Assembly: GCF_044324875.1 (NCBI RefSeq)
Contig: NZ_CP172185.1
Length of the DNA stretch: 64,000 nt
Strand: one strand, 5' to 3'
DNA from: Escherichia coli
GTDB taxonomy: Bacteria > Pseudomonadota > Gammaproteobacteria > Enterobacterales > Enterobacteriaceae
Program-made: the position numbers and the translations under genes
Notes under the pieces: generated by a model
What the model was told of the DNA's origin: nothing
Databases searched by the model: none
The model's input: the letters and a program-made list of their open reading frames with translations, nothing else
In this document: positions 1-64,000 of the stretch, piece after piece
Layout of the letters: each line of letters begins with the position of its first letter
Position numbering within the stretch: position 1 is the first letter of the stretch

Positions 1-1199
1 CCGTGCTGCCGGTGGCGCTCTGGCATGTGAAGCGGATTGGTTGTGTGTTTATATTCATGTGTGCTGCGCGGATGTTGCGCCACACACTGCCCCTTGTGCC
101 AGAGCTGTACCACCGACTGCCCCGCCTTCAGTGACAGACGCTGACCGACCAGTTCGTGTGGAACGGAGTACCAGTGACGGGCATATTCAACGTGGTAGTC
201 AGGGCCAACCTTCACAGCTTTGTATTCCGTGTATTCATAAGGTGCCAGAGGCAGCGGAGAGAGTGCTGGCGCATCCAGTATGCGGAAGCGTTCTGCACGG
301 GTTTGATTGCCGTACCCCTTCATTGGCCGGTTATTCATGTCTGTCAGTAACTCCCTAAGGCGCGCATTCAGCGCCCTGAGCGTGTGGAAGGTTTCATTAC
401 GGATGCGGGCAAGAAGCCATCGTTCAACGATGAGGACGCCGTTTTCTGCTTTTGGTTTATCTTTAGGTTTGCGTGGTCGGGCCGGGATGATAACCGTGCC
501 ATAGTGCTCAGCCAGTGCCTGATAACTGTCGTTGATGACAGGCTCATATCGATCGGCCTTTTTCACTGCGCTTCTGAGGTTATCGGGGATGAGCAGCTTC
601 GGTACGCCGCCCAGGAAGGTCAGGCAACGGCTGTGGGCATTTAACCATGACATCATGTCCTGACCTTCGCACGCTTCAACGTAGGTATAGTTGGACGCCC
701 CCATTACGGCCACGAAGATTGCCACGCGGCGTATCTCACCGGTGTCCGGATTAATAACAGGAACCGTAGGACCACAGAAGTCGATAAAAAGCTTTTCGCC
801 GGCACGATGCTCCTGGCGCATGGAGAGACGTCGCGTTTTTTTCCACTCCCGGTAGCAACGGCAGAAGTGCGAGTATCCCATCGCTTTGTTACCCGCCTGT
901 GCCTTGTATTCCATCCACAACAGTTGCCGCGTCACACCTGGTTTTCTCATTTCCGTATCGAAGTACAACATGTCAGGCATTACAAGCTCTGATGCAAAGG
1001 TGTCTTTGGGCGGAAAAATGAGTTTCTCCAGCGTGTCATGGGATATATCAGCAGGTAATGGCCATGACAGAGAAGAGGCTTTGAAGCGGGCAAGAACCTC
1101 AAAAACGGTTGAGGCGCTGATGTGTAACGTCAGTCCGATACAACGGTTAGTCAGCTTCTTGTCGAACTTGAGCTGAAGGATCTTAAAACAGGTTTCCAT
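1..1199 (-). CDS. istA: IS21-family transposase IstA, N-terminal 399 codons; the ORF continues past the left window edge
   Basis: Hand translation of the minus strand from ATG at 1199 gives METCFKILQLKFDKKLTNRCIGLTLHISASTVFEVLARF...GEKLFIDFCGP...FVAVMGASNYTYVEA...LIPDNLRSAV...RPRKPKDKPKAENGV...HMPERHRQH with no stop through base 1. Missing from the ORF track because it has no in-window stop. HTH plus DDE layout typical of IstA. Confidence 0.8.
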   Translation of the reverse strand, partial: METCFKILQLKFDKKLTNRCIGLTLHISASTVFEVLARFKASSLSWPLPADISHDTLEKLIFPPKDTFASELVMPDMLYFDTEMRKPGVTRQLLWMEYKAQAGNKAMGYSHFCRCYREWKKTRRLSMRQEHRAGEKLFIDFCGPTVPVINPDTGEIRRVAIFVAVMGASNYTYVEACEGQDMMSWLNAHSRCLTFLGGVPKLLIPDNLRSAVKKADRYEPVINDSYQALAEHYGTVIIPARPRKPKDKPKAENGVLIVERWLLARIRNETFHTLRALNARLRELLTDMNNRPMKGYGNQTRAERFRILDAPALSPLPLAPYEYTEYKAVKVGPDYHVEYARHWYSVPHELVGQRLSLKAGQSVVQLWHKGQCVAQHPRSTHEYKHTTNPLHMPERHRQH

Positions 1200-1303
1200 A
1201 GTGCTCCTGGATTTTCTCTTTCTGGACATTGACGTCTCCACTGGTTTAAACACGGCAATGGAGACTGTGGTGAAAAGAGTTAATTCCCGGAGTGACTGGC
1301 AGG

Positions 1304-1431
1304 ATGCCAATCAATGATCGGAAGCATGCCAAATCGTGATCGATTGTGATGCCAAACTGTGATCGGAGATGGATGCCAAATCATGATCGATTCGAATGCC
1401 AAACTGCGATCGATTCAGATGCCATTTTGCA
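1304..1431. repeat. Multiple terminal repeats of the IS21-family end (about 6 copies of ATGCCAAAynnTGATCGaTT, spaced about 23 bp)
   Basis: Copies read at about 1304, 1325, 1348, 1372, 1395 and 1418. IS21-family ends are known to carry multiple transposase-binding repeats. Confidence 0.7.
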
Positions 1432-1569
1432 GTTCCCCGTTCTTTACATTCAGGCACTTCCGTTTCCTTTAACGTTTTCGTTACTCTCTGAAGCTTGTGG
1501 TATCTGTGATGGCTGATTCCTGCCGTCATACTGCGAAATTCCGGATATCAGACCGTGGAGGATTCTGCC

Positions 1570-2142
1570 ATGCAACGCTGGTTTCTGCCTTTTCTTTCGA
1601 CTCTGTTGCTGTTACAGGGTTGTGTTGCCGCTGCGCTGGTCGGTACGGCTGCTGTGGGTACTAAAGTGTCAGTGGACCCCCGAAGTGCTGGAACGCAGAT
1701 TGATGATGAAATTCTGGAAGCAAGGGTCAGCCGTGTGCTGTCGAAGGACTCACAACTCAGGGGGGATGCGCGAATCATCGTCACAGCATACCAGGGCACT
1801 GTACTGCTGACAGGGCAGGTACCAGACCGTAGTGAAGGTGAAAAAGCCCGTCAGATTGCAGATGGTGTTGAGGGGACTGTGCAGGTATGGAATGAAATAA
1901 GGACGGGAAAACCACTTCGTGCTGATAAAACAGCTACTGATGCGTGGCTGACCACAAAAATCCGGGCACAGTTACTGAAGAGCAGCAGGGTGAAACTGTC
2001 AGATGTTAAGGTACTGACGGAGAATGGTGAAGTCTTTCTTATGGGGAGAGTTACAGAGAAGGAAGGACAGGCTGCAGCTGATATCGCCAGTCGCGTGGCG
2101 GGGGTGAAACACGTCATCACCGCATTCAGTTATATACGCTGA
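1570..2142 (+). CDS. DolP/YraP-like dual-BON-domain lipoprotein (accessory paralogue)
   Basis: GGAGGA 7 nt upstream of ATG 1570. Lipobox LLLQGC. Collinear with E. coli YraP as I remember it (QGCVAAA.VGTAAVGTK...DPRS.GTQ.DD...TAYQG.VLL.GQ...ENGEVFLMG.VTE.E...AADIASRV.GVK.V..AF). Confidence 0.8.
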   Translation: MQRWFLPFLSTLLLLQGCVAAALVGTAAVGTKVSVDPRSAGTQIDDEILEARVSRVLSKDSQLRGDARIIVTAYQGTVLLTGQVPDRSEGEKARQIADGVEGTVQVWNEIRTGKPLRADKTATDAWLTTKIRAQLLKSSRVKLSDVKVLTENGEVFLMGRVTEKEGQAAADIASRVAGVKHVITAFSYIR

Positions 2143-2149
2143 GTATGGA

Positions 2150-2176
2150 GAGCCCGTTCGTTCGGGCTCTGTATTT
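2150..2176. terminator. Bidirectional stem-loop between convergent genes
   Basis: GAGCCCG-ttcgtt-CGGGCTC followed by tgtattt. Sits between the stop at 2142 (+) and the stop at 2189 (-). Confidence 0.6.
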
Positions 2177-2188
2177 AGCTTCATTCGT

Positions 2189-2542
2189 TCATCCCTGGCG
2201 TTGCCAGGTGGCACTTCCGTTCTTACAGTCAACGCTCACACGGTACTGAATATCTGCTTTCTTTCCACGGGCAGTGAGATGCACTGTGATGACATTATCA
2301 CCTTTATTTACCGGCTCACGAAGATTCACCCAGACAACGGGACGCTGCTGACCGAGAATTTCCTGGTCATCTTTCCACTGAAACACCTGTTTCTGGAGAT
2401 AGTCCCGTTTGACGCTGGCTGCAACAGCTGATGCTTCCTGTCCTTCACATCGTGGAAAACTGACGGTTCTGTTTTTTTCAGCGGCCAGTGATGATGCGCA
2501 GATACCGAAGATGAGCAGAATGGAAGAGAGTGCTTTGTTCAT
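2189..2542 (-). CDS. YebF-family secreted protein (paralogue)
   Basis: Signal peptide ending SLAAE. Matches the remembered YebF pattern: VSFPRCEG...AASVKRDY.Q..V..W.DDQ.I.GQ..PV.WV.L...RGK.ADI.Y.VSVDCK.G. Confidence 0.75.
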   Translation of the reverse strand: MNKALSSILLIFGICASSLAAEKNRTVSFPRCEGQEASAVAASVKRDYLQKQVFQWKDDQEILGQQRPVVWVNLREPVNKGDNVITVHLTARGKKADIQYRVSVDCKNGSATWQRQG

Positions 2543-2857
2543 TTACAGGACCTCCACAGGGGATAGTTTCATTGCGGAGTTACATTTTAACAACGTAAAA
2601 CAGCATTTCCCGTAACAATCCTCACATAACGTCTTATCCCGTCACTTCCCGTTTCACATGGACAGAACAGTCTGTTTTTTAACCCGTTTTTTCAGTCATT
2701 TCCATAAACAAATCTTCGCTGACGATAAATCTTTTTTCTGCTTAATGATCGATTTTGTCGATCGATACGATATGTACAATTCATTTTACCAATGAGAAAT
2801 CCGTCTTAAAATTGGACAAATTCATATGTCTGAAGGAAACATCAGGAGAGGTGGATT

Positions 2858-3601
2858 GTGAAAAAGTTACTGGCACTCACTGCGGTAGCTGCGCTTACCG
2901 GTACGTTTTCAACGCTGACGCTGGCAGATGCGGATAAAACCGGTTTCTATATCACGGGTAAGGCTGGTGCATCTGTTATCACTCAGGATAATCAGCGCTT
3001 TAGTCAGGACTTTGGGGATGATGTTTATAAGTATAAAGGCGGTGACAAGAGCGATACGGTTTTTGGTGCTGGCCTTGCGGTGGGATACGACTTTTATCAG
3101 CACTACAATGTCCCTGTACGCACGGAAGTTGAATTCTATGGTCGCGGCTCTGCGAATTCCCGCTATCCACTGGATACATGGGAGTCCCCATTTGGAGATA
3201 GTGGCCGGGAAGACACACAAAACAGGCTCAGCGTGAATACCCTGATGGTGAACACGTATTATGATTTCCGAAACAGCAGTGCTTTCACTCCGTGGGTATC
3301 AGCCGGACTGGGCTATGCGCGGGTACATCATAAGGCAACATACACCGATACCTACTGGAATAAATCAGGCGAAGTAAGTACTTCTGCATTACATTACTCG
3401 GGATATGATAACAATTTCGCATGGAGCCTTGGTGTTGGCGTGAAATATGATGTCACTCCGGATTTCAGTCTTGACCTTGCTTATCGCTATCTTGATGCAG
3501 GTGATTCAACCCTGACGTATAAAGACGGGCAGGATACATATAAATCCTCTGTTGATGTCAGAAGTAACGAATTTACGTTAGGCGCTACATACAGCTTCTG
3601 A
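2858..3601 (+). CDS. tia: Tia/Hek/PagN-type 8-stranded outer-membrane beta-barrel adhesin/invasin
   Basis: GTG start after AGGAGAGG. Signal peptide ...LTLADA. Alternating aromatic beta-strand pattern and C-terminal ...LGATYSF. Lies next to leoCBA, as in the ETEC tia island (from memory). Confidence 0.6.
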   Translation: MKKLLALTAVAALTGTFSTLTLADADKTGFYITGKAGASVITQDNQRFSQDFGDDVYKYKGGDKSDTVFGAGLAVGYDFYQHYNVPVRTEVEFYGRGSANSRYPLDTWESPFGDSGREDTQNRLSVNTLMVNTYYDFRNSSAFTPWVSAGLGYARVHHKATYTDTYWNKSGEVSTSALHYSGYDNNFAWSLGVGVKYDVTPDFSLDLAYRYLDAGDSTLTYKDGQDTYKSSVDVRSNEFTLGATYSF

Positions 3602-3612
3602 ATGTAATATCT

Positions 3613-3660
3613 GACTACACGTTGTTAAATTCAAAATCGCAGCGTGTAGTCTGATTTGAT
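3613..3660 (+). terminator. Stem-loop downstream of tia
   Basis: GACTACACG (3613-3621) pairs with CGTGTAGTC (3643-3651), followed by tgatttgat. The loop is long (21 nt), so confidence is moderate. Confidence 0.4.
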
Positions 3661-3687
3661 AGTTTAATACAACAGACAGGTACCTTC

Positions 3688-3882
3688 ATGGCACTTCCTC
3701 AGCCCCCGGTTACGTTCATTTGTACCAGATGTAAGTGGCGTAAAACCATTGTCCATATGGGATGTACTACTGGATTTTCACATTGTCCTCAATGTGGCAG
3801 TAATTCGGTAAAACGGGAAAATGCTGGTGTTGTTACTTCATTATTTTCCTCCCTTTCATCCGTTTTCATGAAAAAATCCTGA
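3688..3882 (+). CDS. Small zinc-ribbon protein (CxxC...CxxC), function unknown
   Basis: 64 aa with CTRC...CPQC. Same strand as leoC and about 100 bp upstream of it. Confidence 0.45.
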   Translation: MALPQPPVTFICTRCKWRKTIVHMGCTTGFSHCPQCGSNSVKRENAGVVTSLFSSLSSVFMKKS

Positions 3883-3983
3883 CTGCTGTTATTTTTATAT
3901 TGCTGGTACTTTATTAAAATCCGCTAAGGTTTTGTATCAGAAATAATTCTCAGACAGTAATCGTCATTCCATTCCGGGGATTT

Positions 3984-4652
3984 ATGAATACGAAAGAACA
4001 ATTCAACCAGCTTTATGATGATATCAGTAATCAGATACGCCAGACTGTGAATGATATTTCGCAACTGAGTGTTGAGAATGAAAAAGGACAGATACATCTC
4101 AATAAAATACGGGAACAACTACAGGCATTACATGATAACTTCAATCATAAGCTGGATTACCTGAAGGAGCATGCCGAATGGGACAGGTTTACTGTCGCTT
4201 TTTTTGGCGAAACGAATGCTGGTAAAAGTACCATAATTGAGTCGTTGAGAATATTATTTGATGAAACAACCCGTCGTGAATTCCTGAATAATAATCAAAA
4301 AGATTTACAAAAGTCAGAACAGGAGTTAAGTAAAAACCTGGAACAGTTAAGCCATGATTTGGAATGCGTTTATGGTGATATTGTCGATAAATTCCGTGAC
4401 ATTAGTTTGTCTGTCATGCAGTTACGACAAATTGTTGCTGATGAGAGCGCATTACGTATAAAAATGGAAGAAGATGAAAAGAATGCCCGTCTCCTTACAG
4501 AACAGAATGAAAGTCAGGCCCGGCTGAATATTTTACAGCAACAGACGAATACCAAAGCACGTTTCAGATTATTTGTGACGGCAATTATCAGCATGATTGT
4601 GGGAGGATGTGGATTTCTGTTGCTGAATCAAGTATTCGGGAGCTTACAATGA
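3984..4652 (+). CDS. leoC: LeoC-like dynamin fragment: G1 P-loop, coiled coil and a C-terminal TM helix
   Basis: FFGETNAGKSTIIESL (G1), a long coiled coil, then FRLFVTAIISMIVGGCGFLLL. The stop overlaps the leoB start (ATGA at 4649-4652). Confidence 0.7.
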   Translation: MNTKEQFNQLYDDISNQIRQTVNDISQLSVENEKGQIHLNKIREQLQALHDNFNHKLDYLKEHAEWDRFTVAFFGETNAGKSTIIESLRILFDETTRREFLNNNQKDLQKSEQELSKNLEQLSHDLECVYGDIVDKFRDISLSVMQLRQIVADESALRIKMEEDEKNARLLTEQNESQARLNILQQQTNTKARFRLFVTAIISMIVGGCGFLLLNQVFGSLQ

Positions 4653-6373
4653 GTAATATTCCATGTTCTGCAGATAATAATCCGGAAAAATATCCGGAAA
4701 CTGTCTGTCAGGAATATAATTGCACAGGCGGCGCGGATGATATCAGGTTCTTTTTTAAAAAAAGTCTGGAGCGTACTGTTAGTTCCGTTATCCGGACCGA
4801 AACATTAAGAAATACTGCAAAACGTGTGGATGGCCTGATCATCGGAACCGGTGAGGCTGATTTTACCAAAGACAACACACACTATAATTTACGCATTGAC
4901 GATAAAGATTTTCAGTTGATTGATGTTCCGGGTATTGAAGGTAATGAAACCTGCTACACACATCTTGTTAAAAAAGCCATTGCGCAGGCTCATCTGGTGG
5001 TTTACGTCAACGGTACCAATAAAAAGCCTGAAACAAGCACCGCAAAGAAGATCAAATCTTATCTGGAATATGGCACTCAGGTTTATCCGTTGATCAATGT
5101 ACGCGGTTATTCTGATGACTATGAATTTGAGGAAGATCGTGTCGCTCTCGAACAACAGGGTAGGGGCGGTGAGGCTTTATGCCAGACTGTTGGGGTGCTC
5201 GCTTCCGTATTAGGGGCGGATGTGTTGCTGAATGGGAACTGTGTACAGGGATTACTGGCATTTTCAGCGTTGGCTTATGACGACAATACACACAGAACAA
5301 CCATTCATCCGTTACGTGATCGAAATCTGGCGGTATATCAACGTGGTTTTTTTAATGTATTTCCTTCCCGTCAGGAAATGCTGACATTCAGCCAGATTGA
5401 TGCCGTCGCTCAGACAATTAAAAATAAGGTCGCAACGTTCCGTGAGGATATTATCGAAAGTAATAAATATAAAGTTCGTGAGACTCTGGATCAATACTTA
5501 CAGGTACTTGAAGAGCAATTAAACAGCCATCACTGCTTTTTACAAAAGACAATACCGGAATTTGAAAAATGCCGGACTGCGTTCAAAAATGCGACTGGTG
5601 AATTTGAACGCCGTATTGCGAACAGTCGTCGCAATCGCTGGAATAGCCTTTTTAATGACCTAGGGAATGCCTGTGATGGTATTGTCGAACATAATTTTGG
5701 TGACAGCAGTGCTATTTCCACACTGATACGTAATGAGTATGAAAAGCGCCGTAAAATGATGGAACAAATGATGCAGGAGGATACTGAAGAGAGTGTAAAG
5801 GTATTACAAGAGCAAACTCTTCAGGCGGTAAATCGTTTGCTGGAAGATATTCACAATGTGGAACTTCAACACCCCCTCAGTTTTGCTAACAGCCGCAGCA
5901 TCGAGTTTAGTGGAGAGATGGTACCTGGTTACGAGCTGGGGATGGCTGATTTCAGTTCAATGGTTTTAAAAATTGGCAGCTATGCAATGTCAGGCAGTGC
6001 AATTGGCAGCATCTTTCCCGTTATTGGTACGCTTGTTGGCTCTGCGGTTGGTGCGTTGCTTGGCATAATAATGACTATTGCGGGTATTTTTACCAGTAAA
6101 GCGTCAAAAATCCGCAAAGCACAAGGAAAAATACGCAACAAGCTGGAGGAAGTGCGGGATAAATCTCTCTGCAGCATACCTGATGAAACCCGCCTCCTGG
6201 TTGCAGCTATTGAAAAAGAACTTGAGTGTGGCCTGCTGCAAAAACTCAACGATATGCAGGTGGATCTGCAACAGCCTGTTGCCATATTCGAAACTCAAAT
6301 CAGTCGAATCACAACATTAAAGAAACAATTGGAGAAAATGCCTTATGGAACAATTCAAACAGTTCAGTATTGA
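4649..6373 (+). CDS. leoB: LeoB-like bacterial dynamin-like protein lacking its own P-loop
   Basis: The internal ATG at 4649 is coupled to the leoC stop. DVPGIEG (G3) is present but no GxxxxGK[ST]. A hydrophobic paddle (GSAIGSIFPVIGTLVGSAVGALLGIIMTIAGIF) lies near the C-terminus. Confidence 0.7.
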   Translation: MSNIPCSADNNPEKYPETVCQEYNCTGGADDIRFFFKKSLERTVSSVIRTETLRNTAKRVDGLIIGTGEADFTKDNTHYNLRIDDKDFQLIDVPGIEGNETCYTHLVKKAIAQAHLVVYVNGTNKKPETSTAKKIKSYLEYGTQVYPLINVRGYSDDYEFEEDRVALEQQGRGGEALCQTVGVLASVLGADVLLNGNCVQGLLAFSALAYDDNTHRTTIHPLRDRNLAVYQRGFFNVFPSRQEMLTFSQIDAVAQTIKNKVATFREDIIESNKYKVRETLDQYLQVLEEQLNSHHCFLQKTIPEFEKCRTAFKNATGEFERRIANSRRNRWNSLFNDLGNACDGIVEHNFGDSSAISTLIRNEYEKRRKMMEQMMQEDTEESVKVLQEQTLQAVNRLLEDIHNVELQHPLSFANSRSIEFSGEMVPGYELGMADFSSMVLKIGSYAMSGSAIGSIFPVIGTLVGSAVGALLGIIMTIAGIFTSKASKIRKAQGKIRNKLEEVRDKSLCSIPDETRLLVAAIEKELECGLLQKLNDMQVDLQQPVAIFETQISRITTLKKQLEKMPYGTIQTVQY

Positions 6374-8078
6374 AAAACTGGCTGCGATTAATTCGCTATC
6401 ACAGTTGCGCGGAATGTTAGAAATGTTGGGAGATTTGGGGATAGACATCAGTGACGATTTACAAAAAATTACTTATGCAATTAATTCCATCGAATCTGAT
6501 GTTCTGCGTATTGCTTTGTTGGGGGCGTTTTCTGATGGCAAAACCAGCGTTATCGCTGCATGGATGGGTAAGATAATGGATGATATGAATATTTCCATGG
6601 ATGAGTCCTCTGATCGGTTGAGTATTTACAAACCGGAAGGTCTGCCAGACCAGTGTGAAATTGTTGATACACCCGGGCTGTTTGGTGATAAAGAGCGTGA
6701 GGTGGACGGGAAACAGGTGATGTATGAAGACCTGACCAAACGCTATATATCTGAAGCTCATCTGATTTTATACGTGGTTGATGCCACTAACCCGCTAAAG
6801 GAGAGCCACAACGACATCGTAAAATGGGTATTGCGCGATTTGAATAAACTCTCTTCAACCATTTTTGTTATCAATAAAATGGATGAAGTGACTGATCTGA
6901 CAGAGCAGGCGCTGTTTGACGAGCAGGCAGCAATTAAAAAGGCGAATCTTAAAGGTAAATTGCAGCGTGCAGCTGCTCTTACCGCTCAGGAGTGTGATCA
7001 GCTAAATATCGTCTGCATTGCTTCAAACCCAAACGGTCGTGGCTTAACGTACTGGTTTGATAAACCAGAACATTATGAAAGTCGTTCGCGCATTAACGAT
7101 CTTAAAAATGCTGCCACCGACATACTGAAAACTAATGTGCCAGAGGTATTGTTAGCGAAAACAGGTATGGACGTGGTGAAAGATATTGTCATTCAGCGTG
7201 CCACCCAGGCAAGCAGACAGTTCGATGAACTGAATCTGTTTGTTGAGAAGAATGACGAGGACATGTGTCGTTTTCAGAACGACATTAAGCAAAGTCGCAT
7301 TGAGGTTAAACGGCTGGCCGGAGAGTTATTTGAAGAGCTGAACCTGATGGAAAAAAAGCTGATGAGTCAACTGCGTTCACTCGATCTGGACGATATCCGC
7401 CCGTTTATGGACGATGAGCTGGGATATACAGAAGATGGGGTTGGCTTTAAGCTTCATCTGCGCATTGAGCAGTCAGTTCATCGTTTTTTCGAACAGTCGA
7501 AAGCGGTCTCGCAACGCTTATCTGATGATATCACTTGTCAGTTGAGCTCCAGCGAGAGCTTTCTAAGTGGCTTAGGCGAAGGCGCATTTCGTTCTTTAGG
7601 CGGGACCTTTAAGGGAGTGTCGAAAATTAGTCCGGCGACGCTCAAAACGACTATTTTGACCGCACGCGATACGATTGGCAAACTAACGGGATATACCTAT
7701 AAATTTAAACCCTGGGAGGCCACGAAACTGGCCGGAAGCATTTCCAAATGGGCTGGTCCTGTGGGTGCAGTGTTTACGATTGGTTCTGATCTATGGGATG
7801 CCTATAAAGCACACGAGCGGGAGCAGGAGCTGAAAAAAGTAAAAGAATCGCTGGCGAAAATCATTAAAGAGCAGTTTGAATATATCTATGACGTACTGAG
7901 TTCTGATGAGAAAATATTCGCCTTTTTTGCACCGCAGATCCAAAAAATGGAGCAGGTTGTTACTGAGCTGGCAGAGAAAAGCCAGGCTATTCGCGACAAC
8001 CGGCAGAAACTGAGCATTATTCAGACGCAGCTTGCACAACTAATGGTTCCAGCCACAGAAAACCATACTGTCAGATAG
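6345..8078 (+). CDS. leoA: LeoA-like bacterial dynamin-like GTPase
   Basis: 577 aa. G1 GAFSDGKTS, G3 DTPGLFG, G4 INKMD. The length matches the LeoA I remember from ETEC H10407. Confidence 0.8.
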   Translation: MEQFKQFSIEKLAAINSLSQLRGMLEMLGDLGIDISDDLQKITYAINSIESDVLRIALLGAFSDGKTSVIAAWMGKIMDDMNISMDESSDRLSIYKPEGLPDQCEIVDTPGLFGDKEREVDGKQVMYEDLTKRYISEAHLILYVVDATNPLKESHNDIVKWVLRDLNKLSSTIFVINKMDEVTDLTEQALFDEQAAIKKANLKGKLQRAAALTAQECDQLNIVCIASNPNGRGLTYWFDKPEHYESRSRINDLKNAATDILKTNVPEVLLAKTGMDVVKDIVIQRATQASRQFDELNLFVEKNDEDMCRFQNDIKQSRIEVKRLAGELFEELNLMEKKLMSQLRSLDLDDIRPFMDDELGYTEDGVGFKLHLRIEQSVHRFFEQSKAVSQRLSDDITCQLSSSESFLSGLGEGAFRSLGGTFKGVSKISPATLKTTILTARDTIGKLTGYTYKFKPWEATKLAGSISKWAGPVGAVFTIGSDLWDAYKAHEREQELKKVKESLAKIIKEQFEYIYDVLSSDEKIFAFFAPQIQKMEQVVTELAEKSQAIRDNRQKLSIIQTQLAQLMVPATENHTVR

Positions 8079-8190
8079 ATGCATAATGCAGTTCCGTACA
8101 TCCGAATTTGAATAACGAATACTCTTTCAGAACTATCTGGATTGAAAGGATGCCTTCTGCTAATCATCGGAAATATGGCTTACTTAAGAC

Positions 8191-8400
8191 ATGAGGGATA
8201 AATCAGTGAGATTATTGTTAAAGGGACTGACTGGAATGGTTATGGCCTGGTTGGTGATCTATTTTGGTATGAAATTATTTTTTCTCACAGATCAGATTCA
8301 TCCGGCATTAAGAACTCTTGTCATGCTGGGGATGTTATTTATGTTGATAATGATTCCCTGTGTAATATGTGGTTCTTTTTTACGAAAGAGGCAGAAATGA
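8191..8400 (+). CDS. Small 2-TM membrane protein, unknown function
   Basis: 69 aa with two hydrophobic helices. AT-rich context. Confidence 0.4.
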   Translation: MRDKSVRLLLKGLTGMVMAWLVIYFGMKLFFLTDQIHPALRTLVMLGMLFMLIMIPCVICGSFLRKRQK

Positions 8401-8485
8401 TAATTCGTCCTGTAATAATGACGAATCAACAAGAAAAATTGATGCATAAGAATGATACATATACTTATCTGTATTAAAGGATGAT

Positions 8486-8971
8486 TTGATGAACATAAAA
8501 AATATTTTTCTGTTTCTTTTTTTTAGTTTATTAGCAGGTAATGCCTTTGCTGCTGCAACAGTGATGGGGTATTGTGAACTGAAGAATGGAAAAACGCTTT
8601 CTGTATGGGCTGGTGATAATGGAAGTTATAATTATACTTTATATGGCAAAAGTGGGACGACAGAGTTACAGCTAAAAGAAGGATTGTTTGGCGTCAGAGC
8701 TTTTCACTATTATCATTCCATACGTGATGGAGTGGGAGCGTTCAAGTACCTCCGGTTTAATAAAGGTGAATATGATTATGTTGTCATGTCGTATGAGGAT
8801 GGTCGTTCCCCCTATTTTGATGGTGTGATAGTATTCAGAAATGGAAACCGAATTGCTCGTCTCGAATGTGCCCATCCATTTACAGGAGCATTTTCTGTTG
8901 AAGAACTGGATGCAGGACATAATCAGGACAGTGAAGATATGGCTGAATATATTATGAGTAATTTTACCTGA
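8486..8971 (+). CDS. Secreted protein of unknown function
   Basis: Signal peptide ...AGNAFAAA. 161 aa. Confidence 0.55.
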   Translation: MMNIKNIFLFLFFSLLAGNAFAAATVMGYCELKNGKTLSVWAGDNGSYNYTLYGKSGTTELQLKEGLFGVRAFHYYHSIRDGVGAFKYLRFNKGEYDYVVMSYEDGRSPYFDGVIVFRNGNRIARLECAHPFTGAFSVEELDAGHNQDSEDMAEYIMSNFT

Positions 8972-9051
8972 ATATAATAAATTTAAATATATCAGAATAT
9001 TTTCTGACGATATTGCAATGAAAACTGAATATAATTTTCAGTGGATGAGAA

Positions 9052-9086
9052 AAACGGACTGATGAAATTATGGTTCTCAGTCCGTT
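9052..9086. terminator. Bidirectional terminator between convergent genes
   Basis: AACGGACTGA...TCAGTCCGTT stem flanked by an A-run (left) and a T-run (right). Confidence 0.6.
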
Positions 9087-9105
9087 TCATCATAAACTTT
9101 ATCAA

Positions 9106-9870
9106 TCAATCCAGTGTGATTTCTGCAGCCAGTTCTTCTGAGTCTGCATTTGCTATTTTGCTACGTAAGACTGCAACATAAATTACGGCAGGTATTGTAA
9201 CCCTGTAGGCTGTACCACCAACATCCACAAGAGTCCAGATTGCGGTAATCGCCCATCCTACAGGACCAGTTAATACAGCCATTGTTCTGGTCAAAATAGT
9301 ATTACCGGCAAAACTTAATCCTCTTCCGATTAAAGCTTTTAAAATAGCATTAGCCATAATTAATGTAAGCTGATACGATTTGAATCCACCTGCTTTAAAT
9401 ATGAACTGGAATGTTGAAACAAGTGCTTTCGGTGTAAGCCCATCGAGTTTTTTTACACCAATCTCTCGCGCAAATTCTTTCAGTTCATCATCACTCATTT
9501 TTTCAAATGCATCATTGAGTATTTTCAACATGAGGCATTGTTCTATATTTTCAATTGTGCTATTTTTGTTATAGTTAACTTTTAGTTTATCACAAACATC
9601 GGTAAGCACCTCTCTGTATTTAACACCTCGTCCTCCTCTGAGAAGTGTCGCAAAAGTATTACCGCCAAAGCATTGAATTTCAGCTGCAATTTCTCGCCAG
9701 TACTTACTGTGCTGAGGATTATATCTTTTGTAATATTCATTTCCAGAAAGTTCTTCAGTAAAGCGTTTCTTTCCGTCCTTATCATATATTAAGCAATCAA
9801 CCAAATCATTCAGTTCTGCATCAGAACATTTTGATAAAAACTCAAGGTCTTCATCATAACGATATGCCAT
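9106..9870 (-). CDS. YaaW-like protein (DUF3944 N-terminus plus UPF0174-type membrane-associated C-terminus)
   Basis: MAYRYDEDLEFLSKCSDAELNDLVD... N-terminus and ...GPVGWAITAIWTLVDVGGTAYRVTIPAV C-terminus resemble E. coli YaaW (memory). Confidence 0.6.
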   Translation of the reverse strand: MAYRYDEDLEFLSKCSDAELNDLVDCLIYDKDGKKRFTEELSGNEYYKRYNPQHSKYWREIAAEIQCFGGNTFATLLRGGRGVKYREVLTDVCDKLKVNYNKNSTIENIEQCLMLKILNDAFEKMSDDELKEFAREIGVKKLDGLTPKALVSTFQFIFKAGGFKSYQLTLIMANAILKALIGRGLSFAGNTILTRTMAVLTGPVGWAITAIWTLVDVGGTAYRVTIPAVIYVAVLRSKIANADSEELAAEITLD

Positions 9871-11051
9871 AAAATTTCCTATTTAAAGGTCAGGTGTTAA
9901 TGCTGACATGCGATTTTGAGACGTATAAATAGTCCTTGTCTATTATATTCTTATCAATTTTATTTTCAATGTTTTTATCTTCTTTTTATACACTCTTAAA
10001 AAGAACCGATTTTATTACCTGAGCATGTAATGTAAAAGTATATGTGTGATGATTAAAGTTTTTATCCTTATTTTTCCTGTAAGGACGAGCTTTCCGTGGT
10101 TGCTGTTCTCGTATGTATGCGGGGTATTACTTTCACTAATGGTTAAAATTCTTTCCTTCCGGTTAAAGCATTCATGTGTTTGTATTTTTCTTTGCTATTT
10201 GTTTTTTAGTACAGAATTTAATTAGTGTGGTTGTGATTTTTGTTGATATCACCACGCGCATTTTATATGAAATAGCCACATAACTTTCAACAAAATATAA
10301 AAATAAAATTATGCTATAGTAAACAACAGATTTTTATGTTTATGAAAGATGACCACTTTTTTAATTTGACTGAATTTTTTAAGATGCTTTTGAGTTGTGA
10401 AATATATTTTTCTTTATTGCTTTTTGGAATGTTGACGGGGCGTAGTTATGATTAATATAACAGAAGTTTCAGGAACGCTTTTTTCTTTTAAATGCCTGCG
10501 CATGACTTGTTCAATAATGTGTTTTCATCATATTTTTTTGGCATCAATACAATAATTAAAGATATAACGTTAAAATATTATTTATTGGCTTTTCCTGATG
10601 GAGTAAAAACAAATGTAACAACTAACTGCATGATAAATAAGTAGAATGGTCAGTATCATGTATATTATTTGGGTATAAGTGGTATTTGTAAAGAATCAGT
10701 TGTGTTACTCCGGAATATATCTCTTTGAGAGAGCAGAAGTGAAACAGATATTCTCTTGAAAGTATTGCATTATCGTTACCGTTTTTATATCAGAGGCTGA
10801 AAATACGTATTTTTATAAACAGGGTGGAGGCATTTTTGTGTTATGTATGGATTTTCAAACCGGGTGAATCATCCAGACAGGTAATAATATAATAAGAAAT
10901 GTTGCTGCCAGGCTAAAACAGGAACGTGTACTTCTGTGAAAATGTTGATGCGAAGCTACCATTATTTGGGGTAGGGTATCTTCGCTCATCAGATGATATT
11001 GAATATGGTCGCCTGAAATCAGAAATTAAAAAATACAAATGGTAGTTAACT

Positions 11052-11078
11052 CCCCACCAACCGCTGTGGTTGGTGGGG
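11052..11078 (-). terminator. 11-bp GC-rich stem-loop 10 nt downstream of the integrase stop
   Basis: CCCCACCAACC-gctgt-GGTTGGTGGGG. There is no immediate U-tract on the minus strand, so the terminator call is tentative. Confidence 0.35.
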
Positions 11079-11087
11079 GGGGATGGC

Positions 11088-12281
11088 TTATTTCGTTTGT
11101 ACGTTTTTCTCCATAAGTGAATCAATGTAATCAGCGTACCACTGCATCATTTCACGACGTCCATCGAGATACAGGGCATGATTATAGGTACCCCTGATGG
11201 AGTTTTTATCCACATGCGCTAACTGCATTTCAATCCAGGCAGAATTAAAGCCCTGTTCGTGCAGAATTGTGCTCATTGTGTGACGAAAACCATGGCCGGT
11301 TGCTCTGCCATCGTAACCGATGCGTTTTAGTACCATATTGATGCTGGCTTCACTCATCGGTTTGTTAACATCGCAACGTCCGGGGAATATAAGGCGATAC
11401 TGCCCGGTAAAACGATGCAATTCCTGCAGCAGTGAAATGGCCTGGCGTGACAGAGGAACAATATGATGCCTGCGCATTTTCATTCGCTCTTCAGGGATAT
11501 GCCAGAGTGCGTTGTCAGAATCAATTTCTGACCATTCGGCCAGCCGCAATTCAATCGTTCTGAGTCCGGTCAGCATCAGCAGGCTCGTCGCCATACGGGT
11601 GACAGGACTGCCATGATAGTCAGCGAGCTTCCGGAGAAAAACAGGAAGTTCATCCGCTCTCAGATGGGGAAAATGTGCGGTTTTTGGTGCCGCCAGCGTA
11701 CTGGTCAGTTCTGATGCAGGATTGACAGTGGCACGTCCTGTGGCAATGGCATAACGGAAAATCTGATTGCAGTATTGACGGACCTTGCGTAATTTTTCCA
11801 GAGAGCCACGTTTTTCAATACGACGCAAAATCTCCAGCATTTCCAGCGGGAGGATATCAGTCACGCTCCGGTTGCTCAGATACGGGAAAACGTCTTTATC
11901 CAGCGCTTCCAGTACGCTTCTGGCGTAACTGTCAGACCATGATAAAGATTTATGATGATGCCATTCCATTGCGAGAGCATGAAAGGTGTTGGTGACAGAG
12001 ATTTTCTGAGAGAGTTTTTCCCTTCGCTTCTTTTCACCGGGATCTCCACCCTCGGATATAATTTTTCGTGCATCGTCGCGTCTGGTTCTGGCTTCAGCAA
12101 GGGAGACGTCAGGATAGACGCCGAGGGACAGTTTTTTCTCCTTTCCTGCTGTTCTGTACTTAAGGCGCCAGTAGCGTGCTCCCGTGGTTTTTACCAGCAG
12201 ATATAAACCACGTTCATCAGAAAGTTTATAATCTTTGTCTTTAGGTCTTGCCGTTTCGACCTGTCTGGCTGTAAGTGCCAT
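11088..12281 (-). CDS. P4-type tyrosine integrase (DUF4102 N-terminus)
   Basis: MALTARQVETARPKDKDYKLSDERGLYLLVKTTGARYWRLKY..., HGFRHT (HxxR) and ...IRGTYNHA (catalytic Tyr). Adjacent to the tRNA-Phe fragment. Start chosen at ATG 12281 rather than the upstream Met at 12311. Confidence 0.9.
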   Translation of the reverse strand: MALTARQVETARPKDKDYKLSDERGLYLLVKTTGARYWRLKYRTAGKEKKLSLGVYPDVSLAEARTRRDDARKIISEGGDPGEKKRREKLSQKISVTNTFHALAMEWHHHKSLSWSDSYARSVLEALDKDVFPYLSNRSVTDILPLEMLEILRRIEKRGSLEKLRKVRQYCNQIFRYAIATGRATVNPASELTSTLAAPKTAHFPHLRADELPVFLRKLADYHGSPVTRMATSLLMLTGLRTIELRLAEWSEIDSDNALWHIPEERMKMRRHHIVPLSRQAISLLQELHRFTGQYRLIFPGRCDVNKPMSEASINMVLKRIGYDGRATGHGFRHTMSTILHEQGFNSAWIEMQLAHVDKNSIRGTYNHALYLDGRREMMQWYADYIDSLMEKNVQTK

Positions 12282-12457
12282 ATGGGGGCCCCTTAAACTG
12301 ACCGAACACAATGAGCCCCCAAATGTGCCCCCATTTAATGCTTGATTCAGGGGGTGTTCAATAGAATTCGGTGGAGTTCAAAATGTCCGGAACGATTATA
12401 AATCAGTGATTATACATGAATTTCGTGGAGTGCGGGGGATGTGTGTAGAAGTGAAGG

Positions 12458-12511
12458 TGGTGCCCTGACTCGGAATCGAACCAAGGAAACGGGGATTTTC
12501 AATCCCCGTGC
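12458..12511 (-). other. 3' fragment of tRNA-Phe (anticodon arm to CCA), an att-type direct-repeat remnant
   Basis: The reverse complement reads GCACGGGGATTGAAAATCCCCGTTTCCTTGGTTCGATTCCGAGTCAGGGCACCA (GAA anticodon loop, T-arm, acceptor 3' strand, CCA). No complementary 5' acceptor strand or D-arm exists upstream. Two differences from the E. coli tRNA-Phe I remember. Confidence 0.8.
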
Positions 12512-12558
12512 CATAATTGGCTGTGTCAGTTGGTTACACACCATTGAGGTGTGTACTA

Positions 12559-13437
12559 ATGAAAATACTGCCCGTTGTCTCCACAAAAGGTGGCGAAGGT
12601 AAATCAACACAATCCGCAAACCTGGCTGGTTTTCTCGCCGATGCAGGTATCCGTACCCTGCTGATTGACGGAGATCATGCTCAGCCCACGGCAAGCAACA
12701 TCTTTCCGCTGACATATGAAGCGTCAGCCGGTCTTTTTGAGTTGCTGATGCGCACGGCTGACCTCAGTCATCCCGATAACATCATTTCCCGCACGGCTAT
12801 CGACGGACTCGATCTGATAGTCTCCAATGACCCTCATGAGCAGTTAAAAACTGCGATGCTTCACGCCCCGGATGGTCGTCTGCGCCTCCGGAATGTCCTG
12901 CAGCATCCGCTTTTTCTGAACAACTACGATGTCATTGTAGTTGATTCTCAGGGAGCACGTTCTGTCATGCTCGAAATGATTGTGCTGTCGGCCACTGATT
13001 CGGTTGTCGGGATGGTCAATCCGGTACTCCCTGATGTGCGCGAGTTTATTCGGGGCACTGTCAATGTTATGGAGAACCTGCTGCCTTACCGGGAGCTGGG
13101 GATACCCCTGCCGAAAGTACGCACGCTGGTTAACTGCATGGATTATACGGCACTGGCCAGGAAGACGCTGGATGAGCTGGCCGGAATTATTCAGACCGGT
13201 CGTTACAGCAGACAGTTACCTGAAGGTGCGGTTTCCCTTCTTTCCACACAGATTTACGACCTGAATATTTACAAGCAGGGGCATGCGGCTGGTCAACCCG
13301 TACATCGTCTCGAAAAAGAATCCACACGTCGCAGTGATTCCGCGCTTGTCACGATGCACAGCCTGGCCTGTGAACTCTTTCCTGAGTGGAAACAGGCGTT
13401 TGACGGGCTGCTGGCGAACGGGGGAATACGTCAGTGA
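12559..13437 (+). CDS. parA: ParA/Soj-type partition ATPase
   Basis: MKILPVVSTKGGEGKSTQSANLA (deviant Walker A). Start only 47 bp from the tRNA fragment. Confidence 0.9.
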   Translation: MKILPVVSTKGGEGKSTQSANLAGFLADAGIRTLLIDGDHAQPTASNIFPLTYEASAGLFELLMRTADLSHPDNIISRTAIDGLDLIVSNDPHEQLKTAMLHAPDGRLRLRNVLQHPLFLNNYDVIVVDSQGARSVMLEMIVLSATDSVVGMVNPVLPDVREFIRGTVNVMENLLPYRELGIPLPKVRTLVNCMDYTALARKTLDELAGIIQTGRYSRQLPEGAVSLLSTQIYDLNIYKQGHAAGQPVHRLEKESTRRSDSALVTMHSLACELFPEWKQAFDGLLANGGIRQ

Positions 13438-13525
13438 TTCAGGTTAAGCGAGAACCATGCAGCTCCGTTACCCTGGCTTATGGACGTTATCAATACCGGA
13501 CAATATGACGAGAAGGATTAACCCT

Positions 13526-14020
13526 ATGAATAACAGCAGCAATACCACAACCCGTAATACGCTTTCACCCGTTGAGTCAGCCTGTCATGCCTTACTGGAT
13601 TTTATTGCCCGGGAAGTTTTTGAGAATAAAGCACCGGAAGAGGACGTCAGGGAACGTTGCAAAGTATTTACAGCGCTGCTTAACGAAGGATTTAAAGCCC
13701 TGCTTGATGAGGCAGGGCTGAATCTGTCAAACCTTCGTAAACAGTGTGAGGAACTGGAATCTCAGATAACCAGACTTGATTCTCAGTCCGATGCTATTTG
13801 TCGCAGAGGTGCTCAAATTGAACGCTTCATTGGTCACCATTTACCTTTTTTCGATTTGAACAAAGTTTTTGATACTGCCAGTCAGTCATGTGAACCAGCG
13901 CCTTCTCCGGCTCAGTCGGCTGTGTCCAGTAGTCAGCCCAGTAATCTGTCAGAGCAAGGGACATCTCAGCGGGTGTCATCTGTTCAACCGTTGCAGGGAG
14001 CCAGTGATGTTGATGAATAA
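13526..14020 (+). CDS. Hypothetical coiled-coil protein with a low-complexity S/Q/P tail
   Basis: AGAAGGA 8 nt upstream of ATG 13526. Its 3' end overlaps the convergent ORF 13827-14240. Confidence 0.5.
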   Translation: MNNSSNTTTRNTLSPVESACHALLDFIAREVFENKAPEEDVRERCKVFTALLNEGFKALLDEAGLNLSNLRKQCEELESQITRLDSQSDAICRRGAQIERFIGHHLPFFDLNKVFDTASQSCEPAPSPAQSAVSSSQPSNLSEQGTSQRVSSVQPLQGASDVDE

Positions 14021-14240
14021 GAGCAAACTTAACGGCTTGTTGAACGCTGATACTGTTATCGTCCAGAAAAAACCAGCGGCGGCTGTTAATCAGCCAGTGT
14101 CCGAGCCAGCAAAGTCGGTAAGCGAGCTTCCGGTCAGCTCCGGGAAAGATTTCTGTTCCCTGGTCAAAGAAGGTTTTGCACCGTTCCACATCGTCGGTGC
14201 TCATACCTCCGACTTTCCAGTTTTCATAATATTTTGCCAT
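13827..14240 (-). CDS. Hypothetical Trp-rich protein, antisense to the backbone operon
   Basis: GAGGA 7 nt upstream of ATG 14240 (MAKYYENWKVGG...). Globular-looking sequence. Upstream Mets at 14303 and 14378 are alternative starts. Confidence 0.5.
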   Translation of the reverse strand: MAKYYENWKVGGMSTDDVERCKTFFDQGTEIFPGADRKLAYRLCWLGHWLINSRRWFFLDDNSISVQQAVKFALIHQHHWLPATVEQMTPAEMSLALTDYWADYWTQPTEPEKALVHMTDWQYQKLCSNRKKVNGDQ

Positions 14241-14511
14241 GTTGCCATCCTCATCATGGTTGTTATCAATGCCGGACGGCAGTTGCTGATGATTTGTGTT
14301 CATAAGGTATTTCTCTTCGTAAACATGTTGATTATGAGCGCAAATATGCTGTACGTACCTTCTGACCGGGGTCGGCAAACTTACCGGTCGGAAAATGTAC
14401 AGAAAGTTATGGGCCTTTTATGCCCTGCAACTGTTCGTCCGGCACCCGTTTTCGTTTTTTTGCATGGTGGGTTTGCTGTGAAACAGGCTCCGTTTGCCCG
14501 GGAGGTGGCGT

Positions 14512-15900
14512 ATGTCTGAACGCTATATTCCACGCTCCGTTGATGCAGAGCAGGCCGTGCTGGGCGGCCTGATGCTCGATAATGAACGCTGGGATGAGGT
14601 GGTACTGATGCTCCGGGGGGAGGATTTTTCTCTGGCCGCACACCGGGTGATATTCCGCACCATGTCAGAGCTGGCAACCAGCGGTCAGCCGTTCGACCTC
14701 ATCACGCTGAGTGAGCATATTGAGAAAACAAACAATATTGAGGCACTGGGTGGTTTCGCTTATCTGGCTGAACTCAGCAAAAATACGCCTTCTGCAGCCA
14801 ATATTATCGCTTATGCCCGTATTGTTGCTGAAAAGAGCATGCTGCGTCAGTTGCAGGAGACGGGGAATGCGCTGATTACGGATGTGGCCGCACCGGATGC
14901 GACACCACGCACTGTTCTTGAATCCGCTGAACGTCGGCTCTTTTCACTTTCACAGACTGGCATGTTGCATGAGCGATGTGAAGTCAGTCTCACCTCGGCT
15001 ATGGAGCTGGCGCTGCGTCAACTGGAAGAGGGACTGAACGCCGGCGGGATGACGGGCACGCCCACGGGATTTGATGAACTGGATGAGATGACCTGTGGTC
15101 TGCAGCCCGGCGACCTCATTCTTCTGGCTGCACGCCCGTCTATGGGGAAAACAGCGCTGGGCCTTACCTTCTGTCTTAATGCCCTGTGTAACCGGACCGA
15201 TGAAACGGTATTTCTTTTCAGTATCGAAATGTCCCGGGAGCAGCTGATTCTGCGTGTCCTGTCAATGCTCTCCAGGGTGGAGCTGACACGTCTTCGCAGC
15301 AGCATGATGGATGATGAAGAGTGGGCGAGAGTCACGGCAACCATGGGACGCTTCATGAATGAAGCGTCATTCATCGGAGATGGAAACCGCCTGATAATTG
15401 ATGACACCTCCTTCCAGACGCCGTCATCGCTGCGTGCCAGCGCCCGTCGTTATGTCCGTCTGTATGGCAGACCTTCCCTGATAATGGTTGATTACCTCCA
15501 GCTGATTCGTTCTCCGGACCAGGAGAACCGAACGCAGGAAATTGCGGAAATATCCCGCGCCCTTAAGGCGTTAGGTAAAGAGCTGGGATGCCCGGTACTG
15601 GCACTGTCTCAGCTTAACCGTCAGGTGGAGCAGCGGGCGGATAAGCGCCCCAATAACGGTGACCTGCGTGATTCCGGGGCGCTGGAGCAGGATGCTGACC
15701 TCATTATGTTTATTTACCGTGATGAGGTTTATAACTCTGGCACGCTGGATAAGGGCGTTGCTGAAATCATTGTGAGCAAACAGCGGCAGGGGCCAACCGG
15801 AACGATACGGGTGAACTTCGACGGCCGCTACACCCTGTTTTCACCGTTTGAACGTGGATGGAATTTTGACCGTGCCGGAGGAAATGCGTATGTCAATTAA
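14512..15900 (+). CDS. dnaB: Replicative DNA helicase DnaB
   Basis: PRSVDAEQAVLGGLMLD N-terminus, Walker A ARPSMGKTA, IMVDYLQL, SQLNR, RDSGALEQDADL. Confidence 0.92.
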   Translation: MSERYIPRSVDAEQAVLGGLMLDNERWDEVVLMLRGEDFSLAAHRVIFRTMSELATSGQPFDLITLSEHIEKTNNIEALGGFAYLAELSKNTPSAANIIAYARIVAEKSMLRQLQETGNALITDVAAPDATPRTVLESAERRLFSLSQTGMLHERCEVSLTSAMELALRQLEEGLNAGGMTGTPTGFDELDEMTCGLQPGDLILLAARPSMGKTALGLTFCLNALCNRTDETVFLFSIEMSREQLILRVLSMLSRVELTRLRSSMMDDEEWARVTATMGRFMNEASFIGDGNRLIIDDTSFQTPSSLRASARRYVRLYGRPSLIMVDYLQLIRSPDQENRTQEIAEISRALKALGKELGCPVLALSQLNRQVEQRADKRPNNGDLRDSGALEQDADLIMFIYRDEVYNSGTLDKGVAEIIVSKQRQGPTGTIRVNFDGRYTLFSPFERGWNFDRAGGNAYVN

Positions 15901-17539
15901 ACGAAATCATTCCGTTGATCTGGGAGCTGCCATCATGCAACCGGGCCGTCAGACCAGCACGACGGGTAACGTGGTGGCGCTGGGGGAAACACCGATGATT
16001 CTGACGCTGGATCAACTGCGCCCCAACCCGGATAACCCGAGGACCACGCGTAATCCCCGGTACGACGATATTAAAAGTTCAATTTTCTCCCGTGGACTGG
16101 ATACGGTGCCCAAAGTCACCCGGATACCTGAGAGTGAGCCGGATATCTATATTTTCAGCGATGGTGGTAACACGCGATATCAGATCCTGAAAGAGCTGTG
16201 GGAGGAGACCGGCGATCAGCGTTTCTATCGTATTCATGTGCTTTTCAAGCCATGGCCGGGACGGCTTCAGTGCGTCATTGGTCACCTGGCTGAGAATGAA
16301 GTCAGGGGCGAACTGACGTTTATTGAAAAGGCCCGGGGTATCCATAACGCCCGGATGATTTATGAGGAGTCGATGCAGCGAACCGTGACGATCAGGGAAC
16401 TGGCGTCACTGCTGACGGATGAAGGACTTCCGGTAAGCCACTCATCTGTCAGCAGGATGGAGCATACTCTGAAATATCTGTATCCGTGGATCCCCGATCT
16501 TCTGGAATCAGGATTAGGAAGACCGCAGATCAATTCACTGTTGTCTCTCCGGCAGGATGCGGAACGCATCTGGGGACAGTTTGCGGTGGCAACAGAGAAC
16601 GGGGCGGATTTTGACCGCGTGTTTGGTGAATGCTGCAGCAAATTCAATTCACCGGAGCTCTGGTCACTGGAGATGTTCCGGGATGAGCTGATTGGTGATC
16701 TGCTGAAAGCGTTACCACATCCGGTGCTGGATTATGACCGCTGGTTGCTTGAACTGGATCCGCGGGAGCGTAACCGACGTCACCATTTTGGCGAACCTGA
16801 GCCGGTGCTCATTCCCGCAGACAGTGATGCGATGCCAGAGCCTGCGACTGACGGTGTGTCGGCAGTGACGGCGGAGAAGAACAGCGGAAGGGAGCAGTCT
16901 GTGATTTCCGCACCGGCTGACCATGACACAGTCATGAATACGGAGCAATCCCCGGCTGGAAAGGCGGAGAGTTCAGTTATCGAACAACGCGAAGAACGCC
17001 GTAGAAAGGAAGTCCAGCCGGATATGTATGGTGGTGAAGAAACATACAGCGGCGATTACGAAGAGGATGGCGATACCCGTGATGCTGCGGATCTGCCGGT
17101 AACGTCACCGGAAGAGGGGGCTCAGCAGAGCAGCGGTGAAATATTCAGTGAGCCGGTATTCAGTGTTGGTGAACTGGATGATATCGAATATCTGCAGAAT
17201 GAGGCATTTCACCTGGCATGGGAGCTGGCGTCACACACAGGCTGTGTCGATGAGCTGGCTATGGACAGGGAAAGCGAACTGTCTGCGGGATTCGGCGCGG
17301 CAGAGGCGAATTGTTCTCCGGTCATGGCATTTCTTGTCAGGCTGACCGGTGAGGAGGTTCTGCGGGTTAATCCGGTTTCTCTTGATGCACTGATGATTGG
17401 TGGCAGTACTGAAGAAGAGCCACCACTGCTGGATGATGAGCATGCCGGGAAGTTACTCCGTCTGCTTGGGGTGTTGCGTCGTCTGCGGGGGCTGCAGCGC
17501 CAGGTGGAAGAAGAGAACGTGGAGGGGCGTGATGAATAA
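15890..17539 (+). CDS. ParB N-terminal-domain protein (ICE PFGI-1-class ParB-like) with an acidic C-terminal half
   Basis: LDQLRPNPDNPR...FSDGGNTRYQIL motif. The start overlaps the dnaB stop. Confidence 0.8.
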   Translation: MSIKRNHSVDLGAAIMQPGRQTSTTGNVVALGETPMILTLDQLRPNPDNPRTTRNPRYDDIKSSIFSRGLDTVPKVTRIPESEPDIYIFSDGGNTRYQILKELWEETGDQRFYRIHVLFKPWPGRLQCVIGHLAENEVRGELTFIEKARGIHNARMIYEESMQRTVTIRELASLLTDEGLPVSHSSVSRMEHTLKYLYPWIPDLLESGLGRPQINSLLSLRQDAERIWGQFAVATENGADFDRVFGECCSKFNSPELWSLEMFRDELIGDLLKALPHPVLDYDRWLLELDPRERNRRHHFGEPEPVLIPADSDAMPEPATDGVSAVTAEKNSGREQSVISAPADHDTVMNTEQSPAGKAESSVIEQREERRRKEVQPDMYGGEETYSGDYEEDGDTRDAADLPVTSPEEGAQQSSGEIFSEPVFSVGELDDIEYLQNEAFHLAWELASHTGCVDELAMDRESELSAGFGAAEANCSPVMAFLVRLTGEEVLRVNPVSLDALMIGGSTEEEPPLLDDEHAGKLLRLLGVLRRLRGLQRQVEEENVEGRDE

Positions 17540-18263
17540 TGATGCAGCACGTCAGGAGCAACTGATTAAACGGATAAGAAAACTGCTGGCGCTGAGCCGG
17601 AATAACAGTAATCCACATGAGGCAGGTCAGGCTCTTTCCCGCGCACAGGCGCTGATGCGGAAGCATGGTATCACCGAACTGGATGCTGATATTTCGGTGA
17701 TAAAAACCTCATCATCAAAGGGAGCACCGTCAGAAGCGGAAAAAGTTCCGGTATGGATGGGGCGTCTTATGAATGTTGTTGCAGGGGCATTCGGATGCCA
17801 TACATACCTGGACTGGCGTATCACAACCGGAGGATACTGGCGGCGGATTGTCACATTTTATGGTTTTGGGGAGCGTCCGGTTGTGGCTGCGTATGCCTTT
17901 GATGTTCTCTGCCGGCAGATGCAAAAGGCGACAAAAGAGTATCTCTCAACCCAGAGCCGGAAATTAAAACACTCAACCCGTCGTGCAAGAGCTGCGATGT
18001 TTCGTGACGGCTGGGTTTATGGGGTGCGTGATGTGGTGGATGCATTCCGGCTCACGGAAGATGAGACGCGTGTAATGAATACGTGGCTGCAGAACCAGCA
18101 ATTTGAGGGAATGGTCGTCTTCCGGGAGGTAAAGGACTGCCATGGCGGTGACCATGCACGCTGGCAGGGATACAACGAGGGGAAAAAGGCAACGCTGAAT
18201 CACGGTGTTGGTTCCCGGGATCTGAGACCGGAAAGCCTGATATCGGGCGGAGGTGAGGTATGA
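17532..18263 (+). CDS. DUF2786-type protein (conserved ICE/plasmid protein)
   Basis: MNNDAARQEQLIKRIRKLLALSRNNSNPHEAGQALSRAQALMRKHGI is the typical DUF2786 N-terminus (memory). The ATG overlaps the upstream stop. Confidence 0.65.
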   Translation: MNNDAARQEQLIKRIRKLLALSRNNSNPHEAGQALSRAQALMRKHGITELDADISVIKTSSSKGAPSEAEKVPVWMGRLMNVVAGAFGCHTYLDWRITTGGYWRRIVTFYGFGERPVVAAYAFDVLCRQMQKATKEYLSTQSRKLKHSTRRARAAMFRDGWVYGVRDVVDAFRLTEDETRVMNTWLQNQQFEGMVVFREVKDCHGGDHARWQGYNEGKKATLNHGVGSRDLRPESLISGGGEV

Positions 18264-18838
18264 GTAACAACTTATCACAGGCCACCAACGGGCTGTTGAT
18301 GCAACTGGTGATGGATCTCAAGAGTGGCTATCTGCGGCGATGTGAAGCGCTGGGGCTTTCCCGGGAAGAAATGCAGATGCTGCAGGGGCTGAGCATTGAA
18401 GAAATTCACTATCTGTCAAATTCAGAAGTGTCGGTGCTGCGGCTGGATATTAACCACAACAATCTTGTGCGCATGTTGCAGCAGGCGCGGACTGAACAGA
18501 AACGTCTGCAGCGAATCGATCGCGCTCTGGCGCTGGGTGGGTCTATCGAACTCATGGCGTTTTATTTTGGTCTTTCCAGCGTGGATGTGGCTGCGCGGCG
18601 TCGTATCTCCGGTATTGATGTTCGTCCCGGAAGGGGGATCACCCTGAGTGACGATGAGAATTCTGAACTCTGGCGGTTGTGGCAGAAAGCCGGGATCAAT
18701 GATGTGGAGAGTGTGGATGGGCTGGATGTCATGATGCTTTGTGCTGAACAGATGAACATTCCACTGACGGCCATCTGGCATGCCGTCAGAGGGTGGCATA
18801 CAACCGGAAATCCGGATCAGGTAAGGAGTGCGTCATGA
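18260..18838 (+). CDS. DUF2857 / STY4526-YPO1902-family island protein
   Basis: Position after parB-like/DUF2786 and the sequence style match SPI-7-family islands (memory). Translationally coupled. Confidence 0.55.
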   Translation: MSNNLSQATNGLLMQLVMDLKSGYLRRCEALGLSREEMQMLQGLSIEEIHYLSNSEVSVLRLDINHNNLVRMLQQARTEQKRLQRIDRALALGGSIELMAFYFGLSSVDVAARRRISGIDVRPGRGITLSDDENSELWRLWQKAGINDVESVDGLDVMMLCAEQMNIPLTAIWHAVRGWHTTGNPDQVRSAS

Positions 18839-19083
18839 AGATGACAGAACTGGTTCCCGGAGTGCTGACAAGTCCGGGCGTCCCTCCCACCAGTCAGCGT
18901 AAGGCGGTTGAACTGGTCAATCGCTTCCGTCGTGGAGAGCGGAATTATCATGAACTGAAGGAAAGAGGATTTGGTTATTTCAAGATTGATGTTGGTCCTG
19001 ACTGGCGGTTACTGAGCCGGAATAAAGGGCTGACCTGGGCCCTGTTGAGTCATGAACGATACAACAACATGAGACTGAAGTGA
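18835..19083 (+). CDS. Small hypothetical protein
   Basis: ATG 18835 overlaps the upstream stop. 82 aa. Confidence 0.5.
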   Translation: MKMTELVPGVLTSPGVPPTSQRKAVELVNRFRRGERNYHELKERGFGYFKIDVGPDWRLLSRNKGLTWALLSHERYNNMRLK

Positions 19084-19092
19084 GGTGGAAAG

Positions 19093-19350
19093 ATGAGTAA
19101 TGCAGCAAGACTCCAGCTGGGTTTTTCTCCGTTTTCAAAAACTATCGTGCTGGCAAAAATGCGTAATCTTGACGACGGAACCAGTCTTCGTGTCGGTAAT
19201 GATCCCGGTCGCGATGTAACCAATGAGGCGGCTCAGCTTGTCTGGCATCTGGTCATGGCAGAAGGTGGTGAAATTATGTGGGAAATGGACGATGGCTCCC
19301 GCATGGTGCTGAAGGCTGAAAGTCAGGAGGCAACCAGTGAGCAAGATTAA
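19093..19350 (+). CDS. Small hypothetical protein
   Basis: 85 aa. GGTGGAAAG RBS region upstream. Confidence 0.5.
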   Translation: MSNAARLQLGFSPFSKTIVLAKMRNLDDGTSLRVGNDPGRDVTNEAAQLVWHLVMAEGGEIMWEMDDGSRMVLKAESQEATSEQD

Positions 19351-19945
19351 CTACCAGGCACTGCGTGAGGCGGCAGAGCAGGCAATGCATGACGACTGGG
19401 GATTTGACACGGATCTTTTCCATGAGCTGGTAACACCATCGATTGTGCAGGCACTGCTGGATGAACGGGAAGCCCAAAGCAAACACGTAGCTGAACTGGA
19501 GGCTAATTTATCGGCGATGACCGAAGACCACCAGAAAGCGACTGAGTCAATTAAGCAGGCTGATTCGGCTGTTAAGTTGGCACACGAGACGTTTTCGGCG
19601 CTGGCGGCGGAGAATGCAAAGCTGAAGAAGTTCTGCAAAGACGCTGCATTCGATGCCGATTACGAAGCAGAGTCAGGTATGGAGCGTGGTGGATTCAGTG
19701 ATGCGCTTAACGAAATCAAAATCACAGCCACCGACGCTTTCCTGGCTGAAGTACGGGCGCAGGGGGTGGATGCTGCTATAGACGCTGCAAAAAATCTGGT
19801 GGCTCAGGAATATGAGTATAAGGATTTCAAAGCGGCGCAGAGTGATTGCTGTATGTTTCCTGGTTCAGACCTGGTAGGGAAGGTTGAAATGACCGAGTGG
19901 TTAGTTGACTTTGCCGCAGAGCTTCGCAAAGGAGGCAACCAGTGA
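19337..19945 (+). CDS. ead/Ea22-like protein
   Basis: N-terminus MSKINYQALREAAEQA... typical of lambdoid Ea22-like proteins. Coiled-coil middle. Confidence 0.65.
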   Translation: MSKINYQALREAAEQAMHDDWGFDTDLFHELVTPSIVQALLDEREAQSKHVAELEANLSAMTEDHQKATESIKQADSAVKLAHETFSALAAENAKLKKFCKDAAFDADYEAESGMERGGFSDALNEIKITATDAFLAEVRAQGVDAAIDAAKNLVAQEYEYKDFKAAQSDCCMFPGSDLVGKVEMTEWLVDFAAELRKGGNQ

Positions 19946-20256
19946 ACAAGATTGACTATCAGGCACTGCGTGAGGCGGCAGAAGCAATAAAAATAGCAGC
20001 CACACCACAAAAATTGCTGGCATTTCGTATGAAAGTCACACCTCAGGTTGTGCTGGCGCTGCTGGATGAGCTGGAAACCAAAGAAGAACAGCGAGCTAAC
20101 TTGCAGGGACCAGAAGGATTGATTAAAGCAGTGCGCTTCTATGAACAGGTTAAGCGTGAAAATCCGCCAGTCGAAACCGGAGTATGGAAAGACGCTGTTG
20201 ACTGGGTGCTCAAAGAGGCTTGCCAGGCTGTAAACATTGGCATCAAAGGAGAGTGA
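19942..20256 (+). CDS. ead/Ea22-like protein (short)
   Basis: MNKIDYQALREAAEA.... Ends ...NIGIKGE at the conserved junction motif. Confidence 0.65.
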   Translation: MNKIDYQALREAAEAIKIAATPQKLLAFRMKVTPQVVLALLDELETKEEQRANLQGPEGLIKAVRFYEQVKRENPPVETGVWKDAVDWVLKEACQAVNIGIKGE

Positions 20257-20258
20257 GA

Positions 20259-20750
20259 GTGCAGATTTCACCGGTTACTCTTCGTGTTGCGAAGGCGTTT
20301 ATATCCAGACATCACCGACACAATAAACCCCCGGTGGGGCATAAATTCAGCATTGGTCTGAGAAATGATGCCGGAGAATTGATAGGTGTGGCGACAGCCG
20401 GTCGACCTGTAGCACGACATTTGGATGATGGATTAACGCTTGAAGTAAATCGCACATGTACCACAGGAGAACGCAACGCTAACAGCGCGCTTTATGGTGC
20501 TGTCTGGCGGGCAGCAAAAGCTATGGGTTATCAACGTTGTATTACGTACACCCGGGCAGATGAATCAGGAGCATCTCTTCGCGCAACTGGTTTTGTTCGT
20601 GTGAAAGAGCTTCCTCCAAGAAAAAGCTGGGCGGAATCAAGCGTCGCCCTGCGGAGTAAACGCGATCCAGTCGGAAACGGTGGTGTTCCTCGTGTGCTCT
20701 GGGAAATCAGGAGAATGAGTACCACTGGTATTCGCATCAAAGGAGAGTGA
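20259..20750 (+). CDS. XF1762-family protein (phage/ICE accessory, function unknown)
   Basis: GTG 20259 follows AAAGGAGAG. The sequence VQISPVTLRVAKAFISRHHRHNKPPVGHKFSIG resembles the XF1762 family (memory). Ends ...GIRIKGE. Confidence 0.5.
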   Translation: MQISPVTLRVAKAFISRHHRHNKPPVGHKFSIGLRNDAGELIGVATAGRPVARHLDDGLTLEVNRTCTTGERNANSALYGAVWRAAKAMGYQRCITYTRADESGASLRATGFVRVKELPPRKSWAESSVALRSKRDPVGNGGVPRVLWEIRRMSTTGIRIKGE

Positions 20751-20751
20751 T

Positions 20752-21267
20752 ATGGCGTTAACACACCACGAACTCTGTCAGATTGCGTACAAGTTCCTTA
20801 AGCGCAACGGGTTCAAGGTTTGCTTTCATGACCGCTTTATAGCTGTAACCAGTACCGGAGAACAGCCAGATGCTATGGGATTCAGAAATTCAGCATCATG
20901 CCTGATAGAGGCGAAGTGTTCTCGTGCTGACTTGTTGGCAGATAGAAAAAAGCGTTTCCGTAAAAATCCCTCACTTGGCATGGGCGACTGGCGATTCTTT
21001 ATTAGTGAGCCGGAAATTATTTCAGTTGAGGATTTACCTCCCGGCTGGGGATTACTTCACGTTGTTAACGGAAGAGTACGGAAAGTACATGGATGGCCCA
21101 GGGGTAATTGCTGTTGGGGTAATCCTGACGATAAGCCATTTACTGGGAATAAGCAGGTTGAATGCGATTACATGTTATCTGCATTAAGGCGCATGGAGCT
21201 AAGAGGACACCTTAATGAAATATATGACGGTGTAATTGTTAATAAGAAAGAAGGAAACGCAGCATGA
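20752..21267 (+). CDS. PD-(D/E)xK nuclease-fold-like protein
   Basis: QPDAMGF...CLIEAKCSRAD fits a D...ExK motif. ATG lies 1 nt after the upstream stop. Confidence 0.4.
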   Translation: MALTHHELCQIAYKFLKRNGFKVCFHDRFIAVTSTGEQPDAMGFRNSASCLIEAKCSRADLLADRKKRFRKNPSLGMGDWRFFISEPEIISVEDLPPGWGLLHVVNGRVRKVHGWPRGNCCWGNPDDKPFTGNKQVECDYMLSALRRMELRGHLNEIYDGVIVNKKEGNAA

Positions 21268-21513
21268 CCACTTTAACCGACAAAGAACTAATTAAAGAAA
21301 TCAGAGAGCGAATACCCCGCCTTGCCAGCGTCGGTAGTGCCTGAAGGACTGGTTAAAGCAGTGCGTTTCTATGAACAGGTAAAGCGTGAGAATCCGCCAG
21401 TCGAAACCGGAGCATGGAAATACGCTGTTGACTGGGTATTACAGGAAGCATGTCAGGCTGTTCATTGGTGCCGACAGATATCAGCCCTTCAGGAACAGGA
21501 GAATCATTCATGA
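21264..21513 (+). pseudogene. Frameshifted Ea22-like gene remnant
   Basis: ATG 21264 (MTTLTDKELIKEIRERIPRLASVGSA*) stops at about 21342. The Ea22-like C-terminal module PEGLVKAVRFYEQVKRENPPVETG... continues in another frame to 21513. Confidence 0.45.
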
Positions 21514-21725
21514 GAAAAATCAGTGGAATGTTGAATCTGGAGAAGGCCAGGATGCAGTTGCGTGTTTTGTTATCTGGACCTGTTCCTGCAATCACTCCGA
21601 TGGCGCATGCCGTGGCAATAAAAGTTGTGCTTGATGCTCTGGATGCGAGTGAGCGGAGGGTGGCTGAACTGGAACAGGTCTGCACTGCCGCGGGTATTCG
21701 TATCAAAGGGGAACAAGTGAAATGA
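21510..21725 (+). CDS. Small protein ending in the GIRIKGE junction motif
   Basis: AGGAGA upstream of ATG 21510, which overlaps the stop at 21513. Confidence 0.5.
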   Translation: MRKISGMLNLEKARMQLRVLLSGPVPAITPMAHAVAIKVVLDALDASERRVAELEQVCTAAGIRIKGEQVK

Positions 21726-21943
21726 AACGGAAAATGCAGACAATTTCGGGTCCTGTGATTATCGACAGTAATGAGGTGACACAGTTTTACCCGGACCATG
21801 AAAGTGGAGGGGAACTCACCGCTGTTGAGTACCTTGCTGACGGGGGAAGAATCACCGCGAGGGTGAGGCACTCTTTTTATCAGGTTGCTGCGGCACTTGC
21901 CGGGGCATGGCGTGCGGATGATGCATCAAAAAGCGGTGGGTGA
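21722..21943 (+). CDS. Small hypothetical protein
   Basis: The ATG overlaps the upstream stop. 73 aa. Confidence 0.45.
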   Translation: MKRKMQTISGPVIIDSNEVTQFYPDHESGGELTAVEYLADGGRITARVRHSFYQVAAALAGAWRADDASKSGG

Positions 21944-22203
21944 GGACTGTGCCGGAATGATTGTCTGTTCCGAAGCTGCTGAGCCGCGACATAAATTTTT
22001 TATGTTGCGGTGAAGCAGCCGACAAACGAAGAGCGTCAGCGTATCAACAGTTAAGGAAAATATCTTCTGAAGCCGGACGCGACAGTCAGTCCGGTGGTGC
22101 TCGTGTGGTGAAGTGTTTAGCCTGCATCTTTGACAGGGTTCAGTTATAAGCATTTCGGAAACCGTTCCCCGGGGCAGTCTGCCGGGATTTAAGGAGTTTA
22201 TTT

Positions 22204-23469
22204 ATGGCGCTACCTGCAGAAAGCCTTATTGCGCATACGCTCAGAAAAATGAAGGCCAGCATGGCAGAGAAAGCCAGTCGTGAGGACGGGAGGATACGCA
22301 GTGGGCTGTTGTTTACCGGCAATGTTCACGATTCGTATCCCCGCAGGCTGTTGCTGGATACGCGCCTTTCTCCCCTTGATAAAACTGCGTGGATGATGAT
22401 TCGTCTGCATGCCCTGAATAATGAGGGCGCAGTATTTCCGACGTACGATGAACTGCAGTTACAACTGGCATCTCCCGGGCGCGGGAAGGCGTCCCGTGAA
22501 ACAGTGAGCCGGGTGCTGACAATGCTGCGGCTTACGGGCTGGCTGAGTCTGTGTAAGCGGGTCAGGGATGAAAAAGGGCGGGTCCGGGGGAATATTTACG
22601 CCCTGCATGATGAGCCACTGACCTGCTGTGATGCAGAAAAGTTTGACCCACGATACCTGGATATGGTTCTGGATACTGTGAGCAGGAGCCGGAACAAGAC
22701 AATCCGGCACACAGCCAGTGAAGTGCTCAGTGATATCAAAAATGAGCCCGGTATGCGGCATTACCACAGCCATATCACTCTGTTTGAATCGCGTATGGGG
22801 GCAGCACAGACACCTGGTCAGCTGGCGGCGCGTCAGCGGGTGAACCCGATGGTGAATGAAAACACAGGCAGAGAGAGTGGTTCGGATTCCGTACATACCC
22901 CTGCACCTGTCGTGCAGGTAAACGAACTCAGTGATCCATTAATCGAACTCAGTGAAAAACAGGAAATGAGCCCACTCAGTTCGGATTCCGTACTGCCTGA
23001 AAAATCAGCAACTTATTACTCGGTTCGGAAACCGAACAATTACGTACGTAATATCACACACAGTGTGATTAAAAATACGTACGTATTGCCTGAGTCGGTG
23101 AAATCGCAAATCAGCGCAGAAGACACGGACATGCTGACAAAACAACTGCAGGCGTTGCCGGAAGAACTGGCAGGTAGTGTGCTGAGCAGCCTGTTACAGA
23201 TGCTCAGCAAAAACACGCTCCAGAATCCGGTTGGCTGGATGCTGGCTGTGATGAAACTTGCGCGTGAGGGACGTTTTAATACGCCGGATATGTCCGTGCA
23301 TGAATCCCGGTCGCCAGCCCGTGCACCATATCAGCCTGTGTACAACCGTGATGAACGTGAACGTCGTCGCGGGAAAGTGGCGTCACCTGAAACGGTGAGC
23401 AACATTGTCGCAGAATTCCGGGCCAGCCTGAAACGTGCAAATGCTGCCCGTCTGGCGGCGCGTGTGTGA
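22204..23469 (+). CDS. STY4528-family island replication-type protein (winged-helix region in the N-terminal half)
   Basis: YPRRLLLDTRLSPLDKTAWMMIRL...FPTYDELQLQL...SRETVSRVLTMLRLTGWLS resembles a Rep/HTH DNA-binding module. Immediately followed by the iteron array. Confidence 0.6.
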   Translation: MALPAESLIAHTLRKMKASMAEKASREDGRIRSGLLFTGNVHDSYPRRLLLDTRLSPLDKTAWMMIRLHALNNEGAVFPTYDELQLQLASPGRGKASRETVSRVLTMLRLTGWLSLCKRVRDEKGRVRGNIYALHDEPLTCCDAEKFDPRYLDMVLDTVSRSRNKTIRHTASEVLSDIKNEPGMRHYHSHITLFESRMGAAQTPGQLAARQRVNPMVNENTGRESGSDSVHTPAPVVQVNELSDPLIELSEKQEMSPLSSDSVLPEKSATYYSVRKPNNYVRNITHSVIKNTYVLPESVKSQISAEDTDMLTKQLQALPEELAGSVLSSLLQMLSKNTLQNPVGWMLAVMKLAREGRFNTPDMSVHESRSPARAPYQPVYNRDERERRRGKVASPETVSNIVAEFRASLKRANAARLAARV

Positions 23470-23483
23470 TGGTTAAAAGTCAA

Positions 23484-23807
23484 TCTATGGCGCTACTGGC
23501 ACCATAGTACAAAAAATAAGCGATGGTGCCACTGGCACCATAGTACAAAAAATGAGCGATGGTGCCACTGGCACCACGGTATAAAAAATGAGCGATGGTG
23601 CCACTGGCACCACGGTATAAAAAATGAGCGATGGTGACGCTGGCACCATAGTACAAAAAATAAGCGATGGTGCCACTGGCACCACGGTACAAAAAATAAG
23701 CGATGGTGCCACTGGCACCATAGTACAAAAAATGAGCGATGGTGCCACTGGCACCATAGTACAAAAAATGAGCGATGGTGCCACTGGCACCATAGTATAA
23801 AAACGAA
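23484..23807. repeat. Nine tandem 36-bp iterons, each with the 19-bp palindrome ATGGTGCCAcTGGCACCAT plus an A-tract spacer
   Basis: Units start at 23484 (degenerate), 23520, 23556, 23592, 23628, 23664, 23700, 23736 and 23772. Consensus GCGATGGTGCCACTGGCACCATAGTACAAAAAATGA. Confidence 0.95.
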
Positions 23808-23935
23808 CGCAATTCATACGCTCAATCCCGTTAATTTTAAAAGGTTCAAATCTGTTTTCCTGTTGTTGTTAATCCGGTTCTTTCTGACGATCTCACACTC
23901 AACTGGTGTTATTTCTGGTACTGAGTGGAGGTCAT

Positions 23936-24616
23936 ATGACTGATGAGAAAAAGACTGAACCTGGCGTGTTAAAAAGCTCCCTGACAATTAATATTCACAC
24001 TTATTACGCTATTCGGTTGTGGAACGGTCGCAAGCCTGAGACTGGTGCTGATAAGTCGGAACGTCGGCGCAGGATCATTGGCATGCCCGGGGTTATTTCC
24101 CGTGCGGGTATCGCAACAAAAGATTCTGAGAACAATAATCCGTGGGCGGATGAATTTTTGTTCAGCCTTGAGGAAAAGCTGAATCACTCAAAGCAAAAGA
24201 TTAATGACCTGGTTGAGCAGTTAAATGATGTTTTACGGGATGTGCCAGGGGATATTTGTATTTCTGAAATATCATCAACCAGTCCAGTAAATATTGGTGT
24301 GCACAGTCGTTCACCTCTTGGTTACAAATGTGTATGGCTGCTTGTCGGGTACGATGAACTGGTGCTTAAAGCCTTTCAGGCTTTCCACTATGGACTGATT
24401 GCCCGATCACGTCGTGATGAAATACTTAATGCCGGAGGGCATGCTGTACGTCAGATTTGTGCTCTTGCCCAGGGATATAAAACTGTACCTGCAACGAGGG
24501 GTGATATTTCTTCTGGCTCACAAAAAGGAAAAGATGCGATCAGCCGCTATGGCATGCCTGATCCTGACATCCTTACCGGGAAGAAACGGTCCTCCTTTTC
24601 TGCACCGCTGAAATAA
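23936..24616 (+). CDS. PFL_4669-family ICE protein (conserved, function unknown)
   Basis: GGAGG upstream of ATG 23936. Position directly upstream of topB as in PFGI-1-class ICEs (memory). Confidence 0.5.
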   Translation: MTDEKKTEPGVLKSSLTINIHTYYAIRLWNGRKPETGADKSERRRRIIGMPGVISRAGIATKDSENNNPWADEFLFSLEEKLNHSKQKINDLVEQLNDVLRDVPGDICISEISSTSPVNIGVHSRSPLGYKCVWLLVGYDELVLKAFQAFHYGLIARSRRDEILNAGGHAVRQICALAQGYKTVPATRGDISSGSQKGKDAISRYGMPDPDILTGKKRSSFSAPLK

Positions 24617-24628
24617 TCTGGTAACTCT

Positions 24629-26647
24629 ATGCGTCTCTATTTATGTGAAAAACCTTCACAGGCCGCTGATATAGCCAGAGTACTTGGGGCTGCCAGACGT
24701 GGTGATGGTGCGATTGAAGGTAAGGACTTTGTTGTGACCTGGGCCTTTGGTCACTTGCTGGAGCAGGCGCCACCGGAGGCGTATGGTGAACAGTTTGGCA
24801 GCCCCTGGAAAATTGACGTTTTGCCGGTCTTTCCTAAACAGTGGAAGATGGTGGTGAAGGATAATGTCGGGAAGCAGTTTAATGTGATCAGCCGCCTTCT
24901 CCGTAAGACTGATGAAGTGGTGATTGCCACTGACGCCGATCGTGAAGGCGAAATTATCGCAAGGGAACTGCTGGATTATTGTGGTTATACCGGCGTTGTG
25001 CGCCGTCTCTGGCTGTCCGCACTGGATGAGAGCAGTATCAGGGAGGCGCTGGACAGAATACTGCCCGGAGAGGAGACCGAGAAGTTATATGAAGCCGGTA
25101 AGGGACGCAGCCGGGCTGACTGGCTGACGGGGATCAACCTGACGCGTCTGTATACCCTGAAAGCCAGGGGGTGTGGTGTGTCCGGCGTCCTCTCTGTTGG
25201 CAGGGTGCAGACGCCCACGCTTGCGATGGTGGTCAGACGGGACGCGGAAATAAAAAATTTTATTCCGGTACCTTACTGGCAACTGTATCTCTGGCTGGAG
25301 AAGGATAATGTGCGTTTTCGTACCACCTGGATTGCGGCAGCGCAGTACTGCGATACTGAAAAACGGTGTGTGAATGTGCAGGCGGCAACAGCCGTCCTGT
25401 CACAGTGTCGTCAGGCAGGTGTTGCTGTTGTCAGGGATGTCAGCAGCAGACGGGAGAAAAAGCAGCCTCCGCTGTGTTTTTCGCTCGGAACGTTGCAGGA
25501 GGTCTGTTCGCGCAAATTTGGCCTCGGAGCGCAGGCTGTTCTTGATATAGCCCAGTCGCTGTACGAAAAGCATAAGGCGACAACATATCCGCGTACAGAT
25601 TGCGGTTATCTGCCGGTATCAATGCACAAAGAAGTGCCTGACGTACTGGCGGCGCTGGAAAAAACCGATCCGGATATTGCCACGGAGCTGGCAAAACTCA
25701 GTCCTGATATTGTGTCGGGGATCTGGAACGACAGGAAGATCACCGCGCATCATGCGATAATCCCCACCCGTCAGCCGTTTAATATTGTGGCGCTGAGTGA
25801 TAATGAGCTTAAGGTGTACCGGTTAATTCGTCAGCATTATCTGGCTCAGTTTTTACCCATGCAGGAGTCGGATGTCACAGAGGCCACATTTCTTGTTGCG
25901 GGGCAGTTGTTCGGAACGCGGGGACGGGTGGAGGTTGTCAGGGGATGGCGTGCGCTTTTTGTGTCAGATTCGGCGGGAGAGGAAGAGGATGTTGCAGACG
26001 ATGAGCAGGCGATGCCCCTTCCCGTACTGGCAAAAGGTGATGAATGTCGTCCTGCTGAAGCTGAACTCAAAGAGATGCAGACCACGCCACCACGTCATTA
26101 TACGGAAGGCACGCTGATTGCGGCGATGAAAAATGCTGCGGGTATGGTGAGTGATCCGGCACTGAAAAAAGTGTTACGCGAAAATGCGGGGCTGGGTACT
26201 GAAGCGACCCGCGCAGAAATACTGGAAACGTTGTTCACCCGCAAATATATCGAGAAGCAGGGTAAGCATATCCGTGCCACGCAACTGGGGGCGGAGCTGA
26301 TAGCGGGATTGCCGGAGGCGCTGACCAGTCCGGGAACAACGGCGCTGTGGGAACAGGCTCTGGATGATATTGCACAGGGTAAACTGTCACTGTCGTCATT
26401 TATGGAGAAGCAGAAACAGTGGCTTAACCACCTGGTGGCCGGTGCAAGGCAGCAGCCACTGCAGATCACGGCACCGGTTACGCCTGCATGCCCTCTTTGC
26501 AGGGGAAGAATGCGGAAGGTGAAGATGAAAAGCGGGAAAGGGGAATTCTGGAGTTGTCAGCGTTATCCGGAGTGTAAGGGAGTGATTTCAGAGCAGAAAC
26601 CGACATCCGGGAAACGGGGCGGCAGAAAAATTAAAAAGCGTGGATGA
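24629..26647 (+). CDS. topB: DNA topoisomerase III
   Basis: TOPRIM MRLYLCEKPSQA and ATDADREGE. Active-site region TTYPRTDCGYL. C-terminal zinc ribbon CPLCRG...CQRYPECKG. Confidence 0.92.
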   Translation: MRLYLCEKPSQAADIARVLGAARRGDGAIEGKDFVVTWAFGHLLEQAPPEAYGEQFGSPWKIDVLPVFPKQWKMVVKDNVGKQFNVISRLLRKTDEVVIATDADREGEIIARELLDYCGYTGVVRRLWLSALDESSIREALDRILPGEETEKLYEAGKGRSRADWLTGINLTRLYTLKARGCGVSGVLSVGRVQTPTLAMVVRRDAEIKNFIPVPYWQLYLWLEKDNVRFRTTWIAAAQYCDTEKRCVNVQAATAVLSQCRQAGVAVVRDVSSRREKKQPPLCFSLGTLQEVCSRKFGLGAQAVLDIAQSLYEKHKATTYPRTDCGYLPVSMHKEVPDVLAALEKTDPDIATELAKLSPDIVSGIWNDRKITAHHAIIPTRQPFNIVALSDNELKVYRLIRQHYLAQFLPMQESDVTEATFLVAGQLFGTRGRVEVVRGWRALFVSDSAGEEEDVADDEQAMPLPVLAKGDECRPAEAELKEMQTTPPRHYTEGTLIAAMKNAAGMVSDPALKKVLRENAGLGTEATRAEILETLFTRKYIEKQGKHIRATQLGAELIAGLPEALTSPGTTALWEQALDDIAQGKLSLSSFMEKQKQWLNHLVAGARQQPLQITAPVTPACPLCRGRMRKVKMKSGKGEFWSCQRYPECKGVISEQKPTSGKRGGRKIKKRG

Positions 26648-26690
26648 TGATTACATGCTTTTTTTTATTTGTTAAAGTGCATACGCTTTG

Positions 26691-26828
26691 ATGCGTACCC
26701 TGCTGACCACAGTAAAGAGCGGGCAGCTCTTCGGTCCGGTGATCGGCTCTACACACCAGCTGGATCACAAGGCGCATAAACTCCGTGAAAACCGCGCCGG
26801 GAGAAATCCCCGGAGACTGATGAGATAA
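26691..26828 (+). CDS. Possible 45-aa ORF (MRTLLTTVKSGQLFGPVIGSTHQLDHKAHKLRENRAGRNPRRLMR)
   Basis: Below the ORF-track cutoff. Followed by a strong terminator. No recognised family. Confidence 0.25.
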   Translation: MRTLLTTVKSGQLFGPVIGSTHQLDHKAHKLRENRAGRNPRRLMR

Positions 26829-26848
26829 ACTACAGGGCTGGTAACCCC

Positions 26849-26875
26849 GGGCACCGTTTTTACGGTGCCCTTTTT
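26849..26875 (+). terminator. Rho-independent terminator
   Basis: GGGCACCG-ttttta-CGGTGCCC followed by TTTTTATTTT. Confidence 0.8.
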
Positions 26876-26920
26876 ATTTTGGTATTGACTTTCTTTGTGT
26901 GAGCTTTAAATATGGCAGGG

Positions 26921-27240
26921 CTAACTTGTCGCTCCGGCGACCACCAATGTTCCATAGTGGCCTGTGAGGAACGCCTTCGGGTGGCCCATGTCGCTTCAGC
27001 GACCACCAATGTTCCATGTGGCCTGTGAGGAACGCCTTCGGGTGGCCCACGTCGCTCCGGCGACCACCAATGCTTCATCTGACCTGTGAGGAGCGCCTTC
27101 GGGTGGTCAGTTTTACACCTCCTGAGCCTGAAAGGAGCTGTGCGTACTGAAGGGATATATTCCCGGAAGTACGGGCAAATCTGCACACCTTTGAGAGCAG
27201 ATGTCACTGCGGTTTTCCGTGATGATGAAGGCTTTTTTTA
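26921..27240 (+). ncRNA. Tandem-pseudoknot structured element, STAXI-like, copy 1 (three 61-62-nt units plus a conserved 3' tail)
   Basis: Units GTCGCTCCGGCGACCACCAATGTTCCAT.GTGGCCTGTGAGGAACGCCTTCGGGTGGCCCA repeat 3 times. Hairpin GTCGC/GCGAC plus GTTCC/GGAAC and CCACC/GGTGG pairings. Located between topB and DUF3577/ssb. Confidence 0.55.
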
Positions 27241-27357
27241 CTGCACAGACAGCCGGAAATTCAGCTGATTCCGGCATCCCCGACGGGAACTATCACTCCC
27301 GTCAGGGCTGGTGATGTTCTCCGTCATATCTTTTTTTCACTCCATGGAGAAATCATC

Positions 27358-27822
27358 ATGTCTGCAACTAACTCTACTTCTGCAAAAACTGAATACTTCA
27401 ACCTGACCATGAAAGGTCTTGGGTATCTCAGCAATGTACGTCAGGTTAACCATCAGAACGGTTCGTTCCTCAGCTGTGTGATTAACGCACTGAGTGGACC
27501 AACGGACAATCCGTCCTATACGCGTTTTGATGTTACGGTTGCCGGTAAAGAGGCGACCACCCTGATCTCCCGCTGCCAGAAAGCAGTGGATGAGGACCGC
27601 AAGGTACTGCTTGGTTTTACGTTAAGCAACCTTGCCACCGACATTTTCACCCTGAACAAGGGGGAGCATGCCGGTGAGCAACGCGTCAGCCTGAAAGCCC
27701 GCCTGATCAAGGTGGACTGGATAAAAATAGGCCAGGAGCAGGTCTATAAGGCTGAAAAAGCGGAGTCCCAGCCACCGAGCCATGGCACCACAAAACGTGA
27801 ATACGCAGAAGACTCCTTCTGA
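27358..27822 (+). CDS. DUF3577 / STY4534-family ICE protein
   Basis: MSATNSTSAKTEYFNLTMKGLGYLSNVRQV... is the typical DUF3577 N-terminus (memory). Lies upstream of ssb. Confidence 0.6.
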   Translation: MSATNSTSAKTEYFNLTMKGLGYLSNVRQVNHQNGSFLSCVINALSGPTDNPSYTRFDVTVAGKEATTLISRCQKAVDEDRKVLLGFTLSNLATDIFTLNKGEHAGEQRVSLKARLIKVDWIKIGQEQVYKAEKAESQPPSHGTTKREYAEDSF

Positions 27823-27921
27823 TCGCGTATTTTTCTCACTGCCTCCCTGATAAAGAAAACAGACCACCATCAGGGAGGTCTGTTTTCTTATTGTGTTTAC
27901 TGAACTTTAAGGAAACAAATT

Positions 27922-28125
27922 ATGACTTCTACAAACGGTATTCTCGCAGCTGCGGCAGGTTATACATTACCTCTGGAAATACTCAAAAGTGGGCGCGGAT
28001 ATTATATTGGCACTCAGTGTTGTGAGGGGCCGGTATCCCGTGAATCAGAAGAGTATTTCAAAAAATATGAGCAGGCTGAGCGGGCGCTGAAAAATGGCAC
28101 CTGGACACAACGTCATGCCTGGTAA
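27922..28125 (+). CDS. Small hypothetical protein
   Basis: 67 aa. AAGGAAACA region upstream. Confidence 0.45.
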   Translation: MTSTNGILAAAAGYTLPLEILKSGRGYYIGTQCCEGPVSRESEEYFKKYEQAERALKNGTWTQRHAW

Positions 28126-28137
28126 TGAGGAGGTGCT

Positions 28138-28695
28138 ATGGCTTCACGTGGCGTAAACAAAGTTATCCTGATAGGACATCTGGGGCAGGATCCGGATATC
28201 CGGTATTTCCCCAATGGCGGTGGCGTTGTGGCGAATCTGTCACTGGCGACCAGCGACACCTGGCGGGATAAACAGAGCGGTGAAATGAAGGAAGTCACTG
28301 AATGGCACCGCGTTGTTCTCTATGGAAAACTGGCTGAAGTTGCCTGCGAGTACCTGCATAAGGGGTCGCAGGTGTATATAGAAGGCCAGCTTAAAACCCG
28401 TAAATGGTTTGACCAGCAGAATGGTGTGGACCGTTATTCAACTGAGGTTGTTGTGGGCGTGAATGGTGTCATGCAGATGCTGGGTTCATCGCGTCAGCAG
28501 GGCGCTTCCGGTAATGGTGCTTCAGCACCGGCACAAGGGGGCCAGGGACAGCCGCCGAAGACGACCGGACAGACTGGTCGTGCTACCCGGACAACTTCAA
28601 CAGGTAATGGTGCTCCACCTGTGGACTTTGACGATGATATCCCCTTTATGGGGATCGGGTATGGCATGGAACGGCGAATTATTCATGCCATGTAA
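28138..28695 (+). CDS. ssb: Single-stranded DNA-binding protein
   Basis: [20 protein letters not shown]...TEWHRVVL..., a Gly/Gln-rich linker and the C-terminal DFDDDIPF tail. Confidence 0.93.
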
Positions 28696-28741
28696 TATTA
28701 ACCATGGGGCGATACGCCCCACTTTTTTATCCGGAGGTTAC

Positions 28742-29734
28742 GTGAGTGAAAAAGTTAACAAAATCACTATGATTCATGACGGGGCGTTAAAGAAGACGCT
28801 TGAAGATCCCGCAGCAGTAAGGGACTTTCTTGAACAGGTCTTGACACACGATCAGATATCCCGCTGTAATCTTGATACAATAGAAGTTGAAAAGAATTCG
28901 TTCGTGACGGAAAGTTTGCGTCAGCATGCCTGTGATGTTTTGATCAGCATGAAGACAAACGACGGCAGGGACGGATACATTTATACCTTAATCGAGCACC
29001 AGAGTTCGCCGGATAAATTCATCCCGCTGCGTATGATGCGATATATCCTGGCTGTAATGGAGCAACATGTTGAAAAGCATAAGTGTGCACCTGTGGTGAT
29101 CCCCGTGCTGTTTTATCATGGTGCAGTGCGGCCATATCCGTATCCGCTGAACTGGGTGGATTGTCTGGATGACCCGGAGTACGGACGTGAGATTTATGGC
29201 GAGTCAAAGCCATTCAGTCTGGTGGATGTCAGTACGCTTGATGATGATGAAATTGAGCAGTATCGCCGGATGGCGGCGCTGATGTACACCATGAAGTCCG
29301 GAACTCAGGGTGATTTGATTGAGCTGATTGGTAAATCGATCACACTGACGGATAAGTATGGCAGCAGCGTTCACCTGAATACGGTGCTTACTTATCTGAT
29401 GGAACTTTACCAGATGGATGTTGCTGAACTTTTTGAAGCAATATCCACACACTATCCCAGCCACAAGGGGGTGATTATGACGATAGCGGAACAACTGGAA
29501 GAGAAAGGCCTTGAGAAAGGCCGTGCTGAAGGTCTTGCTGAAGGCCGTGCTGAAGGCCGTGCTGAAGGTCTTGCTGAAGGTCTTGCTGAAGGCCGTGCTG
29601 AAGAGCGTCAAAAAGCGCTTGCAGAAACCTATGCATCTGTCCGTCGCATGAGTGATATGGGGATGTCAACAGAAGTTATTAAGCAAGCTCTTCAGCTTTC
29701 TGATGAACAGATTCAGGAAGCGCTTAATAATTAA
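28742..29734 (+). CDS. Rpn-family recombination-promoting nuclease (YhgA-like PD-(D/E)xK)
   Basis: GGAGG then GTG 28742 (alternative ATG at 28769). HDGALKKTL, DVLISMKT...IYTLIEHQS, and C-terminal AEG[RL] tandem repeats. The longer track ORF from 28463 overlaps ssb and is rejected. Confidence 0.8.
   Translation: MSEKVNKITMIHDGALKKTLEDPAAVRDFLEQVLTHDQISRCNLDTIEVEKNSFVTESLRQHACDVLISMKTNDGRDGYIYTLIEHQSSPDKFIPLRMMRYILAVMEQHVEKHKCAPVVIPVLFYHGAVRPYPYPLNWVDCLDDPEYGREIYGESKPFSLVDVSTLDDDEIEQYRRMAALMYTMKSGTQGDLIELIGKSITLTDKYGSSVHLNTVLTYLMELYQMDVAELFEAISTHYPSHKGVIMTIAEQLEEKGLEKGRAEGLAEGRAEGRAEGLAEGLAEGRAEERQKALAETYASVRRMSDMGMSTEVIKQALQLSDEQIQEALNN
29477..29734 (+). CDS. Candidate nested in-frame small ORF (RpnS-type) inside the Rpn gene
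   Basis: AAGGGGGTG lies 4-5 nt upstream of the in-frame ATG 29477 (MTIAEQLEEKGLEKGRAEG...). Would give an 85-aa product. Confidence 0.4.
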   Translation: MTIAEQLEEKGLEKGRAEGLAEGRAEGRAEGLAEGLAEGRAEERQKALAETYASVRRMSDMGMSTEVIKQALQLSDEQIQEALNN

Positions 29735-29924
29735 CCTCACATCGTAATGATGTGGCAGAGCGCGACTGATGCGTCAGAATGCGTGATGCCCTGTGAACAC
29801 AGCGCCTGCCATTGTGCAGGCGTTTTTTTTGTCAACCGGAAATCAGTTGTTCATTGAGCCTCCCCTCACTTCTTCTGCAAATTGACCTCTGACTTTATCA
29901 CTTCACTGCAGAGGTAATTCCCTG

Positions 29925-30503
29925 ATGAAAATATCCCTTCTTTTTTCCGCGCTGTCTGCCTGTGTGTTGCTGGCGGGGTGCCAGAGTCCGCAAAAACTGC
30001 AGCAGAGGGCGGCTGCCGTCCCGGTACCGTCGGTGACAGTCAGCAACAATGTCCGTCCGGCAAATCCGGATGTGTACGCCGGTGCGGCGACACCGGAGGT
30101 GGTGCGTTATGACCGCTATCTGCTGGTTAACACGGCACCGGATACGGTACAGCGTGACCCGCTTTCCCAGGTGATTGACATCCGCATTCCGGCATCACTG
30201 AAGCCGACGGTGGCGGATGCGATGCGTTATGCCCTGAAACAGTCCGGCTACACACTCTGCGCCACGGGGCCTGCCAACGGTGTGCTCTACCGTCAGCCGC
30301 TACCGGCCGTGCAGTACCAGACCGGGCCGGTCAGACTGCGGAGCGCGCTGCAGATGATGGCGGGGCCGGCATGGCAGCTTGAGGTGGATGATGTGCAGCG
30401 CGTGGTCTGTCACAGTCTGCGTGAGGGTTATCAGTTACCGGCACGCCAGCTGGCGCCGGTACCGGCGGTGGTGAAGGTATCCGGTGCGGAGCAGAAAAAA
30501 TGA
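29925..30503 (+). CDS. PilL-like conjugative-region lipoprotein
   Basis: Lipobox LLAGC. VVRYDRYLLVNTAP...TVADAMRYALKQSGYTLC matches the PilL/PilL2 pattern (memory). Confidence 0.65.
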   Translation: MKISLLFSALSACVLLAGCQSPQKLQQRAAAVPVPSVTVSNNVRPANPDVYAGAATPEVVRYDRYLLVNTAPDTVQRDPLSQVIDIRIPASLKPTVADAMRYALKQSGYTLCATGPANGVLYRQPLPAVQYQTGPVRLRSALQMMAGPAWQLEVDDVQRVVCHSLREGYQLPARQLAPVPAVVKVSGAEQKK

Positions 30504-31279
30504 GTGAAAAGCAACAGGAGATATCAGCCGCTGCAGGTGGTTCAGGTGGCACCACACCGTCAGGAAGGGTGAAACGGCGTCCCTCTCCCGGTCTGTTCGC
30601 AGGGCTGGTGACGGTGGTGATGATGGCGATCGCGGTTGCCGGTCTGGTTCGTTATACGGGAGAGCAGGACAGGCGAATGACTGCGCTGGCGGTGCAGATG
30701 AAGGCGTATTCTGATGCGCTCGCCTTGTCCGGAACGGAACTGGTACCACTGAGGGAGAGGCTGGCTGAGACCGAAAAACAGCTGAAGAGTGTGGCGGAAC
30801 GTATTTCTCAGCTGGAAAAGCGTCCTGCACTGACGGAGGAAGAGCATGCGCGTACGGGAGAGATGGCCGCCAGCCTGGCATCACTGCAGACCTCACTGGC
30901 GCAACAGGGAGAAACGCTTCGCACGTATGAGCAGCGACTGGAGAAGGTGGAGAAGACTTCAGTCACCCCGGTATCACCGTCATCTGCGAAAGGCGCGGGC
31001 GGGACGATGAAGGGCACAGCGGCGGTTGCGCCACAGAAGAAACGAATGTCTGCCGGCGTGCCGGTGGTCAGTCGTACCGCGCCGTTTGTTCTGACCGGGA
31101 CAGAGCAGCGGGGAGGCCGTACGTATGCGGCAGTGGCCCCCCGTGGATTCAGCAGTCTTGCTGATGTGACGTTACTGGGTGAAGGGGAGAGCACGACAGG
31201 CTGGGTGCTTGAGCGTGCAGGACGTGGCGAGGCCACGTTCCGGGTGAATGGTCGTCAGGTCCGGGTCATGGTGGAGTGA
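30500..31279 (+). CDS. ICE T4SS-region protein (TM helix plus coiled coil)
   Basis: Translationally coupled (ATGA). One TM helix (LFAGLVTVVMMAIAVAGLV). Confidence 0.6.
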   Translation: MSEKQQEISAAAGGSGGTTPSGRVKRRPSPGLFAGLVTVVMMAIAVAGLVRYTGEQDRRMTALAVQMKAYSDALALSGTELVPLRERLAETEKQLKSVAERISQLEKRPALTEEEHARTGEMAASLASLQTSLAQQGETLRTYEQRLEKVEKTSVTPVSPSSAKGAGGTMKGTAAVAPQKKRMSAGVPVVSRTAPFVLTGTEQRGGRTYAAVAPRGFSSLADVTLLGEGESTTGWVLERAGRGEATFRVNGRQVRVMVE

Positions 31280-31283
31280 GAAA

Positions 31284-32003
31284 ATGAAGCTGAAAAGTCT
31301 GTCACTGGCGCTCATGCTGCTGTCCCTGCAGGCGATGGCCGCCGTACAGGAGAGTACGCAGCAGGGAACGCGCACCTCCTCATCCTCTCAGGTCAGTACC
31401 ACCACACAGGAACTGCAGCAGCAGGCCGGGCAGTGGGGACTCAGTGAGGAAGATTACCGGCGTTACCGTACCCTGATGGAAGGTCCCCGCGGTATTCAGT
31501 CTCCGGGGCTGGACCCGCTGACGGTACTGGGGATTGAAGCGCGGACGGATGCAGAGCGCAGGGTGCTGGCCGAAAAATGGGTTAAAGCTGAGTATGAACG
31601 CACTGAGAAGGAACTGGCTTTCCAGCGTGAAGTGAATGCCGCCTGGAAACGGTTGTATCCGGGGGTGATGCCGGTCAGCCTGGGGAATTCTGCCGGCATC
31701 GCCCGTGACACCGGGGGACGTCTTGCCCTGTTTGTCAGGTCGAAAGACTGCAGTACCTGTGATGCGCGGCTGGCCGCCGTGCTTTCATCCGGTCGTCAGG
31801 TGGATATTTACCTGGTCGACAGTCAGGGAAATGATGAAAAGCTGAGGCAGTGGGCCCGGGAGCACAGTATCCCGGCAGACCGTGTGCGCAGTCGCCACAT
31901 CACGCTGAACCATGACGGCGGTCGCTGGCTGCGGTTTGGGGAGGGGAGAATGCCGGTGGTACTTCAGCAGGGGGCTGACGGATGGCGCGTGGCAGCCTTC
32001 TGA
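31284..32003 (+). CDS. Thioredoxin-fold ICE protein (PFL_4693-family-like)
   Basis: Signal peptide MKLKSLSLALMLLSLQAMA. CSTC redox motif. Confidence 0.6.
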   Translation: MKLKSLSLALMLLSLQAMAAVQESTQQGTRTSSSSQVSTTTQELQQQAGQWGLSEEDYRRYRTLMEGPRGIQSPGLDPLTVLGIEARTDAERRVLAEKWVKAEYERTEKELAFQREVNAAWKRLYPGVMPVSLGNSAGIARDTGGRLALFVRSKDCSTCDARLAAVLSSGRQVDIYLVDSQGNDEKLRQWAREHSIPADRVRSRHITLNHDGGRWLRFGEGRMPVVLQQGADGWRVAAF

Positions 32004-32638
32004 TGTCGCTGCTGCTGATGGCAGTCAGCATTCCGGCGGGGGCGGCGCTGCATGATATCCCGGAGGGATACGTGCGTGTGGCGGAACAGCATGGTGTTCC
32101 GGCAGAAGTACTCTATGCCGTCTCGCTGACCGAGACGGCCATGGTCCCCTCCGCCATTGGTGCTGTAATGAAAAAACGGAATGAGGATTACAGGGTACCA
32201 GCAGTGGCACGTCCCTGGCCCTGGACCATCAATGTGGCGGGCCGGGGATACCGCTATGCCAGTCGACTGGAGGCCTGGCAGGCCCTCCAGGTTTTTCTGA
32301 AACGATATCCGGCCCGACGGATTGATGTGGGGATAGCCCAGGTCAATCTGGGCTGGAACGGGCACCGTTTTGCGTCCACATGGGCGGCATTTGACCCGTA
32401 CACCAGTCTGAACACGGCGGCGGTCATCCTGAGAGAATGTCGCCGTCGCCATCCTGACAGCTGGCTGCAGGCTGCCGGCTGTTATCACCATCCGGCAGGC
32501 GGCGCACCCGCAGTACGCTACATCGCGCTGGTGAGGCGGCATATTGACCGCCTCCACCGTGATGCGGTCAGTACGTCAGGTGTGACTGCCATGAATCCCC
32601 GTTATATCCGGACAGAACCCCGGGAGTTAACCCCATGA
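31982..32638 (+). CDS. Lytic transglycosylase (SLT domain)
   Basis: Signal peptide. VLYAVSLTETAM and DVGIAQVN motifs. Confidence 0.7.
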   Translation: MARGSLLMSLLLMAVSIPAGAALHDIPEGYVRVAEQHGVPAEVLYAVSLTETAMVPSAIGAVMKKRNEDYRVPAVARPWPWTINVAGRGYRYASRLEAWQALQVFLKRYPARRIDVGIAQVNLGWNGHRFASTWAAFDPYTSLNTAAVILRECRRRHPDSWLQAAGCYHHPAGGAPAVRYIALVRRHIDRLHRDAVSTSGVTAMNPRYIRTEPRELTP

Positions 32639-33162
32639 AACGATTTAAACGATATGTCATGACGACCGCAACGGGTCTGTTGCTGTGCGCGGCTCAGGCC
32701 GGCGCGGAGCTCAGGGTGATTGCTGACCTTGGTGGCAGTGATGCCGGCAGGTTTTATGAAGCAATAAACCGCCAGGCGGACAGCGGAACGTCGTCGCCTG
32801 TCACGGCGCTGCTGCCGCAGGGGGAGAGTGCGATGCTGCCGGTGTCCACACCGGAAATGTCTCCCGGAGAGGTGACGCCGAGATCACTGCAGTTACCGGG
32901 GCTGGGGGCACTGTTCCTCGTGGGGGATGATGCACTCTCCCGTCAGTGGCTGCAGACGAATGCGGCCGCGCTGCTTGAAAGGAAGGCTGCCGGTATGGTG
33001 GTGAGCGTGACGAATGAGAGCGGTCTGCAGGCGCTGCGGGCGCTGGCTCCCGGTGTGATGATGGTACCGGCTTCCGGTTCAGCACTGGCCCGCCGTCTGC
33101 AGCTTGACCACTGGCCGGTGCTGATAACGGACAGTGGTATCAGCAGTGTGGTGATGCCGTGA
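32635..33162 (+). CDS. PFL_4695-family-like periplasmic ICE protein
   Basis: Signal peptide ...AAQAGAE. Coupled to neighbouring genes. Confidence 0.55.
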   Translation: MKRFKRYVMTTATGLLLCAAQAGAELRVIADLGGSDAGRFYEAINRQADSGTSSPVTALLPQGESAMLPVSTPEMSPGEVTPRSLQLPGLGALFLVGDDALSRQWLQTNAAALLERKAAGMVVSVTNESGLQALRALAPGVMMVPASGSALARRLQLDHWPVLITDSGISSVVMP

Positions 33163-33752
33163 TGCAGAGACAACTGACGGACCTGTTACAGGAAGGCACG
33201 TGGCACGGCATTCTGCTGTGCGTACTGGTCGTGCTGTTTCTGTTTTTTCCGCTCCTGTGGGGGCGATGCAGACGTCGTGAACGCGCCAGTGAGCGTCGTC
33301 ACCGCCGTTACCGCGCTGCGGCTGAACGTGTGCTGACAAAGCTGCCGGAAGGTGGGGCGGGTGTGAAATACCTGCGAAAAATTAACCCGTATGTGTTTGA
33401 AGAACTGCTGCTTCTGGCGTTTGAACGCAGGGGGATGGCGGTCATCCGTAACACACGTTACAGCGGAGATGGTGGCCTGGATGGTCAGGTGCTGATTGAC
33501 GGCGAGCGGTGGCTGATTCAGGCCAAACGTTACGGACGGACCATCCGTCCGTCACATATTGATGATTTTGGTGACCTGCTGCGCCGTGAAGGCTGCCGTG
33601 GATTTTTTATTCACACCGGTCGTACGGGACCGGCCAGCCGGGCACGGCTGGCGCTGTGGCCGGATATTGAGCTGGTCAGCGGGCAGCGTCTGCTGAAACT
33701 GCTGAACGGGGCATTGCTGCCGGATGAACTTACCAGAGGAGCGCGGAGATGA
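33159..33752 (+). CDS. Membrane-anchored Mrr-type restriction-endonuclease-fold protein
   Basis: N-terminal TM helix (WHGILLCVLVVLFLFFPLLW), then FEELLLLAFERRG...YSGDGGLDGQV...WLIQAKRY (Mrr_cat D...QxK). Confidence 0.65.
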   Translation: MMQRQLTDLLQEGTWHGILLCVLVVLFLFFPLLWGRCRRRERASERRHRRYRAAAERVLTKLPEGGAGVKYLRKINPYVFEELLLLAFERRGMAVIRNTRYSGDGGLDGQVLIDGERWLIQAKRYGRTIRPSHIDDFGDLLRREGCRGFFIHTGRTGPASRARLALWPDIELVSGQRLLKLLNGALLPDELTRGARR

Positions 33753-34261
33753 TGACGGTAAAACGGATGTTTATGTTTTTATTCAGAATAACGATTGTCT
33801 GGCCATCCATGCTGACAGGATGCGTGATGATGCTGTATTTCGCGGAGGTCGCCGGCGGTGGTGTGGCGGGACTGGAGCAGCGTTACGGGGTGGAATCCGC
33901 CCGCTGGCGTGATGCGCCGGAAGGGATGGTGATGACAGCGCAGTGCCCGTCGCGTCCCTTTATGGCGCCTGTGAGTGCCGGGGAGTGGCGTGCACTGGCT
34001 GCATCTGATGATGAATGCAGCCAGGTTCCGCGCTCTTTCAGAGAAGCTGCAGAGGGCGATGTGCAGTCGCTGCGCAGAGTGGCACTGACACTTCTGCTGG
34101 CATCCGTGGTTCTGGAAGCGCTTTCAGCCTGCATTCTGCGCCGGGTAACGGCATCCGTCCGGGTATCACCACACTGTGGATATGGCTGCGGACGTGGTGC
34201 GGTGGCGCACTGGCCAGAGAGTCGCGTTCACGCTGCACCGGAGAAAGGAGAGCGGGTGTGA
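33749..34261 (+). CDS. Hypothetical membrane protein
   Basis: Coupled start. Hydrophobic N-terminus. Confidence 0.5.
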   Translation: MMTVKRMFMFLFRITIVWPSMLTGCVMMLYFAEVAGGGVAGLEQRYGVESARWRDAPEGMVMTAQCPSRPFMAPVSAGEWRALAASDDECSQVPRSFREAAEGDVQSLRRVALTLLLASVVLEALSACILRRVTASVRVSPHCGYGCGRGAVAHWPESRVHAAPEKGERV

Positions 34262-35043
34262 ACGTTTCATTTACTGAACAGGTGCAGAGGGATATGCCGC
34301 AATGGGCGAATGACCCGTTACTGGCATGGGATGCCACCGCGTTTGCGGCAATGTCGGATTTTATTACAGAGCACTACTGGACGGGACAGGGCAGCATCAA
34401 TGTGTTCCGCATTGTGGGAACTGACCATCCACAGTATGCCGGAATGACCTGGCTGGAGCTGCTGGAGCGCGGTAACCGTATGGACATCAATATCCCGTTA
34501 CTGGAAAAAAATCCGGGATACTACACGCAGGCAGAGCAACAGCATGCCGGGATGAGTTTTGTCAGCACGGATGGCGTTGACTGGTATGTCAGTACAGACG
34601 GCAATCACCGCAGTTGCCTGGCACGCTTTCTGTTTCACCTGCAGGGGGAGGAGCGCACACAGCTTCACAACGTGGCACAGAGTATTTATCACACAGACCG
34701 GGCGTTCTGGTCTGCCTGCCGGGAAATCCACAACCTGACTGACGCGCTGTCCCGGCATGGTGTATATATCCGTCTGCAGATCCGACGGCAGTGTGTTGCC
34801 CGCGAAGACCTGGCCTGCTGGAAAGTGGACCGTTTCAGCACAGAGGCGCAGCTGACAGTGGATGACGTGCGTGCCGGCGGACATGATATGCCTGCGGTGT
34901 ATAAGACGTTGCTGCTGAATGCGGCAGACGCATGGCGTGAGGTGATGGTATTACAGCGCAGACTGGAGGCGCTGTCTGCATCACCGGGGAACGATTTGCC
35001 ACGCACATGGTGGCGACGTCTTTTACGGAAGGGGGACATGTAA
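34258..35043 (+). CDS. Conserved ICE protein, possible ParB/Srx-fold (DGNHR)
   Basis: AAGGAG 6 nt upstream of GTG 34258, which overlaps the upstream stop. YVSTDGNHRSCLARF motif. The longer track ORF from 34015 is rejected. Confidence 0.5.
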   Translation: MNVSFTEQVQRDMPQWANDPLLAWDATAFAAMSDFITEHYWTGQGSINVFRIVGTDHPQYAGMTWLELLERGNRMDINIPLLEKNPGYYTQAEQQHAGMSFVSTDGVDWYVSTDGNHRSCLARFLFHLQGEERTQLHNVAQSIYHTDRAFWSACREIHNLTDALSRHGVYIRLQIRRQCVAREDLACWKVDRFSTEAQLTVDDVRAGGHDMPAVYKTLLLNAADAWREVMVLQRRLEALSASPGNDLPRTWWRRLLRKGDM

Positions 35044-37160
35044 TGAGCAACCGCTATGTCATTGAGGCATTGCTGAGACCGGCTGTGGAGTTCAATACGG
35101 CAGTGGTGGCAGCAACAGCAGCATGTATCTGTGTGACAGCCCCCTGGGCGGTGGCGCTGGCACCCACCGTCAGTTACGCCACTGCCGGTGGATTTGCCCT
35201 GCTGGCCGTGGTGCGTTTCCGGCAGGGGATGAACATCATCCGGTATCGCCGTAATCTGCGCCGGCTGCCCCGCTATGTGATGAGTACACGGCAGATCCCG
35301 CTCAGCCGTCAGCGGCTGTTTCTGGGGCGGGGATTTCGCTGGACCCAGAAGCATACCCAGCGTCTCCAGGATACGCTGCGACCGGAGGTGGCACACTATC
35401 TGCAGCCGGGCGGACTTTACCGGCTGGCGCGCTGGCTGGAAATGAAAACGGAACACCGTCTGCCCGCGCTGGGGAAACTGCTCCGGCATGAGTCGTCGCT
35501 GAATCCTGTGCGTCCTCTGCCGCCGGTGGGGGGAAATCCCGCCCTGCATGGTATTGAGCCGGATGAACAGGATGTGACGCTGGCTCTGGGGGAGCGTGTG
35601 GGGCATACCATTGTCTACGGCACCACCCGTGTCGGTAAAACCCGCCTGGCAGAACTGCTGGTCACTCAGGATATTCGCAGGGGAGAGGTGACCATTGTTT
35701 TTGATCCCAAAGGTGATGCTGATCTGCTGCTGCGTGTCTGGGCGGAAGCACACCGTGCCGGGCGGGGTGATGAACTGTATATTTTCCATCTGGGATGGCC
35801 GGAAATTTCGGCCCGATATAATGCGGTGGGACGCTTCGGGCGTGTTTCGGAAGTGGCTTCCCGTGTGGCCGGGCAGTTGTCCGGTGAAGGGAACTCGGCG
35901 GCTTTCCGCGAGTTCGCCTGGCGGTTCGTCAACATCATTTCCCGCGCCCTGGTGGCACTCGGTGAGCGCCCGGACTACCTGCTGATTGTGCGGTATGTGA
36001 ACAACATAGCCGATCTCTATATCCGCTATGCCGGAAAGGTGATCCGCGAGCGCATGCCGGAACTGGAGCAGGCGATTGCGAATAACCAGAATGTGATCAG
36101 CGAGGAGGATGTTCCCCGCACCATGCAGAACCAGCCGGATGCGGTACGTATCTGGTCCATCGAGATGGCCCTGAGCAGTGAGGAGGGTAAAAAAATTTAC
36201 GATCCGATCCTGGACGGGCTTCGCAGTGCGGTCCGCTATGACCGTACCTATTTTGACAAAATCGTGGCGTCCCTGCTGCCGCTGCTGGAAAAACTCACCA
36301 CGGGCAGGATCGCAGAGCTGCTGGCACCGGACTATCTGGACATGAACGATGCGCGACCGATTTTTGACTGGGAACAGGTGATCCGTAAAAAGGCGGTGGT
36401 CTATATCGGCCTGGATGCACTCAGCGACAGTGTGGTAGCCAGTGCTGTGGGGAATTCGATGTTTGCGGACCTGGTGAGCGTGGCGGGGCATATCTACAAG
36501 CACGGCATGCATGCCGGTCTGCCCGGTAAGGGGGAAGGCAAAAATGTGGTGAACCTGCACTGCGATGAGTTTAACGAACTGATGGGGGATGAGTTTATTC
36601 CGCTCATTAACAAGGGGGGCGGTGCCGGTATGCAGGTCACCGCGTACACCCAGACATCGTCAGATATTGAAGCGCGTATCGGTAATGCAGCCAAAACGGC
36701 GCAGGTTCAGGGAAACTTCAACAACATGATCATGCTGCGTGTCAGGGAGAACAGGACGGCAGAGCTGCTGACCACACAACTGCCTCAGGTGGAGATCTAC
36801 ACCAAGACGCTGGTCTCCGGTCACCAGGATACGGCGGACGTGTCTGCCGGTCAGGATTTCACGTCCAGCACCCAGGATCGTGTCGGCACGGTGAAGGTAC
36901 CTCTGCTGGAGCCGTCAGATATTGTCACCCTGCCCAAGGGACAGGCGTTTGCCCTGCTGGAAGGGGGGCAGCTGTGGAAAATCCGGATGCCGCTGCCGGC
37001 AGGGGATACGGATGACGTGCTGATGCCGGAGAACATTGCCCGGGTGGCAGAGGCGATGAGACAGAACTATCACACCGGTGAAGGATGGTGGAATGAGCCG
37101 CCGTCAGCGCAGGCCGCCGGAACAGATGAAGGAGGCGGATATGGCGGAAGCGCGTCGTGA
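35043..37160 (+). CDS. traD: Type IV coupling protein TraD (ICE class)
   Basis: Two N-terminal TM helices. Walker A GTTRVGKT. Walker B VVNLHCDEFNEL. Confidence 0.9.
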   Translation: MSNRYVIEALLRPAVEFNTAVVAATAACICVTAPWAVALAPTVSYATAGGFALLAVVRFRQGMNIIRYRRNLRRLPRYVMSTRQIPLSRQRLFLGRGFRWTQKHTQRLQDTLRPEVAHYLQPGGLYRLARWLEMKTEHRLPALGKLLRHESSLNPVRPLPPVGGNPALHGIEPDEQDVTLALGERVGHTIVYGTTRVGKTRLAELLVTQDIRRGEVTIVFDPKGDADLLLRVWAEAHRAGRGDELYIFHLGWPEISARYNAVGRFGRVSEVASRVAGQLSGEGNSAAFREFAWRFVNIISRALVALGERPDYLLIVRYVNNIADLYIRYAGKVIRERMPELEQAIANNQNVISEEDVPRTMQNQPDAVRIWSIEMALSSEEGKKIYDPILDGLRSAVRYDRTYFDKIVASLLPLLEKLTTGRIAELLAPDYLDMNDARPIFDWEQVIRKKAVVYIGLDALSDSVVASAVGNSMFADLVSVAGHIYKHGMHAGLPGKGEGKNVVNLHCDEFNELMGDEFIPLINKGGGAGMQVTAYTQTSSDIEARIGNAAKTAQVQGNFNNMIMLRVRENRTAELLTTQLPQVEIYTKTLVSGHQDTADVSAGQDFTSSTQDRVGTVKVPLLEPSDIVTLPKGQAFALLEGGQLWKIRMPLPAGDTDDVLMPENIARVAEAMRQNYHTGEGWWNEPPSAQAAGTDEGGGYGGSAS

Positions 37161-37902
37161 TGCGGAACGCAGCCCGCAGTCCCGGGCGCCCCGTCAGCAT
37201 GGTCTGCTGTACAATCTGGTGTGGGGCTGGCCGTGGGCACTGGTGGGGCTGATTTTATCCTCCCTGCTGCTGAGTCTGTTGATTGAGTATGCCGGTATGA
37301 CGTTTTTCTGGAGTGAGGAGGGGGCGGCGCACAGCCGCGCTGTCATGAACACGGAGCTGGGCTGGCTGTCAACGGAGTTCACCCGCAGTCTGCTGCTTTC
37401 CGCGCCGGCAGAAACGGTGCCTGCGTGGATTTCCGCCGCGTATCAGTGGCTGTTTGTGGACAGTGGCATGCAGACATGGCTGCATGCACAGCAGGCGGGG
37501 ACGGCGGCAGGCAGAAGCGTGTCTGAATTCAGCAGTGAGCTGAGTCAGTGGCTGGCTTATCATCTTCATGACTACCTGCTGGCGACGGTGTATGTGACGG
37601 TGGTGACGATGGTCAGGGTGGTTATTCTCGTCCTGTCCGTTCCGTTGTTTGTGATGGTGGTTCTGGTGGCCGTTGTGGAGGGGCTGGGGCGCCGTGATTT
37701 GCGGCGTTACGGCGCGGCTTATGAGTCCAGCTTTGTCTATCATCATGCAAAAAAATCAGTCAGACCGGCGATTTATGTCCCCTGCATTATTTACCTTTCC
37801 TGGCCCGGCGCGGTATATCCGAACCTGCTGATATGGCCGGCGGCCATGCTGCTGGGACTGGCGGTTACCGTGACTGTGGCATCGTTCAAAAAATATCTCT
37901 GA
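37141..37902 (+). CDS. PFL_4697-family-like ICE integral membrane protein
   Basis: ATG 37141 overlaps the end of traD. Multiple TM helices. Confidence 0.6.
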   Translation: MAEARRDAERSPQSRAPRQHGLLYNLVWGWPWALVGLILSSLLLSLLIEYAGMTFFWSEEGAAHSRAVMNTELGWLSTEFTRSLLLSAPAETVPAWISAAYQWLFVDSGMQTWLHAQQAGTAAGRSVSEFSSELSQWLAYHLHDYLLATVYVTVVTMVRVVILVLSVPLFVMVVLVAVVEGLGRRDLRRYGAAYESSFVYHHAKKSVRPAIYVPCIIYLSWPGAVYPNLLIWPAAMLLGLAVTVTVASFKKYL

Positions 37903-37909
37903 TTCATGC

Positions 37910-37955
37910 GCCGGACACCCCGGTGCAAAACGTGTTTTGTGGCGGGGTGTCGGCA
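37910..37955. terminator. Long imperfect inverted repeat between convergent genes
   Basis: CCGGACACCCCGGTGCAAAAC-gt-GTTTTGTGGCGGGGTGTCGG. Confidence 0.55.
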
Positions 37956-37985
37956 GACAAGCCACGTACTGACTGTCACAGCGCG

Positions 37986-38177
37986 TCAGCGTAAGAGCAC
38001 CGGCAGCAAGGGAATGACAACAATGGTGATGACGATGATGAGCAGGTTGATGCCCCTGATGACGTCATATAACCAGACAGGGCACTGTGGCTCTTCCCTG
38101 ACGATATATAACACAACAAAAAACCAGGTAAGACTGAACAGGGCCCGGTACGGAAGGGCGGTGAGGAGAAATTCCAT
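37986..38177 (-). CDS. Small 2-TM membrane protein on the opposite strand
   Basis: AGAGGA about 9 nt upstream of the ATG at 38177. 63 aa, hydrophobic. Confidence 0.4.
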   Translation of the reverse strand: MEFLLTALPYRALFSLTWFFVVLYIVREEPQCPVWLYDVIRGINLLIIVITIVVIPLLPVLLR

Positions 38178-38420
38178 GCTGATGTTTCCTCTTTACGGGG
38201 GGTCATTAGCGGGAAACTGTAGTGATGACCTGTTTCAGTAAACAGAAAAAATCATTAAAGATGGAATAAAATTGCGCCCCGGCGCGGGGATATGTTCCGG
38301 CATTCAGCCATGTCCGTTTTCCCTTAAAAATTTTCAGTTTTACAAATAGAGTTTATCGCTGACCGGCACACCTGCCTTCTTCATGCTGTACGCACCCACA
38401 GATTCTTAACGGAGGTGCGT

Positions 38421-38762
38421 ATGTTTTCTCTTCCCGCATTTCCCCGGCGTGCCGCTGCCCTGGCAGGTACTACCGGGATGATGCTTCTTGCCATTGTGGC
38501 TGTGCCGGCTCAGGCCGCCGAAAAGGATGAGCTGGCAACGGCCATGCGTCAGCTTGACCAGGTACGGGAGGCGCTTGACCGTGCGAGAACGGTTTCCCTT
38601 CAGGCCACGCCTCATGACGGGCGTTATTTCTTCGACTACCCGCGTGCACAGGCTGACATTCAGACCATACAGGCGGGTATTGACCGTTATCTCACGCCGT
38701 CCCGTGCCCAGCCCCGAAACGGCAGTGCCGTGACCGGTGAATACCGGCGGGAGCGTCCCTGA
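38421..38762 (+). CDS. RAQPRD-family ICE protein
   Basis: Signal peptide ...VPAQAAE. The signature appears as SRAQPRN near the C-terminus. Confidence 0.75.
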   Translation: MFSLPAFPRRAAALAGTTGMMLLAIVAVPAQAAEKDELATAMRQLDQVREALDRARTVSLQATPHDGRYFFDYPRAQADIQTIQAGIDRYLTPSRAQPRNGSAVTGEYRRERP

Positions 38763-39004
38763 TGGCGCTGACGTCGGCACAGACCACGGCCTTTATGGCG
38801 GCATCCGGTGGCCTGGCAGTGAATGAGCTGCATCTGACCGCTGTGGGAATACTGGTTGCCGTTCTCTTTCTCTGGGCCGCCTGGGGACTGTCGGATGCAT
38901 GGTCCGGGTGGCGTAACGGTGACGTCAGGGAATCTTCGTTTATCTGGTTTACCGTCCGTACCGCACTGCTGCTTGTCAGCAGTATCTGGATGTTTGCGGG
39001 CTGA
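38762..39004 (+). CDS. PFL_4701-family-like small membrane protein
   Basis: TGATG coupling. Two TM helices. Confidence 0.6.
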   Translation: MALTSAQTTAFMAASGGLAVNELHLTAVGILVAVLFLWAAWGLSDAWSGWRNGDVRESSFIWFTVRTALLLVSSIWMFAG

Positions 39005-39031
39005 TTTTCCGTTTTCTTTAAGGAGACATAC

Positions 39032-39397
39032 ATGTGTAAAAAGGTTTTTACTTTCCGTCACCTGCGTCTGGCGGGAATGGGACTGATTGCTTTTCTGCTG
39101 GGCAGTCTGACCCCGGCACTGGCCGATTTGCCCAAAATTGAGCCGCCATCATCCGGTGGGGGTGGTGGTTTTTTTAATCAACTCAAAGGCTATATCCAGG
39201 ATGGCATTGTGCTGTTTGGTCTGGTAGTTGCAGCGGCGGCCTTTGTGAAGGTGGCGGAGGCTGCCGTTACCACTTTTTCTGAGGTGCGTGACGGCAAGAC
39301 GGGCTGGGGACAGTTCGGGGCCATTATCGTGGTCGGGGTGGTGCTGCTGGTTGCGGTTATCTGGCTGCTCGGCAAATCCGCGAACATCATCCTGTAA
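39032..39397 (+). CDS. PFL_4702-family-like membrane protein (pilin-like)
   Basis: Signal peptide, Gly-rich stretch, two TM helices. Confidence 0.6.
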   Translation: MCKKVFTFRHLRLAGMGLIAFLLGSLTPALADLPKIEPPSSGGGGGFFNQLKGYIQDGIVLFGLVVAAAAFVKVAEAAVTTFSEVRDGKTGWGQFGAIIVVGVVLLVAVIWLLGKSANIIL

Positions 39398-39415
39398 TCC
39401 ACCAGAGGGCTGTTT

Positions 39416-39781
39416 ATGGAAACCATTCGTTTTCTGCCCGATCGTCTGAATGCCGAACCGACGGTGTTCCGGGGATTCACCACGCCAGAGCTGGGTCTGG
39501 CCGCACTGAGCGGTGTCTTTCTCGGTCTTCTCTGGACACTGCCACTGATACCGCTGTTCGGCTGGGTGATTATTCCCACCGGTGCCCTGCTCACTCCACT
39601 GCTTCTGGTCTGGACCGGCGGCGTGTGGATCACCCGGCTGAAACGGGGCAAACCGGATAACTGGCTCTGGCAGCGTATTGAAGAGAAAAAAGCGGCGCTG
39701 GGTGTGGGGCGCCCTGCATTTATCAGGGAAGCACAGGGCTGGTCCCTGCGTCGTTCCCGCGTCAGGGGAGGAAAAGGATGA
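39416..39781 (+). CDS. Conjugative-transfer-region membrane protein
   Basis: Two TM helices. Conserved position in GI-type T4SS. Confidence 0.55.
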   Translation: METIRFLPDRLNAEPTVFRGFTTPELGLAALSGVFLGLLWTLPLIPLFGWVIIPTGALLTPLLLVWTGGVWITRLKRGKPDNWLWQRIEEKKAALGVGRPAFIREAQGWSLRRSRVRGGKG

Positions 39782-40425
39782 GTCGTTTTCGTCATGCCCT
39801 GCAGGATCGTGACCAGCATATTTTGACGCTTCGTGTGTTCAGTGGTGTGCTGGCGGGGCTGCTTCTGATGGTCACCCTCGGCTGGATGTCTGCACCTGAC
39901 CGGCTGACCATCCATAATCCACCTGATTTACGTTCCGGCAGTACCCGTCCGTGGTGGGAGGTTCCGCCTTCCACTGTCTATTCCTTTGCGTATTACATTT
40001 TCCAGCAACTGAATGCCTGGCCGAAAAACGGTGAGGTGGATTATCCGGCAAAAATTCATGCCCTGTCGGCCTATCTGACACCGTCGTGCCGGGAAATCCT
40101 TGAAACGGATGCACGACGCCGTAAGGACGCGGGGGAACTGCTGGATCGTGTTCGTGTGGTGTATGAGATCCCTGAGCACGGTTACGGCGGACGTTACAAC
40201 CGTAATCCGGTCACGGTGGAAGGCCGGGACAACTGGCAGGTTCGTCTCGACTTAGTGGTGGATGAGTATTTTCATGCTGAGCCGGTCAAACGGGCGCTGG
40301 TCCGCTATCCGATGAAGGTGGTGCGTATGGAGGGCGATCCGGAACTTAATCCGTTTGCTCTGGCGCTGGACTGTTACAGCTCCACGCCGCAGCGTCTGGA
40401 AGCCGTGAAGGGAGGTGGTGAATGA
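39778..40425 (+). CDS. PFL_4704-family-like ICE protein
   Basis: Coupled start. N-terminal TM helix. Confidence 0.55.
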   Translation: MSRFRHALQDRDQHILTLRVFSGVLAGLLLMVTLGWMSAPDRLTIHNPPDLRSGSTRPWWEVPPSTVYSFAYYIFQQLNAWPKNGEVDYPAKIHALSAYLTPSCREILETDARRRKDAGELLDRVRVVYEIPEHGYGGRYNRNPVTVEGRDNWQVRLDLVVDEYFHAEPVKRALVRYPMKVVRMEGDPELNPFALALDCYSSTPQRLEAVKGGGE

Positions 40426-41342
40426 GAACCTGTGTACTGCGCAACCTGCTGCGTCCTGCCGCTGTGATGTTGTCGCTGTCAGTGATGTCCCTGACGGCGC
40501 AGGCAGATGAACTGATGAAGTGGGAGCGTATTCCGCTGGATGTCCCGCTGATGGTGGGGCAGGAGCGGGTCATTTTTGCCGATAAAAACGTGAGGGTGGG
40601 CTTTCCGCCTGCACTGAACGGCAGGCTGCGGGTGCAGAGCACCGGCGGTGCCGTCTACCTGAAAGCGGACAGCGCCTTTCCGAAAACGCGGGTTCAGCTG
40701 CAGGATGTGGAAAGCGGGGAGATGATCCTGCTGGATGTGACGGCCGCAGAAAAGGGGCCCACTGAGCCTGTCCGGATTGTGTATGACGGGGAGGTGAACA
40801 CGGTGAGCCGTGCCGGCGGCAGCGCTCCGGAGAGCGCGAAGGCGGGCAGCAGTGACGGACGTCCCGGGAAAGTCGGTGCGGATGACGGCACGCAGGCCCG
40901 CCGGACCGCCCCCCGTTATGACGAGCCCTTGCCGGTTCTGCTGACCCGGTATGCGGCACAGTCCCTGTATGCTCCGCTGCGCACCCTTGAACCGGTTGCG
41001 GGGATCAGACCGGTGGTGCCACCTCTTCCCCGGCAAATCACCACGCTTTACCCGTCTGAACCCCTGACGGTATCCCCGGTGGCGGCATGGTCCGCCGGCG
41101 GACGAACCGTGGTGGCCCTGAAACTCACCAGTACGGTGAGCCGGCGTATTGTGCTTGATCCGCGAGCCCTGCAGGGCCGTTTTGTGGCGGCCACCTTCCA
41201 GCACCGCTGGCTGGGTGCTGCCGGGACACCGGAAGACACCACAATGCTGTATGTGGTGACGGCAGGCCGCCCGGAGAAGGCCTTTGTGGCAGAGCCTGTG
41301 GCACCGCGCAGGACGGGCGGGGAGGTGAAACATGCAGATTAA
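40422..41342 (+). CDS. PFL_4705-family-like periplasmic ICE protein
   Basis: Signal peptide ...LTAQADE. Coupled start. Confidence 0.55.
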   Translation: MRTCVLRNLLRPAAVMLSLSVMSLTAQADELMKWERIPLDVPLMVGQERVIFADKNVRVGFPPALNGRLRVQSTGGAVYLKADSAFPKTRVQLQDVESGEMILLDVTAAEKGPTEPVRIVYDGEVNTVSRAGGSAPESAKAGSSDGRPGKVGADDGTQARRTAPRYDEPLPVLLTRYAAQSLYAPLRTLEPVAGIRPVVPPLPRQITTLYPSEPLTVSPVAAWSAGGRTVVALKLTSTVSRRIVLDPRALQGRFVAATFQHRWLGAAGTPEDTTMLYVVTAGRPEKAFVAEPVAPRRTGGEVKHAD

Positions 41343-42810
41343 GTCCAATACCCTGGTGAAATTTGTGGTACCTGCTGTGGTACTGGCGGGGCTGGTGATC
41401 ACGATGAAAAGCTGCAGCACACCGGAGAGCGGGAGTGAGAGTACAGCACAGAGCGGTGCGCTGGCCGGATTATCGTCAGAAGAGCTGCGTGCGCTGGGCG
41501 TGGAAGGGGACACGCCGGAGGATACCCTGCGGACCCTGGTTGCCCGCCTGAACCAGGTCAGGGATAACCAGAAAACGCTGGAGAGCCAGAATGCGCAGTT
41601 GCTGAAGGACAACGAACAACTGCGTCGCCGGGGGACGGATGTGTCCGGCCAGGTCAGTGAAGCCGTGGCGGGAATGCAGAAAACCTACGATCAGAAGCAG
41701 CGTGAACTGCAGGAGCAGCAGCGCTCCCTGATGTCGCAGATTGATGTGCTGCGGGGGCAACTGAGTGACCAGCTGACGGGAAGTCACACGAAGCTCAGCG
41801 ATATTCCTGACGGGCTGGGACTGGATTCAGGCAGTGGTTCCGGGTCGTTGATCTCGCAGGGGGCGGACGGGCTGATGTGGGTGAGTCCGGCCGATCAGTC
41901 ACAGGATGATCCGCTGAGCAGCGGCGGAAAGAGCGGTCCGCGTTTTCCGACCTCCTTCCTTGAAGATAACCCCCTGACCCGGCAGAAAGCAGCCTATGAG
42001 CAGCAGGTGAAGGGGTACAGCAATGAGCAGCAGGCGGCCACCACGCAGGCCGTGTACACCCTGCCGGAGAACTCAACCCTGACGGGCAGCCGTGCCATGA
42101 CGGCCCTGCTGGGCAGGGTGCCGGTAAACGGCACGGTGACCGATCCGTATCCGTTCAAGATCCTCGTGGGGCGCGATAACCTCACGGCAAACGGCATTGA
42201 ACTGCCGGATGTGGAGGGGGCTGTGGTGTCAGGGACGGCCAGCGGTGACTGGACGCTTTCCTGTGTGCGCGGACAGGTGAACAGCATCACCTTTGTGTTT
42301 GCTGACGGCACGGTACGCACGCTGCCACAGGCGGATGTGAACGGTACCACCAACAGCAATCAGCAGGCGAAAAACGGGAATAACGCAGGCGGGATTGGCT
42401 GGATTTCGGATGAGGATGGGATCCCGTGTATCAGCGGCACCCGTAAATCCAATGCGTCAACCTACCTGCCGACGATATTCGGGCTGGCCGCAGCCGGCGC
42501 GGCAGGGGATGCCCTGAGTGAGGGGCAGTACACCTCGCAGAACAATGTCAACGGTATAACCTCGACGCTGACCGGCAGTGCCGGTGAAGCGGCGCTGGGT
42601 AAGGCCCTTTCCGGCGGGATGAATGAGACCGCGGACTGGGTAAGACAGCGTTACGGGCAGACCTTTGATGCCATTTATGTGCCGCCGGGAAAAACGCTGG
42701 CCGTTCACATTACCCGTCAGCTGGCGATTGATTATGAAGAGCGTGGACGTCGTGTGCGTTATGACTTCACCCTGCCGGGAGAAGCGGGCGACCGGGGCGG
42801 CCTTGACTGA
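41332..42810 (+). CDS. ICE T4SS protein (TM helix, coiled coil, beta-rich C-terminus)
   Basis: N-terminal TM helix, coiled coil at about residues 60-140. Conserved position upstream of the lipoprotein and ATPase. Confidence 0.55.
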   Translation: MQIKSNTLVKFVVPAVVLAGLVITMKSCSTPESGSESTAQSGALAGLSSEELRALGVEGDTPEDTLRTLVARLNQVRDNQKTLESQNAQLLKDNEQLRRRGTDVSGQVSEAVAGMQKTYDQKQRELQEQQRSLMSQIDVLRGQLSDQLTGSHTKLSDIPDGLGLDSGSGSGSLISQGADGLMWVSPADQSQDDPLSSGGKSGPRFPTSFLEDNPLTRQKAAYEQQVKGYSNEQQAATTQAVYTLPENSTLTGSRAMTALLGRVPVNGTVTDPYPFKILVGRDNLTANGIELPDVEGAVVSGTASGDWTLSCVRGQVNSITFVFADGTVRTLPQADVNGTTNSNQQAKNGNNAGGIGWISDEDGIPCISGTRKSNASTYLPTIFGLAAAGAAGDALSEGQYTSQNNVNGITSTLTGSAGEAALGKALSGGMNETADWVRQRYGQTFDAIYVPPGKTLAVHITRQLAIDYEERGRRVRYDFTLPGEAGDRGGLD

Positions 42811-42827
42811 ACAGGGAGAATGAGTCC

Positions 42828-43232
42828 GTGAAACGATTACTGTTCGTGATGAGTGTGGCACTGGTGCTGTCGGGCTGTGCCACCTCTAAAGAAGAGCTGC
42901 TGCCTGCCGGAGAGCAGACGATGCTGGAGCTCTGGCAGGGTAAAACCGCAGGTGGCGGTCAGCGGCATGCGCTGGCCGCCCGGGAAACGTTGCGCCGTCC
43001 CCTTACGGTAACGGAGCAGCAGGGGATGAACGCGGAGGCGTACAGCTACAGCCGGACGCAGGAAAGCGAAATCAGCCAGCAGTTTCCGCGTCTGCCGAAT
43101 CCCGACATGGTGATGTATGTGTTTCCGCATCTGGCCGGCGGTACGTCGCCGGTTCCGGGCTACAGCACGGTATTTCCTTTTTACAGCAGGACGCAGTATG
43201 CGCTGCCAGGTGAGCGTACGGAGGCTCTGTAA
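42828..43232 (+). CDS. Conjugative-transfer-region lipoprotein
   Basis: Lipobox VLSGC. GTG start. Confidence 0.6.
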   Translation: MKRLLFVMSVALVLSGCATSKEELLPAGEQTMLELWQGKTAGGGQRHALAARETLRRPLTVTEQQGMNAEAYSYSRTQESEISQQFPRLPNPDMVMYVFPHLAGGTSPVPGYSTVFPFYSRTQYALPGERTEAL

Positions 43233-46081
43233 TGACATTCTCGCTTTTCAGACGCCGTGAGGAAAAAGGTACAGCAGAGACCAGGGAACGACCGGAAGCA
43301 GAAGCGGGGGCATCTTCATCGGCCTTTGTTCCGCCCTGTCCTCCGGGGGCACAGCCCCTGCGACGTCCGGGACAGATGACCCGTGATGCTGAGGCGGCGG
43401 TTTATCATGCCGGTCCGTCGGTTATTGATTTTCTGCCATGGGTGGAATATCTGGATGAGGAGCAGTGTCTGCTGCTTGACGACGGGGTGTCGGTGGGAGC
43501 GGTCTATTCGGTGACGCCGGCCGCAACGGAAGGGCGTACGGAAGAGCGCCTGGCGCAAATCAGGGACATGGTGGAGGATGCCCTGCAGGACAGTTTTGAT
43601 GAGTACGACACGCATCCCTGGGTGGTGCAGTTCTACTGTCAGGATGAAAATGATGTGGATGCGTACCTGGACTATCTGAAGGGGTATGTGAAACCCCACG
43701 CGCAGGGAACGGCATTCACGGAGGCCTGGCTGGGTGAAATGGCCCGCCATCTCAGGGGGATTGCCCGTCCTGAGGGACTGTTTACGGACACCCTGGTCAC
43801 CGGTCAGCCCTGGCGGGGACAGCAGCGACGAACCCGGATGGTGGTTTACCGTCGTATCGGGAAGAACAATAACGATCCGATGTCGCCGGTGGCGATGCTG
43901 AACCAGGTCTGCGACCGCGTGGTGTCCGCACTGGGTGGAGCCGGTATCCGCTGTACCCGGATGAACGGTCAGCAGGTGCACAGCTGGCTGCTGCGGTTAT
44001 TTAATCCGGCACCGGACTGGATTGCCCGTGAAGAGCTGTACCGGATGGCCTCACGGGTTGATCCGCGTGAGCGTGGTGATGATGTGATGCCGGTGATGAC
44101 GGATTTTGCCGAGAGCCTGTGGTTTAACCCGCCGTATTCCGATCCGGAGAACGGGGTGTGGTGGCTGGACGCCATGCCGCACTGTGCCGTGGTGGTGGAA
44201 AAGCTGCGTACGCCGCCGGAGCCGGGGACCATCACCGGAGAGATGCCCCGTGGGGAAAAAACGGTGAATGCGCTGATGGACACCTTTCCGGAGGGAACGG
44301 TGATGTGCATGACCATCGTGGTGCAGCCCCAGGACACCCTGGAGGACCGTTTCACCCGGCTGTCGAAAAATGCGGTGGGTGAGAACACGGAATCCATCCG
44401 GGCGCGTCAGGACGTGAAGGTGGTGAAGGAGCTGCTGGGGAACCGGCACAAGCTGTACCGGGCAGGGCTCACCTTTCTTCTGCGGGCAGAGGATATGGAC
44501 AGCCTGAAACGCCGGCGTGTGGAGCTGACCACGGTGCTTCTGGGGGCTGGTCTGCAGCCGGTGCGGCCTGAGTTTGACGTGGGGCCGCTGAACAGCTGGC
44601 TGCGGGCGCTGCCGATGTGTTTTGATCCGGATACGGACAAAAAGCAGTGGTACACGCGTCTGATGTGGGTACAGCACATGGCAGGATTGTTGCCGGTGAC
44701 CGGCCGGGATACGGGGACCGGACATCCGGGGTTCAGTTTTTTTAACCGGGGTGGTGATGTGCTGACTTTCGATCCGCTGAACAAGCTGGACCGTACCCAG
44801 AACGCGCATCTGCTGCTGTTCGGACCAACGGGGGCCGGTAAATCGGCCACGCTGTGTGCTTCACTGTCGCAGGTGATGGCAGTACACCGTCCCCGCCTGT
44901 TCATTGCCGAAGCGGGGAACTCGTTTGGTCTGCTGGCCGATTATTTTGAGAGTCTCGGGCTGTCGGTGAACAAAATCAGCGTCAGACCGGGAACCGGTGT
45001 GACCCTGCCGCCGTTTGCAGATGCGCATAAACTGGTTGAGGAAGGGCAGGATCTGCAGTGCGTGGATGAGCACTCACTGCCTGATATTGAGGATGAAGCC
45101 GGGGATGAAGGGGAGGATAAACGAGACATTCTGGGCGAGATGGAAATCTCAGCCAGGATGATGATCACCGGGGGGGACCCGAAAGAAGAGGCCGCGCTGA
45201 AGCGTGCGGACAGGGCGATGATCCGCGAGGCGCTGCTGATGGCCACACACCGGACATACCGTGAGGGGCGGCAGATGCTGCCGGAGGATTTGCAGTCCGC
45301 CCTGTGGGAGATCTCCCGTGACAGCAGCCGTAACGATGTGCGCAATGCAAAGGCGGCGGAGATGGCGGAGTCTCTGGGGATGTTCACCCAGAAGGGGAGT
45401 TTTGAGGCGGAGTTGTTCAACCGTGAGGGCGAACTGTGGCCGGAAGCGGATGTGACGCTGATTGACCTGGGGCATCTGGCCCGTGAGGGGTATGAGGCAC
45501 AGATGGCGCTGACCATGGTGTCGATGACCAACATGATCAATAACATTGCCGAACGTGATCAGTATCTGGGGCGTGACATCGTGTTTGCGGTGGATGAGGC
45601 GCATATCGTGACGGTCAATCCGCTGCTTTCGCCGTACATGACGAAGGTTGTGAAGATGTGGCGTAAGCTGGGAGCGTGGCTGTGGCTGGCGACACAGAAC
45701 CTGAAGGATTATCCGGATGTGTCGGAGAAGATGCTGAATATGGCGGAATGGTGGGTGTGTCTGACGATGCCACCGGAGGAAGTGAACAACATTGCACGCT
45801 TTAAATCACTGACGGAAGAGCAGAAAGCGGTGCTGATGTCGGCGAGTAAGCTGTCCGGCTGTTATACCGAAGGCGTGGTGCTGGCGAAACAGATTGAGGC
45901 GCTGTTTCGTGCGGTGCCGCCAAGTCTCTATCTGGCGCTGGGCATGACGGAGAAAGAAGAGAAGGCTGAGCGGCGCATGCTGATGAAGGAACATAACTGC
46001 AGCGAACTGGAGGCGGCGTTCCATGTGGCGCGTAAGCTGGACAGGCTGCGTGGTCTGTCGGCCATGGAGGCGGATGTATGA
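43232..46081 (+). CDS. Conjugative transfer ATPase (VirB4/TraC-like, PFL_4706 class)
   Basis: 949 aa. Walker A GPTGAGKSAT. Walker B IVFAVDEAH. Confidence 0.88.
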   Translation: MTFSLFRRREEKGTAETRERPEAEAGASSSAFVPPCPPGAQPLRRPGQMTRDAEAAVYHAGPSVIDFLPWVEYLDEEQCLLLDDGVSVGAVYSVTPAATEGRTEERLAQIRDMVEDALQDSFDEYDTHPWVVQFYCQDENDVDAYLDYLKGYVKPHAQGTAFTEAWLGEMARHLRGIARPEGLFTDTLVTGQPWRGQQRRTRMVVYRRIGKNNNDPMSPVAMLNQVCDRVVSALGGAGIRCTRMNGQQVHSWLLRLFNPAPDWIAREELYRMASRVDPRERGDDVMPVMTDFAESLWFNPPYSDPENGVWWLDAMPHCAVVVEKLRTPPEPGTITGEMPRGEKTVNALMDTFPEGTVMCMTIVVQPQDTLEDRFTRLSKNAVGENTESIRARQDVKVVKELLGNRHKLYRAGLTFLLRAEDMDSLKRRRVELTTVLLGAGLQPVRPEFDVGPLNSWLRALPMCFDPDTDKKQWYTRLMWVQHMAGLLPVTGRDTGTGHPGFSFFNRGGDVLTFDPLNKLDRTQNAHLLLFGPTGAGKSATLCASLSQVMAVHRPRLFIAEAGNSFGLLADYFESLGLSVNKISVRPGTGVTLPPFADAHKLVEEGQDLQCVDEHSLPDIEDEAGDEGEDKRDILGEMEISARMMITGGDPKEEAALKRADRAMIREALLMATHRTYREGRQMLPEDLQSALWEISRDSSRNDVRNAKAAEMAESLGMFTQKGSFEAELFNREGELWPEADVTLIDLGHLAREGYEAQMALTMVSMTNMINNIAERDQYLGRDIVFAVDEAHIVTVNPLLSPYMTKVVKMWRKLGAWLWLATQNLKDYPDVSEKMLNMAEWWVCLTMPPEEVNNIARFKSLTEEQKAVLMSASKLSGCYTEGVVLAKQIEALFRAVPPSLYLALGMTEKEEKAERRMLMKEHNCSELEAAFHVARKLDRLRGLSAMEADV

Positions 46082-46464
46082 TGTGTCTGAAATACCCGAA
46101 ACCGGAGGTGATGACAGAGGTCATGCCCGGGGGCAGCGTGTTTTTTCTGCCGCCGCAGGGAAAACCGGGTGTTGCGGATCTGGCGCAACCGCATCTGCAG
46201 CGCCTGCGGTCACAGCTTGAACGCAGGCTGGGTACGCTGCATCGTGTGGTGTGTCAGCCCCAGCGGGTGGGGCAGAGCAGCAGTGTGGCCGTGACAGCAG
46301 AAGGGGCGTGTGGCGAGGTGCATCTTCTGCTGACAGTAGGGGGGCATGAGAGCTGGCCCTCTGAAGAGGAATACCGGCATCCGCGCTGGTATATCCAGGT
46401 GGTGGATGCGGCCGATCTGTTCTACCTGCTGCTCTGGCTGTGTGATGGCGGGCAGGAAGCGTGA
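46078..46464 (+). CDS. Hypothetical ICE protein whose 3' end is duplicated at 48806-48871
   Basis: ATGA coupling to the ATPase gene. C-terminus ...VVDAADLFYLLLWLCDGGQEA. Confidence 0.55.
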   Translation: MMCLKYPKPEVMTEVMPGGSVFFLPPQGKPGVADLAQPHLQRLRSQLERRLGTLHRVVCQPQRVGQSSSVAVTAEGACGEVHLLLTVGGHESWPSEEEYRHPRWYIQVVDAADLFYLLLWLCDGGQEA

Positions 46465-46491
46465 AGTAAAAATACTTCCACTGGCAAACTG
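46399..46491 (+). repeat. Direct repeat A (3' end of the 46078-46464 gene plus 27 bp)
   Basis: Aligns with 48806-48895. The coding part is near-identical; identity falls after the stop codon. Confidence 0.85.
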
Positions 46492-46504
46492 CTCCAGTGG
46501 AAGT
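46474..46504 (+). terminator. 11-bp stem-loop after the 46078-46464 gene
   Basis: ACTTCCACTGG-caaactgct-CCAGTGGAAGT, followed by T-rich sequence. Confidence 0.5.
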
Positions 46505-46552
46505 GTATGTAATGTTTTGTTGTTTATTTTAATTTCTTGTAAAACACAAACA

Positions 46553-46571
46553 CTAATTATTCTCATTATTG
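46553..46571 (+). promoter_or_regulatory. Candidate Fur box upstream of the TonB-dependent receptor
   Basis: CTAATTATTCTCATTATTG resembles GATAATGATAATCATTATC, with the best match in the TCATTAT half. Lies 50-70 bp upstream of ATG 46620. Confidence 0.4.
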
Positions 46572-46619
46572 TTTAGATTTGTGTATCTTTCGCCCGATTA
46601 ATATAATCGGAGAGAAGAT

Positions 46620-48707
46620 ATGCGAATAACCACTCTGGCTTCAGTAGCCATCCCTTGTCTCGGATTTTCAGTCAGCAGCATGGCTGCGGAAGATGTGATG
46701 ATAGTCACCGCATCCGGCTATGAAAAAAAATTAACCAGTGCAGCTGCGAGTGTTTCGGTGATCAGTCAGGAGGACTTGCGATCCAGCCAGTATCATGATC
46801 TTGGGGAGGCACTGAGATCCGTAGAGGGGGTGGATGTTGAAAGCGGTACGGGTAAAACCGGTGGACTGGAAATCAGCATCCGTGGAATGCCTGCCAGTTA
46901 TACGCTGATACTGATTGATGGTGTCCGTCAGGGCGGGAGCAGAGACGTAACCCCGAACGGTTTTTCTGCCATGAACACGGGGTTTATGCCACCTCTGGCC
47001 GCCATCGAACGTATTGAGATTATCAGGGGCCCCATGTCCACTCTGTACGGCTCTGATGCCATGGGGGGCGTGGTGAATATCATCACCAAAAAGAATGCAG
47101 ACAAATGGCATTCTTCAGTTAATGCCGGGCTGAACCTGCAGGAAAGTAACAAATGGGGGAACAGCAGCCAGTTTAATTTCTGGAGCAGCGGCCCCCTGGT
47201 GGATAATTCTCTCAGCCTGCAGGTACGTGGCAGCACGCAGCAGCGACAGGGCTCATCGGTCACATCACTGAGCGGCACCTCAGCCACGCGCATCCCTTAT
47301 CCAACAGAGTCACAGAATTATAATGCAGGTGCTCGTCTTGACTGGAAAGCAACGGACAAGGATATGTTCTGGCTTGATATGGATACTGCACGACAGCGTT
47401 ATGATAACCGGGACGGCCAGCTGGGCAGCCTTACTGGCGGTTATGATCGTACCCTGCGCTATGAACGTAATAAAATTTCGGCAGGTTATGATCATGCATT
47501 CACCTTCGGAACCTGGAAGTCATCCCTGAACTGGAATGAGACGGAAAATAAAGGCCGTCAGCTTGTACGCAGCGTACTGAAGCGTGATAAATGGGGACTT
47601 GCCGGCCAGCCGAGGGAGCTTAAGGAGTCGAATTTTATCCTGAATTCCTTACTGCTTGCACCTGTGGGTGAATCTCACCTGGTTACTGTCGGTGGTGAGT
47701 ACCAGAACTCATCCATGAAAGACGGGGTTGTTCTCACCAGTACAGGCGAAACCTTCCGGCAGAAAAGCTGGTCGGCATTTGTTGAGGATGAGTGGCATAT
47801 CACGGATGCGGTTGCACTGACTGTGGGCAGTCGTTATGAACATCATGAGGTGTTCGGAGGACACCTCAGTCCGCGGGCATATATGGTCTGGGATGTGGCT
47901 GATGAGTGGACGCTGAAAGGTGGGGTGACCACGGGATATAAGGCACCCGGCATGGGGCAGTTACATAAGGGGATCAGCGGTGTGTCCGGTCAGGGGCGTA
48001 CGAATCTTCTCGGTAACCCGGACCTGAAGCCGGAGGAGAGTGTCAGCTATGAAGCGGGCGTGTATTACGATAATCATGCCGGTCTGAACGCCAATATCAC
48101 GGGCTTTATGACAGAGTTCTCCAACAAGATCGTATCTTATTCTATTGATGATAATACCCGCAGCTATACAAACAGCGGAAAGGCCAGGACTCAGGGTGTG
48201 GAGTTTGCCGGCACACTGCCTCTGTGGTCAGAGGATGTGACGCTGTCTCTGAATTATACCTGGACGCAGAGTGAACAACGGGATGGGGATAATAAAGGTG
48301 CACCACTGAGTTACACCCCTGAGCATATGGTGAATGCGAAACTGAACTGGCAGATTACTGAAGATGTGTCATCATGGCTGGGTGCCCGTTACCGCGGGAA
48401 AACGCCACGTTTCACCCAGAATTATTCGTCACTCTCAGCTGTACAGAAGAAAGTGTATGATGAGAAAGGTGAATATCTGAAAGCCTGGACGGTACTGGAT
48501 GCGGGCATGTCGTGGAAAGTGACGGATGCACTGACGCTGAATGCAGCGGTGAATAATGTGCTTAACAAGGATTACAGTGACGTAAGTCTGTATCGTGCCG
48601 GCAGTGGTACGCTTTATGCGGGTGATTACTTCCAGACGGGGGCATCGACAACAGGTTATGTGATACCGGAGAGAAATTACTGGATGTCGCTGAGCTATCA
48701 GTTCTGA
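46620..48707 (+). CDS. TonB-dependent catecholate-type siderophore receptor (CirA/IrgA/IreA-like)
   Basis: Signal peptide, TonB box DVMIVTA, plug motifs RGPMSTLYGSDAMGGVVNIITKK, C-terminal ...YWMSLSYQF. Collinear with the CirA I remember. Confidence 0.85.
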   Translation: MRITTLASVAIPCLGFSVSSMAAEDVMIVTASGYEKKLTSAAASVSVISQEDLRSSQYHDLGEALRSVEGVDVESGTGKTGGLEISIRGMPASYTLILIDGVRQGGSRDVTPNGFSAMNTGFMPPLAAIERIEIIRGPMSTLYGSDAMGGVVNIITKKNADKWHSSVNAGLNLQESNKWGNSSQFNFWSSGPLVDNSLSLQVRGSTQQRQGSSVTSLSGTSATRIPYPTESQNYNAGARLDWKATDKDMFWLDMDTARQRYDNRDGQLGSLTGGYDRTLRYERNKISAGYDHAFTFGTWKSSLNWNETENKGRQLVRSVLKRDKWGLAGQPRELKESNFILNSLLLAPVGESHLVTVGGEYQNSSMKDGVVLTSTGETFRQKSWSAFVEDEWHITDAVALTVGSRYEHHEVFGGHLSPRAYMVWDVADEWTLKGGVTTGYKAPGMGQLHKGISGVSGQGRTNLLGNPDLKPEESVSYEAGVYYDNHAGLNANITGFMTEFSNKIVSYSIDDNTRSYTNSGKARTQGVEFAGTLPLWSEDVTLSLNYTWTQSEQRDGDNKGAPLSYTPEHMVNAKLNWQITEDVSSWLGARYRGKTPRFTQNYSSLSAVQKKVYDEKGEYLKAWTVLDAGMSWKVTDALTLNAAVNNVLNKDYSDVSLYRAGSGTLYAGDYFQTGASTTGYVIPERNYWMSLSYQF

Positions 48708-48805
48708 TAACAACAAAACCGATATAACGCACAGTAAAATGTAAACATGCTGCTGCTGTCACTGCAGGCAGTGGCAGCAGCGTATAACCGCAGATGTTTG
48801 TCCAT

Positions 48806-48895
48806 GTGGTGGATGCGGTCGATCTGTTCTGTCTGCTGCTCTGGCTGTGTGATGGCGGGCAGGAAGCCTGAAAAAACTGCCGCTACTGGCAACTG
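48806..48895 (+). repeat. Direct repeat B (displaced 3' gene fragment encoding VVDAVDLFCLLLWLCDGGQEA*)
   Basis: Aligns with 46399-46491. Confidence 0.85.
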
Positions 48896-49244
48896 TGTCG
48901 TGGTGGCATGTTACTGGCAGGTGGTTTACGGAGTATGGGCCCAATTCTGGCCTGCCGGAACATGCCCTTATAACCTTTAACACAGCGGTTACATAAAAAA
49001 CAATGTCTTTTGTGCACAGCAGTATTGTGGCTGAAAGTGAAATAAAAGCGCGATATTATACTGCTTCGCGTCCGGTTGTCATTATCATGGATAGTGCGTT
49101 ATGTTTATAAAGGCGTGACGGACGCTTAATTCTCACGCAACGCACCCCTCTTAAATTTTCAGTTTCCGGTTTTGAATTTATTGCTGCTATTGGTGCTGCT
49201 TATGCGCACGCTGTAAGTCGGATATTGTCTGACGGAGGCGTACA

Positions 49245-49640
49245 ATGTACCGGATTTTCTGTTCCCTGTTTTTCCTGCCGCTGGCAGCGTCTGCCGGCAC
49301 AACAATTTATACCGATTCTCAGCACCTCCCCGTTAATCCTCCCGATGGTGTCAGGGTGGTTCTGCTGGATGCACCGGAGCAGCTTCAGACCCGCTTTTTT
49401 GGCACGTTGCCTGCTGATGCGGATAAGGCTGAAGCGGTGGTCAGGGCACGTATGCAGTCTCCCGAATGGCAGATGATGCAGGCGGAACTGGCTGCTCATT
49501 ACCGCGATGTGGCACATGCCTGGTCGCTGGGCGTGAAGAAATATCCTGCCGTGGTGTTTGATGACAGTGAGGTGGTTTACGGCATCACGGATGTGGTGGT
49601 GGCCGGGAAACTCCGTACTGAGGGAGGAGTTCAGCCATGA
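49245..49640 (+). CDS. PFL_4709-family-like periplasmic ICE protein
   Basis: Signal peptide ...LAASAGT. Immediately upstream of the TraU-like gene. Confidence 0.55.
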   Translation: MYRIFCSLFFLPLAASAGTTIYTDSQHLPVNPPDGVRVVLLDAPEQLQTRFFGTLPADADKAEAVVRARMQSPEWQMMQAELAAHYRDVAHAWSLGVKKYPAVVFDDSEVVYGITDVVVAGKLRTEGGVQP

Positions 49641-50611
49641 TGACCCTGAAAAGTCGTCTGCGTGCCTGCGTACTGTTACTGAGTGTGGCATCACTGCCTC
49701 TGGCGTCTGCGTCACTGAATACTGCCAGCATTATCGCCAGTGCGGCGGCACCGGACTGTATCAGCTGGCGTGTCAGCGGGATTTGTTACTGGCTTTACTG
49801 CAGCGCGTCTGGCTGTACGGTCAGAACTTCCGTGAAGGTGACACATTTCATCCCGGAAGTGGTTATTTCCACCTATACGGCACCGGGTGGTAATCCCTGG
49901 AAAGAGATGTCGCTGGTCAGCCGGACCGCAGGTGGCCCGGAGAATGCCATCACTGACGGCCTGTCCGGGCTGAGTGCCGGCGGGGGAAATCCGGCGGATA
50001 TGAAAATACAGGGGAAGCGCCGTTCAGCCATTCGTTTCAAATACGCAGATGCGCTGGGTCATCCGGCCACACAGCTTATCGGCGGGATGGTACCCGGATT
50101 CAGCTGTGATTCACCGGTGACACCGGCCATGCCCTATTTCCTCAGTACCCTGGACAGCATCGTCTGGCGAACGGGATTACCTGAATCCCTGTATCCAGAG
50201 GCACAGGTTCCCGGCAAACGCGAGATTGGCACCCAGGCCGATAAAAACATGTGGGGGAGCGTTTATCCCCGGAGTGGTTTTGTGATGCAGACCGATGATG
50301 ACCGGGCAGCGGCGGTGGTGGCCCAGCGGGTGGCCGACATTATCACGCGGACGGGGGAGCCGCATGTCTACAGGGAGGTTAAGGGCGTGAAACGTGACGG
50401 CTACTGGCCCCCGGAGGCGGTGGAGGAAAACACCGGCACCCGAAATCACAAATGGCAGCGACTGACGCCGTCAGTGTCGCGTTCCTGTGCCGTTTTCCCG
50501 GATGGTGAACATCAGGCAGCGGAGAACGGTAATGCCGCCTTTTCACTGTGGCAGCCCTATAGCTGCTGTAAAAAGCGCGGGCAGCGATTTCTTGGCAGTA
50601 CGAATTTTTAA
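49637..50611 (+). CDS. TraU-like ICE protein (PFL_4710 class)
   Basis: Signal peptide. Cys-rich CISWRVSGICYWLYCSASGC. Confidence 0.65.
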   Translation: MMTLKSRLRACVLLLSVASLPLASASLNTASIIASAAAPDCISWRVSGICYWLYCSASGCTVRTSVKVTHFIPEVVISTYTAPGGNPWKEMSLVSRTAGGPENAITDGLSGLSAGGGNPADMKIQGKRRSAIRFKYADALGHPATQLIGGMVPGFSCDSPVTPAMPYFLSTLDSIVWRTGLPESLYPEAQVPGKREIGTQADKNMWGSVYPRSGFVMQTDDDRAAAVVAQRVADIITRTGEPHVYREVKGVKRDGYWPPEAVEENTGTRNHKWQRLTPSVSRSCAVFPDGEHQAAENGNAAFSLWQPYSCCKKRGQRFLGSTNF

Positions 50612-50617
50612 GGAACC

Positions 50618-52039
50618 ATGATGATGAAGATGAAAACAGGTGTGGTGGCACTGAGTGTGATGCTGTGCTGCAGTACTCCGGTGATGGCTGATCTTCTTTC
50701 TCTGCCGAAACTGAATGACAGCACGTTCGGTTACGGGAAATCCGTTGATGGCGCCGTATCCGACAAACTGTTCTATACGCTGGGTGGCGGCTCGGTGATC
50801 TCACAGCCGGCCACGCGCAGCAACATGCAGAAGCTGGGTATGGACCTGGGCTGGAGCAGCGATCTGATGTGCGGCAACTTTGACCTGAAGACCACGGTGG
50901 GTAATCAGCTTAACGGCGTGACTGAAGGCTTTAAAAATCTGATGGGGGATGTGATTCAGGGGGCGACCGGCGCCGTTGCCAGTCTGCCGGCGATGGTGAT
51001 ACAGCGTGCCAATCCAGGCCTGTACGACATGATCACCAACGGTGTGCTGCAGGCGAATGTGGCTTTCGACAAGGCGCAACTGAACTGCCAGAACATGGCA
51101 AAACGGATGATGGACTTTTCTGATCGCAGCAAATGGACGCAGGCTGCGATGCTGGAAGAGTACAAGAAGGTGGTGAACAGCGGTGACGGTGATGCGGTGA
51201 AAGGGGATGAGGCCGGGCGTCAGGCCACCGGGAAGGAGGGTAAGAAATGGATTGGCGGACAGCAGCGCGGCGGGGCAGGTCAGCCCGCCATCCGGCCGGT
51301 GCATGATCTGACAGCGGCCGGGTTTAACATGATGAACAGTCTGCCCGTGACCAGTAGGGCCAGCGTCAGTGCCGGTAACTGTAACGGCAGCGCCTGTGAG
51401 ATGTTCCGGAATGCAGAAGAGGCCGCTAAGGCGGTGGTAAAGGTGCTGGGTGATCGTACCATGCGCACCTGTACGGATGCGAAGGCCTGTACCAGCGGGG
51501 ATAATGAACAGCAACAGGGAACCGTTGCAGGAACGGGGTTTGCGCCGGTGCTGGAAGAGGCGACTAGGGTGAACACGGAACAATTGGTCCGTCTGGTGAA
51601 TGGTCAGGAAAAACCCACTGCAGAGAATCTGGCAAAACTGAAAACCGGCAGTCTGGCTGTATCTGCAGGGGTGATCCATGCCCTGCGTCGTGACCCGGAC
51701 AATATGTCCCTGACGTCACGGCTGGCGGGAGAACTGGCGATGGCGCATACCGTGGAAACGGCTCTGGTGATGCGCAGAATGCTGCTCACCGGGATGTCTG
51801 AGCCGTACGCGGCCGCAGAAGATGCCGCGATTCAGGAAGGCGACCGGCGTATCGCTGCACTGGACAGGGAAATCATGGCGCTGAAGAACGAGATGGAGCT
51901 GAAACGCGATCTGGCACGTAACAGCGTGCTGACCATCATTGAACGCGACAATGAGCGCGTGGGCAGCAACCCGATGATCCAGCCTGCAGACAATACTGAC
52001 AGTCGTGTCCGGGCACTGGACATTCCGGACGGGGAGTAA
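50618..52039 (+). CDS. PFL_4711-family-like periplasmic ICE protein
   Basis: Signal peptide ...TPVMADL. 473 aa. Confidence 0.55.
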   Translation: MMMKMKTGVVALSVMLCCSTPVMADLLSLPKLNDSTFGYGKSVDGAVSDKLFYTLGGGSVISQPATRSNMQKLGMDLGWSSDLMCGNFDLKTTVGNQLNGVTEGFKNLMGDVIQGATGAVASLPAMVIQRANPGLYDMITNGVLQANVAFDKAQLNCQNMAKRMMDFSDRSKWTQAAMLEEYKKVVNSGDGDAVKGDEAGRQATGKEGKKWIGGQQRGGAGQPAIRPVHDLTAAGFNMMNSLPVTSRASVSAGNCNGSACEMFRNAEEAAKAVVKVLGDRTMRTCTDAKACTSGDNEQQQGTVAGTGFAPVLEEATRVNTEQLVRLVNGQEKPTAENLAKLKTGSLAVSAGVIHALRRDPDNMSLTSRLAGELAMAHTVETALVMRRMLLTGMSEPYAAAEDAAIQEGDRRIAALDREIMALKNEMELKRDLARNSVLTIIERDNERVGSNPMIQPADNTDSRVRALDIPDGE

Positions 52040-52043
52040 GCGT

Positions 52044-52403
52044 ATGGCGATGACTCAGGGGACAAAAGCGGGGCTGGTTCTGAAGGGCGTTAAGGTGGCC
52101 GGCATGTGGCTGTCGGGCCTTATTGCCATGATGATTCTGGCCCTCCTGGTGGCTGATACGGGCATGCGGAATACGCAGGAAGTGGAAGCATTACGGCTCT
52201 GGCTCCACGAGACACGTTTCGGATGGCTGGGGTGGCGGGTGTGCCTCTACGGTGCGCTGGCATGGGGATGCCGGAAAACCTGGCGTGCGCCGGGGTTCAG
52301 ACCGGAATACCGCCGTCCCTTTGCGCGGATTTGTCTGGTCAGTGCCCTGTTTGCGTTACTTTGCGAGTACAGCATTTTTTTCGGACCGGGGGTTGAACTG
52401 TGA
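52044..52403 (+). CDS. ICE membrane protein
   Basis: GGGGAG upstream of ATG 52044. Three TM helices. Confidence 0.5.
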   Translation: MAMTQGTKAGLVLKGVKVAGMWLSGLIAMMILALLVADTGMRNTQEVEALRLWLHETRFGWLGWRVCLYGALAWGCRKTWRAPGFRPEYRRPFARICLVSALFALLCEYSIFFGPGVEL

Positions 52404-53923
52404 CCACGAATAACTATCTGGAACACTTTCTGACCCTGCTGGGCTGGCTGGTGAATAATGGCCTGTGGGATCTGCTGACGGGGACGGGGCTGTTTGCCCT
52501 GCCACTGGCCTTCAGGGTTATCGGGATCTGGCTGAAAGTGCGGGAAGAGGGGGCGGATGAGGGAAATAAAGGGATGCTCTCACTGCCCCGCATTGAGCAT
52601 GCCCTGTATGGTGCATTTTTTGTGATGGTGGCCTGTTGTGTGCCGCTGGTACAGGTGACGCTGGACACGCTGAAATTTGATCGCAGCCGTGCCCAGACCT
52701 GCGGTGTGTGGACACCGAAAGCACCCGGTGATACCGGGTACAGCGGGGTGATCAGCAGCCTGGGTGACAGGACAGCGGCCGCCCCGGTGTGGTGGGTGGT
52801 GGTGCATAAACTCTCCAAAGGTGTGACGCAGGCTGCTGTGGCTTCCATTCCCTGCCGGCCGGATATACGGCAACTGCGTTTTGAGGTGCAGCGGACATTC
52901 ATTGCGAACCGGGCGCTGGCCGACGAGCTGCAGGATTTCACCAACGACTGTTACTCGCTGGCGCTATATCAGTGGAAGCAGCGTGACCAGGGGATGACGA
53001 AGGACAGGAAGCTGCTTTCGGATATCAGCTGGATTGGCAGCAGTACGTTCATGCAGGGTGACTACGGAACACTGCAGTCGAAAATGCCACGTGCGGCATT
53101 CCCGTGGAATAGCGCCCGTGACAGCGGCCGTCCGGATACGGGACGGGGTGGTTATCCCACATGCCGTGAATGGTGGAGTGACAGTAGTGTCGGGCTGAAG
53201 AAGCGGGTGACAGGGGAAGTCGATGAAGGACTGTGGTTGCGTATTTCGGCGGCAATGAAAATGCTGGGGAACGCGCAGGCGAACTACCAGGAGGAAATCA
53301 TCAAACGTCTGGTGAGTCCGGCGAACCTGACCCTGTCACAGGGTGGTGAGGTGTACCGCGGCTATGGCGGTAATGCAGATATGACGGCGGCGAATGCGGT
53401 CACGCGTGCAGCAGGCACGGCGGGGTCTGCCGTTGCGAGTCTGGCAGCGTTTCCGGCGTTTGATGCGATGCGGCAGGCGCTGCCGATGGTGCAGAGTATT
53501 CTGCTGATGGCGGTGTATATCATGCTTCCGTTGATTCTGGCGTTTGCGGCGTATGAATTCAGCACGCTGATCACACTGACGTTTGTGGTGTTTGCGCTGA
53601 ACTTCCTGACGTTCTGGTGGGAGCTGGCGCGGTGGCTTGACAGCTGGATGCTGACGGCCTTGTACAGTTCGGACACGCATTCCCGAGTGAACATGATGGG
53701 GCTGCAGAACACGTCGGATGATATCATCATGAATTTTGTGATGGGCACGATGTTTATTATATTGCCAGCGGTGTGGCTTGGGGCTTTATCCTGGGCGGGT
53801 ATTAGCGCAGGTGTTGCTATTGCTAATGCAGCCAGAGATGGAACAAGTGCAGCACATCAAGCAGCTTCAAAGGCAGGAGATCTTGTTGGGAAAGTAGGAA
53901 ATTCTTTAGGTAAAAATCAATAA
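52400..53923 (+). CDS. TraG N-terminal-domain conjugal transfer membrane protein
   Basis: GTGA coupling. Polytopic. 507 aa. Last gene of the high-GC T4SS block. Confidence 0.7.
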   Translation: MTTNNYLEHFLTLLGWLVNNGLWDLLTGTGLFALPLAFRVIGIWLKVREEGADEGNKGMLSLPRIEHALYGAFFVMVACCVPLVQVTLDTLKFDRSRAQTCGVWTPKAPGDTGYSGVISSLGDRTAAAPVWWVVVHKLSKGVTQAAVASIPCRPDIRQLRFEVQRTFIANRALADELQDFTNDCYSLALYQWKQRDQGMTKDRKLLSDISWIGSSTFMQGDYGTLQSKMPRAAFPWNSARDSGRPDTGRGGYPTCREWWSDSSVGLKKRVTGEVDEGLWLRISAAMKMLGNAQANYQEEIIKRLVSPANLTLSQGGEVYRGYGGNADMTAANAVTRAAGTAGSAVASLAAFPAFDAMRQALPMVQSILLMAVYIMLPLILAFAAYEFSTLITLTFVVFALNFLTFWWELARWLDSWMLTALYSSDTHSRVNMMGLQNTSDDIIMNFVMGTMFIILPAVWLGALSWAGISAGVAIANAARDGTSAAHQAASKAGDLVGKVGNSLGKNQ

Positions 53924-53970
53924 ATGGAAAAGAAAATAGCGTTTGTCGGAGTACAAACGCTATTAAAATT

Positions 53971-54177
53971 TTATTTTTGTTCTTCCCATTGTTGATATTC
54001 CCAATAGGGGCGAGAGTCTAAAAAGGCAGGTAATTCATCATTTTTTTCTGGTGAATTTGTCAATTTTATGGAATTTGACAACTCAACAGCCAAAAGTTTT
54101 TTCAGCAGAGAGCTGAAAGTCCATGGGGTATCAGATGTTTTGCAACTCCACATTGCTTTTTCTGTTTCATTGTTCAT
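53971..54177 (-). CDS. Small hypothetical protein
   Basis: 68 aa. Low-GC cargo region. Confidence 0.35.
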   Translation of the reverse strand: MNNETEKAMWSCKTSDTPWTFSSLLKKLLAVELSNSIKLTNSPEKNDELPAFLDSRPYWEYQQWEEQK

Positions 54178-54474
54178 CTCGTGCCTCCTGTAAGTGGATA
54201 ATCATCCTGGTACTATCATACGTGTTGTATGATAAATATTCAATGCTTGCAAATCCAGGTGTAATTGTCTGATTTTACTCTTCTTGCTGTACAGCCTGTG
54301 ATGTGGGCCAGGACGTGGCACTGCATGTCACAATAGCTCCAGGAGCTTCAGTCTCAGCCCTGCTGAACATTGTGTGATTAATTTTTAAAAATGCGAAAAG
54401 AATAATCTCTCTTTTTAGTCGTCCGGCTATGCCTTAATTCTCCCTGAGTCAAAACCTGTATCAGGAGAAGCTGA

Positions 54475-55047
54475 ATGAAAATATCAAAACTGGTTGTTAT
54501 GGCTACAGTATGTTCCACGTTGAGTGCATGCTCTGTGGAAGAGATGGCTGCTGTGAACAAGAAAATCAGTGACGGTGCATTTGCTGTGACGAAAGCGCTC
54601 AACGGGGGAACGGGCTACGCGGATAATGGTATGCCGATCCTTAACAAGCAATTGCCGCCGGAGCAGGATAAACGCGAAAATATTATTGATGTCCCTGTTG
54701 ATGTGGATACCGCAGCAGGCCGACTGAAACGCTATTACAAGTTTTACTCAAATGATGAGGTGAATGCGATACGCAATAACGGCACAACTGACGGAAAATG
54801 GCAGGCAAGTGCGATTATTGACAATGGACATATCTGGGATGCGATGCCGGGCAGTTACTACAAAATGGGAGGAAACTGGCGTAAAAGCAGCTTTGATGAT
54901 CACCTGACGATTGAGGTGGAAAAGAACGGTAAGGGAAGCCGGGTCTATATCACCTATGCTTCAGCTTCTCAGGCGCATTTGCAGGCAAGTTCTCTTGAGC
55001 CTCTGTTTAAGCGAGTGAAGGATGTGGCTGAAGGAAAGGTTCGTTGA
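54475..55047 (+). CDS. Lipoprotein of unknown function
   Basis: Lipobox TLSAC. AGGAGAAG RBS. Confidence 0.6.
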   Translation: MKISKLVVMATVCSTLSACSVEEMAAVNKKISDGAFAVTKALNGGTGYADNGMPILNKQLPPEQDKRENIIDVPVDVDTAAGRLKRYYKFYSNDEVNAIRNNGTTDGKWQASAIIDNGHIWDAMPGSYYKMGGNWRKSSFDDHLTIEVEKNGKGSRVYITYASASQAHLQASSLEPLFKRVKDVAEGKVR

Positions 55048-55270
55048 TGAGCACATCACGGGCAAGCCCTTATGGCTAAAGGAGAGGGAGATTGCCCGTG
55101 GCGGCCCACTTTTTTAATCATTTTTTTACCATGTTGTCCAGTATTTTTACATAAGTGAAACATCTGGTGTTGTTTTCTGTTCATCGTGCTGGAAGTTACA
55201 GGGCTTGTAATTGAACGGGGAGAGATGTAATTTACGTGCGCAAAAATTTTACTCAAGGGGGAGAAAACCG

Positions 55271-55534
55271 ATGAAACCGAATATCCATCCTGAATACCGT
55301 ACTGTGGTGTTCCACGATACCAGTATCGATGAGTACTATAAAATTGGTTCGACCATCAAGACTGAACGTGTGATTGAGCTTGATGGTGTCACCTATCCGT
55401 ACGTAACTATTGACGTTTCCTCTAAGTCGCATCCTTTCTACACCGGCAAACTGAGAACTGTTGCTTCAGAAGGTAACGTGGCGCGCTTTAACCAGCGTTT
55501 CGGGCGTTTTGTTGACACCAAAAAAGGTGCCTGA
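55271..55534 (+). CDS. ykgM: Ribosomal protein L31 type B (zinc-independent paralogue)
   Basis: [31 protein letters not shown]...[28 protein letters not shown] lacks the CxxC zinc motif. Near-identical to the E. coli YkgM I remember. Confidence 0.9.
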
Positions 55535-55580
55535 CCAGAAATTGATCACAGGCGCGCTTGATACGCAAAAGTATTATTTG
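55469..55580 (+). repeat. Direct repeat 1 (last 21 codons of ykgM plus 46 bp downstream)
   Basis: Aligns with 58864-58975; 101/112 identical by hand count. Confidence 0.9.
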
Positions 55581-55640
55581 TATTATTTCTGATATTTTAT
55601 TTCAAAGGCGGTATTTACCGCCTTAATTAGTTTTATCCGT

Positions 55641-56813
55641 TTATTTATTTCCTTTTGAACGATTATGCGTAACGCAAAGCATTTCGCAATTATCAGGCTT
55701 ACTTTCACCCCCCTTACTCCATGCGGAAACATGGTCGGCTTCCATTTCTTTCAAAGCCCAGATTTTTGTTTTATTGGCATTATCTGAACTGGCGCAAAGG
55801 GGGCAGTTTGAAATACCTTGTTGCTCCGCTTTATCTGTTTGCCTTTTGTAGGCTTGTTTTTTAATTTTTTCATCAAAAAAGCGAATGTTTAATAAACGTT
55901 TATCAGATTGACCACCTAACACATATTCCCAGATGCCTTTAATGTTTTTTACACTATCATCCTGATATAATTTATTGATTTGCGTGGCTAATTCACCTGG
56001 ATTGTATGGTTTGTCTTTATAGGTTTCGTATAAACGCCCCCATTCCAGTCCGCACATTTCTTTTTTTACCTCGGTAAATGTGGTGTTAACCCAGTCAATC
56101 ACGCTATTGAAATAGGTTTTTAATTCCTTGATATTGTCATCATTACGATGGGCATTCATGTATTCGCTGATATTTCCTTTACTGACCCAGTTTAACGCAC
56201 ATTCTAAAATTTCCTGGCGTTTAACATTACCTTTGATGTAAGCACTCCATTTTTGCACATTTGAATTAGCAGAATTACTGAATTCTGCTTTTGCCAGTGT
56301 AACAAATTTGCCCGAATACACCGCATTCAATAATTCTTGTTCATTTAAAGGGACGCCAGTAATATTAATCGTTTTAAACCATTCTTTAATTTCGCTTTCT
56401 GTACCCTTACATTTGTAAATCAGCAAAGTGGTTTGTTTGATTTTCTCTTGTTGGTCTTGCGGTAAACTATGGAAATAGTATGGCGTGCCTTTATCATCTA
56501 TAATGGCGAATTTTCCGGTAACAAACCGCCCAATACTGGTAATGCGCTGCTGACCATCCAGTACTTCAAATGTATCTTCTGTATCTTTGTCAGGTTGATT
56601 AAAATAAATCAAACCGAGCGGATAACCTTTTAATACTGACTGGATAACTGCCACATCTTTCTTACCGTCTGCATAAATATAATTGCGTTGATATTCGGGC
56701 TGAATGGTAAGCTTTCCTGATAAACCAAACAAGCCTTTTCCCTCCAGTTCATTATAAACAAATCCATCGCACAATTGTTCAACGGTGATTGATGTATCTA
56801 ATTGTGTTTTCAT
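55641..56813 (-). CDS. DUF262 (ParB-like nuclease N-terminus, DGQQR) protein with a C-terminal HNH nuclease
   Basis: [14 protein letters not shown]-terminal CPLC...[11 protein letters not shown]...N...[12 protein letters not shown]. Confidence 0.8.
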
Positions 56814-56828
56814 TTTTCACTTTTCCTT

Positions 56829-57983
56829 TTATTTATTTTGTGGATTGATGTGTTTAATAAGAATGCGTCCATAAGTACGTTTGCCGTTAATAACTGTACA
56901 CCCACCCCTATCTTCAGAATGTTGAGAATAATTTAAAATCTCCAGTATCTCTTCGGGAGTTGATGCTCGTGTATTACCACTTGCTTGCCAAATAATTTCA
57001 AACTGTTCAGGACAATATTTATCCAAAAAGCTAATTGGCACGCCCATAACTCCTGCATAATCGCTAGGAATACCGTTAGTTCTGGGCACTTCAATAGCAT
57101 CATAATTGTCATATGCCTGATAAGCGTTAGGGTCATTGATAATTTGTTTGTTGTATTTTAAATTATCCGCCATAGACATTAGCTGTAAAGATTGATGCCG
57201 TCTGCCGTGTTCAATATTGGTAAACCAACAAGAGTTACCCAAACGAGTATAATCACCTATATATCCTAGACGCTCCGCTTTTTTCTTATCAGCTTCCCTC
57301 ACATCAGCACCTTGTGGTACAGCAAAAACCATATCATTACCATTCCCAGTAGCACCCAACCAAATTTTATTTCCTTTGATAAGTGGAAAAATCTCTTTAT
57401 AAGTAATAGCATTCATATTACCGATAACGGCAAACTGCTTTTTACCTTCCATAATCCATGCCATAAATTCGCGAAACAGCGAAAAAGGCGGATTGGTGAT
57501 AATTATGTCGCTTTCATCGCGTAGAGCTTTGATTTCATCACTACGAAAATCGCCATCACCCTGCAGGTATTGCCATTTAATATCTTTAAAATCAATTACA
57601 CCATCGTGATTACTGTCTTCGGTTAGCGTGTAAATTTTGCCATGTTTCTGGCTTTTATCACTGTCGTATTGTTCACTTTCGCTTTCAAATAATGATGGCT
57701 GATAAGCTGTGTTTAACTGTTTGGATTGATGAGCGTAGCTGGTACTGATGAGCTTCTTTAATCCAAGTCGTTCAAAGTTTTGTGCAAAATAAAGTGTGAA
57801 ATTGCTCCACTCGGGGTCATCACATGGTAAGAGAATGGTTTTGCCACGAAATACGTCTTTATTGAAATCAAGATAGGCATTCATCTCTTTTTCAATATCA
57901 TGGTATTGGGTGTAAAATTCGTCATTTTTGGCTTTTTTTGCAGCAGAAAGATTACTGTTTTTGGCAGAAATATTCTTTGACAT
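56829..57983 (-). CDS. N6-adenine DNA methyltransferase, EcoRI-methylase-like family
   Basis: NDEFYTQ N-terminus, ILLPCDD, catalytic IIITNPPFSLF. GGAGG RBS. Confidence 0.75.
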   Translation of the reverse strand: MSKNISAKNSNLSAAKKAKNDEFYTQYHDIEKEMNAYLDFNKDVFRGKTILLPCDDPEWSNFTLYFAQNFERLGLKKLISTSYAHQSKQLNTAYQPSLFESESEQYDSDKSQKHGKIYTLTEDSNHDGVIDFKDIKWQYLQGDGDFRSDEIKALRDESDIIITNPPFSLFREFMAWIMEGKKQFAVIGNMNAITYKEIFPLIKGNKIWLGATGNGNDMVFAVPQGADVREADKKKAERLGYIGDYTRLGNSCWFTNIEHGRRHQSLQLMSMADNLKYNKQIINDPNAYQAYDNYDAIEVPRTNGIPSDYAGVMGVPISFLDKYCPEQFEIIWQASGNTRASTPEEILEILNYSQHSEDRGGCTVINGKRTYGRILIKHINPQNK

Positions 57984-58033
57984 TTCAAACCTCCAAAACA
58001 GTATTGAAGGTTTGAAAAAACGGGGTTACATTA

Positions 58034-58152
58034 TGCTTGTTGCTTGTTGCTTGTTGCTTGTTGCTTGTTGCTTGTTGCTTGTTGCTTGTTGCTTGTTGCT
58101 TGTTGCTTGTTGCTTGTTGCTTGTTGCTTGTTGCTTGTTGCTTGTTGCTTGT
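58034..58152. repeat. Perfect heptanucleotide microsatellite (TGCTTGT)x17
   Basis: 119 bp = 17 x 7, no interruptions. Lies 51 bp upstream of the methyltransferase ATG and 60 bp downstream of the ccdB-like stop (both genes on the minus strand). Confidence 0.98.
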
Positions 58153-58211
58153 ATTAGCATTGGATTTTCCCTTTTACTTGTCAAGTATTTTCTTTTGGAT
58201 TCTGAAGTTTT

Positions 58212-58538
58212 TCACGTATTCGTAACGATGGCATCAAGTGCAGCGATAATTTCATTTCTGGATGAAGAAATATTACATATAAAATCTTTGCTGTTTATTT
58301 TTTTTGCATCCAGGAACGTGAGCGCCGGGGTGAACACATAGAAATCCGATGTCTCTATTTTAACTAATGGCGTTATCCTTTTCTTTTTAAGCTCAATATC
58401 ATTTTTTGATACCAGAGGCACGACTATCCTTGTGGTTAAATCGTCAAAATAATCATTCTGGAGAATAAGGTAGAACGGCCAGAGTTTATTCGTTCTGACC
58501 GATGGATTGCGGTATACATCAAATTGCTTTGGCATCAC
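58212..58538 (-). CDS. ccdB: CcdB-family toxin
   Basis: FDVYRN...PFYLILQNDYFDDLTTRIVVPL resembles the CcdB N-terminal pattern. The start overlaps the antitoxin stop. Confidence 0.6.
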   Translation of the reverse strand: MMPKQFDVYRNPSVRTNKLWPFYLILQNDYFDDLTTRIVVPLVSKNDIELKKKRITPLVKIETSDFYVFTPALTFLDAKKINSKDFICNISSSRNEIIAALDAIVTNT

Positions 58539-58783
58539 AGACTCCCAAAGAAATCGTCATCCGTCAACATTCCTGCTTTTGCCATAAATTTATTCATAGT
58601 GTGCATATCCTGTTTTTCTTCTTCCCGCTCTACAGTTTTGGCCTCGATAGCCTGTGCCAGAAGGTTATCCAGTGTTGCCGACAGGTTCATGTCCATACTC
58701 CGGGCTTTATCAACCAGTGAGGCCGTCAGGTAAACGTTGGTGCTTCTTTTGTTGCTGTTACGAGTGGTGGCAACTGTATTCAT
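58535..58783 (-). CDS. ccdA: CcdA-family antitoxin
   Basis: AGGAG 9 nt upstream of ATG 58783 (MNTVATTRNSNKRSTNVYLTASLVDKARSMDMNLSATLDNLL...). The longer track ORF to 58879 runs into the ykgM-derived repeat and is rejected. Confidence 0.6.
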   Translation of the reverse strand: MNTVATTRNSNKRSTNVYLTASLVDKARSMDMNLSATLDNLLAQAIEAKTVEREEEKQDMHTMNKFMAKAGMLTDDDFFGSL

Positions 58784-58863
58784 TATGCTTGCTCCTGTGC
58801 GCAGATGTATGCGCATAATTATGATGGGGGAAGGATAAACAATCAAGTGTGATCCTTCCGTTA

Positions 58864-58975
58864 GAAGGTAATGTGGCATGCTTTAACCAGCGTTTCGGGT
58901 GTTTTGTTGACACCAAAAAAGGTGCCTGATCAGAAATCGATCACAGGCGCTATTGATATGCAAAAGTATTGCTTG
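58864..58975 (+). repeat. Direct repeat 2 (displaced ykgM 3' fragment encoding [21 protein letters not shown])
   Basis: Aligns with 55469-55580. Confidence 0.9.
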
Positions 58976-59189
58976 AGTGTCTGAGGTCGGTTATTTTATG
59001 TTTCACAAGTAAAGAAGCATTTAAAAAGAAACTCACAGTCCATATTCCTTCATCCCCGGTTACGGGGATTTTTTTTAGCTGCTGTCTGGTGAGGAGGAAA
59101 GGGGCTGTGTCGGGCAGGGCGCTGTAAGGCTGCGATTGTCCGGGTGATGTCTGAACATGCGGTATGTTTGTGTTAAACAAGGGGGGAGT

Positions 59190-59378
59190 ATGTGGATACT
59201 GATTTTCTGGCTTTCAACACCATATTCAGTGTCATCCAGCGTTGCCAGACAACCAACGCTTGCTGTTCATTCTCAGGAGTTCGCCAGCGAAAGGGCCTGC
59301 AGGAATGCGCTGGCTGAGATGAAGAAGGTGAATGTCGGAGAACTGACCCTGAGGGGTATCTGTGTCTCAAAAGAATAG
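59190..59378 (+). CDS. Small protein with a hydrophobic N-terminus
   Basis: GGGGGGAG upstream of ATG 59190. 62 aa. Confidence 0.35.
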   Translation: MWILIFWLSTPYSVSSSVARQPTLAVHSQEFASERACRNALAEMKKVNVGELTLRGICVSKE

Positions 59379-59430
59379 TGGGGGAGAGGGAGCGAACCAG
59401 GCAGTTTTATCAGGAATGTGATTCCGGCGA

Positions 59431-59490
59431 ACCCGCTCGCCGCAGTCCGGCGACCGAACGTCAGTGAGTAAGCGGACGAGGAAGCGGAAT
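59431..59490. other. Sequence resembling the ColE1/pBR322 region that holds a PriA-type primosome assembly site
   Basis: CCCGCTCGCCGCAGTCCGGCGACCGAACGTCAGTGAGTAAGCGGACGAGGAAGCGGAATG compared with the remembered pUC/pBR322 ACCGCTCGCCGCAGCCGAACGACCGAGCGCAGCGAGTCAGTGAGCGAGGAAGCGGAAGAG. Confidence 0.3.
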
Positions 59491-59709
59491 GTCACCGTTC
59501 TTTCATAATGCACGAACGCTGTGTGGTTACATGGGGAAAGGATGAATGTCACCATTCTGTATCTGTTTCTGAAAAACAGTTCCGCTTGTTACCCTGTAAT
59601 TGCCGACTGGCGTTAGCATACAGAGGCGGTATTATCCCCTGTGATATCAGGGGTTATTTTGTTTTGCTCTGTAAGACCTGGCCAGCTATTATGCTGGCCT
59701 TTTTGTGGT

Positions 59710-59868
59710 TTATTGTTCGCAGTCCAGCATTGCAAATAATTTTCGTTTCTGTTCCTTCACATACTCAACATCAACAGTACAATCCAGATAACTTAACTCA
59801 TCTTCTGTCCAGGCATTGATGGATTCTTTTATTCGGTGTGTCACATCAGGTGTGAGTATGTCGCGCAT
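59710..59868 (-). CDS. Possible 52-aa ORF overlapping the end of the upstream 61-aa ORF
   Basis: MRDILTPDVTHRIKESINAWTEDELSYLDCTVDVEYVKEQKRKLFAMLDCEQ. Below the track cutoff. 28-nt overlap with 59841-60026. Confidence 0.3.
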   Translation of the reverse strand: MRDILTPDVTHRIKESINAWTEDELSYLDCTVDVEYVKEQKRKLFAMLDCEQ

Positions 59869-60026
59869 TTCTCAATGGTATCCCGGCTTATTTCTCCTCG
59901 TGGAGATTCAAGCAGAGGAATTACGGCCTGATCTCCCGGAGGGAGTATAAGACGTAATTCATATTTAAGCGTTTCGTTGAGTAAACTACAGAAAGCACTG
60001 TATTTCTCTTTCCGGGTACTGTTCAT
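59841..60026 (-). CDS. Small hypothetical protein (61 aa)
   Basis: ORF track entry. First gene of a possible two-gene pair. Confidence 0.35.
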   Translation of the reverse strand: MNSTRKEKYSAFCSLLNETLKYELRLILPPGDQAVIPLLESPRGEISRDTIEKCATYSHLM

Positions 60027-60121
60027 CGTTTTATTCCTTCTAATTACTGTGCATGGGGTAAGATTAAAGTGTTTTGCAAAAAATGTACAAGTTGTTTTTA
60101 TCCTGATTTAATTTGATGTCA

Positions 60122-60775
60122 TCACTTTTCTTTTGTGTCAGTGGGTACTGCATTGTTTATTAGCCACGGCAATTGTTGATTATCCTGTATTTTTCGGATG
60201 TAGTTATCAATAATATCTTTTGTTTCATCAATATTATTATAAAAAGATTCAAGTGTGCATATAAAATCATCATTTAATGTAGGTAGCAGGATTATGTTTT
60301 TTACTGTGAACCGGATATGACGATTACTCAGTGTTTTTAAATAAAGTTTCTTTCCAATAACAGGATTTACATTGAAAATATTGTAACAGATTTCCACTGT
60401 GTTTTCTGAAGGTGCGTATAATACGTATACCGGATATTTTTTATGAAGTTTTATCAAGCAACTTATAAAATCTAAGTAATTTGTTTGTTTTGCTTTTTCT
60501 CGCATCTTATTTACGTGCTGCGAAAAGAAATATGCTTTTGTAAATATAAAAAGAAAAATAAACGCAGTGTTTAACAGAAATGTGATGACAATTGTTGTAA
60601 ATAACCATTTGCCTGAACCTGTATTAAAAATATGGGATGAAAGATACCCACCTGTCAGCAACAAAAATATAAATAATAATGACTGCATTTTTTCCTGGTT
60701 GTTTATTGATGATTTCAGACACAGAAATATAACAACACATGAAAAGGTCCAGAAAAATATAACAGCAAAATCCAT
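60122..60775 (-). CDS. Membrane protein (4 TM helices) with a soluble C-terminal domain, unknown function
   Basis: AAGGTG 6 nt upstream of ATG 60775. Very low GC. Confidence 0.55.
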   Translation of the reverse strand: MDFAVIFFWTFSCVVIFLCLKSSINNQEKMQSLLFIFLLLTGGYLSSHIFNTGSGKWLFTTIVITFLLNTAFIFLFIFTKAYFFSQHVNKMREKAKQTNYLDFISCLIKLHKKYPVYVLYAPSENTVEICYNIFNVNPVIGKKLYLKTLSNRHIRFTVKNIILLPTLNDDFICTLESFYNNIDETKDIIDNYIRKIQDNQQLPWLINNAVPTDTKEK

Positions 60776-60940
60776 ATTATCACCTTTTGTCTGACAGTTC
60801 ATTTGTTGATGCTATCACGATATTCGCGATGCGGTAAATATATCAATATGTTGGTTTATTTGTGTAATACATTATTTCCCATACGCCATAAATCAGTCTG
60901 TTGACGATAGCTTTTTTCTTTTGTTATTCTGTACCCGCTT

Positions 60941-61190
60941 TAACTGTCGCTTCGGCGACCACCAATGTTCCATGAGGCCTGTGAGGAACGCCTTCGGGTG
61001 GCCCACGTCGCTCCGGCGACCACCAATGCTCCATCTGACCTGTGAGGAGCGCCTTCGGGTGGTCAGTTTTACACCTCCGTAGCCTGAAAGGAGCTGTGCG
61101 TGCTGATGGGATATGTTCCCGGAAGTACGGGTAAATCTGCACACCTTTGCGAGCAGATGTCACCACGGTTTACGTGATGATGAAGGCATT
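60941..61190 (+). ncRNA. STAXI-like tandem-pseudoknot element, copy 2 (two units plus tail)
   Basis: Near-identical to 26921-27240 minus one unit. Same orientation. Confidence 0.55.
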
Positions 61191-61921
61191 CCGGATTTCG
61201 TCCGGTACTTTTACTTTTTCTCAGCAGACTTTCATAAAAATGCTTTATGGATCTGCTTCTTAAGATGTTTTCTGGCTTTCCGCATAAGCTTCTTATGACT
61301 GTGCGCACGGCATAAGGCCATTTGAAATTTGGCCGCTTGCGTGTGTACGTGGATTTTGAAGCCTTGCGGCGTCACTTGAGTGCGACCGTAGGGAACACCA
61401 AGTGACGCCACAACAATCTGCCCTGAAAGCAGCATCACGTAAGGCCAGCCAGAAAATCGTCGCTCGTGACCAGCGTTCTGATGACCGTTTCGTCTGTCTG
61501 ACAGCGTCTTTCAGTAACGTGTCCATGCCTTTCCGGCGCGTCCGTTTTCACGGACGGCCACGCCGGAATGTCTTTTTAAACTTCATAATACATGAGAGGT
61601 AAGTGTATTAACTTGTTGAAAAAAGGAATAAATATGAAAAATCGTTCTGAAGTCGGAAGGCGTCATCGTAAGATGACGGGGAGTAAAAAATCGCCCTGGT
61701 GCACAGGTAGCGAACTCCTGTAAAAACTCAACATGTGCAAGCTCTGCTACATCGACATCAAACGAGCCAGGAAGGCGAGCAACCGCGTTACAGAGCCGTC
61801 CGTGATGACGAAAAACTAACAATATCAACGATCTGGTCTGTTTATCGGAAGGGCATCTCATGCAGTTGAACTTTCAGAACGGATGGTTTTCTGCATCTTT
61901 TTTAACAGGGGGATTGACGTT

Positions 61922-62839
61922 ATGTCCCGTAAATCGTCACGTTCCAAAGTTGAAGTCTTTCGCAAGTCATTCATCTCACTTGCCCGTGATTGTGGTGGCA
62001 GCTACGCAACAACCGCTGACAGAATGCGAATTGCCAGATACTTTTTGAATTATTTGCAAGTAAACGGTATCAAACTTCGTCAGACGGGCAGTATTAAGAC
62101 GAGGCATATTTCTGGTTATCTTCTCAGCAGGAAAGAGCAGGGGATCTCTCACCGCACAATTCAGAATGAACGGGCAGTTATGCGCGCAATTCTAGAGAAA
62201 GATGGTCGCCTTAAAATAGCGGATCCGTCCAATCCTTTATTGAGCAATGAAGCTCTTGGACTCAGGGATACATGCCGTGATGGTAAAAAGATACCACTCT
62301 CACAGGATGAGTTTAATAAAGCCTTCAGTAAGGTTGAAAAAAATAATCCCGGTGTTGCTGCAGTAATGCAAATTTCTTATGTTCTTGGACTGAGGACAAA
62401 AGAAGCTGTTCAGTCTTGTAAATCAGTTAACTCGTGGCTACGTGAACTTGATTCAGGGCATGATTCTCTTCTCGTTGTTTTTGGGACGAAAGGTGGAAGG
62501 CCCAGAGATACAACGATCATTAATCGTGATGCAGTGAAACATGCGCTCATTTATGCAAAAAACATTATGGATAAACAGAATGGTAAACTTATCGATTGCC
62601 CCAATATTAAACAGGCTATAAACGTATATCGTTACCATGTAAGAAAAGCTGGTTTATCTGGAGTGAAGGCACCACATAGTATGCGTTATCATTTTTCGCA
62701 GGAAGCAAGGCAGTTTTATCGAAAAAGTGGATATGGAGATAAAGAAATTTACGCAAGGGTTTCCATGGACCTTGGTCATGGTGACGGAAGAGGGCGTTAT
62801 GTAAAACAGGTCTACTTTAAAGGCGATGATGAGAGCTGA
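61922..62839 (+). CDS. Tyrosine recombinase (plasmid/ICE integrase-domain family)
   Basis: GLRTKEA (Arg), HSMRYHF (HxxR), GRGRYVKQVY (Tyr). SAM-like N-terminal domain. Confidence 0.7.
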   Translation: MSRKSSRSKVEVFRKSFISLARDCGGSYATTADRMRIARYFLNYLQVNGIKLRQTGSIKTRHISGYLLSRKEQGISHRTIQNERAVMRAILEKDGRLKIADPSNPLLSNEALGLRDTCRDGKKIPLSQDEFNKAFSKVEKNNPGVAAVMQISYVLGLRTKEAVQSCKSVNSWLRELDSGHDSLLVVFGTKGGRPRDTTIINRDAVKHALIYAKNIMDKQNGKLIDCPNIKQAINVYRYHVRKAGLSGVKAPHSMRYHFSQEARQFYRKSGYGDKEIYARVSMDLGHGDGRGRYVKQVYFKGDDES

Positions 62840-62842
62840 TAT

Positions 62843-63583
62843 TTAAAATGAATCCGGAGGATATGTGTTTTTCGCGAACTTATTAATTTCTGTAATAAGA
62901 ATTTCTGATGCACGATTACACATGCTCTCATTAAAGTATCCTATATGGCATTCATGGATGCGGCAATTTAGTTTTCTGGATAGCCATCTGTTTGCCTCGT
63001 TACGGGATATATTTGTTTTTTGCTGATAGCTGTCAAAAAGTTTACGCACTTGTGCTCTGAGTATTCTCAAATTTTCTTTAGCTGGAGTACCTAATGGTCT
63101 CCCTGAATTTTTATGACATCCAACCCATGCATTGCATGGGCTGCAAATCCAGTAATATTTGTTTTCTGTAGTGGGTGTCGTGGAAAATGGCATAAGTGCA
63201 CCTTTTCTGAGTTGTGCCTTATTACCACAGTAAGTGCAGATTACAATTGGACGAACATCTGCAATATTCAGTGCTGCATAAGTAAGACGTTCATTTTTCA
63301 TCATGTTTCGTTTTCCACAGTCAGTGAGAATATGCTTTATTGTGTCTAATTCTTCTCGGAGTATTTTTGAACGGACGCCAGTTCGATAACGCTGTTGAAA
63401 GTAGAGCTCAATATGGCGTAGTTTTATACTATTTATTGATTTTATCTGTATATTGGATTCTTTAAGAAATGAAGCAAATCTTCTGGCTCTCCCCATATAT
63501 ACCAGTATGTCTTCTGGTGTCGGGGCGCATGCTTTAGCTATTTTGATTAGCTCATCTTTTAATTTTTTGTATTTCGATTTCAT
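62843..63583 (-). CDS. Integrase-N-terminal-like domain fused to a DUF3268-type 4-Cys zinc ribbon
   Basis: The N-terminus RARRFASFLKESNIQIKSINSIKLRHIELYF parallels RIARYFLNYLQVNGIKLRQTGSIKTRHISGYL of the neighbouring recombinase. CTYCGN...YWICSPCNAWVGCH...PLGTPA. Confidence 0.6.
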   Translation of the reverse strand: MKSKYKKLKDELIKIAKACAPTPEDILVYMGRARRFASFLKESNIQIKSINSIKLRHIELYFQQRYRTGVRSKILREELDTIKHILTDCGKRNMMKNERLTYAALNIADVRPIVICTYCGNKAQLRKGALMPFSTTPTTENKYYWICSPCNAWVGCHKNSGRPLGTPAKENLRILRAQVRKLFDSYQQKTNISRNEANRWLSRKLNCRIHECHIGYFNESMCNRASEILITEINKFAKNTYPPDSF

Positions 63584-63732
63584 CCTGATATCTCTCTTTA
63601 AGGTTCATTAAGAGTGTTACTGAGTAAAAAAATATCAAATTAAGTATTTATTGTCATTCAGTTGTAGCTTCTCAGCCGCTCCACGACAATAACAACTTGA
63701 AGTTTTATGCAGTTTGTGCTTACAATTTAAAC

Positions 63733-63990
63733 GCTAACTTGTCGCTTCGGCGACCACCAATGTTCCATGTGGCCTGTGAGGAACGCCTTCGGGTGGCCCA
63801 CGTCGCTCCGGCGACCACCAATGCTTCATCTGACCTGTGAGGAGCGCCTTCGGGTGGTCAGTTTTACACCTCCTGAGCCTGAAAGGAGCTGTGCGTGCTG
63901 AAGGGATATGTTCCCGGAAGTACGGGCAAATCTGCGCACCTTTGAGAGCAGATGTCACTGCGGTTTTCCGTGATGATGAAGGCTTTTTTA
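63733..63990 (+). ncRNA. STAXI-like tandem-pseudoknot element, copy 3 (two units plus tail)
   Basis: Near-identical to copy 1 and copy 2. Same orientation. Close to the window edge. Confidence 0.55.
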
Positions 63991-64000
63991 TCACTGTATG

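Follow-up and report, generated by a model that had tools for sequence, protein, structure and literature searches.

A divergent leoC-leoB-leoA operon of Escherichia coli with a dynamin-like GTPase divided between two polypeptides and a small zinc-ribbon gene upstream

Results

Gene content of the leo locus

The window, a stretch of 64,000 nucleotides of Escherichia coli DNA (assembly GCF_044324875.1, contig NZ_CP172185.1), contains at positions 3688-8078 a divergent copy of the published E. coli dynamin-like operon leoC-leoB-leoA, of the Eleos anti-phage type. The ORF list of the window confirmed four plus-strand open reading frames: a 64-aa zinc-ribbon ORF (3688..3882), leoC (3984..4652, 222 aa), leoB (4649..6373) and leoA (6345..8078, 577 aa). 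The leoB frame opens at 4607; its ATG (position 4649) and the leoC stop share an ATGA, the overlap that the initial annotation had described. The first 29 nt of leoA lie within leoB. PADLOC models of all three Leo proteins matched the region (LeoC, 4.4e-71; LeoB, 1.7e-218; LeoA, 5.3e-280), and LeoA also matched NCBIfam NF041922 (LeoA/HP0731; 2e-184) and Pfam DLP_helical (3.2e-95). In RefSeq, LeoA is named 'toxin secretory dynamin-like GTPase' and both LeoC and LeoB are hypothetical proteins. Together with the motifs described below and the published precedent (PMC4159319), these matches bear out the initial annotation of an Eleos-type locus with its GTPase split over two polypeptides; the name Eleos, used there, is confirmed in bioRxiv 10.1101/2022.12.12.520048.

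The surrounding islet is headed by a gene for a Tia-like outer-membrane beta-barrel protein (2858..3601, plus strand; Pfam OMP_b-brl, 1e-18) and bounded by a tyrosine integrase gene (11088..12311, minus strand; RefSeq annotation). The host of this small islet is an avian E. coli. In nucleotides, the region of the Tia-like gene is 80% identical to its tia counterpart in the ETEC-type locus, and L002 has an annotated tia in the same position. The leo region matches E. coli CM2 at 100%, is about 90% identical in nucleotides to ETEC-type leoB and leoA, and represents a variant present in 1 of 5426 complete E. coli genomes.

LeoC carries a P-loop and a C-terminal anchor

A search of the locus products for [AG]xxxxGK[ST] returned only LeoC residue 75 (GETNAGKS) and LeoA residue 60. 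The initial annotation had placed the only P-loop in the 222-aa product; its P-loop is indeed there (G1, GETNAGKST, residues 75-83; 4206..4232, plus strand), but LeoA has one of its own and, with G1, DTPG and NKMD at residues 60, 108 and 177, is the complete dynamin-like protein that had been proposed. The LeoC motif is invariant among 23 LeoC homologues, whose alignment is conserved over the full length of the coding sequence, anchor included.

An AlphaFold2 model of LeoC and LeoB as one artificial fusion chain, computed with an alignment (mean pLDDT 71.8), predicts for LeoC an N-terminal helical hairpin (residues 3-26 and 33-63), strand beta-1 (69-75), helix alpha-1 (78-91) and a long helix (95-205), so that the coiled coil of the initial annotation is better read as a long helix. 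The transmembrane helix noted there corresponds to a hydrophobic C-terminal tail anchor at residues 194-219 (4563..4640, plus strand; KD19 2.43). Such an anchor is present in LeoC of all 63 split loci. Lysine and arginine are more frequent before than after the anchor in 64/64 split LeoC sequences, a positive-inside pattern, and the tail beyond it has a median length of 5 aa in these 64 sequences.

LeoB carries the remainder of the GTPase domain

LeoB holds the G2/switch-1 motif GTGEADFT with Thr73 (residues 66-73; 4844..4867, plus strand), the G3 motif DVPG (residues 92-95; 4922..4933, plus strand; motif search), a degenerate G4, a neck and a trunk. As had been claimed, it lacks a P-loop: neither the motif search nor alignment with fused LeoBC proteins revealed one. 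Its G4 reads INVRG instead of NKxD and lacks the Asp, which makes it uncertain whether the composite site selects guanine. A glycine-rich, hydrophobic, paddle-like segment (residues 451-485; 5999..6103, plus strand; KD19 2.21), with the consensus IG.YA..G..IG...P..GN..GA..G conserved among LeoB homologues, lies where a membrane-binding domain was previously predicted (Michie 2014, PMC4159319).

The chain is cut between helix alpha-1 and switch 1

Against the PADLOC profile of fused LeoBC, LeoC residues 6-89 align with positions 13-98 and LeoB residues 52-562 with positions 92-581. This alignment, which the initial annotation had suggested, places the chain break between helix alpha-1 and switch 1. 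In a compact fused protein from Bacillus, the stretch 'GETNAGKSTIIEALTNGDGTFIGDGRKDFTKK...DLPG' bridges exactly the end of LeoC, 'IIESLRILFDE', and LeoB 'VDGLIIGTGEADFT...DVPG'. A G2 motif, GxGxxx[FY]T, stands no more than 40 aa upstream of D.PG in 71/71 LeoB or LeoBC sequences; judged by sequence, G2 belongs to LeoB/LeoBC, contrary to its earlier assignment to LeoC (PMC4159319). Fused forms have G1-to-G3 spacings of 44, 57, 99, 122, 155, 174 and 258 aa, corresponding to inserts of 0 to about 210 residues at the split position. These inserts are helical only, some with an aromatic hydrophobic patch, and none contains a transmembrane segment at KD19>=1.6. Splitting and the tail anchor thus go together.

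In the AlphaFold2 fusion model, a single chain rather than a multimer, pLDDT was 83-89 for beta-1, the P-loop and alpha-1 of LeoC and 74-92 for the G domain of LeoB, and fell below 50 at switch 1 (fusion residues 276-293) and at the anchor. The top Foldseek matches of this model were BDLP, IniA, Cj-DLP1 and Drp1, with probability 1.00.

The features of the locus go well beyond what chance would produce. In a sample with a bias to LeoC-like sequences, 63 loci of many phyla show the same split into three genes, and each of them has LeoC-like and LeoB-like genes together. Between the leoC stop and the leoB start there is mostly an overlap or a distance of no more than 17 nt. Hosts of the split operon include Pectobacterium, Pseudomonas, Shewanella, Treponema and Clostridia MAGs.

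The upstream zinc-ribbon ORF is a real gene shared with other loci

No RefSeq feature is annotated under the zinc-ribbon ORF, which encodes CxxC...CxxC (C12, C15, W17, C33, C36). The same 64-codon ORF is present in the ETEC-type locus at 41% amino acid and 54% nucleotide identity, with a dN/dS of about 0.27 and the other frames closed; it is a real, conserved gene. C, C, W, C and C are invariant in the family alignment, and the family comprises 14 representative clusters among 1.8 billion proteins. Searches of Pfam, NCBIfam and PHROGs gave sub-threshold matches only, and PADLOC a chance-level match only.

The initial annotation considered this gene a possible fourth component of the system. 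It does lie beside leo genes in the ETEC-type locus, and 13 of a further 79 leo loci have it as well, but it is absent from the remaining 66, including all those of Firmicutes, Spirochaetes and Bacteroidota and most of Enterobacterales. It lies on the same strand and at most about 120 nt upstream of leoC in nine loci (Escherichia, Paraburkholderia, Achromobacter, Pseudomonas and Methyloglobulus); in some others it is downstream or convergent, or a WYL gene separates it from leoC. Among 120 metagenome loci picked for the zinc-ribbon gene alone, without selection for leo, WYL regulators occur in 60, other dynamin-like pairs in 16 and Leo genes in 5, and the gene also stands immediately before a second dynamin-like pair that is not Leo. 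Its closest relative, at 48% identity, precedes an EcsC gene (PADLOC PDC-S29) in sister islands, where the zinc-ribbon gene and EcsC/PDC-S29 occupy the place taken here by leoCBA and the integrase is 90.7% identical in amino acids. The gene is therefore not specific to leo loci. The likeliest reading is an accessory gene, at the head of the operon or regulatory, that is common to other defence cargo; its product probably does not serve the dynamin machine as a subunit.

Discussion

The division of the GTPase, the P-loop in LeoC and its C-terminal anchor were described, along with the crystal structure of LeoA, by Michie 2014 (PMC4159319), and PADLOC already holds models of LeoB and LeoC. As far as we found, what is unpublished is the exact location of the split and, upstream, the small zinc-ribbon gene that mostly goes unannotated. 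The best joint explanation of the locus, to which we assign a probability of about 0.72, is an Eleos-type leoCBA system with one partner made as two chains that dock at the membrane, probably serving anti-phage defence and accompanied by an accessory zinc-ribbon gene.

We propose that LeoC contributes the N-terminal neck helices, strand beta-1, P-loop and helix alpha-1, and would then leave the GTPase fold as a long helix leading to an inner-membrane tail anchor, with its N-terminus in the cytoplasm. LeoB, whose translation is probably coupled to that of leoC through the ATGA overlap, would supply switch 1 (G2, Thr73), G3, the degenerate G4, the helical neck and trunk, and, in its paddle, a second membrane-binding element. 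The two chains are expected to dock into a single nucleotide-binding domain which, with LeoC anchored, would therefore be held at the membrane. LeoA, a complete and soluble dynamin-like protein, probably partners LeoB/C, with contact between the GTPase domains, and this pairing may lead to assembly-stimulated hydrolysis and to membrane remodelling or sealing. LeoA alone is inactive (PMC4159319), and heterotypic activation is known for Cj-DLP1/2 (PMC6104087). The reported periplasmic location of LeoA (Michie 2014, PMC4159319) does not fit a machine that uses GTP at the cytoplasmic face. As for why the chain is cut, a true transmembrane pass in the insert between alpha-1 and switch 1 would leave the remainder of the domain on the wrong face of the membrane, and cutting the chain straight after the anchor would solve this topological problem; we infer this rationale from a correlation in a sample biased to LeoC-like sequences.

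Anti-phage defence appears to be the most likely role, in which case release of vesicles and toxin may be a side effect of membrane remodelling. Anti-phage activity is reported for LeoA with LeoBC, and Eleos is catalogued as an antiphage system (bioRxiv 10.1101/2022.12.12.520048); the literature searched yielded no anti-phage test of the split proteobacterial LeoCBA. WYL regulators flank or head 26 of 80 leo loci, a defence context. The operon could instead be mainly a virulence module for release of vesicles and heat-labile toxin, as proposed for ETEC H10407, where leoA or leoB knockouts have about 50% less vesicle-associated Tat-GFP and OmpA and the locus adjoins the invasin gene tia (PMC4159319). 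The Tia-like gene directly upstream of our locus and the RefSeq name of LeoA agree with such a role, which we nevertheless consider unlikely: the split operon also occurs in plant-associated, environmental and gut-commensal bacteria without LT toxin, conservation of leoCBA does not extend to tia or the downstream genes (PMC4159319), and the WYL genes, the candidate defence gene that fills the cargo slot of sister islands and the cataloguing of LeoA+LeoBC all speak against it. That the zinc-ribbon protein is an obligatory fourth Leo subunit, for example a nucleotide-exchange or assembly factor binding LeoC, seems improbable. Its place just upstream of leoC in five genera, the purifying selection between two diverged E. 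coli alleles and its recurrence before the non-Leo dynamin-like pair would suit a subunit, but its absence from most leo loci, its variable placement, its far more frequent association with WYL than with Leo genes and its closest homologue before EcsC/PDC-S29 do not.

Two further readings concern the divided GTPase itself. The AAA_15 family is the best Pfam match of LeoC (3.7e-06), and some sources name its homologues 'OLD family protein' or 'ATP-binding protein', as might be expected of an independent OLD/AAA_15-type P-loop ATPase that does not complete the GTPase of LeoB. Yet the AAA_15 score of 27.2 falls under the curated cut-off of 32.1 and covers the P-loop and one helix only, the LeoC model has a predicted single beta-strand without Walker B or further core strands, and fused homologues run straight from the LeoC alpha-1 helix into LeoB switch 1, making an independent ATPase very improbable. 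The -1 overlap at ATGA resembles a frameshift, and neither product has a RefSeq name beyond 'hypothetical protein'; leoC and leoB might accordingly be a decayed fused leoBC without a functional two-chain protein. Conservation effectively refutes this pseudogene: the 63 independent split loci from several phyla have an intact LeoC with tail anchor and a LeoB start a few nucleotides away, LeoC coding sequence is conserved throughout, and re-sequencing of the ETEC locus showed that the split is conserved (Michie 2014, PMC4159319).

The divided GTPase of leoCBA has its nearest counterpart in the tia-leoC-leoB-leoA locus of ETEC H10407 (PMC4159319), which has the same gene order behind a Tia-like outer-membrane protein gene. 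Both loci share an unannotated zinc-ribbon ORF between tia and leoC, a LeoC with P-loop and C-terminal anchor, a LeoB with DxxG and paddle, and a complete LeoA. While leoA, and leoB from window position 4777, are about 90% identical in nucleotides, divergence is much greater in the zinc-ribbon ORF (41% aa), in leoC (60% aa) and over the initial ~130 nt of leoB. LeoC has 222 aa in the window, where its long helix is longer by 22 aa, against about 205 aa in ETEC; the leoC/leoB junction, an ATGA overlap here, is a 10 nt gap in ETEC; the genes downstream differ; and the window has no tRNA-Sec. The Eleos or 'Dynamins' systems of DefenseFinder and PADLOC (LeoA and fused LeoBC) are a homologous two-dynamin module, and LeoC and LeoB together cover the LeoBC profile end to end. 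However, the LeoBC GTPase is one chain; in its compact Bacillus form, G1 and G3 are only 44 aa apart and the G domain has no anchor.

Parallels with other dynamin-like proteins are more partial. Campylobacter jejuni DLP1 and DLP2 (PMC6104087) are an operon-encoded pair, each inactive alone, that gains GTPase activity upon hetero-oligomerisation. Cj-DLP2 and LeoA are of the same subtype and the LeoC+LeoB model matches Cj-DLP1 (5owv_A), but Cj-DLP1, made as one chain, has an N-terminal assembly domain and neither the split nor the G-domain anchor. Two reports (PMC8844932, PMC12998192) link Bacillus subtilis DynA and its membrane binding, reported there as essential, to phage defence. In DynA, two complete DLPs are joined in one chain, the opposite of one DLP split in two, and, unlike LeoC, it lacks a transmembrane anchor. 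The long and short isoforms of mitochondrial Mgm1/OPA1, an analogy drawn by Michie 2014 (PMC4159319), combine an anchored and a soluble partner that activate each other; their anchor is N-terminal to an intact GTPase domain, whereas that of LeoC interrupts the domain. Finally, the WYL/WCX genes that head 26/80 leo loci and accompany the zinc-ribbon gene in half of the loci chosen for it resemble the wHTH-WYL-WCX regulators of defence islands (BrxR, CapW; PMC9122601, PMC11662680). The sole BrxR paper searched, PMC9122601, makes no mention of a zinc-ribbon partner. Unlike the WYL-headed loci, the window has no WYL gene, and the zinc-ribbon ORF alone remains.

A dynamin pair with one member divided between two genes

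We show that the leo locus encodes two dynamin-like proteins in one operon, the first of them divided between helix alpha-1 and switch 1 and anchored in the membrane at that point. The four open reading frames of the initial annotation are all present: a zinc-ribbon ORF of 64 aa with a CxxC...CxxC arrangement (3688-3882), followed on the same strand (+) by leoC (222 aa, 3984-4652), leoB (574 aa, its ATG at 4649 forming an ATGA overlap with the leoC stop) and leoA (577 aa, 6345-8078, overlapping the end of leoB by 29 nt). The order C-B-A on one strand, with overlaps of 4 and 29 nt, gives LeoB and LeoC the adjacency to LeoA that Eleos calls for, and a PADLOC run on the region bears out the proposed Eleos-type identity by scoring all three proteins (LeoC, 4.4e-71; LeoB, 1.7e-218; LeoA, PDLC03840, 5.3e-280). 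The LeoA-family protein is further recognized by NCBIfam NF041922 ('LeoA/HP0731 family dynamin-like GTPase', 2e-184, above the 325-bit cut-off), and it also matches Pfam DLP_helical (3e-95).

In a motif scan of the locus proteins, [AG]xxxxGK[ST] occurs only at LeoC residue 75 (GETNAGKS) and at LeoA residue 60. LeoA also has DTPG at 108 and NKMD at 177, so that G1, G3 and G4 are all present and the third product is, as first read, a complete dynamin-like protein. LeoB carries DVPG at residue 92, and the scan found no P-loop in it, again in agreement with the earlier reading. The GETNAGKST P-loop is indeed in the 222-aa product, but it had been called the only one, and LeoA residue 60 matches as well. 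The composite site of LeoC and LeoB comprises G1 at LeoC residue 75, G2 at LeoB Thr73 and G3 at LeoB residue 92. Hydropathy reveals a strong single segment at the extreme C-terminus of LeoC (194-219) and a glycine-rich segment in LeoB (451-485). Of the coiled coil and transmembrane helix that had been placed after the P-loop, the hydrophobic C-terminal segment stands, and the 'coiled coil' is modelled as one helix (95-205). A helical neck/trunk is found both in LeoA, as DLP_helical, and in the LeoC+LeoB model, which is helical throughout after the G domain and has a hydrophobic tip at LeoB 451-485.

Two-chain assembly of a dynamin-like GTPase that is anchored where the chain is broken has been known since 2014 and is not new; the initial annotation, which proposed it, was largely right about a core feature already published. 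Michie et al. 2014 (PMC4159319) reported that LeoB and LeoC jointly align over the full length of LeoA, described LeoC as holding the P-loop within the N-terminal portion of a truncated GTPase domain and as ending in a 22-residue membrane anchor, assigned DxxG and the remainder of the protein to LeoB, noted that the split is also kept in other bacteria, and proposed that LeoA is partnered with a LeoBC chimera; in that study LeoB and LeoC could not be purified, and LeoA alone was without activity. The combination of LeoA with LeoBC, the fused one-chain homologue, is cited as the antiphage system Eleos in 10.1101/2022.12.12.520048, and PADLOC holds separate LeoB, LeoC and LeoBC models. What we add is the placement of G2 in LeoB, the series of inserts, the coincidence of split and anchor, the degenerate G4, and a zinc-ribbon family with links to WYL regulators and dynamin-like proteins. 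RefSeq (E. coli CM2) names LeoA, still lists this allele's LeoB and LeoC as 'hypothetical protein', and does not annotate the zinc-ribbon ORF.

Position of the break and of switch 1

Our sample comprised 80 leo loci (the top 80, one genome per species) plus the ETEC-type E. coli locus, L002; 63 of these are split and 13 fused, in a set biased towards LeoC-like sequences. The possibility that the leoC/leoB split is an assembly or frameshift artefact is ruled out by this conservation, with 63 split loci and a tail anchor in all of them. When LeoC and LeoB are aligned with the fused LeoBC, LeoC residues 6-89 correspond to LeoBC profile positions 13-98 and LeoB residues 52-562 to positions 92-581 (PADLOC alignment). 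In the side-by-side G1-to-G3 segments, the homology of the window's LeoC to the fused form ends at 'IIESLRILFDE' and LeoB picks up at 'VDGLIIGTGEADFTKDNTHYNLRIDDKDFQLIDVPGIEGNE'; the corresponding segment of the compact Bacillus LeoBC reads 'AFFGETNAGKSTIIEALTNGDGTFIGDGRKDFTKK...LLDLPGIEGNE'. By this alignment, the break sits between helix alpha-1 and switch 1.

In dynamins, about 21 residues separate the P-loop Lys from the switch-1 Thr. The motif G.G...[FY]T precedes D.PG by no more than 40 residues in 71 of 71 LeoB or LeoBC sequences, and in the compact fused form its Thr lies 22 residues past the P-loop Lys. Since the motif is universal in these proteins and the spacing in the compact form is near that of dynamin, we assign switch 1 (G2, Thr73) to LeoB, contrary to PMC4159319. 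That study places switch 1 in LeoC; we dropped this reading because the 'DETT' stretch after alpha-1 is not conserved in fused forms and is missing from the compact protein of Bacillus, and because GxGxxx[FY]T is universal in LeoB. Because switch 1 lies in LeoB, the residues to mutate are LeoC K81 and LeoB T73.

The composite site also appears unusual at G4. Of 72 LeoA sequences, 54 carry NKMD, and most of the rest show N[KR]xD. The corresponding strand end in LeoB and LeoBC has INVRG, YNKPV, FNKSV, FNVHC or LNEKK, with NKxD in none; the window's LeoB has INVRG at residues 163-167 (5135-5150). G4 is thus degenerate in both forms, and since they are without NKxD, guanine specificity is uncertain: the LeoC/LeoB site may not be guanine-specific in the usual manner.

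AlphaFold2 was run on the LeoC+LeoB concatenation with a 59-row alignment of the window chimera, three natural fusions, LeoC homologues and LeoB homologues. The resulting fusion model has a mean pLDDT of 71.8 (only 37.7 in a single-sequence run without alignment) and a pTM of 0.57. In LeoC, it contains helices at 3-26 and 33-63, a strand at 69-75, a helix at 78-91 and a single helix at 95-205, with pLDDT 83-89 across the strand, P-loop and alpha-1. In LeoB, the first 28 residues are disordered and a helix at 29-60 is followed by a low-confidence switch-1 loop, a G domain in which strands and helices alternate regularly, and a long helical neck/trunk broken at the paddle. Foldseek matched the model to BDLP (2j69, 2j68), IniA, Cj-DLP1 and Drp1, each with probability 1.00; sequence searches of the PDB with both proteins found no LeoB or LeoC relatives. 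From the confidence values and homology, we infer that the LeoC P-loop would dock into the LeoB domain.

A membrane anchor at the site of a variable insert

In fused LeoBC proteins, the G1-to-G3 distance is 44 aa in Bacillus, 57 in Dialister, 99 in Helicobacteraceae, 122 in Capnocytophaga, 155 in an Oxalobacteraceae MAG, 174 in Flavobacteriia and 258 in Acinetobacter and Moraxella. The longer inserts are helix-like with a short aromatic hydrophobic patch in the middle (e.g. FWVQWLNVFRSWFGLLPILFF, MSWWLKIIYIF, LLYGILLLFINLKYWLL), and no segment of the inserts in the listed fused proteins came up to the hydropathy threshold used. A hydrophobic segment (KD19 at least 1.78) is present at the C-terminal end in 63 of 63 split LeoC proteins; among 64 sequences, the window's counted, the tail after it has a median of 5 residues, and Lys/Arg are more numerous before than after it in every case (mean 3.6 versus 0.3). 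The leoC stop and the leoB start mostly overlap or lie no more than 17 nt apart. Splitting and the tail anchor coincide perfectly in our sample.

It is possible that the Leo family gained a second membrane contact emerging from the GTPase domain. Where such a contact merely dips into the membrane, the chain may remain whole; a true single-pass anchor would drag the remaining domain across the membrane, and therefore the gene would be cut directly after the anchor. LeoC would then be tail-anchored with a cytoplasmic N-terminus, and LeoB would dock on it. From a sample biased to LeoC-like sequences, we infer that the split may be a topological device that places a true transmembrane anchor inside a cytoplasmic GTPase domain. 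The coincidence of split and anchor, together with a non-spanning insert at the same site in fused relatives, provides a testable reason for the split.

Other architectures were also encountered (in P0166, P0210, P0248 and others, L052 5522-7492, P0137 and L079 4521-6998). LeoB of about 650 aa with an N-terminal GYF_2/DUF4339 domain is found in Acinetobacter, an 832-aa LeoB form bears the source name 'TPR repeat protein', and a fused LeoBC of Capnocytophaga has a multi-helix hydrophobic N-terminus instead of an anchor in the insert. A Methyloglobulus MAG (L042, 4768-7099) has a zinc-ribbon gene, leoC and then a 522-aa LeoA-like gene with no LeoB, representing a deletion variant or else an assembly fault.

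Function of the operon

Cj-DLP1/2, in which mutual activation proceeds through G-domain dimerisation (PMC6104087), serve as a model for LeoB/C and LeoA. Going by the family literature, LeoB/C and LeoA may activate one another in the same way and may act on the inner membrane. By analogy, the most likely role of the pair would be phage protection via membrane stabilising/resealing or lysis delay; B. subtilis DynA has been linked to such a role (PMC8844932, PMC12998192). The leo operon is broadly distributed in the 80-locus sample, non-pathogens included, and we favour the defence reading because of this distribution, the WYL regulators in 26 of 80 loci and a defence-type gene in the cargo slot of sister islands. 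The role on record in ETEC is a vesicle and toxin phenotype of leo (PMC4159319), which may be a by-product of leo action. LeoA has also been reported to be periplasmic (PMC4159319), and this remains at odds with the inner-membrane, phage-protection picture. Phage-protection data for split LeoCBA were not found in the literature searched, nor is the mechanism of Eleos described in the papers searched. The value of the locus is that of a well-defined test case; the split alone opens no new question.

The upstream zinc-ribbon gene

At this position, the ETEC-type locus carries an ORF likewise 64 codons long, with 41% aa and 54% nt identity to the window's, a dN/dS of about 0.27 and all other frames closed; the zinc-ribbon ORF is a real gene. 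Exhaustive HMMER searches gave 14 clusters, a dozen of 64-97-aa proteins and two of matches in much longer proteins; a word-index search with the protein returned no match, a limit of its sensitivity given those 14 clusters. In the family alignment, C12, C15, W17, C33 and C36 are invariant, and the typical pattern is MPxPPPxxTFxCxxCxWxKT...CPxCG. The window ORF has the family traits (about 65 aa, N-terminal MPxPPPxxTF, CxxCxWxKT...CPxCG, helix-like C-terminal tail), carries C12, C15, W17, T20, C33, P34 and C36, and matches the family HMM at 2e-25. Against Pfam, NCBIfam and PHROGs it gave sub-threshold matches only, and against PADLOC chance-level ones only; the ETEC-type protein is 'hypothetical protein' in some GenBank records. 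On an 1102-bp contig labelled Actinacidiphila cocklensis (L006), an ETEC-type zinc-ribbon ORF and leoC are present whose ORF lengths and scores equal those of L002; the contig is probably E. coli contamination of a Streptomycetaceae assembly. A perfect 9-bp inverted repeat (3612-3651; GACTACACG ... CGTGTAGTC), terminator-like and without a clean T-run, follows the stop of the Tia-like OMP gene and precedes the zinc-ribbon ORF. No sigma-70 promoter was found on the + strand of 3400-4200, and there was no excess over shuffles.

An iterated HMM located the gene in 13 of 79 other leo loci. In seven of the 13, as in the window and the ETEC type, it precedes leoC by up to about 120 nt and shares its strand; in four, a WYL regulator gene stands between it and leoC; in two, it is downstream of leoA. 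A WYL gene accompanies 10 of 13 zinc-positive versus 16 of 66 zinc-negative loci. Two WYL HMMs made from metagenome neighbours matched no ORF of the window, with 26 of 80 leo loci positive. We also scanned metagenomes with a hand-built degenerate DNA pattern, which samples only the 'MP...C..C.W.KT...CP.CG' subfamily and selects independently of leo, and obtained at least 120 loci. Among the matches listed, all 120 encode a protein matching the family HMM; WYL/WCX regulators occur at 60 of the 120, and at 16 of the 19 loci with at least 2.5 kb on both sides. The other neighbours among these 120 are NERD-domain genes (20), ADP-ribosylglycohydrolase genes (17), PDC-M09A-like genes (11), Leo genes (5) and a non-Leo dynamin-like pair of about 567 + 747 aa (16, including L116, L158, L161, L180 and L185). 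This pair often comes directly after an ADP-ribosylglycohydrolase gene and the zinc-ribbon gene, in that order, frequently accompanied by a divergent WYL regulator, and its matches to LeoA and LeoBC are weak only; with the ADP-ribosylglycohydrolase and zinc-ribbon gene, it may constitute an undescribed candidate system.

The initial annotation had raised the zinc-ribbon ORF as a possible fourth component of the locus. It is a real conserved gene, present in those 13 of 79 leo loci, but it is neither Leo-specific nor required by Leo; from its gene neighbourhoods, we conclude that it is most probably an accessory gene that recurs at the operon head of defence cargo, goes with WYL regulators and is enriched beside dynamin-like systems. 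A bolder proposal, which we consider rather unlikely, is that the ORF belongs to an undescribed family of small zinc-ribbon proteins which, together with wHTH-WYL(-WCX) repressors, forms a two-gene control module heading defence operons, with dynamin-like pairs (Leo, 567 + 747 aa) making up about one fifth of the cargo; E. coli leo islets would keep the zinc-ribbon gene without WYL, and its conserved 5' end would be a cargo-exchange junction (leoCBA versus EcsC/PDC-S29). Should the zinc-ribbon protein act as sensor or co-regulator, Leo systems would have in it a true fourth component, a regulatory one. This conserved, mostly unannotated gene connects leo operons with WYL-type regulation and with further dynamin-like cargo.

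Sister islands and comparison with known systems

The chromosome of E. coli CM2, from a chicken, matches window 3600-8100 at 100% identity; of the other 89 E. coli genomes with a match, most have the ETEC-type allele. The closest zinc-ribbon homologue (P0121, 48% identity) comes from islands with an integrase that shares 90.7% identity with the window's (11088-12311, -), and there the gene precedes an EcsC-family gene, PADLOC candidate system PDC-S29 (6e-86). In E. coli sister islands (L214 5001-5079, ECCNB12-2; also L083-L086), all that is left of the window-type zinc-ribbon ORF after the OMP gene is its first 79 nt, followed downstream by a 117-aa gene, a second complete zinc-ribbon ORF and the EcsC gene (L214 5549-6518). 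Because just these 79 nt are retained, the arrangement suggests cargo or cassette exchange with its junction inside the zinc-ribbon ORF.

Elsewhere in the window, 9106-9870 (-) encodes a 254-aa DUF3944 / Ubiq_cyt_C_chap protein (PADLOC JukA, 7e-69). We considered a neighbouring JukA-JukB system and rejected it, as the JukA-like gene stands alone with no adjacent JukB-sized ORF; it looks like an orphan or an incomplete Juk system. From this gene to the integrase (9870-11088) run about 1.2 kb of 31% GC with no ORF above 70 aa. An SPI-7/PFL-type integrative conjugative element occupies about 12500-64000; the RefSeq annotation of E. coli CM2 gives it parA, dnaB-PI, parB, topoisomerase III, traD, traG, ccdAB, the adhesin/siderophore receptor gene iha, and an EcoRI-like methyltransferase with an HNH endonuclease. 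At 1555-2542, upstream of the OMP gene, are an extra island-borne dolP (1555-2142, +) and yebF (2189-2542, -), the latter a RefSeq pseudogene with an internal stop, and the CM2 record shows truncated sodC-region and transposase remnants further upstream.

Compared with BrxR/CapW-type WYL-regulated defence operons, the window is without a wHTH-WYL(-WCX) gene at the operon head. From the ETEC tia-leo pathogenicity island it differs in having no near-identity over the whole operon (leoC about 72% nt and 60% aa, its long helix 22 residues longer; zinc-ribbon ORF 54% nt), about 90% nt identity to the ETEC type being reached only across 4777-8389. Its integrase shares only 61% identity with the ETEC-type one, and no tRNA was found in the window, unlike the insertion of the ETEC island at tRNA-Sec. 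The two islands share a tia-like OMP gene preceding leoCBA, which in the window (2858-3601, +) lies directly upstream and has 80% nt identity to the tia region of L002.

Follow-up and report, generated by a model that had tools for sequence, protein, structure and literature searches.

A tRNA-Phe 3' fragment between a P4-type integrase gene and the parA end of an SPI-7/ICEEc2-class ICE in Escherichia coli

Layout of the junction

The junction described here lies in a 64,000-nucleotide stretch of Escherichia coli DNA (contig NZ_CP172185.1; the window), in which the 3' part of a tRNA-Phe gene stands between the integrase gene of a tia/leo island and parA, the first and inward-reading gene at this end of an ICE that runs off the right edge. 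The features, in order along the window, are as follows.

1432-11087: body of the tia/leo island, recognized by identity to strain CM2 and to eight further loci and by Pfam domains
within 1432-11087: BON/DolP-like gene and YebF (Pfam)
2858-3601: Tia-like outer-membrane protein (Pfam)
3984-8078: LeoC/B/A dynamin-like genes (Pfam)
9106-9870: DUF3944 gene (Pfam)
11088-12281, minus strand: 397-aa tyrosine integrase of the P4 type, belonging to the tia/leo island (Arm-DNA-bind_3, Phage_int_M, Phage_integrase; PRK09692, 303 bits)
12282-12457, minus strand: integrase leader, the predicted island-side arm of the tRNA-proximal att; identical after CCA in loci L009-L011 and L014
12458-12507, minus strand: 3' part of tRNA-Phe (nucleotides 27-76) with canonical T-stem, probably displaced (tRNA alignment and relatives)
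12508-12558, plus strand: parA-side arm of the ICE; same sequence in CM2, L013 and TUM1886
12559-13437, plus strand: ICE parA, a soj-like Walker ATPase (AAA_31, CbiA and ParA domains; annotated ParA in relatives)
13438-64000, plus strand: remainder of the SPI-7/ICEEc2/PAPI-1-class ICE (NCBIfam; relatives)
14494-15900: dnaB-PI (dnaB_SPI-7_type, 684.6 bits against a cut-off of 655)
15848-17539: parB (ICE_PFGI_1_parB, 378 bits)
22204-23469: STY4528-family gene (STY4528_fam, 387 bits)
24629-26647: topB (topB, 814 bits)
35007-37160: traD (conj_TOL_TraD, 1086.7 bits)
43232-46081: traC ATPase (traC_PFL_4706, 1401.1 bits)
ICE part of the window: TIGR03752 gene (595.7 bits) and TIGR03755 gene (546.8 bits)

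The reverse complement of positions 12458-12507 corresponds, with two differences, to nucleotides 27-76 of E. coli tRNA-Phe; on the plus strand it reads TGGTGCCCTGACTCGGAATCGAACCAAGGAAACGGGGATTTTCAATCCCC. It comprises the whole anticodon arm, the variable loop, the T-arm, the 3' acceptor strand, the A73 discriminator base and CCA; two substitutions, C68 to A at 12466 and G46 to U at 12488, set it apart from the canonical sequence. Since this 50-mer occurs once in the window and shuffles give an expectation of 0.00, the match to tRNA is real and not a product of chance. The original prediction, which had placed a 54-bp fragment at 12458-12511, was right as to the tRNA-Phe 3' parts, but clear homology covers 50 nt and 12508-12511 carry only a degenerate 'GCA(C)'; likewise, its 47 bp to parA hold when counted from 12511, whereas the parA start at 12559 is 51 nt from the end of the tRNA homology. 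The absence of a 5' half stood up to closer inspection: nothing resembling a 5' acceptor strand precedes the fragment, ARAGORN found zero tRNA genes over the whole window, and Rfam produced no tRNA match in the window at its gathering score of 29 bits, a permissive search yielding only a partial match of 21.1 bits that spans model positions 9-63. A complete cloverleaf with 5' acceptor strand and D-arm was found at the fragment by neither program, which also answers the earlier concern that a full tRNA had been missed here.

When the window was searched for a second tRNA-Phe 3' end with the 50-mer and with a 23-mer, at up to three mismatches, none was found, so that the partner repeat of neither element is visible there. 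Of the ~50-bp direct repeat of the tRNA-Phe 3' part that flanks ICEs of this class, the window has the single copy at 12458-12507; its partner would lie past the window, within the intact gene, as it does in CM2 and TUM1886. For the island, the search with the 23-mer revealed no distal 19-23-bp repeat (attR) within the window, and, given that an IS21 element cuts the island at 1431/1432, this repeat may lie outside the window or have been lost.

On the left side, a P4-type integrase with arm-binding, central and catalytic domains (three Pfam domains) is located directly 3' of the tRNA-Phe sequence and is transcribed in the same direction, its ATG at 12281 being 176 nt past the CCA (12458), in keeping with the tRNA-then-integrase order that had been proposed. 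The exact 397-aa protein starting at this ATG is found in 113 blocks of the assembly index. The ATG at 12281 is the real start, and the TTG at 12311 is not. Within the leader, perfect TATAAT boxes occur twice on the minus strand, at 12414-12409 and at 12400-12395; we infer them to be promoters. The island is 98.1% identical to that of CM2 and 99.8-99.96% identical to those of eight loci that encode an identical integrase. A similar P4-type integrase beside ynjA (H13) occupies a different, non-tRNA site and is uninformative in this respect.

The DNA to the right of the fragment, as had been proposed, belongs to an ICE, with all NCBIfam matches above their curated cut-offs. The core maintenance genes of the class (ParA, SPI-7-type DnaB, ICE-type ParB, STY4528-family protein and TopB) are present together with its conjugation genes (TraD, TraC_PFL_4706, TIGR03752 and TIGR03755), a gene content that identifies the element as a predicted member of the SPI-7/ICEEc2/PAPI-1 class (MPF-G type). 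The parA-side arm includes a degenerate D-arm-like hairpin (GCCA/UGGC), which is used in the partial Rfam tRNA alignment, and a GAGG ribosome-binding site at 12546-12549; two other types of parA-side arm are found in APEC 102026 and in E24377A, respectively. The cargo of the ICE is a mosaic that includes iha, restriction-modification genes and IS elements.

The island and the ICE in related genomes

Among 5426 complete E. coli genomes, 11 have integrase, fragment and parA side by side. Public genomes have contained this junction for years, the complete genome of E24377A being one of them. The closest complete genome is that of CM2, with an identical parA arm and a right-hand ICE part that is 99.7% identical. 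The order of genes in CM2 begins with yqgA, an intact tRNA-Phe gene (pheV), a 366-aa XerC/D-like recombinase, TraI, UvrD and the type IVb pil operon, and continues through the remaining ICE to ParA, the tRNA fragment, the P4 integrase, the DUF3944 gene and leoA. APEC 102026 has the same layout, except that the P4 integrase heads a raffinose/sucrose island. The recombinase next to the intact tRNA-Phe gene is XerC/D-like in both genomes (330-366 aa), and in CM2, APEC 102026 and TUM1886 alike a XerC-like integrase and TraI occupy the ICE end opposite parA, beside an intact tRNA-Phe gene. The ICE of the window is 99.6-99.7% identical to that of TUM1886 and to part of that of CM2; taken together, the ICEs of CM2, APEC 102026 and TUM1886 are 96-99.7% identical to it.

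Each of the two elements also occurs without the other. TUM1886 carries the ICE only, the fragment being followed by the native pheV terminator and then by the kps locus, and MEW carries the island only, with a tia/leo island and a related P4-type integrase behind an intact pheV and no ICE. The exact integrase of the window is located directly behind an intact pheV in three loci (L010, L011 and L014) and directly behind an intact pheU, beside cutA-dsbD, in another (L009), and it follows ParA-ended ICEs of two arm types elsewhere (L013 as against L012, L015 and L016). All of these loci, whether island-only or ICE-adjoining, share one leader sequence after the CCA. Because the island with its integrase and the ICE are found singly as well as together, they are separate elements.

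The intact pheV beside the ICE integrase in CM2, APEC 102026 and TUM1886 is a hybrid gene, in which the T-stem reads GGTGG/CCGCC as against the canonical CTTGG/CCGAG; the change is doubly compensated, and ARAGORN calls the gene as tRNA-Phe. By contrast, the fragment at the parA end has the canonical T-stem in every genome compared. This difference indicates that the ICE attP brings its own nucleotides 49-76 and that recombination takes place 5' of nucleotide 49, and, with the ICE-type T-stem in the intact gene and the canonical one in the fragment, it argues that the fragment is the original, displaced 3' part. The ICE-specific arm starts 5' of G27 (G28 in the E24377A-type arm), which, combined with the T-stem difference, places the crossover within the 21-22 nt GGGGATTGAAAATCCCCGTGTC, that is, within tRNA nucleotides 27-48, which form the anticodon arm plus the variable loop. 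Marinobacter, Alcanivorax, Xenorhabdus and other Gammaproteobacteria, at least 120 species representatives in all, have the GG/CC version as their native tRNA-Phe 3' part, and homologues of the ICE integrase (39-58% identity) lie right beside the GG/CC tRNA-Phe gene in 8 of 120 species-representative loci, among them those of Kluyvera, Superficieibacter, Xenorhabdus, Erwinia and Pantoea. The presence of integrase homologues beside the GG/CC tRNA fits an att segment carried by the element family.

Origin of the junction and order of arrival

On the basis of these comparisons, the fragment most probably is the 3' part of the original tRNA-Phe gene (pheV or pheU), displaced by the ICE within a tandem array of two independent elements, a reading to which we assign a probability of about 0.9. 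The XerC-like integrase of the ICE would have recombined the ICE attP with the tRNA-Phe gene inside nucleotides 27-48. At the integrase end, the ICE's own copy of nucleotides 49-76, with its compensated T-stem, would keep the tRNA gene whole, and the old 3' part would have been pushed to the parA end along with whatever followed it, in this case the P4-type integrase and the tia/leo island. The 50-nt fragment is accordingly predicted to be both the parA-side att of the ICE, on its anticodon-arm side, and the tRNA-proximal att of the P4-type island, on its T-loop-to-CCA side. The window ends inside the ICE, and for this genome the conclusion of a tandem array, with an intact tRNA and the ICE's integrase beyond the right edge as originally proposed, rests on relatives, namely the gene order of CM2 and APEC 102026 and the existence of island-only and ICE-only genomes. 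We infer from CM2 that the far end of the ICE is similar here and would be situated ~34 kb past the window edge.

The mechanism would have the ICE arriving after the island. This order is likely, and it is favoured by the finding that ICE arms of two types border one and the same island (99.9% identical); the original prediction that the ICE inserted second into an island-bearing tRNA-Phe gene remains the likely course of events, although the map is the same for either order and the structure as such is no proof. In the opposite sequence of events, the same tandem array would have been built by an ICE that came first and an island that then entered the displaced fragment, and the final map would be identical. 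We regard this as unlikely, although it has some weight: the fragment still contains the T-loop-to-CCA target of P4-type integrases, an ICE-only state with an intact fragment exists, the island occupies different tRNA-Phe sites (pheV and pheU), and in E24377A a 22-bp P4-type repeat abuts the arm of the ICE integrase, so that there a P4-type island entered after the ICE. On the other hand, the intact hybrid gene offers a more obvious target than a fragment does, and, with ICEs that transfer themselves and two arm types next to a 99.9%-identical island, a resident island is the simpler assumption. This evidence against the reversed order is not decisive.

The two substitutions in the fragment deserve separate consideration. 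When the window was compared over 11 kb with the eight loci that have an identical integrase, three strictly private substitutions were found (1835, 12466 and 12488), all of them C:G-to-A:T, along with one at 2746 that is common to the window and one of the eight loci. Two of the three private changes fall inside the 50-nt fragment (roughly P = 6e-5, computed post hoc). G46 to U is inside the crossover interval of nucleotides 27-48, and C68 to A is inside the 23-bp P4-type repeat. The two-substitution variant of the fragment has no match in species-representative genomes or in JGI metagenomes, so it is not the native tRNA-Phe allele of any sampled species, and, as the 5:68 acceptor pair would be lost with C68 to A, it is not a functional allele. 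Decay of a non-functional remnant and sequencing error of the oxidative type are the simplest readings; unless they are such errors, the substitutions may impair att function for either element. A more far-reaching proposal, that the half tRNA is a composite att site whose activity in this strain has been abolished by its two private substitutions, appears quite improbable to us. If the substitutions were real and selected, the ICE and the island would be locked together as one non-excising block; alternatively, the P4 integrase would be left with the option of excising both together, from the hybrid pheV to a distal repeat, and the ICE would then carry the tia/leo island along by cis-mobilisation.

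The adjacency of integrase and parA was originally also given a second interpretation, under which both genes belong to one element and the junction is its attP-like site, seen through tandem copies or a collapsed circular form in the assembly. The recurrence of the adjacency in 11 complete genomes is compatible with this idea, yet integrase and parA do not always travel together: the P4 integrase is found with the island where there is no ICE, and the ICE occurs without the P4 integrase. Moreover, the ICE owns an unrelated XerC-like integrase at its other end, beside the intact tRNA gene, a true ICE attP would show the GG/CC T-stem where the fragment has the canonical one, and what lies to the left is cargo of the tia/leo island, no part of the ICE backbone. 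The single-element interpretation has therefore been abandoned as very improbable.

Equally little can be said for an overlooked tRNA gene, functional or unusual, to which the fragment would belong: PGAP calls a 78-nt tRNA at the equivalent spot in APEC 102026 and E24377A, RefSeq labels in relatives read 'tRNA-Ser' or 'tRNA-OTHER', and the Rfam alignment of positions 9-63 uses the D-arm-like hairpin of the ICE arm, but that score is below gathering, ARAGORN is blank for the window and for five relatives, no 5' acceptor strand exists in the window-type arm, and the 5:68 pair would not survive C68 to A.

Expression of parA and comparison with known systems

The original statement that the parA promoter must overlap or cross att is a reasonable conjecture. 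In 12200-12700, at the integrase end of the ICE and at the ICE-only junction, a scan revealed no promoter of the canonical sigma-70 type, and in the same regions the only terminator on the relevant side was the native pheV terminator of TUM1886. An extended -10-like element, TGcCATAAT, is positioned at 12509-12517, precisely where core and arm meet, and the APEC 102026-type arm has TGtCATAAA in the equivalent place; the likeness may be accidental, as this stretch also is a degenerate remnant of a tRNA D-stem. Expression of parA might come from a weak promoter at the junction or, once the ICE has excised, from transcripts that start on the integrase side and read across attP. The ICE integrase, attP and parA would all point the same way in the circle, and no intrinsic terminator was detected past the integrase on that strand, so that read-through across attP would be possible.

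The soj gene of PAPI-1 is reportedly expressed from the element's circular form (PMC2704930), and, in ICEclc, an outward promoter drives the integrase and not parA (PMC5812530), with an upstream transcription start mapped by 5'RACE for parA-shi (PMC6812849). The arrangement predicted here from the sequence resembles PAPI-1 soj and ICEclc Pcirc in that an end-proximal gene beside att has little room for a promoter, and it differs from ICEclc in that the outward promoter of the Pcirc type serves the integrase there and parA-shi has its own upstream start.

The ICE itself is of a familiar kind. Its core genes match those of ICEEc2 (E. coli BEN374) and of the enterobacterial tRNA-Phe ICEs SPI-7 (S. 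Typhi), CTnscr94, YAPI, ICEPan and ICEKp2, which belong to the wider class of PAPI-1/pKLC102/ICEclc, and the relatives of the window ICE also possess a TraI relaxase, a type IVb pil operon and, next to tRNA-Phe, a XerC-like integrase. There is no difference in kind from ICEEc2 and the others; here, however, the parA end abuts another island and not the native tRNA flank. Several reports describe insertion of ICEEc2-type ICEs in pheV and pheU (PMC11537424, PMC13127887, PMC6761156, PMC4458695), and excision to a circle and conjugative transfer are reported for related ICEs in PMC13127887 and in PMC6761156, the latter citing Roche et al. 2010.

The island has equally close counterparts. P4-type pheV islands, of which a detailed survey exists, are bounded by 19-23-bp repeats that extend from the T-loop to CCA, and about one third of GI-pheV are without a distal repeat (PMC11537424). 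The window island is like GI-pheV in having a P4-type integrase immediately 3' of a tRNA-Phe sequence and in the same orientation; in contrast to GI-pheV, its att is a displaced half gene, probably, instead of an intact gene, and the distal repeat is absent within the window. With the tia/leoA island of ETEC H10407 it shares the Tia-like outer-membrane protein and LeoABC dynamin-like cargo, but the H10407 tia island has been reported at selC (PMC7545054) whereas the window island is at tRNA-Phe.

Tandem arrays at shared att sites are textbook material. The array proposed here is like the known ones in that two elements lie head to tail at one target with an internal att copy between them. In known arrays, however, one related integrase recognises all att copies, whereas the window array would involve two unrelated integrases acting on different sub-sites, with the ICE integrase using the anticodon arm and that of the P4-type island the segment from the T-loop to the 3' end, and it follows from these different sub-sites that the internal copy would be a composite of two att sites.

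The arrangement as such is already known, since pheV/pheU ICEs, P4-type pheV islands and tandem arrays have all been described, and it opens no new question. It matters mainly for annotation: the fragment marks the boundary between elements at a crowded tRNA-Phe hotspot, the integrase adjoining parA is not that of the ICE, and the labels 'tRNA-Ser' and 'tRNA-OTHER' that the RefSeq pipeline assigns at this spot are explained. The hybrid tRNA with its imported, compensated T-stem is a clean marker of the direction of integration and of the crossover interval.

The ICE arm and the origin of attP

Next to the 50-nt fragment of tRNA-Phe, the core-proximal part of the ICE arm (12508-12522) can form a hairpin (GCCA...UGGC) resembling a D-arm, which an alignment to the Rfam tRNA model places at tRNA positions 9-25, and a degenerate 'TA.G.CA' is kept at the hairpin spot in all three types of ICE arm. 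The attP of the ICE therefore seems to have been derived from a longer stretch of a tRNA-Phe gene. The fragment together with the arm carries RefSeq (PGAP) labels at two loci, 'tRNA-Ser' in APEC 102026 (L002 7344-7421) and 'tRNA-OTHER' in E24377A (L003 7344-7422), both corresponding to about 12458-12535 of the window. At this spot in the same two genomes ARAGORN found no tRNA; the PGAP calls are probably a mis-annotated half gene.

Most differences private to the window relative to its near-identical relatives (12466 and 12488; also 1835, 2772 and 16930) are C:G-to-A:T transversions, and two of the three strictly private differences in 11 kb, those at 12466 and 12488, fall inside the tRNA fragment. 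These changes could be the signature of 8-oxoG-type mutation, reflect a sequencing artefact or stem from selection at the att site. Between the fragment and the start of the P4-type integrase gene, the minus strand contains two perfect TATAAT hexamers (12395-12414), one of whose positions also has TATAAT in the other integrase allele (MEW, CM2 and APEC 102026). Neither hexamer was called by a consensus promoter scanner because a -35 match is absent; both are likely to be integrase promoters, predicted to diverge from parA.

Hybrid pheV genes and arrays of elements

An intact hybrid pheV adjoins the ICE integrase in three relatives:

L004 11850-11925, intact hybrid pheV (CM2)
L006 14081-14156, intact hybrid pheV (APEC 102026)
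L018 33793-33868, intact hybrid pheV (TUM1886)

The T-stem of these genes reads GGTGG/CCGCC in place of the CTTGG/CCGAG of their canonical E. coli counterpart. The 3' part of the hybrid pheV is the native tRNA-Phe sequence in Marinobacter, Alcanivorax, Xenorhabdus and others, and in several Enterobacterales a homologue of the ICE integrase adjoins a tRNA-Phe of the GGTGG/CCGCC type.

At the E24377A locus L019, a 22-bp P4-type repeat (TTCGATTCCGAGTCCGG-CACCA, 31173-31194) lies immediately against the ICE's integrase-side arm and has an Ag43/CbtA island upstream; pheV in this strain therefore appears to hold three elements in a row, an ICE between two islands. Compared with each of the eight loci whose integrase is identical, the tia/leo island of the window is itself broken by an insertion sequence at 1431/1432:

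1-1431, IS21-family element (istA); many E. coli chromosomes and plasmids carry copies with 100% identity to it

Mosaic structure of the ICE

Within the ICE, Rfam matches over the gathering scores comprise four to STAXI and one to EFASI (26927-27233, 60945-61117, 61642-61764 and 63740-63911), the right-hand ones flanking two internal genes:

61883-62839, Integrase_1 (PF12835) gene
62843-63583, gene with a zinc-finger domain and an integrase N-terminal domain (Phage_int_SAM_2)

The Integrase_1 gene lies inside the ICE and is distinct from the integrase at the att end of the element.

The parA-proximal ICE (12.5-29 kb) shares about 96-97% identity with the APEC 102026-type ICE; from about 23.5 kb onward, identity to the TUM1886 ICE is 99.6-99.7%, and this TUM1886-like part includes the cargo gene iha (siderophore receptor/adhesin). 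Judged from its sequence, the ICE (12450-64000) is a mosaic.

Follow-up and report, generated by a model that had tools for sequence, protein, structure and literature searches.

Tandem palindromes beside the Rep-like gene of an Escherichia coli ICE are probable loading sites for its BisD-type protein

A palindromic repeat array between Rep-like and AcaB-like genes

The window analyzed here, a 64,000-nt stretch of Escherichia coli contig NZ_CP172185.1, carries core genes of an ICE, which run from a ParA-family ATPase, located at the element's left end, past a ParB/BisD-like protein to a Rep-like protein of the STY4528 family, an AcaB-like protein and DNA topoisomerase III (Table 1). Between the Rep-like and AcaB-like genes lies an array of short tandem repeats, for which TRF reports a period of 36 bp and 8.8 copies, with 92% matches and no indels (23487-23803). 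Laid out in register, the array comprises nine units, starting at 23484/23487 and ending at 23807, in agreement with an earlier note on this DNA that had placed nine 36-bp units, all in phase, at 23484-23807. That note had the array begin 15 bp past the stop codon of the Rep-like gene; we measured a gap of 15 to 17 bp.

Each unit is composed of a dyad with a 17-bp core (TGGTGCCA-C-TGGCACCA), followed by ∼6 nt and an A5-A6 tract. The core, TGGTGCCACTGGCACCA, is unaltered in seven of the nine units, and four units (23523, 23703, 23739, and 23775) carry the extended 19-bp palindrome, ATGGTGCCA-C-TGGCACCAT, in perfect form, with near-perfect copies at 23487, 23559, 23595, 23631, and 23667. The layout also bears out the variants listed in the earlier note, namely, right arms ending in ...CCAC in three units (23559, 23595, and 23667) and an altered left arm in unit 5 (23631), to which we add a changed left arm in unit 1 (23487), ATGGCGCTA, that the note did not contain.

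A search for further copies of the palindrome, as the earlier note had proposed, returned 18 strand-matches at up to three mismatches in the 64-kb window, all of them within the array, compared to 0.03 expected by chance. Similarly, the symmetric pattern TGNTG-N7-CANCA had no match outside the array within the window. This confinement of the dyad to the array fits the expectation for a loading site or a centromere. Since the window has no dyad outside the array, we rejected the idea that a BisDC-type activator uses it as a box throughout its regulon.

Table 1. Features of the ICE core region, in window coordinates
Feature	Position	Strand	Basis or comment
ParA-family ATPase, ICE left end	12517..13437	+	PGAP annotation of relatives; possible partner if the array is a centromere
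ParB family/BisD-type protein, 549 aa, proposed dyad reader	15890..17539	+	TIGR03764, motifs, HTH model
Mosaic patch in parB/bisD-like gene, over HTH	16354..16590	+	switches with array dyad type
His184 codon, first recognition-helix residue (GLPV-S-H184-S-S-V-S-R-M)	16439..16441	+	covariation, AF2
DUF2857 protein, putative BisC-type partner of BisD	18260..18838	+	Pfam PF11198, E 9e-66; ICEclc bisD-bisC synteny
STY4528-family "pathogenicity island replication protein", 421 aa	22204..23469	+	NF040582, 387 bits
Three palindromes GTTCGGAWWCCGWAC (22880, 22979, 23023), Rep linker-coding region	22880..23037	.	candidate Rep sites
Array of nine 36-bp tandem units	23484..23807	.	TRF, unit layout, pattern statistics, homologous arrays in relatives
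One of the four perfect 19-bp palindromes (unit 2)	23523..23541	.	unit layout, pattern statistics
AcaB-family (PF08900)/PFL_4669-family (TIGR03761) protein, first gene downstream of array	23936..24616	+	profile matches
DNA topoisomerase III, right border of swapped block	24629..26647	+	annotation, recombinant comparison

Proteins encoded around the array

Three proteins of the module could be considered as readers of the dyad. The ParB/BisD-like protein matches TIGR03764 with 378 bits and carries CTP-pocket motifs, GxxR (G93-N-T-R96) and ENxxR (E135-N-E-V-R139), that are invariant in 18 homologues. Its predicted HTH spans about residues 166 to 195 (AF2 pLDDT, 85 to 92) and is the one confidently modelled region of an N-terminus whose overall pLDDT is 52. 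Searching with this model for related folds ranked Noc and ParB on top, both at nonsignificant E values (0.17 to 0.25), while a PDB sequence search with the protein's profile returned KorB only (E 0.32) and a Pfam search gave no match to a ParB domain. A close parallel is BisD of ICEclc, which has 550 aa and nearly co-numbered motifs (G92NTR95 and E136NELR140). The DUF2857 gene, whose product is also a weak match to FlhD, lies two genes downstream of the parB/bisD-like gene. Thus, the length of the protein, the DUF2857 gene that follows, and an ICEclc-like gene order all agree with a BisD-type architecture.

The Rep-like protein has an N-terminal winged-helix-like region and a stretch predicted to be disordered (residues 207 to 290). 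Its AF2 model (pLDDT, 51) gave an uninformative fold search, and the PDB sequence search yielded chance matches only, of the ABC-transporter and protein A type. Its gene contains a palindrome cluster of its own (Table 1), with a weaker GTTCGGAWWCCGWAC-type copy upstream of the Rep ATG (22153-22167). This palindrome has seven strand-matches, versus 0.58 expected, and across 78 loci 227 motifs of this type lie inside Rep genes versus 12 outside. We regard these palindromes as a separate cis element and, judging from this distribution, as candidate Rep sites. The TTCGGA-N-TCCGAA cluster within the Rep ORF resembles the lambda origin, which lies inside the O gene.

The third protein, AcaB-like, is a clear member of PF08900 (E 2e-74); PDB searches with it, both as a single sequence and as a profile, gave chance matches only. 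The idea that the long Salmonella AcaB homologues (330 to 350 aa) are start miscalls through an in-frame array was discarded, the N-terminus of P0055 being nonrepetitive.

Arrays at the same position in related islands

To place the array in context, we compared ∼90 related islands, typing the dyad at 54 loci. In every relative examined, the array sits between the STY4528-family and the PFL_4669/AcaB-family genes, and the same module is also found on records deposited as plasmids. The repeat period may be 36, 57, or 104 to 108 bp and the copy number anywhere from 1 to 26, with other relatives carrying only one to three isolated sites; 46-bp repeats have been reported for PFGI-1 (PMC2647930). 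Even in single-copy relatives, the dyad is still found 150 to 270 bp upstream of the acaB-like start. Of the conservation that the earlier note had suggested checking next to STY4528 homologues, position and a dyad of variable type are kept, while number and phase vary. With such periods, or with one to three isolated copies, its proposal that strict phasing reflects a wrapped nucleoprotein complex finds no support; we attribute the regular phase to tandem duplication and do not take it as a functional requirement.

At the equivalent position, pKLC102 carries 15.2 copies of a 57-bp repeat with the identical core TGGTGCCACTGGCACCA. Judged by sequence and position, the array is the enterobacterial counterpart of the pKLC102 "oriV" repeats, and the object itself is therefore already known. 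Klockgether et al. in 2004 reportedly described this "oriV" as 16 direct repeats of 57 bp. The two arrays differ in that the pKLC102 units are 57 bp long, GC-rich, and present in 15 to 16 copies, compared to nine 36-bp units with an A-tract in the window. While the published oriV function in pKLC102 rests on sequence features only, the covariation described below favors the ParB-like protein over Rep.

The dyad covaries with the HTH of the ParB-like protein

If one of the encoded proteins reads the dyad, its recognition residues might change together with the site. We scanned the aligned ParB-like, BisC-like, Rep, AcaB-like, and TopB proteins, 1,765 columns in all, using 47 dereplicated loci. 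Dyad base 3 was best predicted by His184 of the ParB-like protein, with a normalised MI of 0.87, the next best column reaching 0.63. In the AF2 model, the second HTH helix begins N-terminally with this residue. Residue 184 and base 3 agree at 52 of the 54 loci, the pairings being His with G (8/9), Asn with C (11/11), Asp with C (5/6), and Ala, Phe, Tyr, Lys, or Ser with T (28/28). Permutation gave p <= 5e-5 and, with the set reduced to its 22 unique HTH types, 2e-4; these values overstate the significance because related sequences are not independent. The two exceptions are L025 (DHS with TGTTG) and L066; in addition, the GTGTGCC-type dyads of Xenorhabdus fall outside the simple code. pKLC102 agrees with the window in both its SHS helix and its dyad, although overall ParB identity is only 43%. 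For dyad bases 6 and 7, the scan revealed no outlier protein column; concerted evolution of the units or palindrome-correcting template switching could be behind the paired arm changes at these bases.

Natural recombinants point in the same direction. The window and strain SF-088 are 100% identical in DnaB and 97% identical in both Rep and TopB, yet their dyads differ. Differences between their parB-like genes are almost confined to a ∼200-bp patch over the HTH, with 22 to 24 mismatches per 60 nt there versus 0 to 3 in the flanks. Similarly, in a comparison of Br_112 with SF-088 over 20 kb of core genes, only the HTH bin and the array/acaB block differ. In some E. coli ICEs, the swapped block consists of the array plus the acaB-like gene, with sharp borders at the Rep and acaB stops. 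Strain 2013C-3033 (L094) has units of the TGGTGG type and an HTH of the NHS type along with a B-clade AcaB-like protein; here, the junction falls within the array. The palindrome is thus matched to the HTH of a cognate ParB-family protein both by covariation across genera and by HTH-only mosaic patches in E. coli recombinants, which indicates, at the level of sequence, that the dyad is probably read by the ICE's own ParB-like protein rather than by Rep.

Origin, operator, or structured nucleic acid

In pKLC102, PFGI-1, ICEHin1056, and SPI-7, as well as in PAPI-1, these repeats have been viewed as an iteron-type oriV, where the STY4528-family Rep would bind the repeats, open the DNA, and start theta replication of the excised ICE. 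The region has been termed a putative oriV since 2004-2009, so that a plasmid-like origin is not the unexpected proposal that the earlier note took it for. The start of the array 15 bp past the Rep-like gene, the NCBIfam family name "replication protein," the DnaB, TopB, and Ssb proteins further encoded by the module, and its presence on records deposited as plasmids all speak for an origin, as do the up to 30 copies per chromosome reported for pKLC102, for which the repeats are the postulated oriV (PMC7685784, PMC2647930, PMC2258188). However, Rep residues 1 to 200, including the winged-helix region, are identical across E. coli ICEs with different dyads, and no Rep column stood out in the covariation scan. 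The nearest DnaA box (TTWTNCACA) lies at 24644, within topB, with none in 22000-24600, and the GC content around the array falls no lower than ∼39% in 120-bp windows, leaving no strongly AT-rich stretch. In iteron plasmids, the iterons usually lack symmetry and bind Rep as a monomer, whereas the units of the array are palindromic; their period and copy number are unconserved, many relatives have a single site, and Rep owns the separate conserved palindromes within its ORF. Thus, while the array shares with theta-plasmid iterons the arrangement of direct repeats beside an initiator-like gene, it differs from iteron origins in showing no co-variation or other link with Rep, no DnaA boxes, and no clear AT-rich unwinding element. 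For ICEclc, replication of the excised form needs the TraI relaxase and oriT1 (PMC6561031). Our literature search found no test of the oriV in pKLC102, PFGI-1, or SPI-7, and later papers speak of it as "postulated" or "putative." We therefore consider this reading unlikely. Of the oriV or centromere envisaged in the earlier note, a palindromic site for a ParB-like protein is supported in essence by HTH covariation and recombinants, whereas a Rep-iteron oriV is disfavored by the identical Rep N-terminus and the missing DnaA box. A replication start near a BisD site may nonetheless be compatible with the array being such a site.

An AcaB operator array, bound cooperatively by a ribbon-helix-helix-like AcaB homologue that would control its own operon, appears quite improbable to us. 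IncC AcaB, an activator that binds DNA, has an RHH-like fold (PMC8373056), and the dyad keeps its place upstream of the acaB-like gene even where it is single. In addition, array and acaB-like gene moved as one block in two of three recombinant comparisons, so that a role of AcaB at the array is conceivable; adjacency alone would explain this co-transfer, though. Site type did not track the AcaB-family allele: the AcaB-like protein of 2013C-3033 is 81% identical to that of SF-088 and 50% identical to that of the window, while its units are identical to those of the A' clade, dyad and spacer going with the ParB HTH rather than with AcaB. Moreover, pKLC102 has the dyad of the window at 30% AcaB identity, and the top AcaB column of the scan reached 0.63, compared to 0.87 for His184. 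Less probable still is a role of the palindromes as hairpins or cruciforms in single-stranded transferred DNA or in RNA, where they might initiate synthesis on single strands, terminate transcription, or form a protein-sponge RNA. Stems would persist among the relatives, since a change in one arm is accompanied by a change in the other, and on the minus strand a T-run comes after the hairpin, with 11 terminator-like sites in a lenient scan versus 2.1 expected. By contrast, the most systematically varying base tracks a protein residue, and in several arrays some units are asymmetric and would not pair properly (position 6, 11/137; position 7, 10/137). The T-run begins 6 nt past the stem and is missing from the pKLC102 units, no minus-strand gene converges on the array, and no sigma-70-like promoter was detected in 21900-24100. 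Rfam gave sub-threshold matches only, e.g., plant miRNA models at 21 to 27 bits versus gathering thresholds of 80 to 113, and PHROGs returned unannotated families only.

A BisD-type clamp as the probable reader of the array

Taken together with the BisD-like architecture of the protein, the covariation suggests that the array is probably a set of tandem parS-like "bisS" sites at which a BisD-type CTP clamp is loaded, for the activation of promoters and possibly also for positioning by ParA. The conserved A-tract of enterobacterial units is not accounted for by such BisD sites. A BisD dimer would recognize each 17- to 19-bp dyad via its HTH, whose His184 would read base 3 in either half-site. 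In analogy to BisD of ICEclc, the dimer might then close as a CTP-bound clamp and slide downstream with transcription into the acaB-like, topB, ssb, and transfer genes and, together with the DUF2857/BisC-type protein, switch on promoters for transfer competence. The same BisD-DNA complex may also let the ICE's ParA ATPase take hold of the excised circle. The variable number of sites, from 1 to 26 in relatives, would result from tandem duplication and slippage. What the analysis shows is the covariation of the dyad with the ParB-like HTH and the synteny with ICEclc and pKLC102; for the window, binding, closure and sliding of the CTP clamp, activation of promoters, and a part in partition, if any, are inferred.

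A broader and more speculative version, which we put forward tentatively and consider rather doubtful, is that the "oriV iterons" of pKLC102/PAPI-1/SPI-7-type ICEs are in general expandable BisD loading arrays. Switches of HTH patch and dyad would then define orthogonal groups that insulate the bistable transfer switches, and possibly the partition, of co-resident ICEs, with copy number (1 to 26) tuning the loading. Under this version, recognition may follow a code of one residue and one base, pairing His with G, Asn or Asp with C, and Ala, Tyr, or Phe with T. ICEs of the pKLC102/PAPI-1/ICEclc/SPI-7 kind carry virulence, resistance, and catabolic genes across the Proteobacteria. If the repeats are BisD loading sites, the real origin of this family would have to be sought elsewhere, in oriT and relaxase or in the Rep-gene palindromes. 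Clamp-and-slide activation as in ICEclc would extend to enterobacterial pathogenicity islands, with its cis site identified, and a simple protein-DNA recognition rule with natural variants would bear on the cross-talk of co-resident ICEs.

Comparison with known loading sites

A system that comes close is that of ICEclc, where BisD binds odd-centred 11-N-11 palindromes termed bisS, hydrolyzes CTP when supplied with bisS DNA, spreads over ∼50 kb, and takes part in activating 11 promoters (Antar et al. 2025; PMC12409273). For ICEclc, a role in partition is discussed only. Both elements belong to the same ICE family and share the gene order parA ... bisD-bisC-orf96323/STY4528-like ... ssb. Like bisS, the dyad of the window is odd-centred, unique to the ICE, within 1 to 2 kb of the equivalent position, and placed at the head of co-directional core genes. 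However, bisS (GAGCTATCCCCnGGGGATAGCTC) is unrelated in sequence and occurs as two single 23-bp sites within inrR and ssb, compared to nine tandem intergenic copies in the window and up to 26 in relatives; binding, demonstrated in ICEclc, is predicted here.

In its tandem layout, the array resembles sopC of the F plasmid, which consists of 12 tandem 43-bp repeats, each containing an inverted repeat of 16 bp to which SopB binds. sopC directly follows sopB and acts in partition with SopA, its copy number being dispensable and variable. Common to both are tandem units, variable in number, that each offer one dimer-binding palindrome to a ParB-family protein. Unlike sopC, the window array lies 6 kb from the parB-like gene, whose product, by analogy with ICEclc BisD, would have an extra activator domain and a BisC-type partner. 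A further ParB-family clamp, KorB, likewise regulates promoters at a distance. Whereas chromosomal parS and the KorB site OB of RK2 are even, 16 bp long, and dispersed, the window dyad spans 17 to 19 bp around a central unpaired base and is repeated in tandem. Its outer half-site bases resemble those of chromosomal parS (TGTTNCACGTGAAACA), the dyad reading TGTTGCCA-G-TGGCAACA in many relatives.

The array and its setting

The window holds the left-end "replication/regulation" module of an ICE of the SPI-7/pKLC102/ICEclc type, and related DNA is present in 109 of 5,426 complete E. coli genomes, being chromosomal in every case. The same ParA-DnaB-ParB-Rep-array-AcaB-TopB module is also carried by 49 sequences submitted as plasmid records, which measure 70-850 kb and come from Citrobacter, Salmonella, Pantoea, Erwinia, Pseudomonas, Marinobacter, Vibrio and Shewanella (examples among plasmid records H31-H60 are NZ_CP061051.1 pSGI4 and NC_019202.1 pKLC102); some are circular ICE forms. 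These records are natural material for asking how such elements replicate.

Features of the left-end module in the window
Feature	Position	Strand	Family or basis
Integrase	11088-12311	minus	
ParA	12517-13437		
SPI-7-type DnaB	14494-15900		
ParB family protein (ParB-like)	15890-17539		TIGR03764
DUF2786 protein	17397-18263		
DUF2857 protein	18260-18838		
Small accessory genes	between 18838 and 22204		
STY4528-family protein (Rep), 421 aa, clear family member	22204-23469		NF040582, 387 bits
Array	23484-23807		TRF and unit layout
PFL_4669 / Pfam AcaB protein (AcaB-like)	23936-24616		TIGR03761
TopB	24629-26647		
STY4534-family protein	27358-27822		
Ssb	28138-28695		

The tandem 36-bp repeat described in the earlier note was recovered by TRF (period 36 bp, 8.8 copies, 92% matches, 0 indels, 23487-23803), and an in-register layout gave the nine units proposed there. 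Point variants are indeed few: three units have a ...CCAC end and the left arm is changed in the unit at 23631, to which we add an altered left arm in unit 1, missing from that description. The perfect 19-bp palindrome ATGGTGCCA-C-TGGCACCAT is found in four of the nine units, while its 17-bp core TGGTGCCACTGGCACCA, here called the dyad, is unbroken in seven. Searching the window for the palindrome with up to 3 mismatches returned 18 strand-matches against 0.03 expected, all within the array, and no symmetric TGNTG-N7-CANCA occurs outside it in the 64 kb. The array is also in frame (36 bp = 12 codons; 23480-23817, minus strand), so that long repeat ORFs arise; over relatives' arrays these are annotated by RefSeq/PGAP as 'hypothetical protein' on either strand, with a length that tracks copy number (loci L001 3831-4415, L002 3820-4398, L004 3792-4757 and L086 8398-8832), and are almost certainly annotation artefacts.

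Related arrays and the putative oriV label

We compared the region extending 2 kb upstream of the acaB-like gene, using 80 loci from genomes sampled one per species, with E. coli and plasmid loci added. Arrays of 2-26 copies with a 36-bp or ~3 x 36-bp (104-108 bp) period were seen in Salmonella, Erwinia, Pantoea, Kluyvera, Mixta, Serratia, Pectobacterium, Brenneria and Xenorhabdus. Where a tandem array is lacking, the acaB-like gene still has 1-3 dyad-plus-A-tract sites at a distance of 150-270 bp upstream. The general dyad form is TG-N-TG-NNN-N-NNN-CA-N-CA, its arms varying jointly between elements. The 104-108-bp units (L093 10844-11650; L041, L042, L051, L053, L058, L060) consist of three ancestral 36-bp sub-units, only one of which has an intact dyad, although the A-tracts persist; intact dyads thus lie ~10 helical turns apart. 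Across the compared loci the period is 36, 57 or 104-108 bp, and 46 bp is reported for PFGI-1. With the period unconserved and dyads lost from the long units, phase is a by-product of tandem duplication and not a functional feature, and the wrapped complex that the earlier note derived from strict phasing loses its basis.

Between its STY4528-family and PFL_4669-family genes, pKLC102 has a 57-bp repeat in 15.2 copies, with a dyad core exactly as in the window array; the A-tract conserved in enterobacterial units is absent from this GC-rich unit. Because position, period and copy number agree, we read them as the "16 highly conserved 57-bp direct repeats" described as the pKLC102 oriV. For PFGI-1, a putative oriV "immediately upstream of PFL_4669" was described, in a region with four 46-bp repeats containing a 21-bp inverted repeat and four copies of a 23-bp palindrome, CTGAGTTCGGAATCCGAACTCAGT (Mavrodi et al., PMC2647930); an oriV of that type was also assigned to ICEHin1056, SPI-7 and PAPI-1 (Juhas et al., PMC2258188), and the pKLC102 origin was still "postulated" in a 2020 review (PMC7685784). 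Given these papers, the "candidate oriV" of the earlier note is the standard reading, itself putative or postulated there, and as an object the array is already in the literature under that label.

The dyad follows the ParB-like helix-turn-helix

Strains with related ICEs allow the candidate binders to be separated. Rep residues 1-200 do not differ between the window, TUM1886, SF-088 and YZLc1-3, although two dyad types are represented: TGGTGCCA... in the window and TUM1886, TGTTGSCA... in SF-088 and YZLc1-3. Judged by these alignments, Rep does not track the dyad. Compared with SF-088/YZLc1-3, the window is 97-100% identical in nucleotide sequence as far as the Rep stop, ~50% over the array and acaB-like gene (49% for the AcaB-like protein) and again 97-98% from the topB start, indicating that array and acaB-like gene were swapped as a block. 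The parB-like gene differs from the SF-088 type by 0-3 mismatches per 60 nt outside a ~200-bp patch at 16354-16590, 7 kb from the array, where successive bins have 24, 22, 9 and 7. This patch encodes a helix-turn-helix (HTH) directly after the ENEVRG box; nucleotide divergence there is ~40% (16354-16590 vs L088; L093 3901-4050), with the rest of the gene 99-100% identical. Such a gene-conversion-like patch, limited to the HTH segment, points to recombinational swapping of DNA-binding specificity. Similarly, Br_112 and SF-088 are almost identical across 20 kb, their core genes differing only in the HTH bin (47 mismatches per 150 nt) and the array-acaB block.

Strain 2013C-3033, a recombinant, tells the candidates apart. 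Its AcaB-like protein falls within the SF-088 clade (81% identity, vs 50% to that of the window), whereas its ParB HTH is of the NHS type found in FDAARGOS_1300 and JE86, and its units have the dyad and spacer of those two strains; a single leftover TGTTGG-type unit adjoins the acaB gene. By sequence comparison, the dyad follows the ParB-like HTH and neither AcaB nor Rep.

Where a genome has 2-3 such ICEs, the copies often differ in dyad and/or HTH type (L012/L038/L040, L046/L056/L057, L051/L055/L079, L050/L074, L031/L048), by raw count in ~6/10 genomes. This would fit orthogonal specificity groups.

One residue covaries with one base

Mutual information with dyad base 3 was computed for every sufficiently occupied alignment column in 47 dereplicated loci (390 columns for the ParB-like protein, 178 for BisC-like, 349 for Rep, 209 for AcaB-like and 639 for TopB). 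The best column was ParB-like His184, at 0.87 of the maximum, followed by an AcaB column at 0.63. His at residue 184 goes with G at base 3 (8/9), Asn with C (11/11), Asp with C (5/6), and Ala, Phe, Tyr, Lys or Ser with T (28/28; permutation p <= 5e-5 for the association, 2e-4 on 22 distinct HTH types). His with guanine, Asn or Asp with cytosine, and hydrophobic residues with the thymine methyl are chemically sensible pairings. The AF2 model of the ParB-like protein (poor overall, with pLDDT 52, but confident across residues 150-190) places a helix at 168-177, a turn, and a second helix from residue 184, and the translation agrees (G179-LPVSHSSVSRMEH). The pKLC102 ParB has just 43% overall identity, yet both its S-H-S helix start and its dyad are as in the window. 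Inner bases 6 and 7 had no protein correlate in the same column scan; they differ even inside single arrays, asymmetric units included.

Of the oriV or centromere proposed in the earlier note, a dimer-binding, parS-type site thus survives, assigned by HTH covariation to the ParB-like protein, while Rep iterons do not.

A proposed BisD-type loading site

The 549-aa ParB-like protein, with invariant G93-N-T-R96 and E135-N-E-V-R139 and a DUF2857 gene following, resembles the ParB-like CTP clamp BisD of ICEclc (550 aa, G92NTR95 and E136NELR140), encoded in the order parA-shi-bisD-bisC(DUF2857-type)-orf96323-orf95213-inrR...ssb. Foci and ChIP maxima of BisD are found at two bisS palindromes, GAGCTATCCCCnGGGGATAGCTC, one within inrR and one within ssb; the protein hydrolyzes CTP with bisS DNA, spreads ~50 kb along the direction of transcription and, with BisC, co-activates 11 transfer-competence promoters, while a palindrome within orf96323, CTTCGGAtTCCGAAG, was tested and found unbound (Antar et al. 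2025, PMC12409273). That paper makes no mention of pKLC102, SPI-7 or oriV, and our literature search found no other paper linking BisD/bisS to the oriV repeats.

We propose that the array probably comprises loading sites for a BisD-type clamp, serving promoter activation and possibly ParA-driven positioning. The nine dyads, which lie at the start of a long co-directional block whose first gene is the acaB-like one, would bind and load the clamp, closed with CTP; loaded clamps would slide in the downstream direction and, jointly with the BisC-type protein, turn on the transfer programme. ParA could position, and perhaps partition, the excised ICE through the same clamp-DNA complex. This reassignment, the one-residue/one-base rule and the natural specificity switches appear to be new.

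An iteron oriV retains some probability because pKLC102 does replicate. Against it stand the failed covariation test, the variable period, the single-copy relatives, the lack of a DnaA box near the array (the nearest, at 24644, is within topB) and of any pronounced AT-rich stretch (GC no lower than 39%). The idea that the array is an AcaB operator is weakened by pKLC102 and by 2013C-3033, where an SF-088-clade AcaB meets the other dyad type; AcaB may still act there as a co-factor. A hairpin or RNA element is unlikely: no Rfam match reached its gathering score, no promoter was found, minus-strand terminator-like calls have a 6-nt gap ahead of the T-run, and asymmetric units occur.

Palindromes inside the Rep gene

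A different palindrome, GTTCGGAWWCCGWAC, occurs three times in the Rep ORF (22880-22894, 22979-22993, 23023-23037) and once, in weaker form, upstream of its ATG (22153-22167), with no further copy anywhere in the window. Over 78 loci, Rep genes contain 227 of these palindromes, vs 12 elsewhere, a ~257-fold density difference, and 75 of the 78 (within L005-L094) have 2-6 per Rep gene at codons ~215-275; the pKLC102 Rep gene shows the same pattern. This part of Rep is poorly conserved, residues 207-290 being predicted disordered. The motif is the same as the PFGI-1 23-bp palindrome and the ICEclc 'bisS-3', unbound by BisD. We consider the in-gene palindromes candidate Rep binding sites or a candidate in-gene origin; should the STY4528-family protein act as initiator or regulator, they are better site candidates than the array. 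The lambda ori, within gene O, is a comparable arrangement.

Other repeats in the window

A 61-bp repeat (GTCGCTCCGGCGACCACCAATG...GGAACGCCTTCGGGTGGCCCA) is present in 2-3 tandem copies at 26927-27106, 60946-61062 and 63741-63857, the first lying in the TopB-STY4534 spacer, where ICEs that are identical elsewhere also diverge. TRF also reported a 12/24/36-bp coding repeat, (AAGGCCGTGCTG)n, at 29505-29626 within a 423-aa ORF (28463-29734), and a perfect 7-bp microsatellite, (TGCTTGT)17, at 58034-58152 (100% matches), possibly a slippage-prone phase-variation tract.
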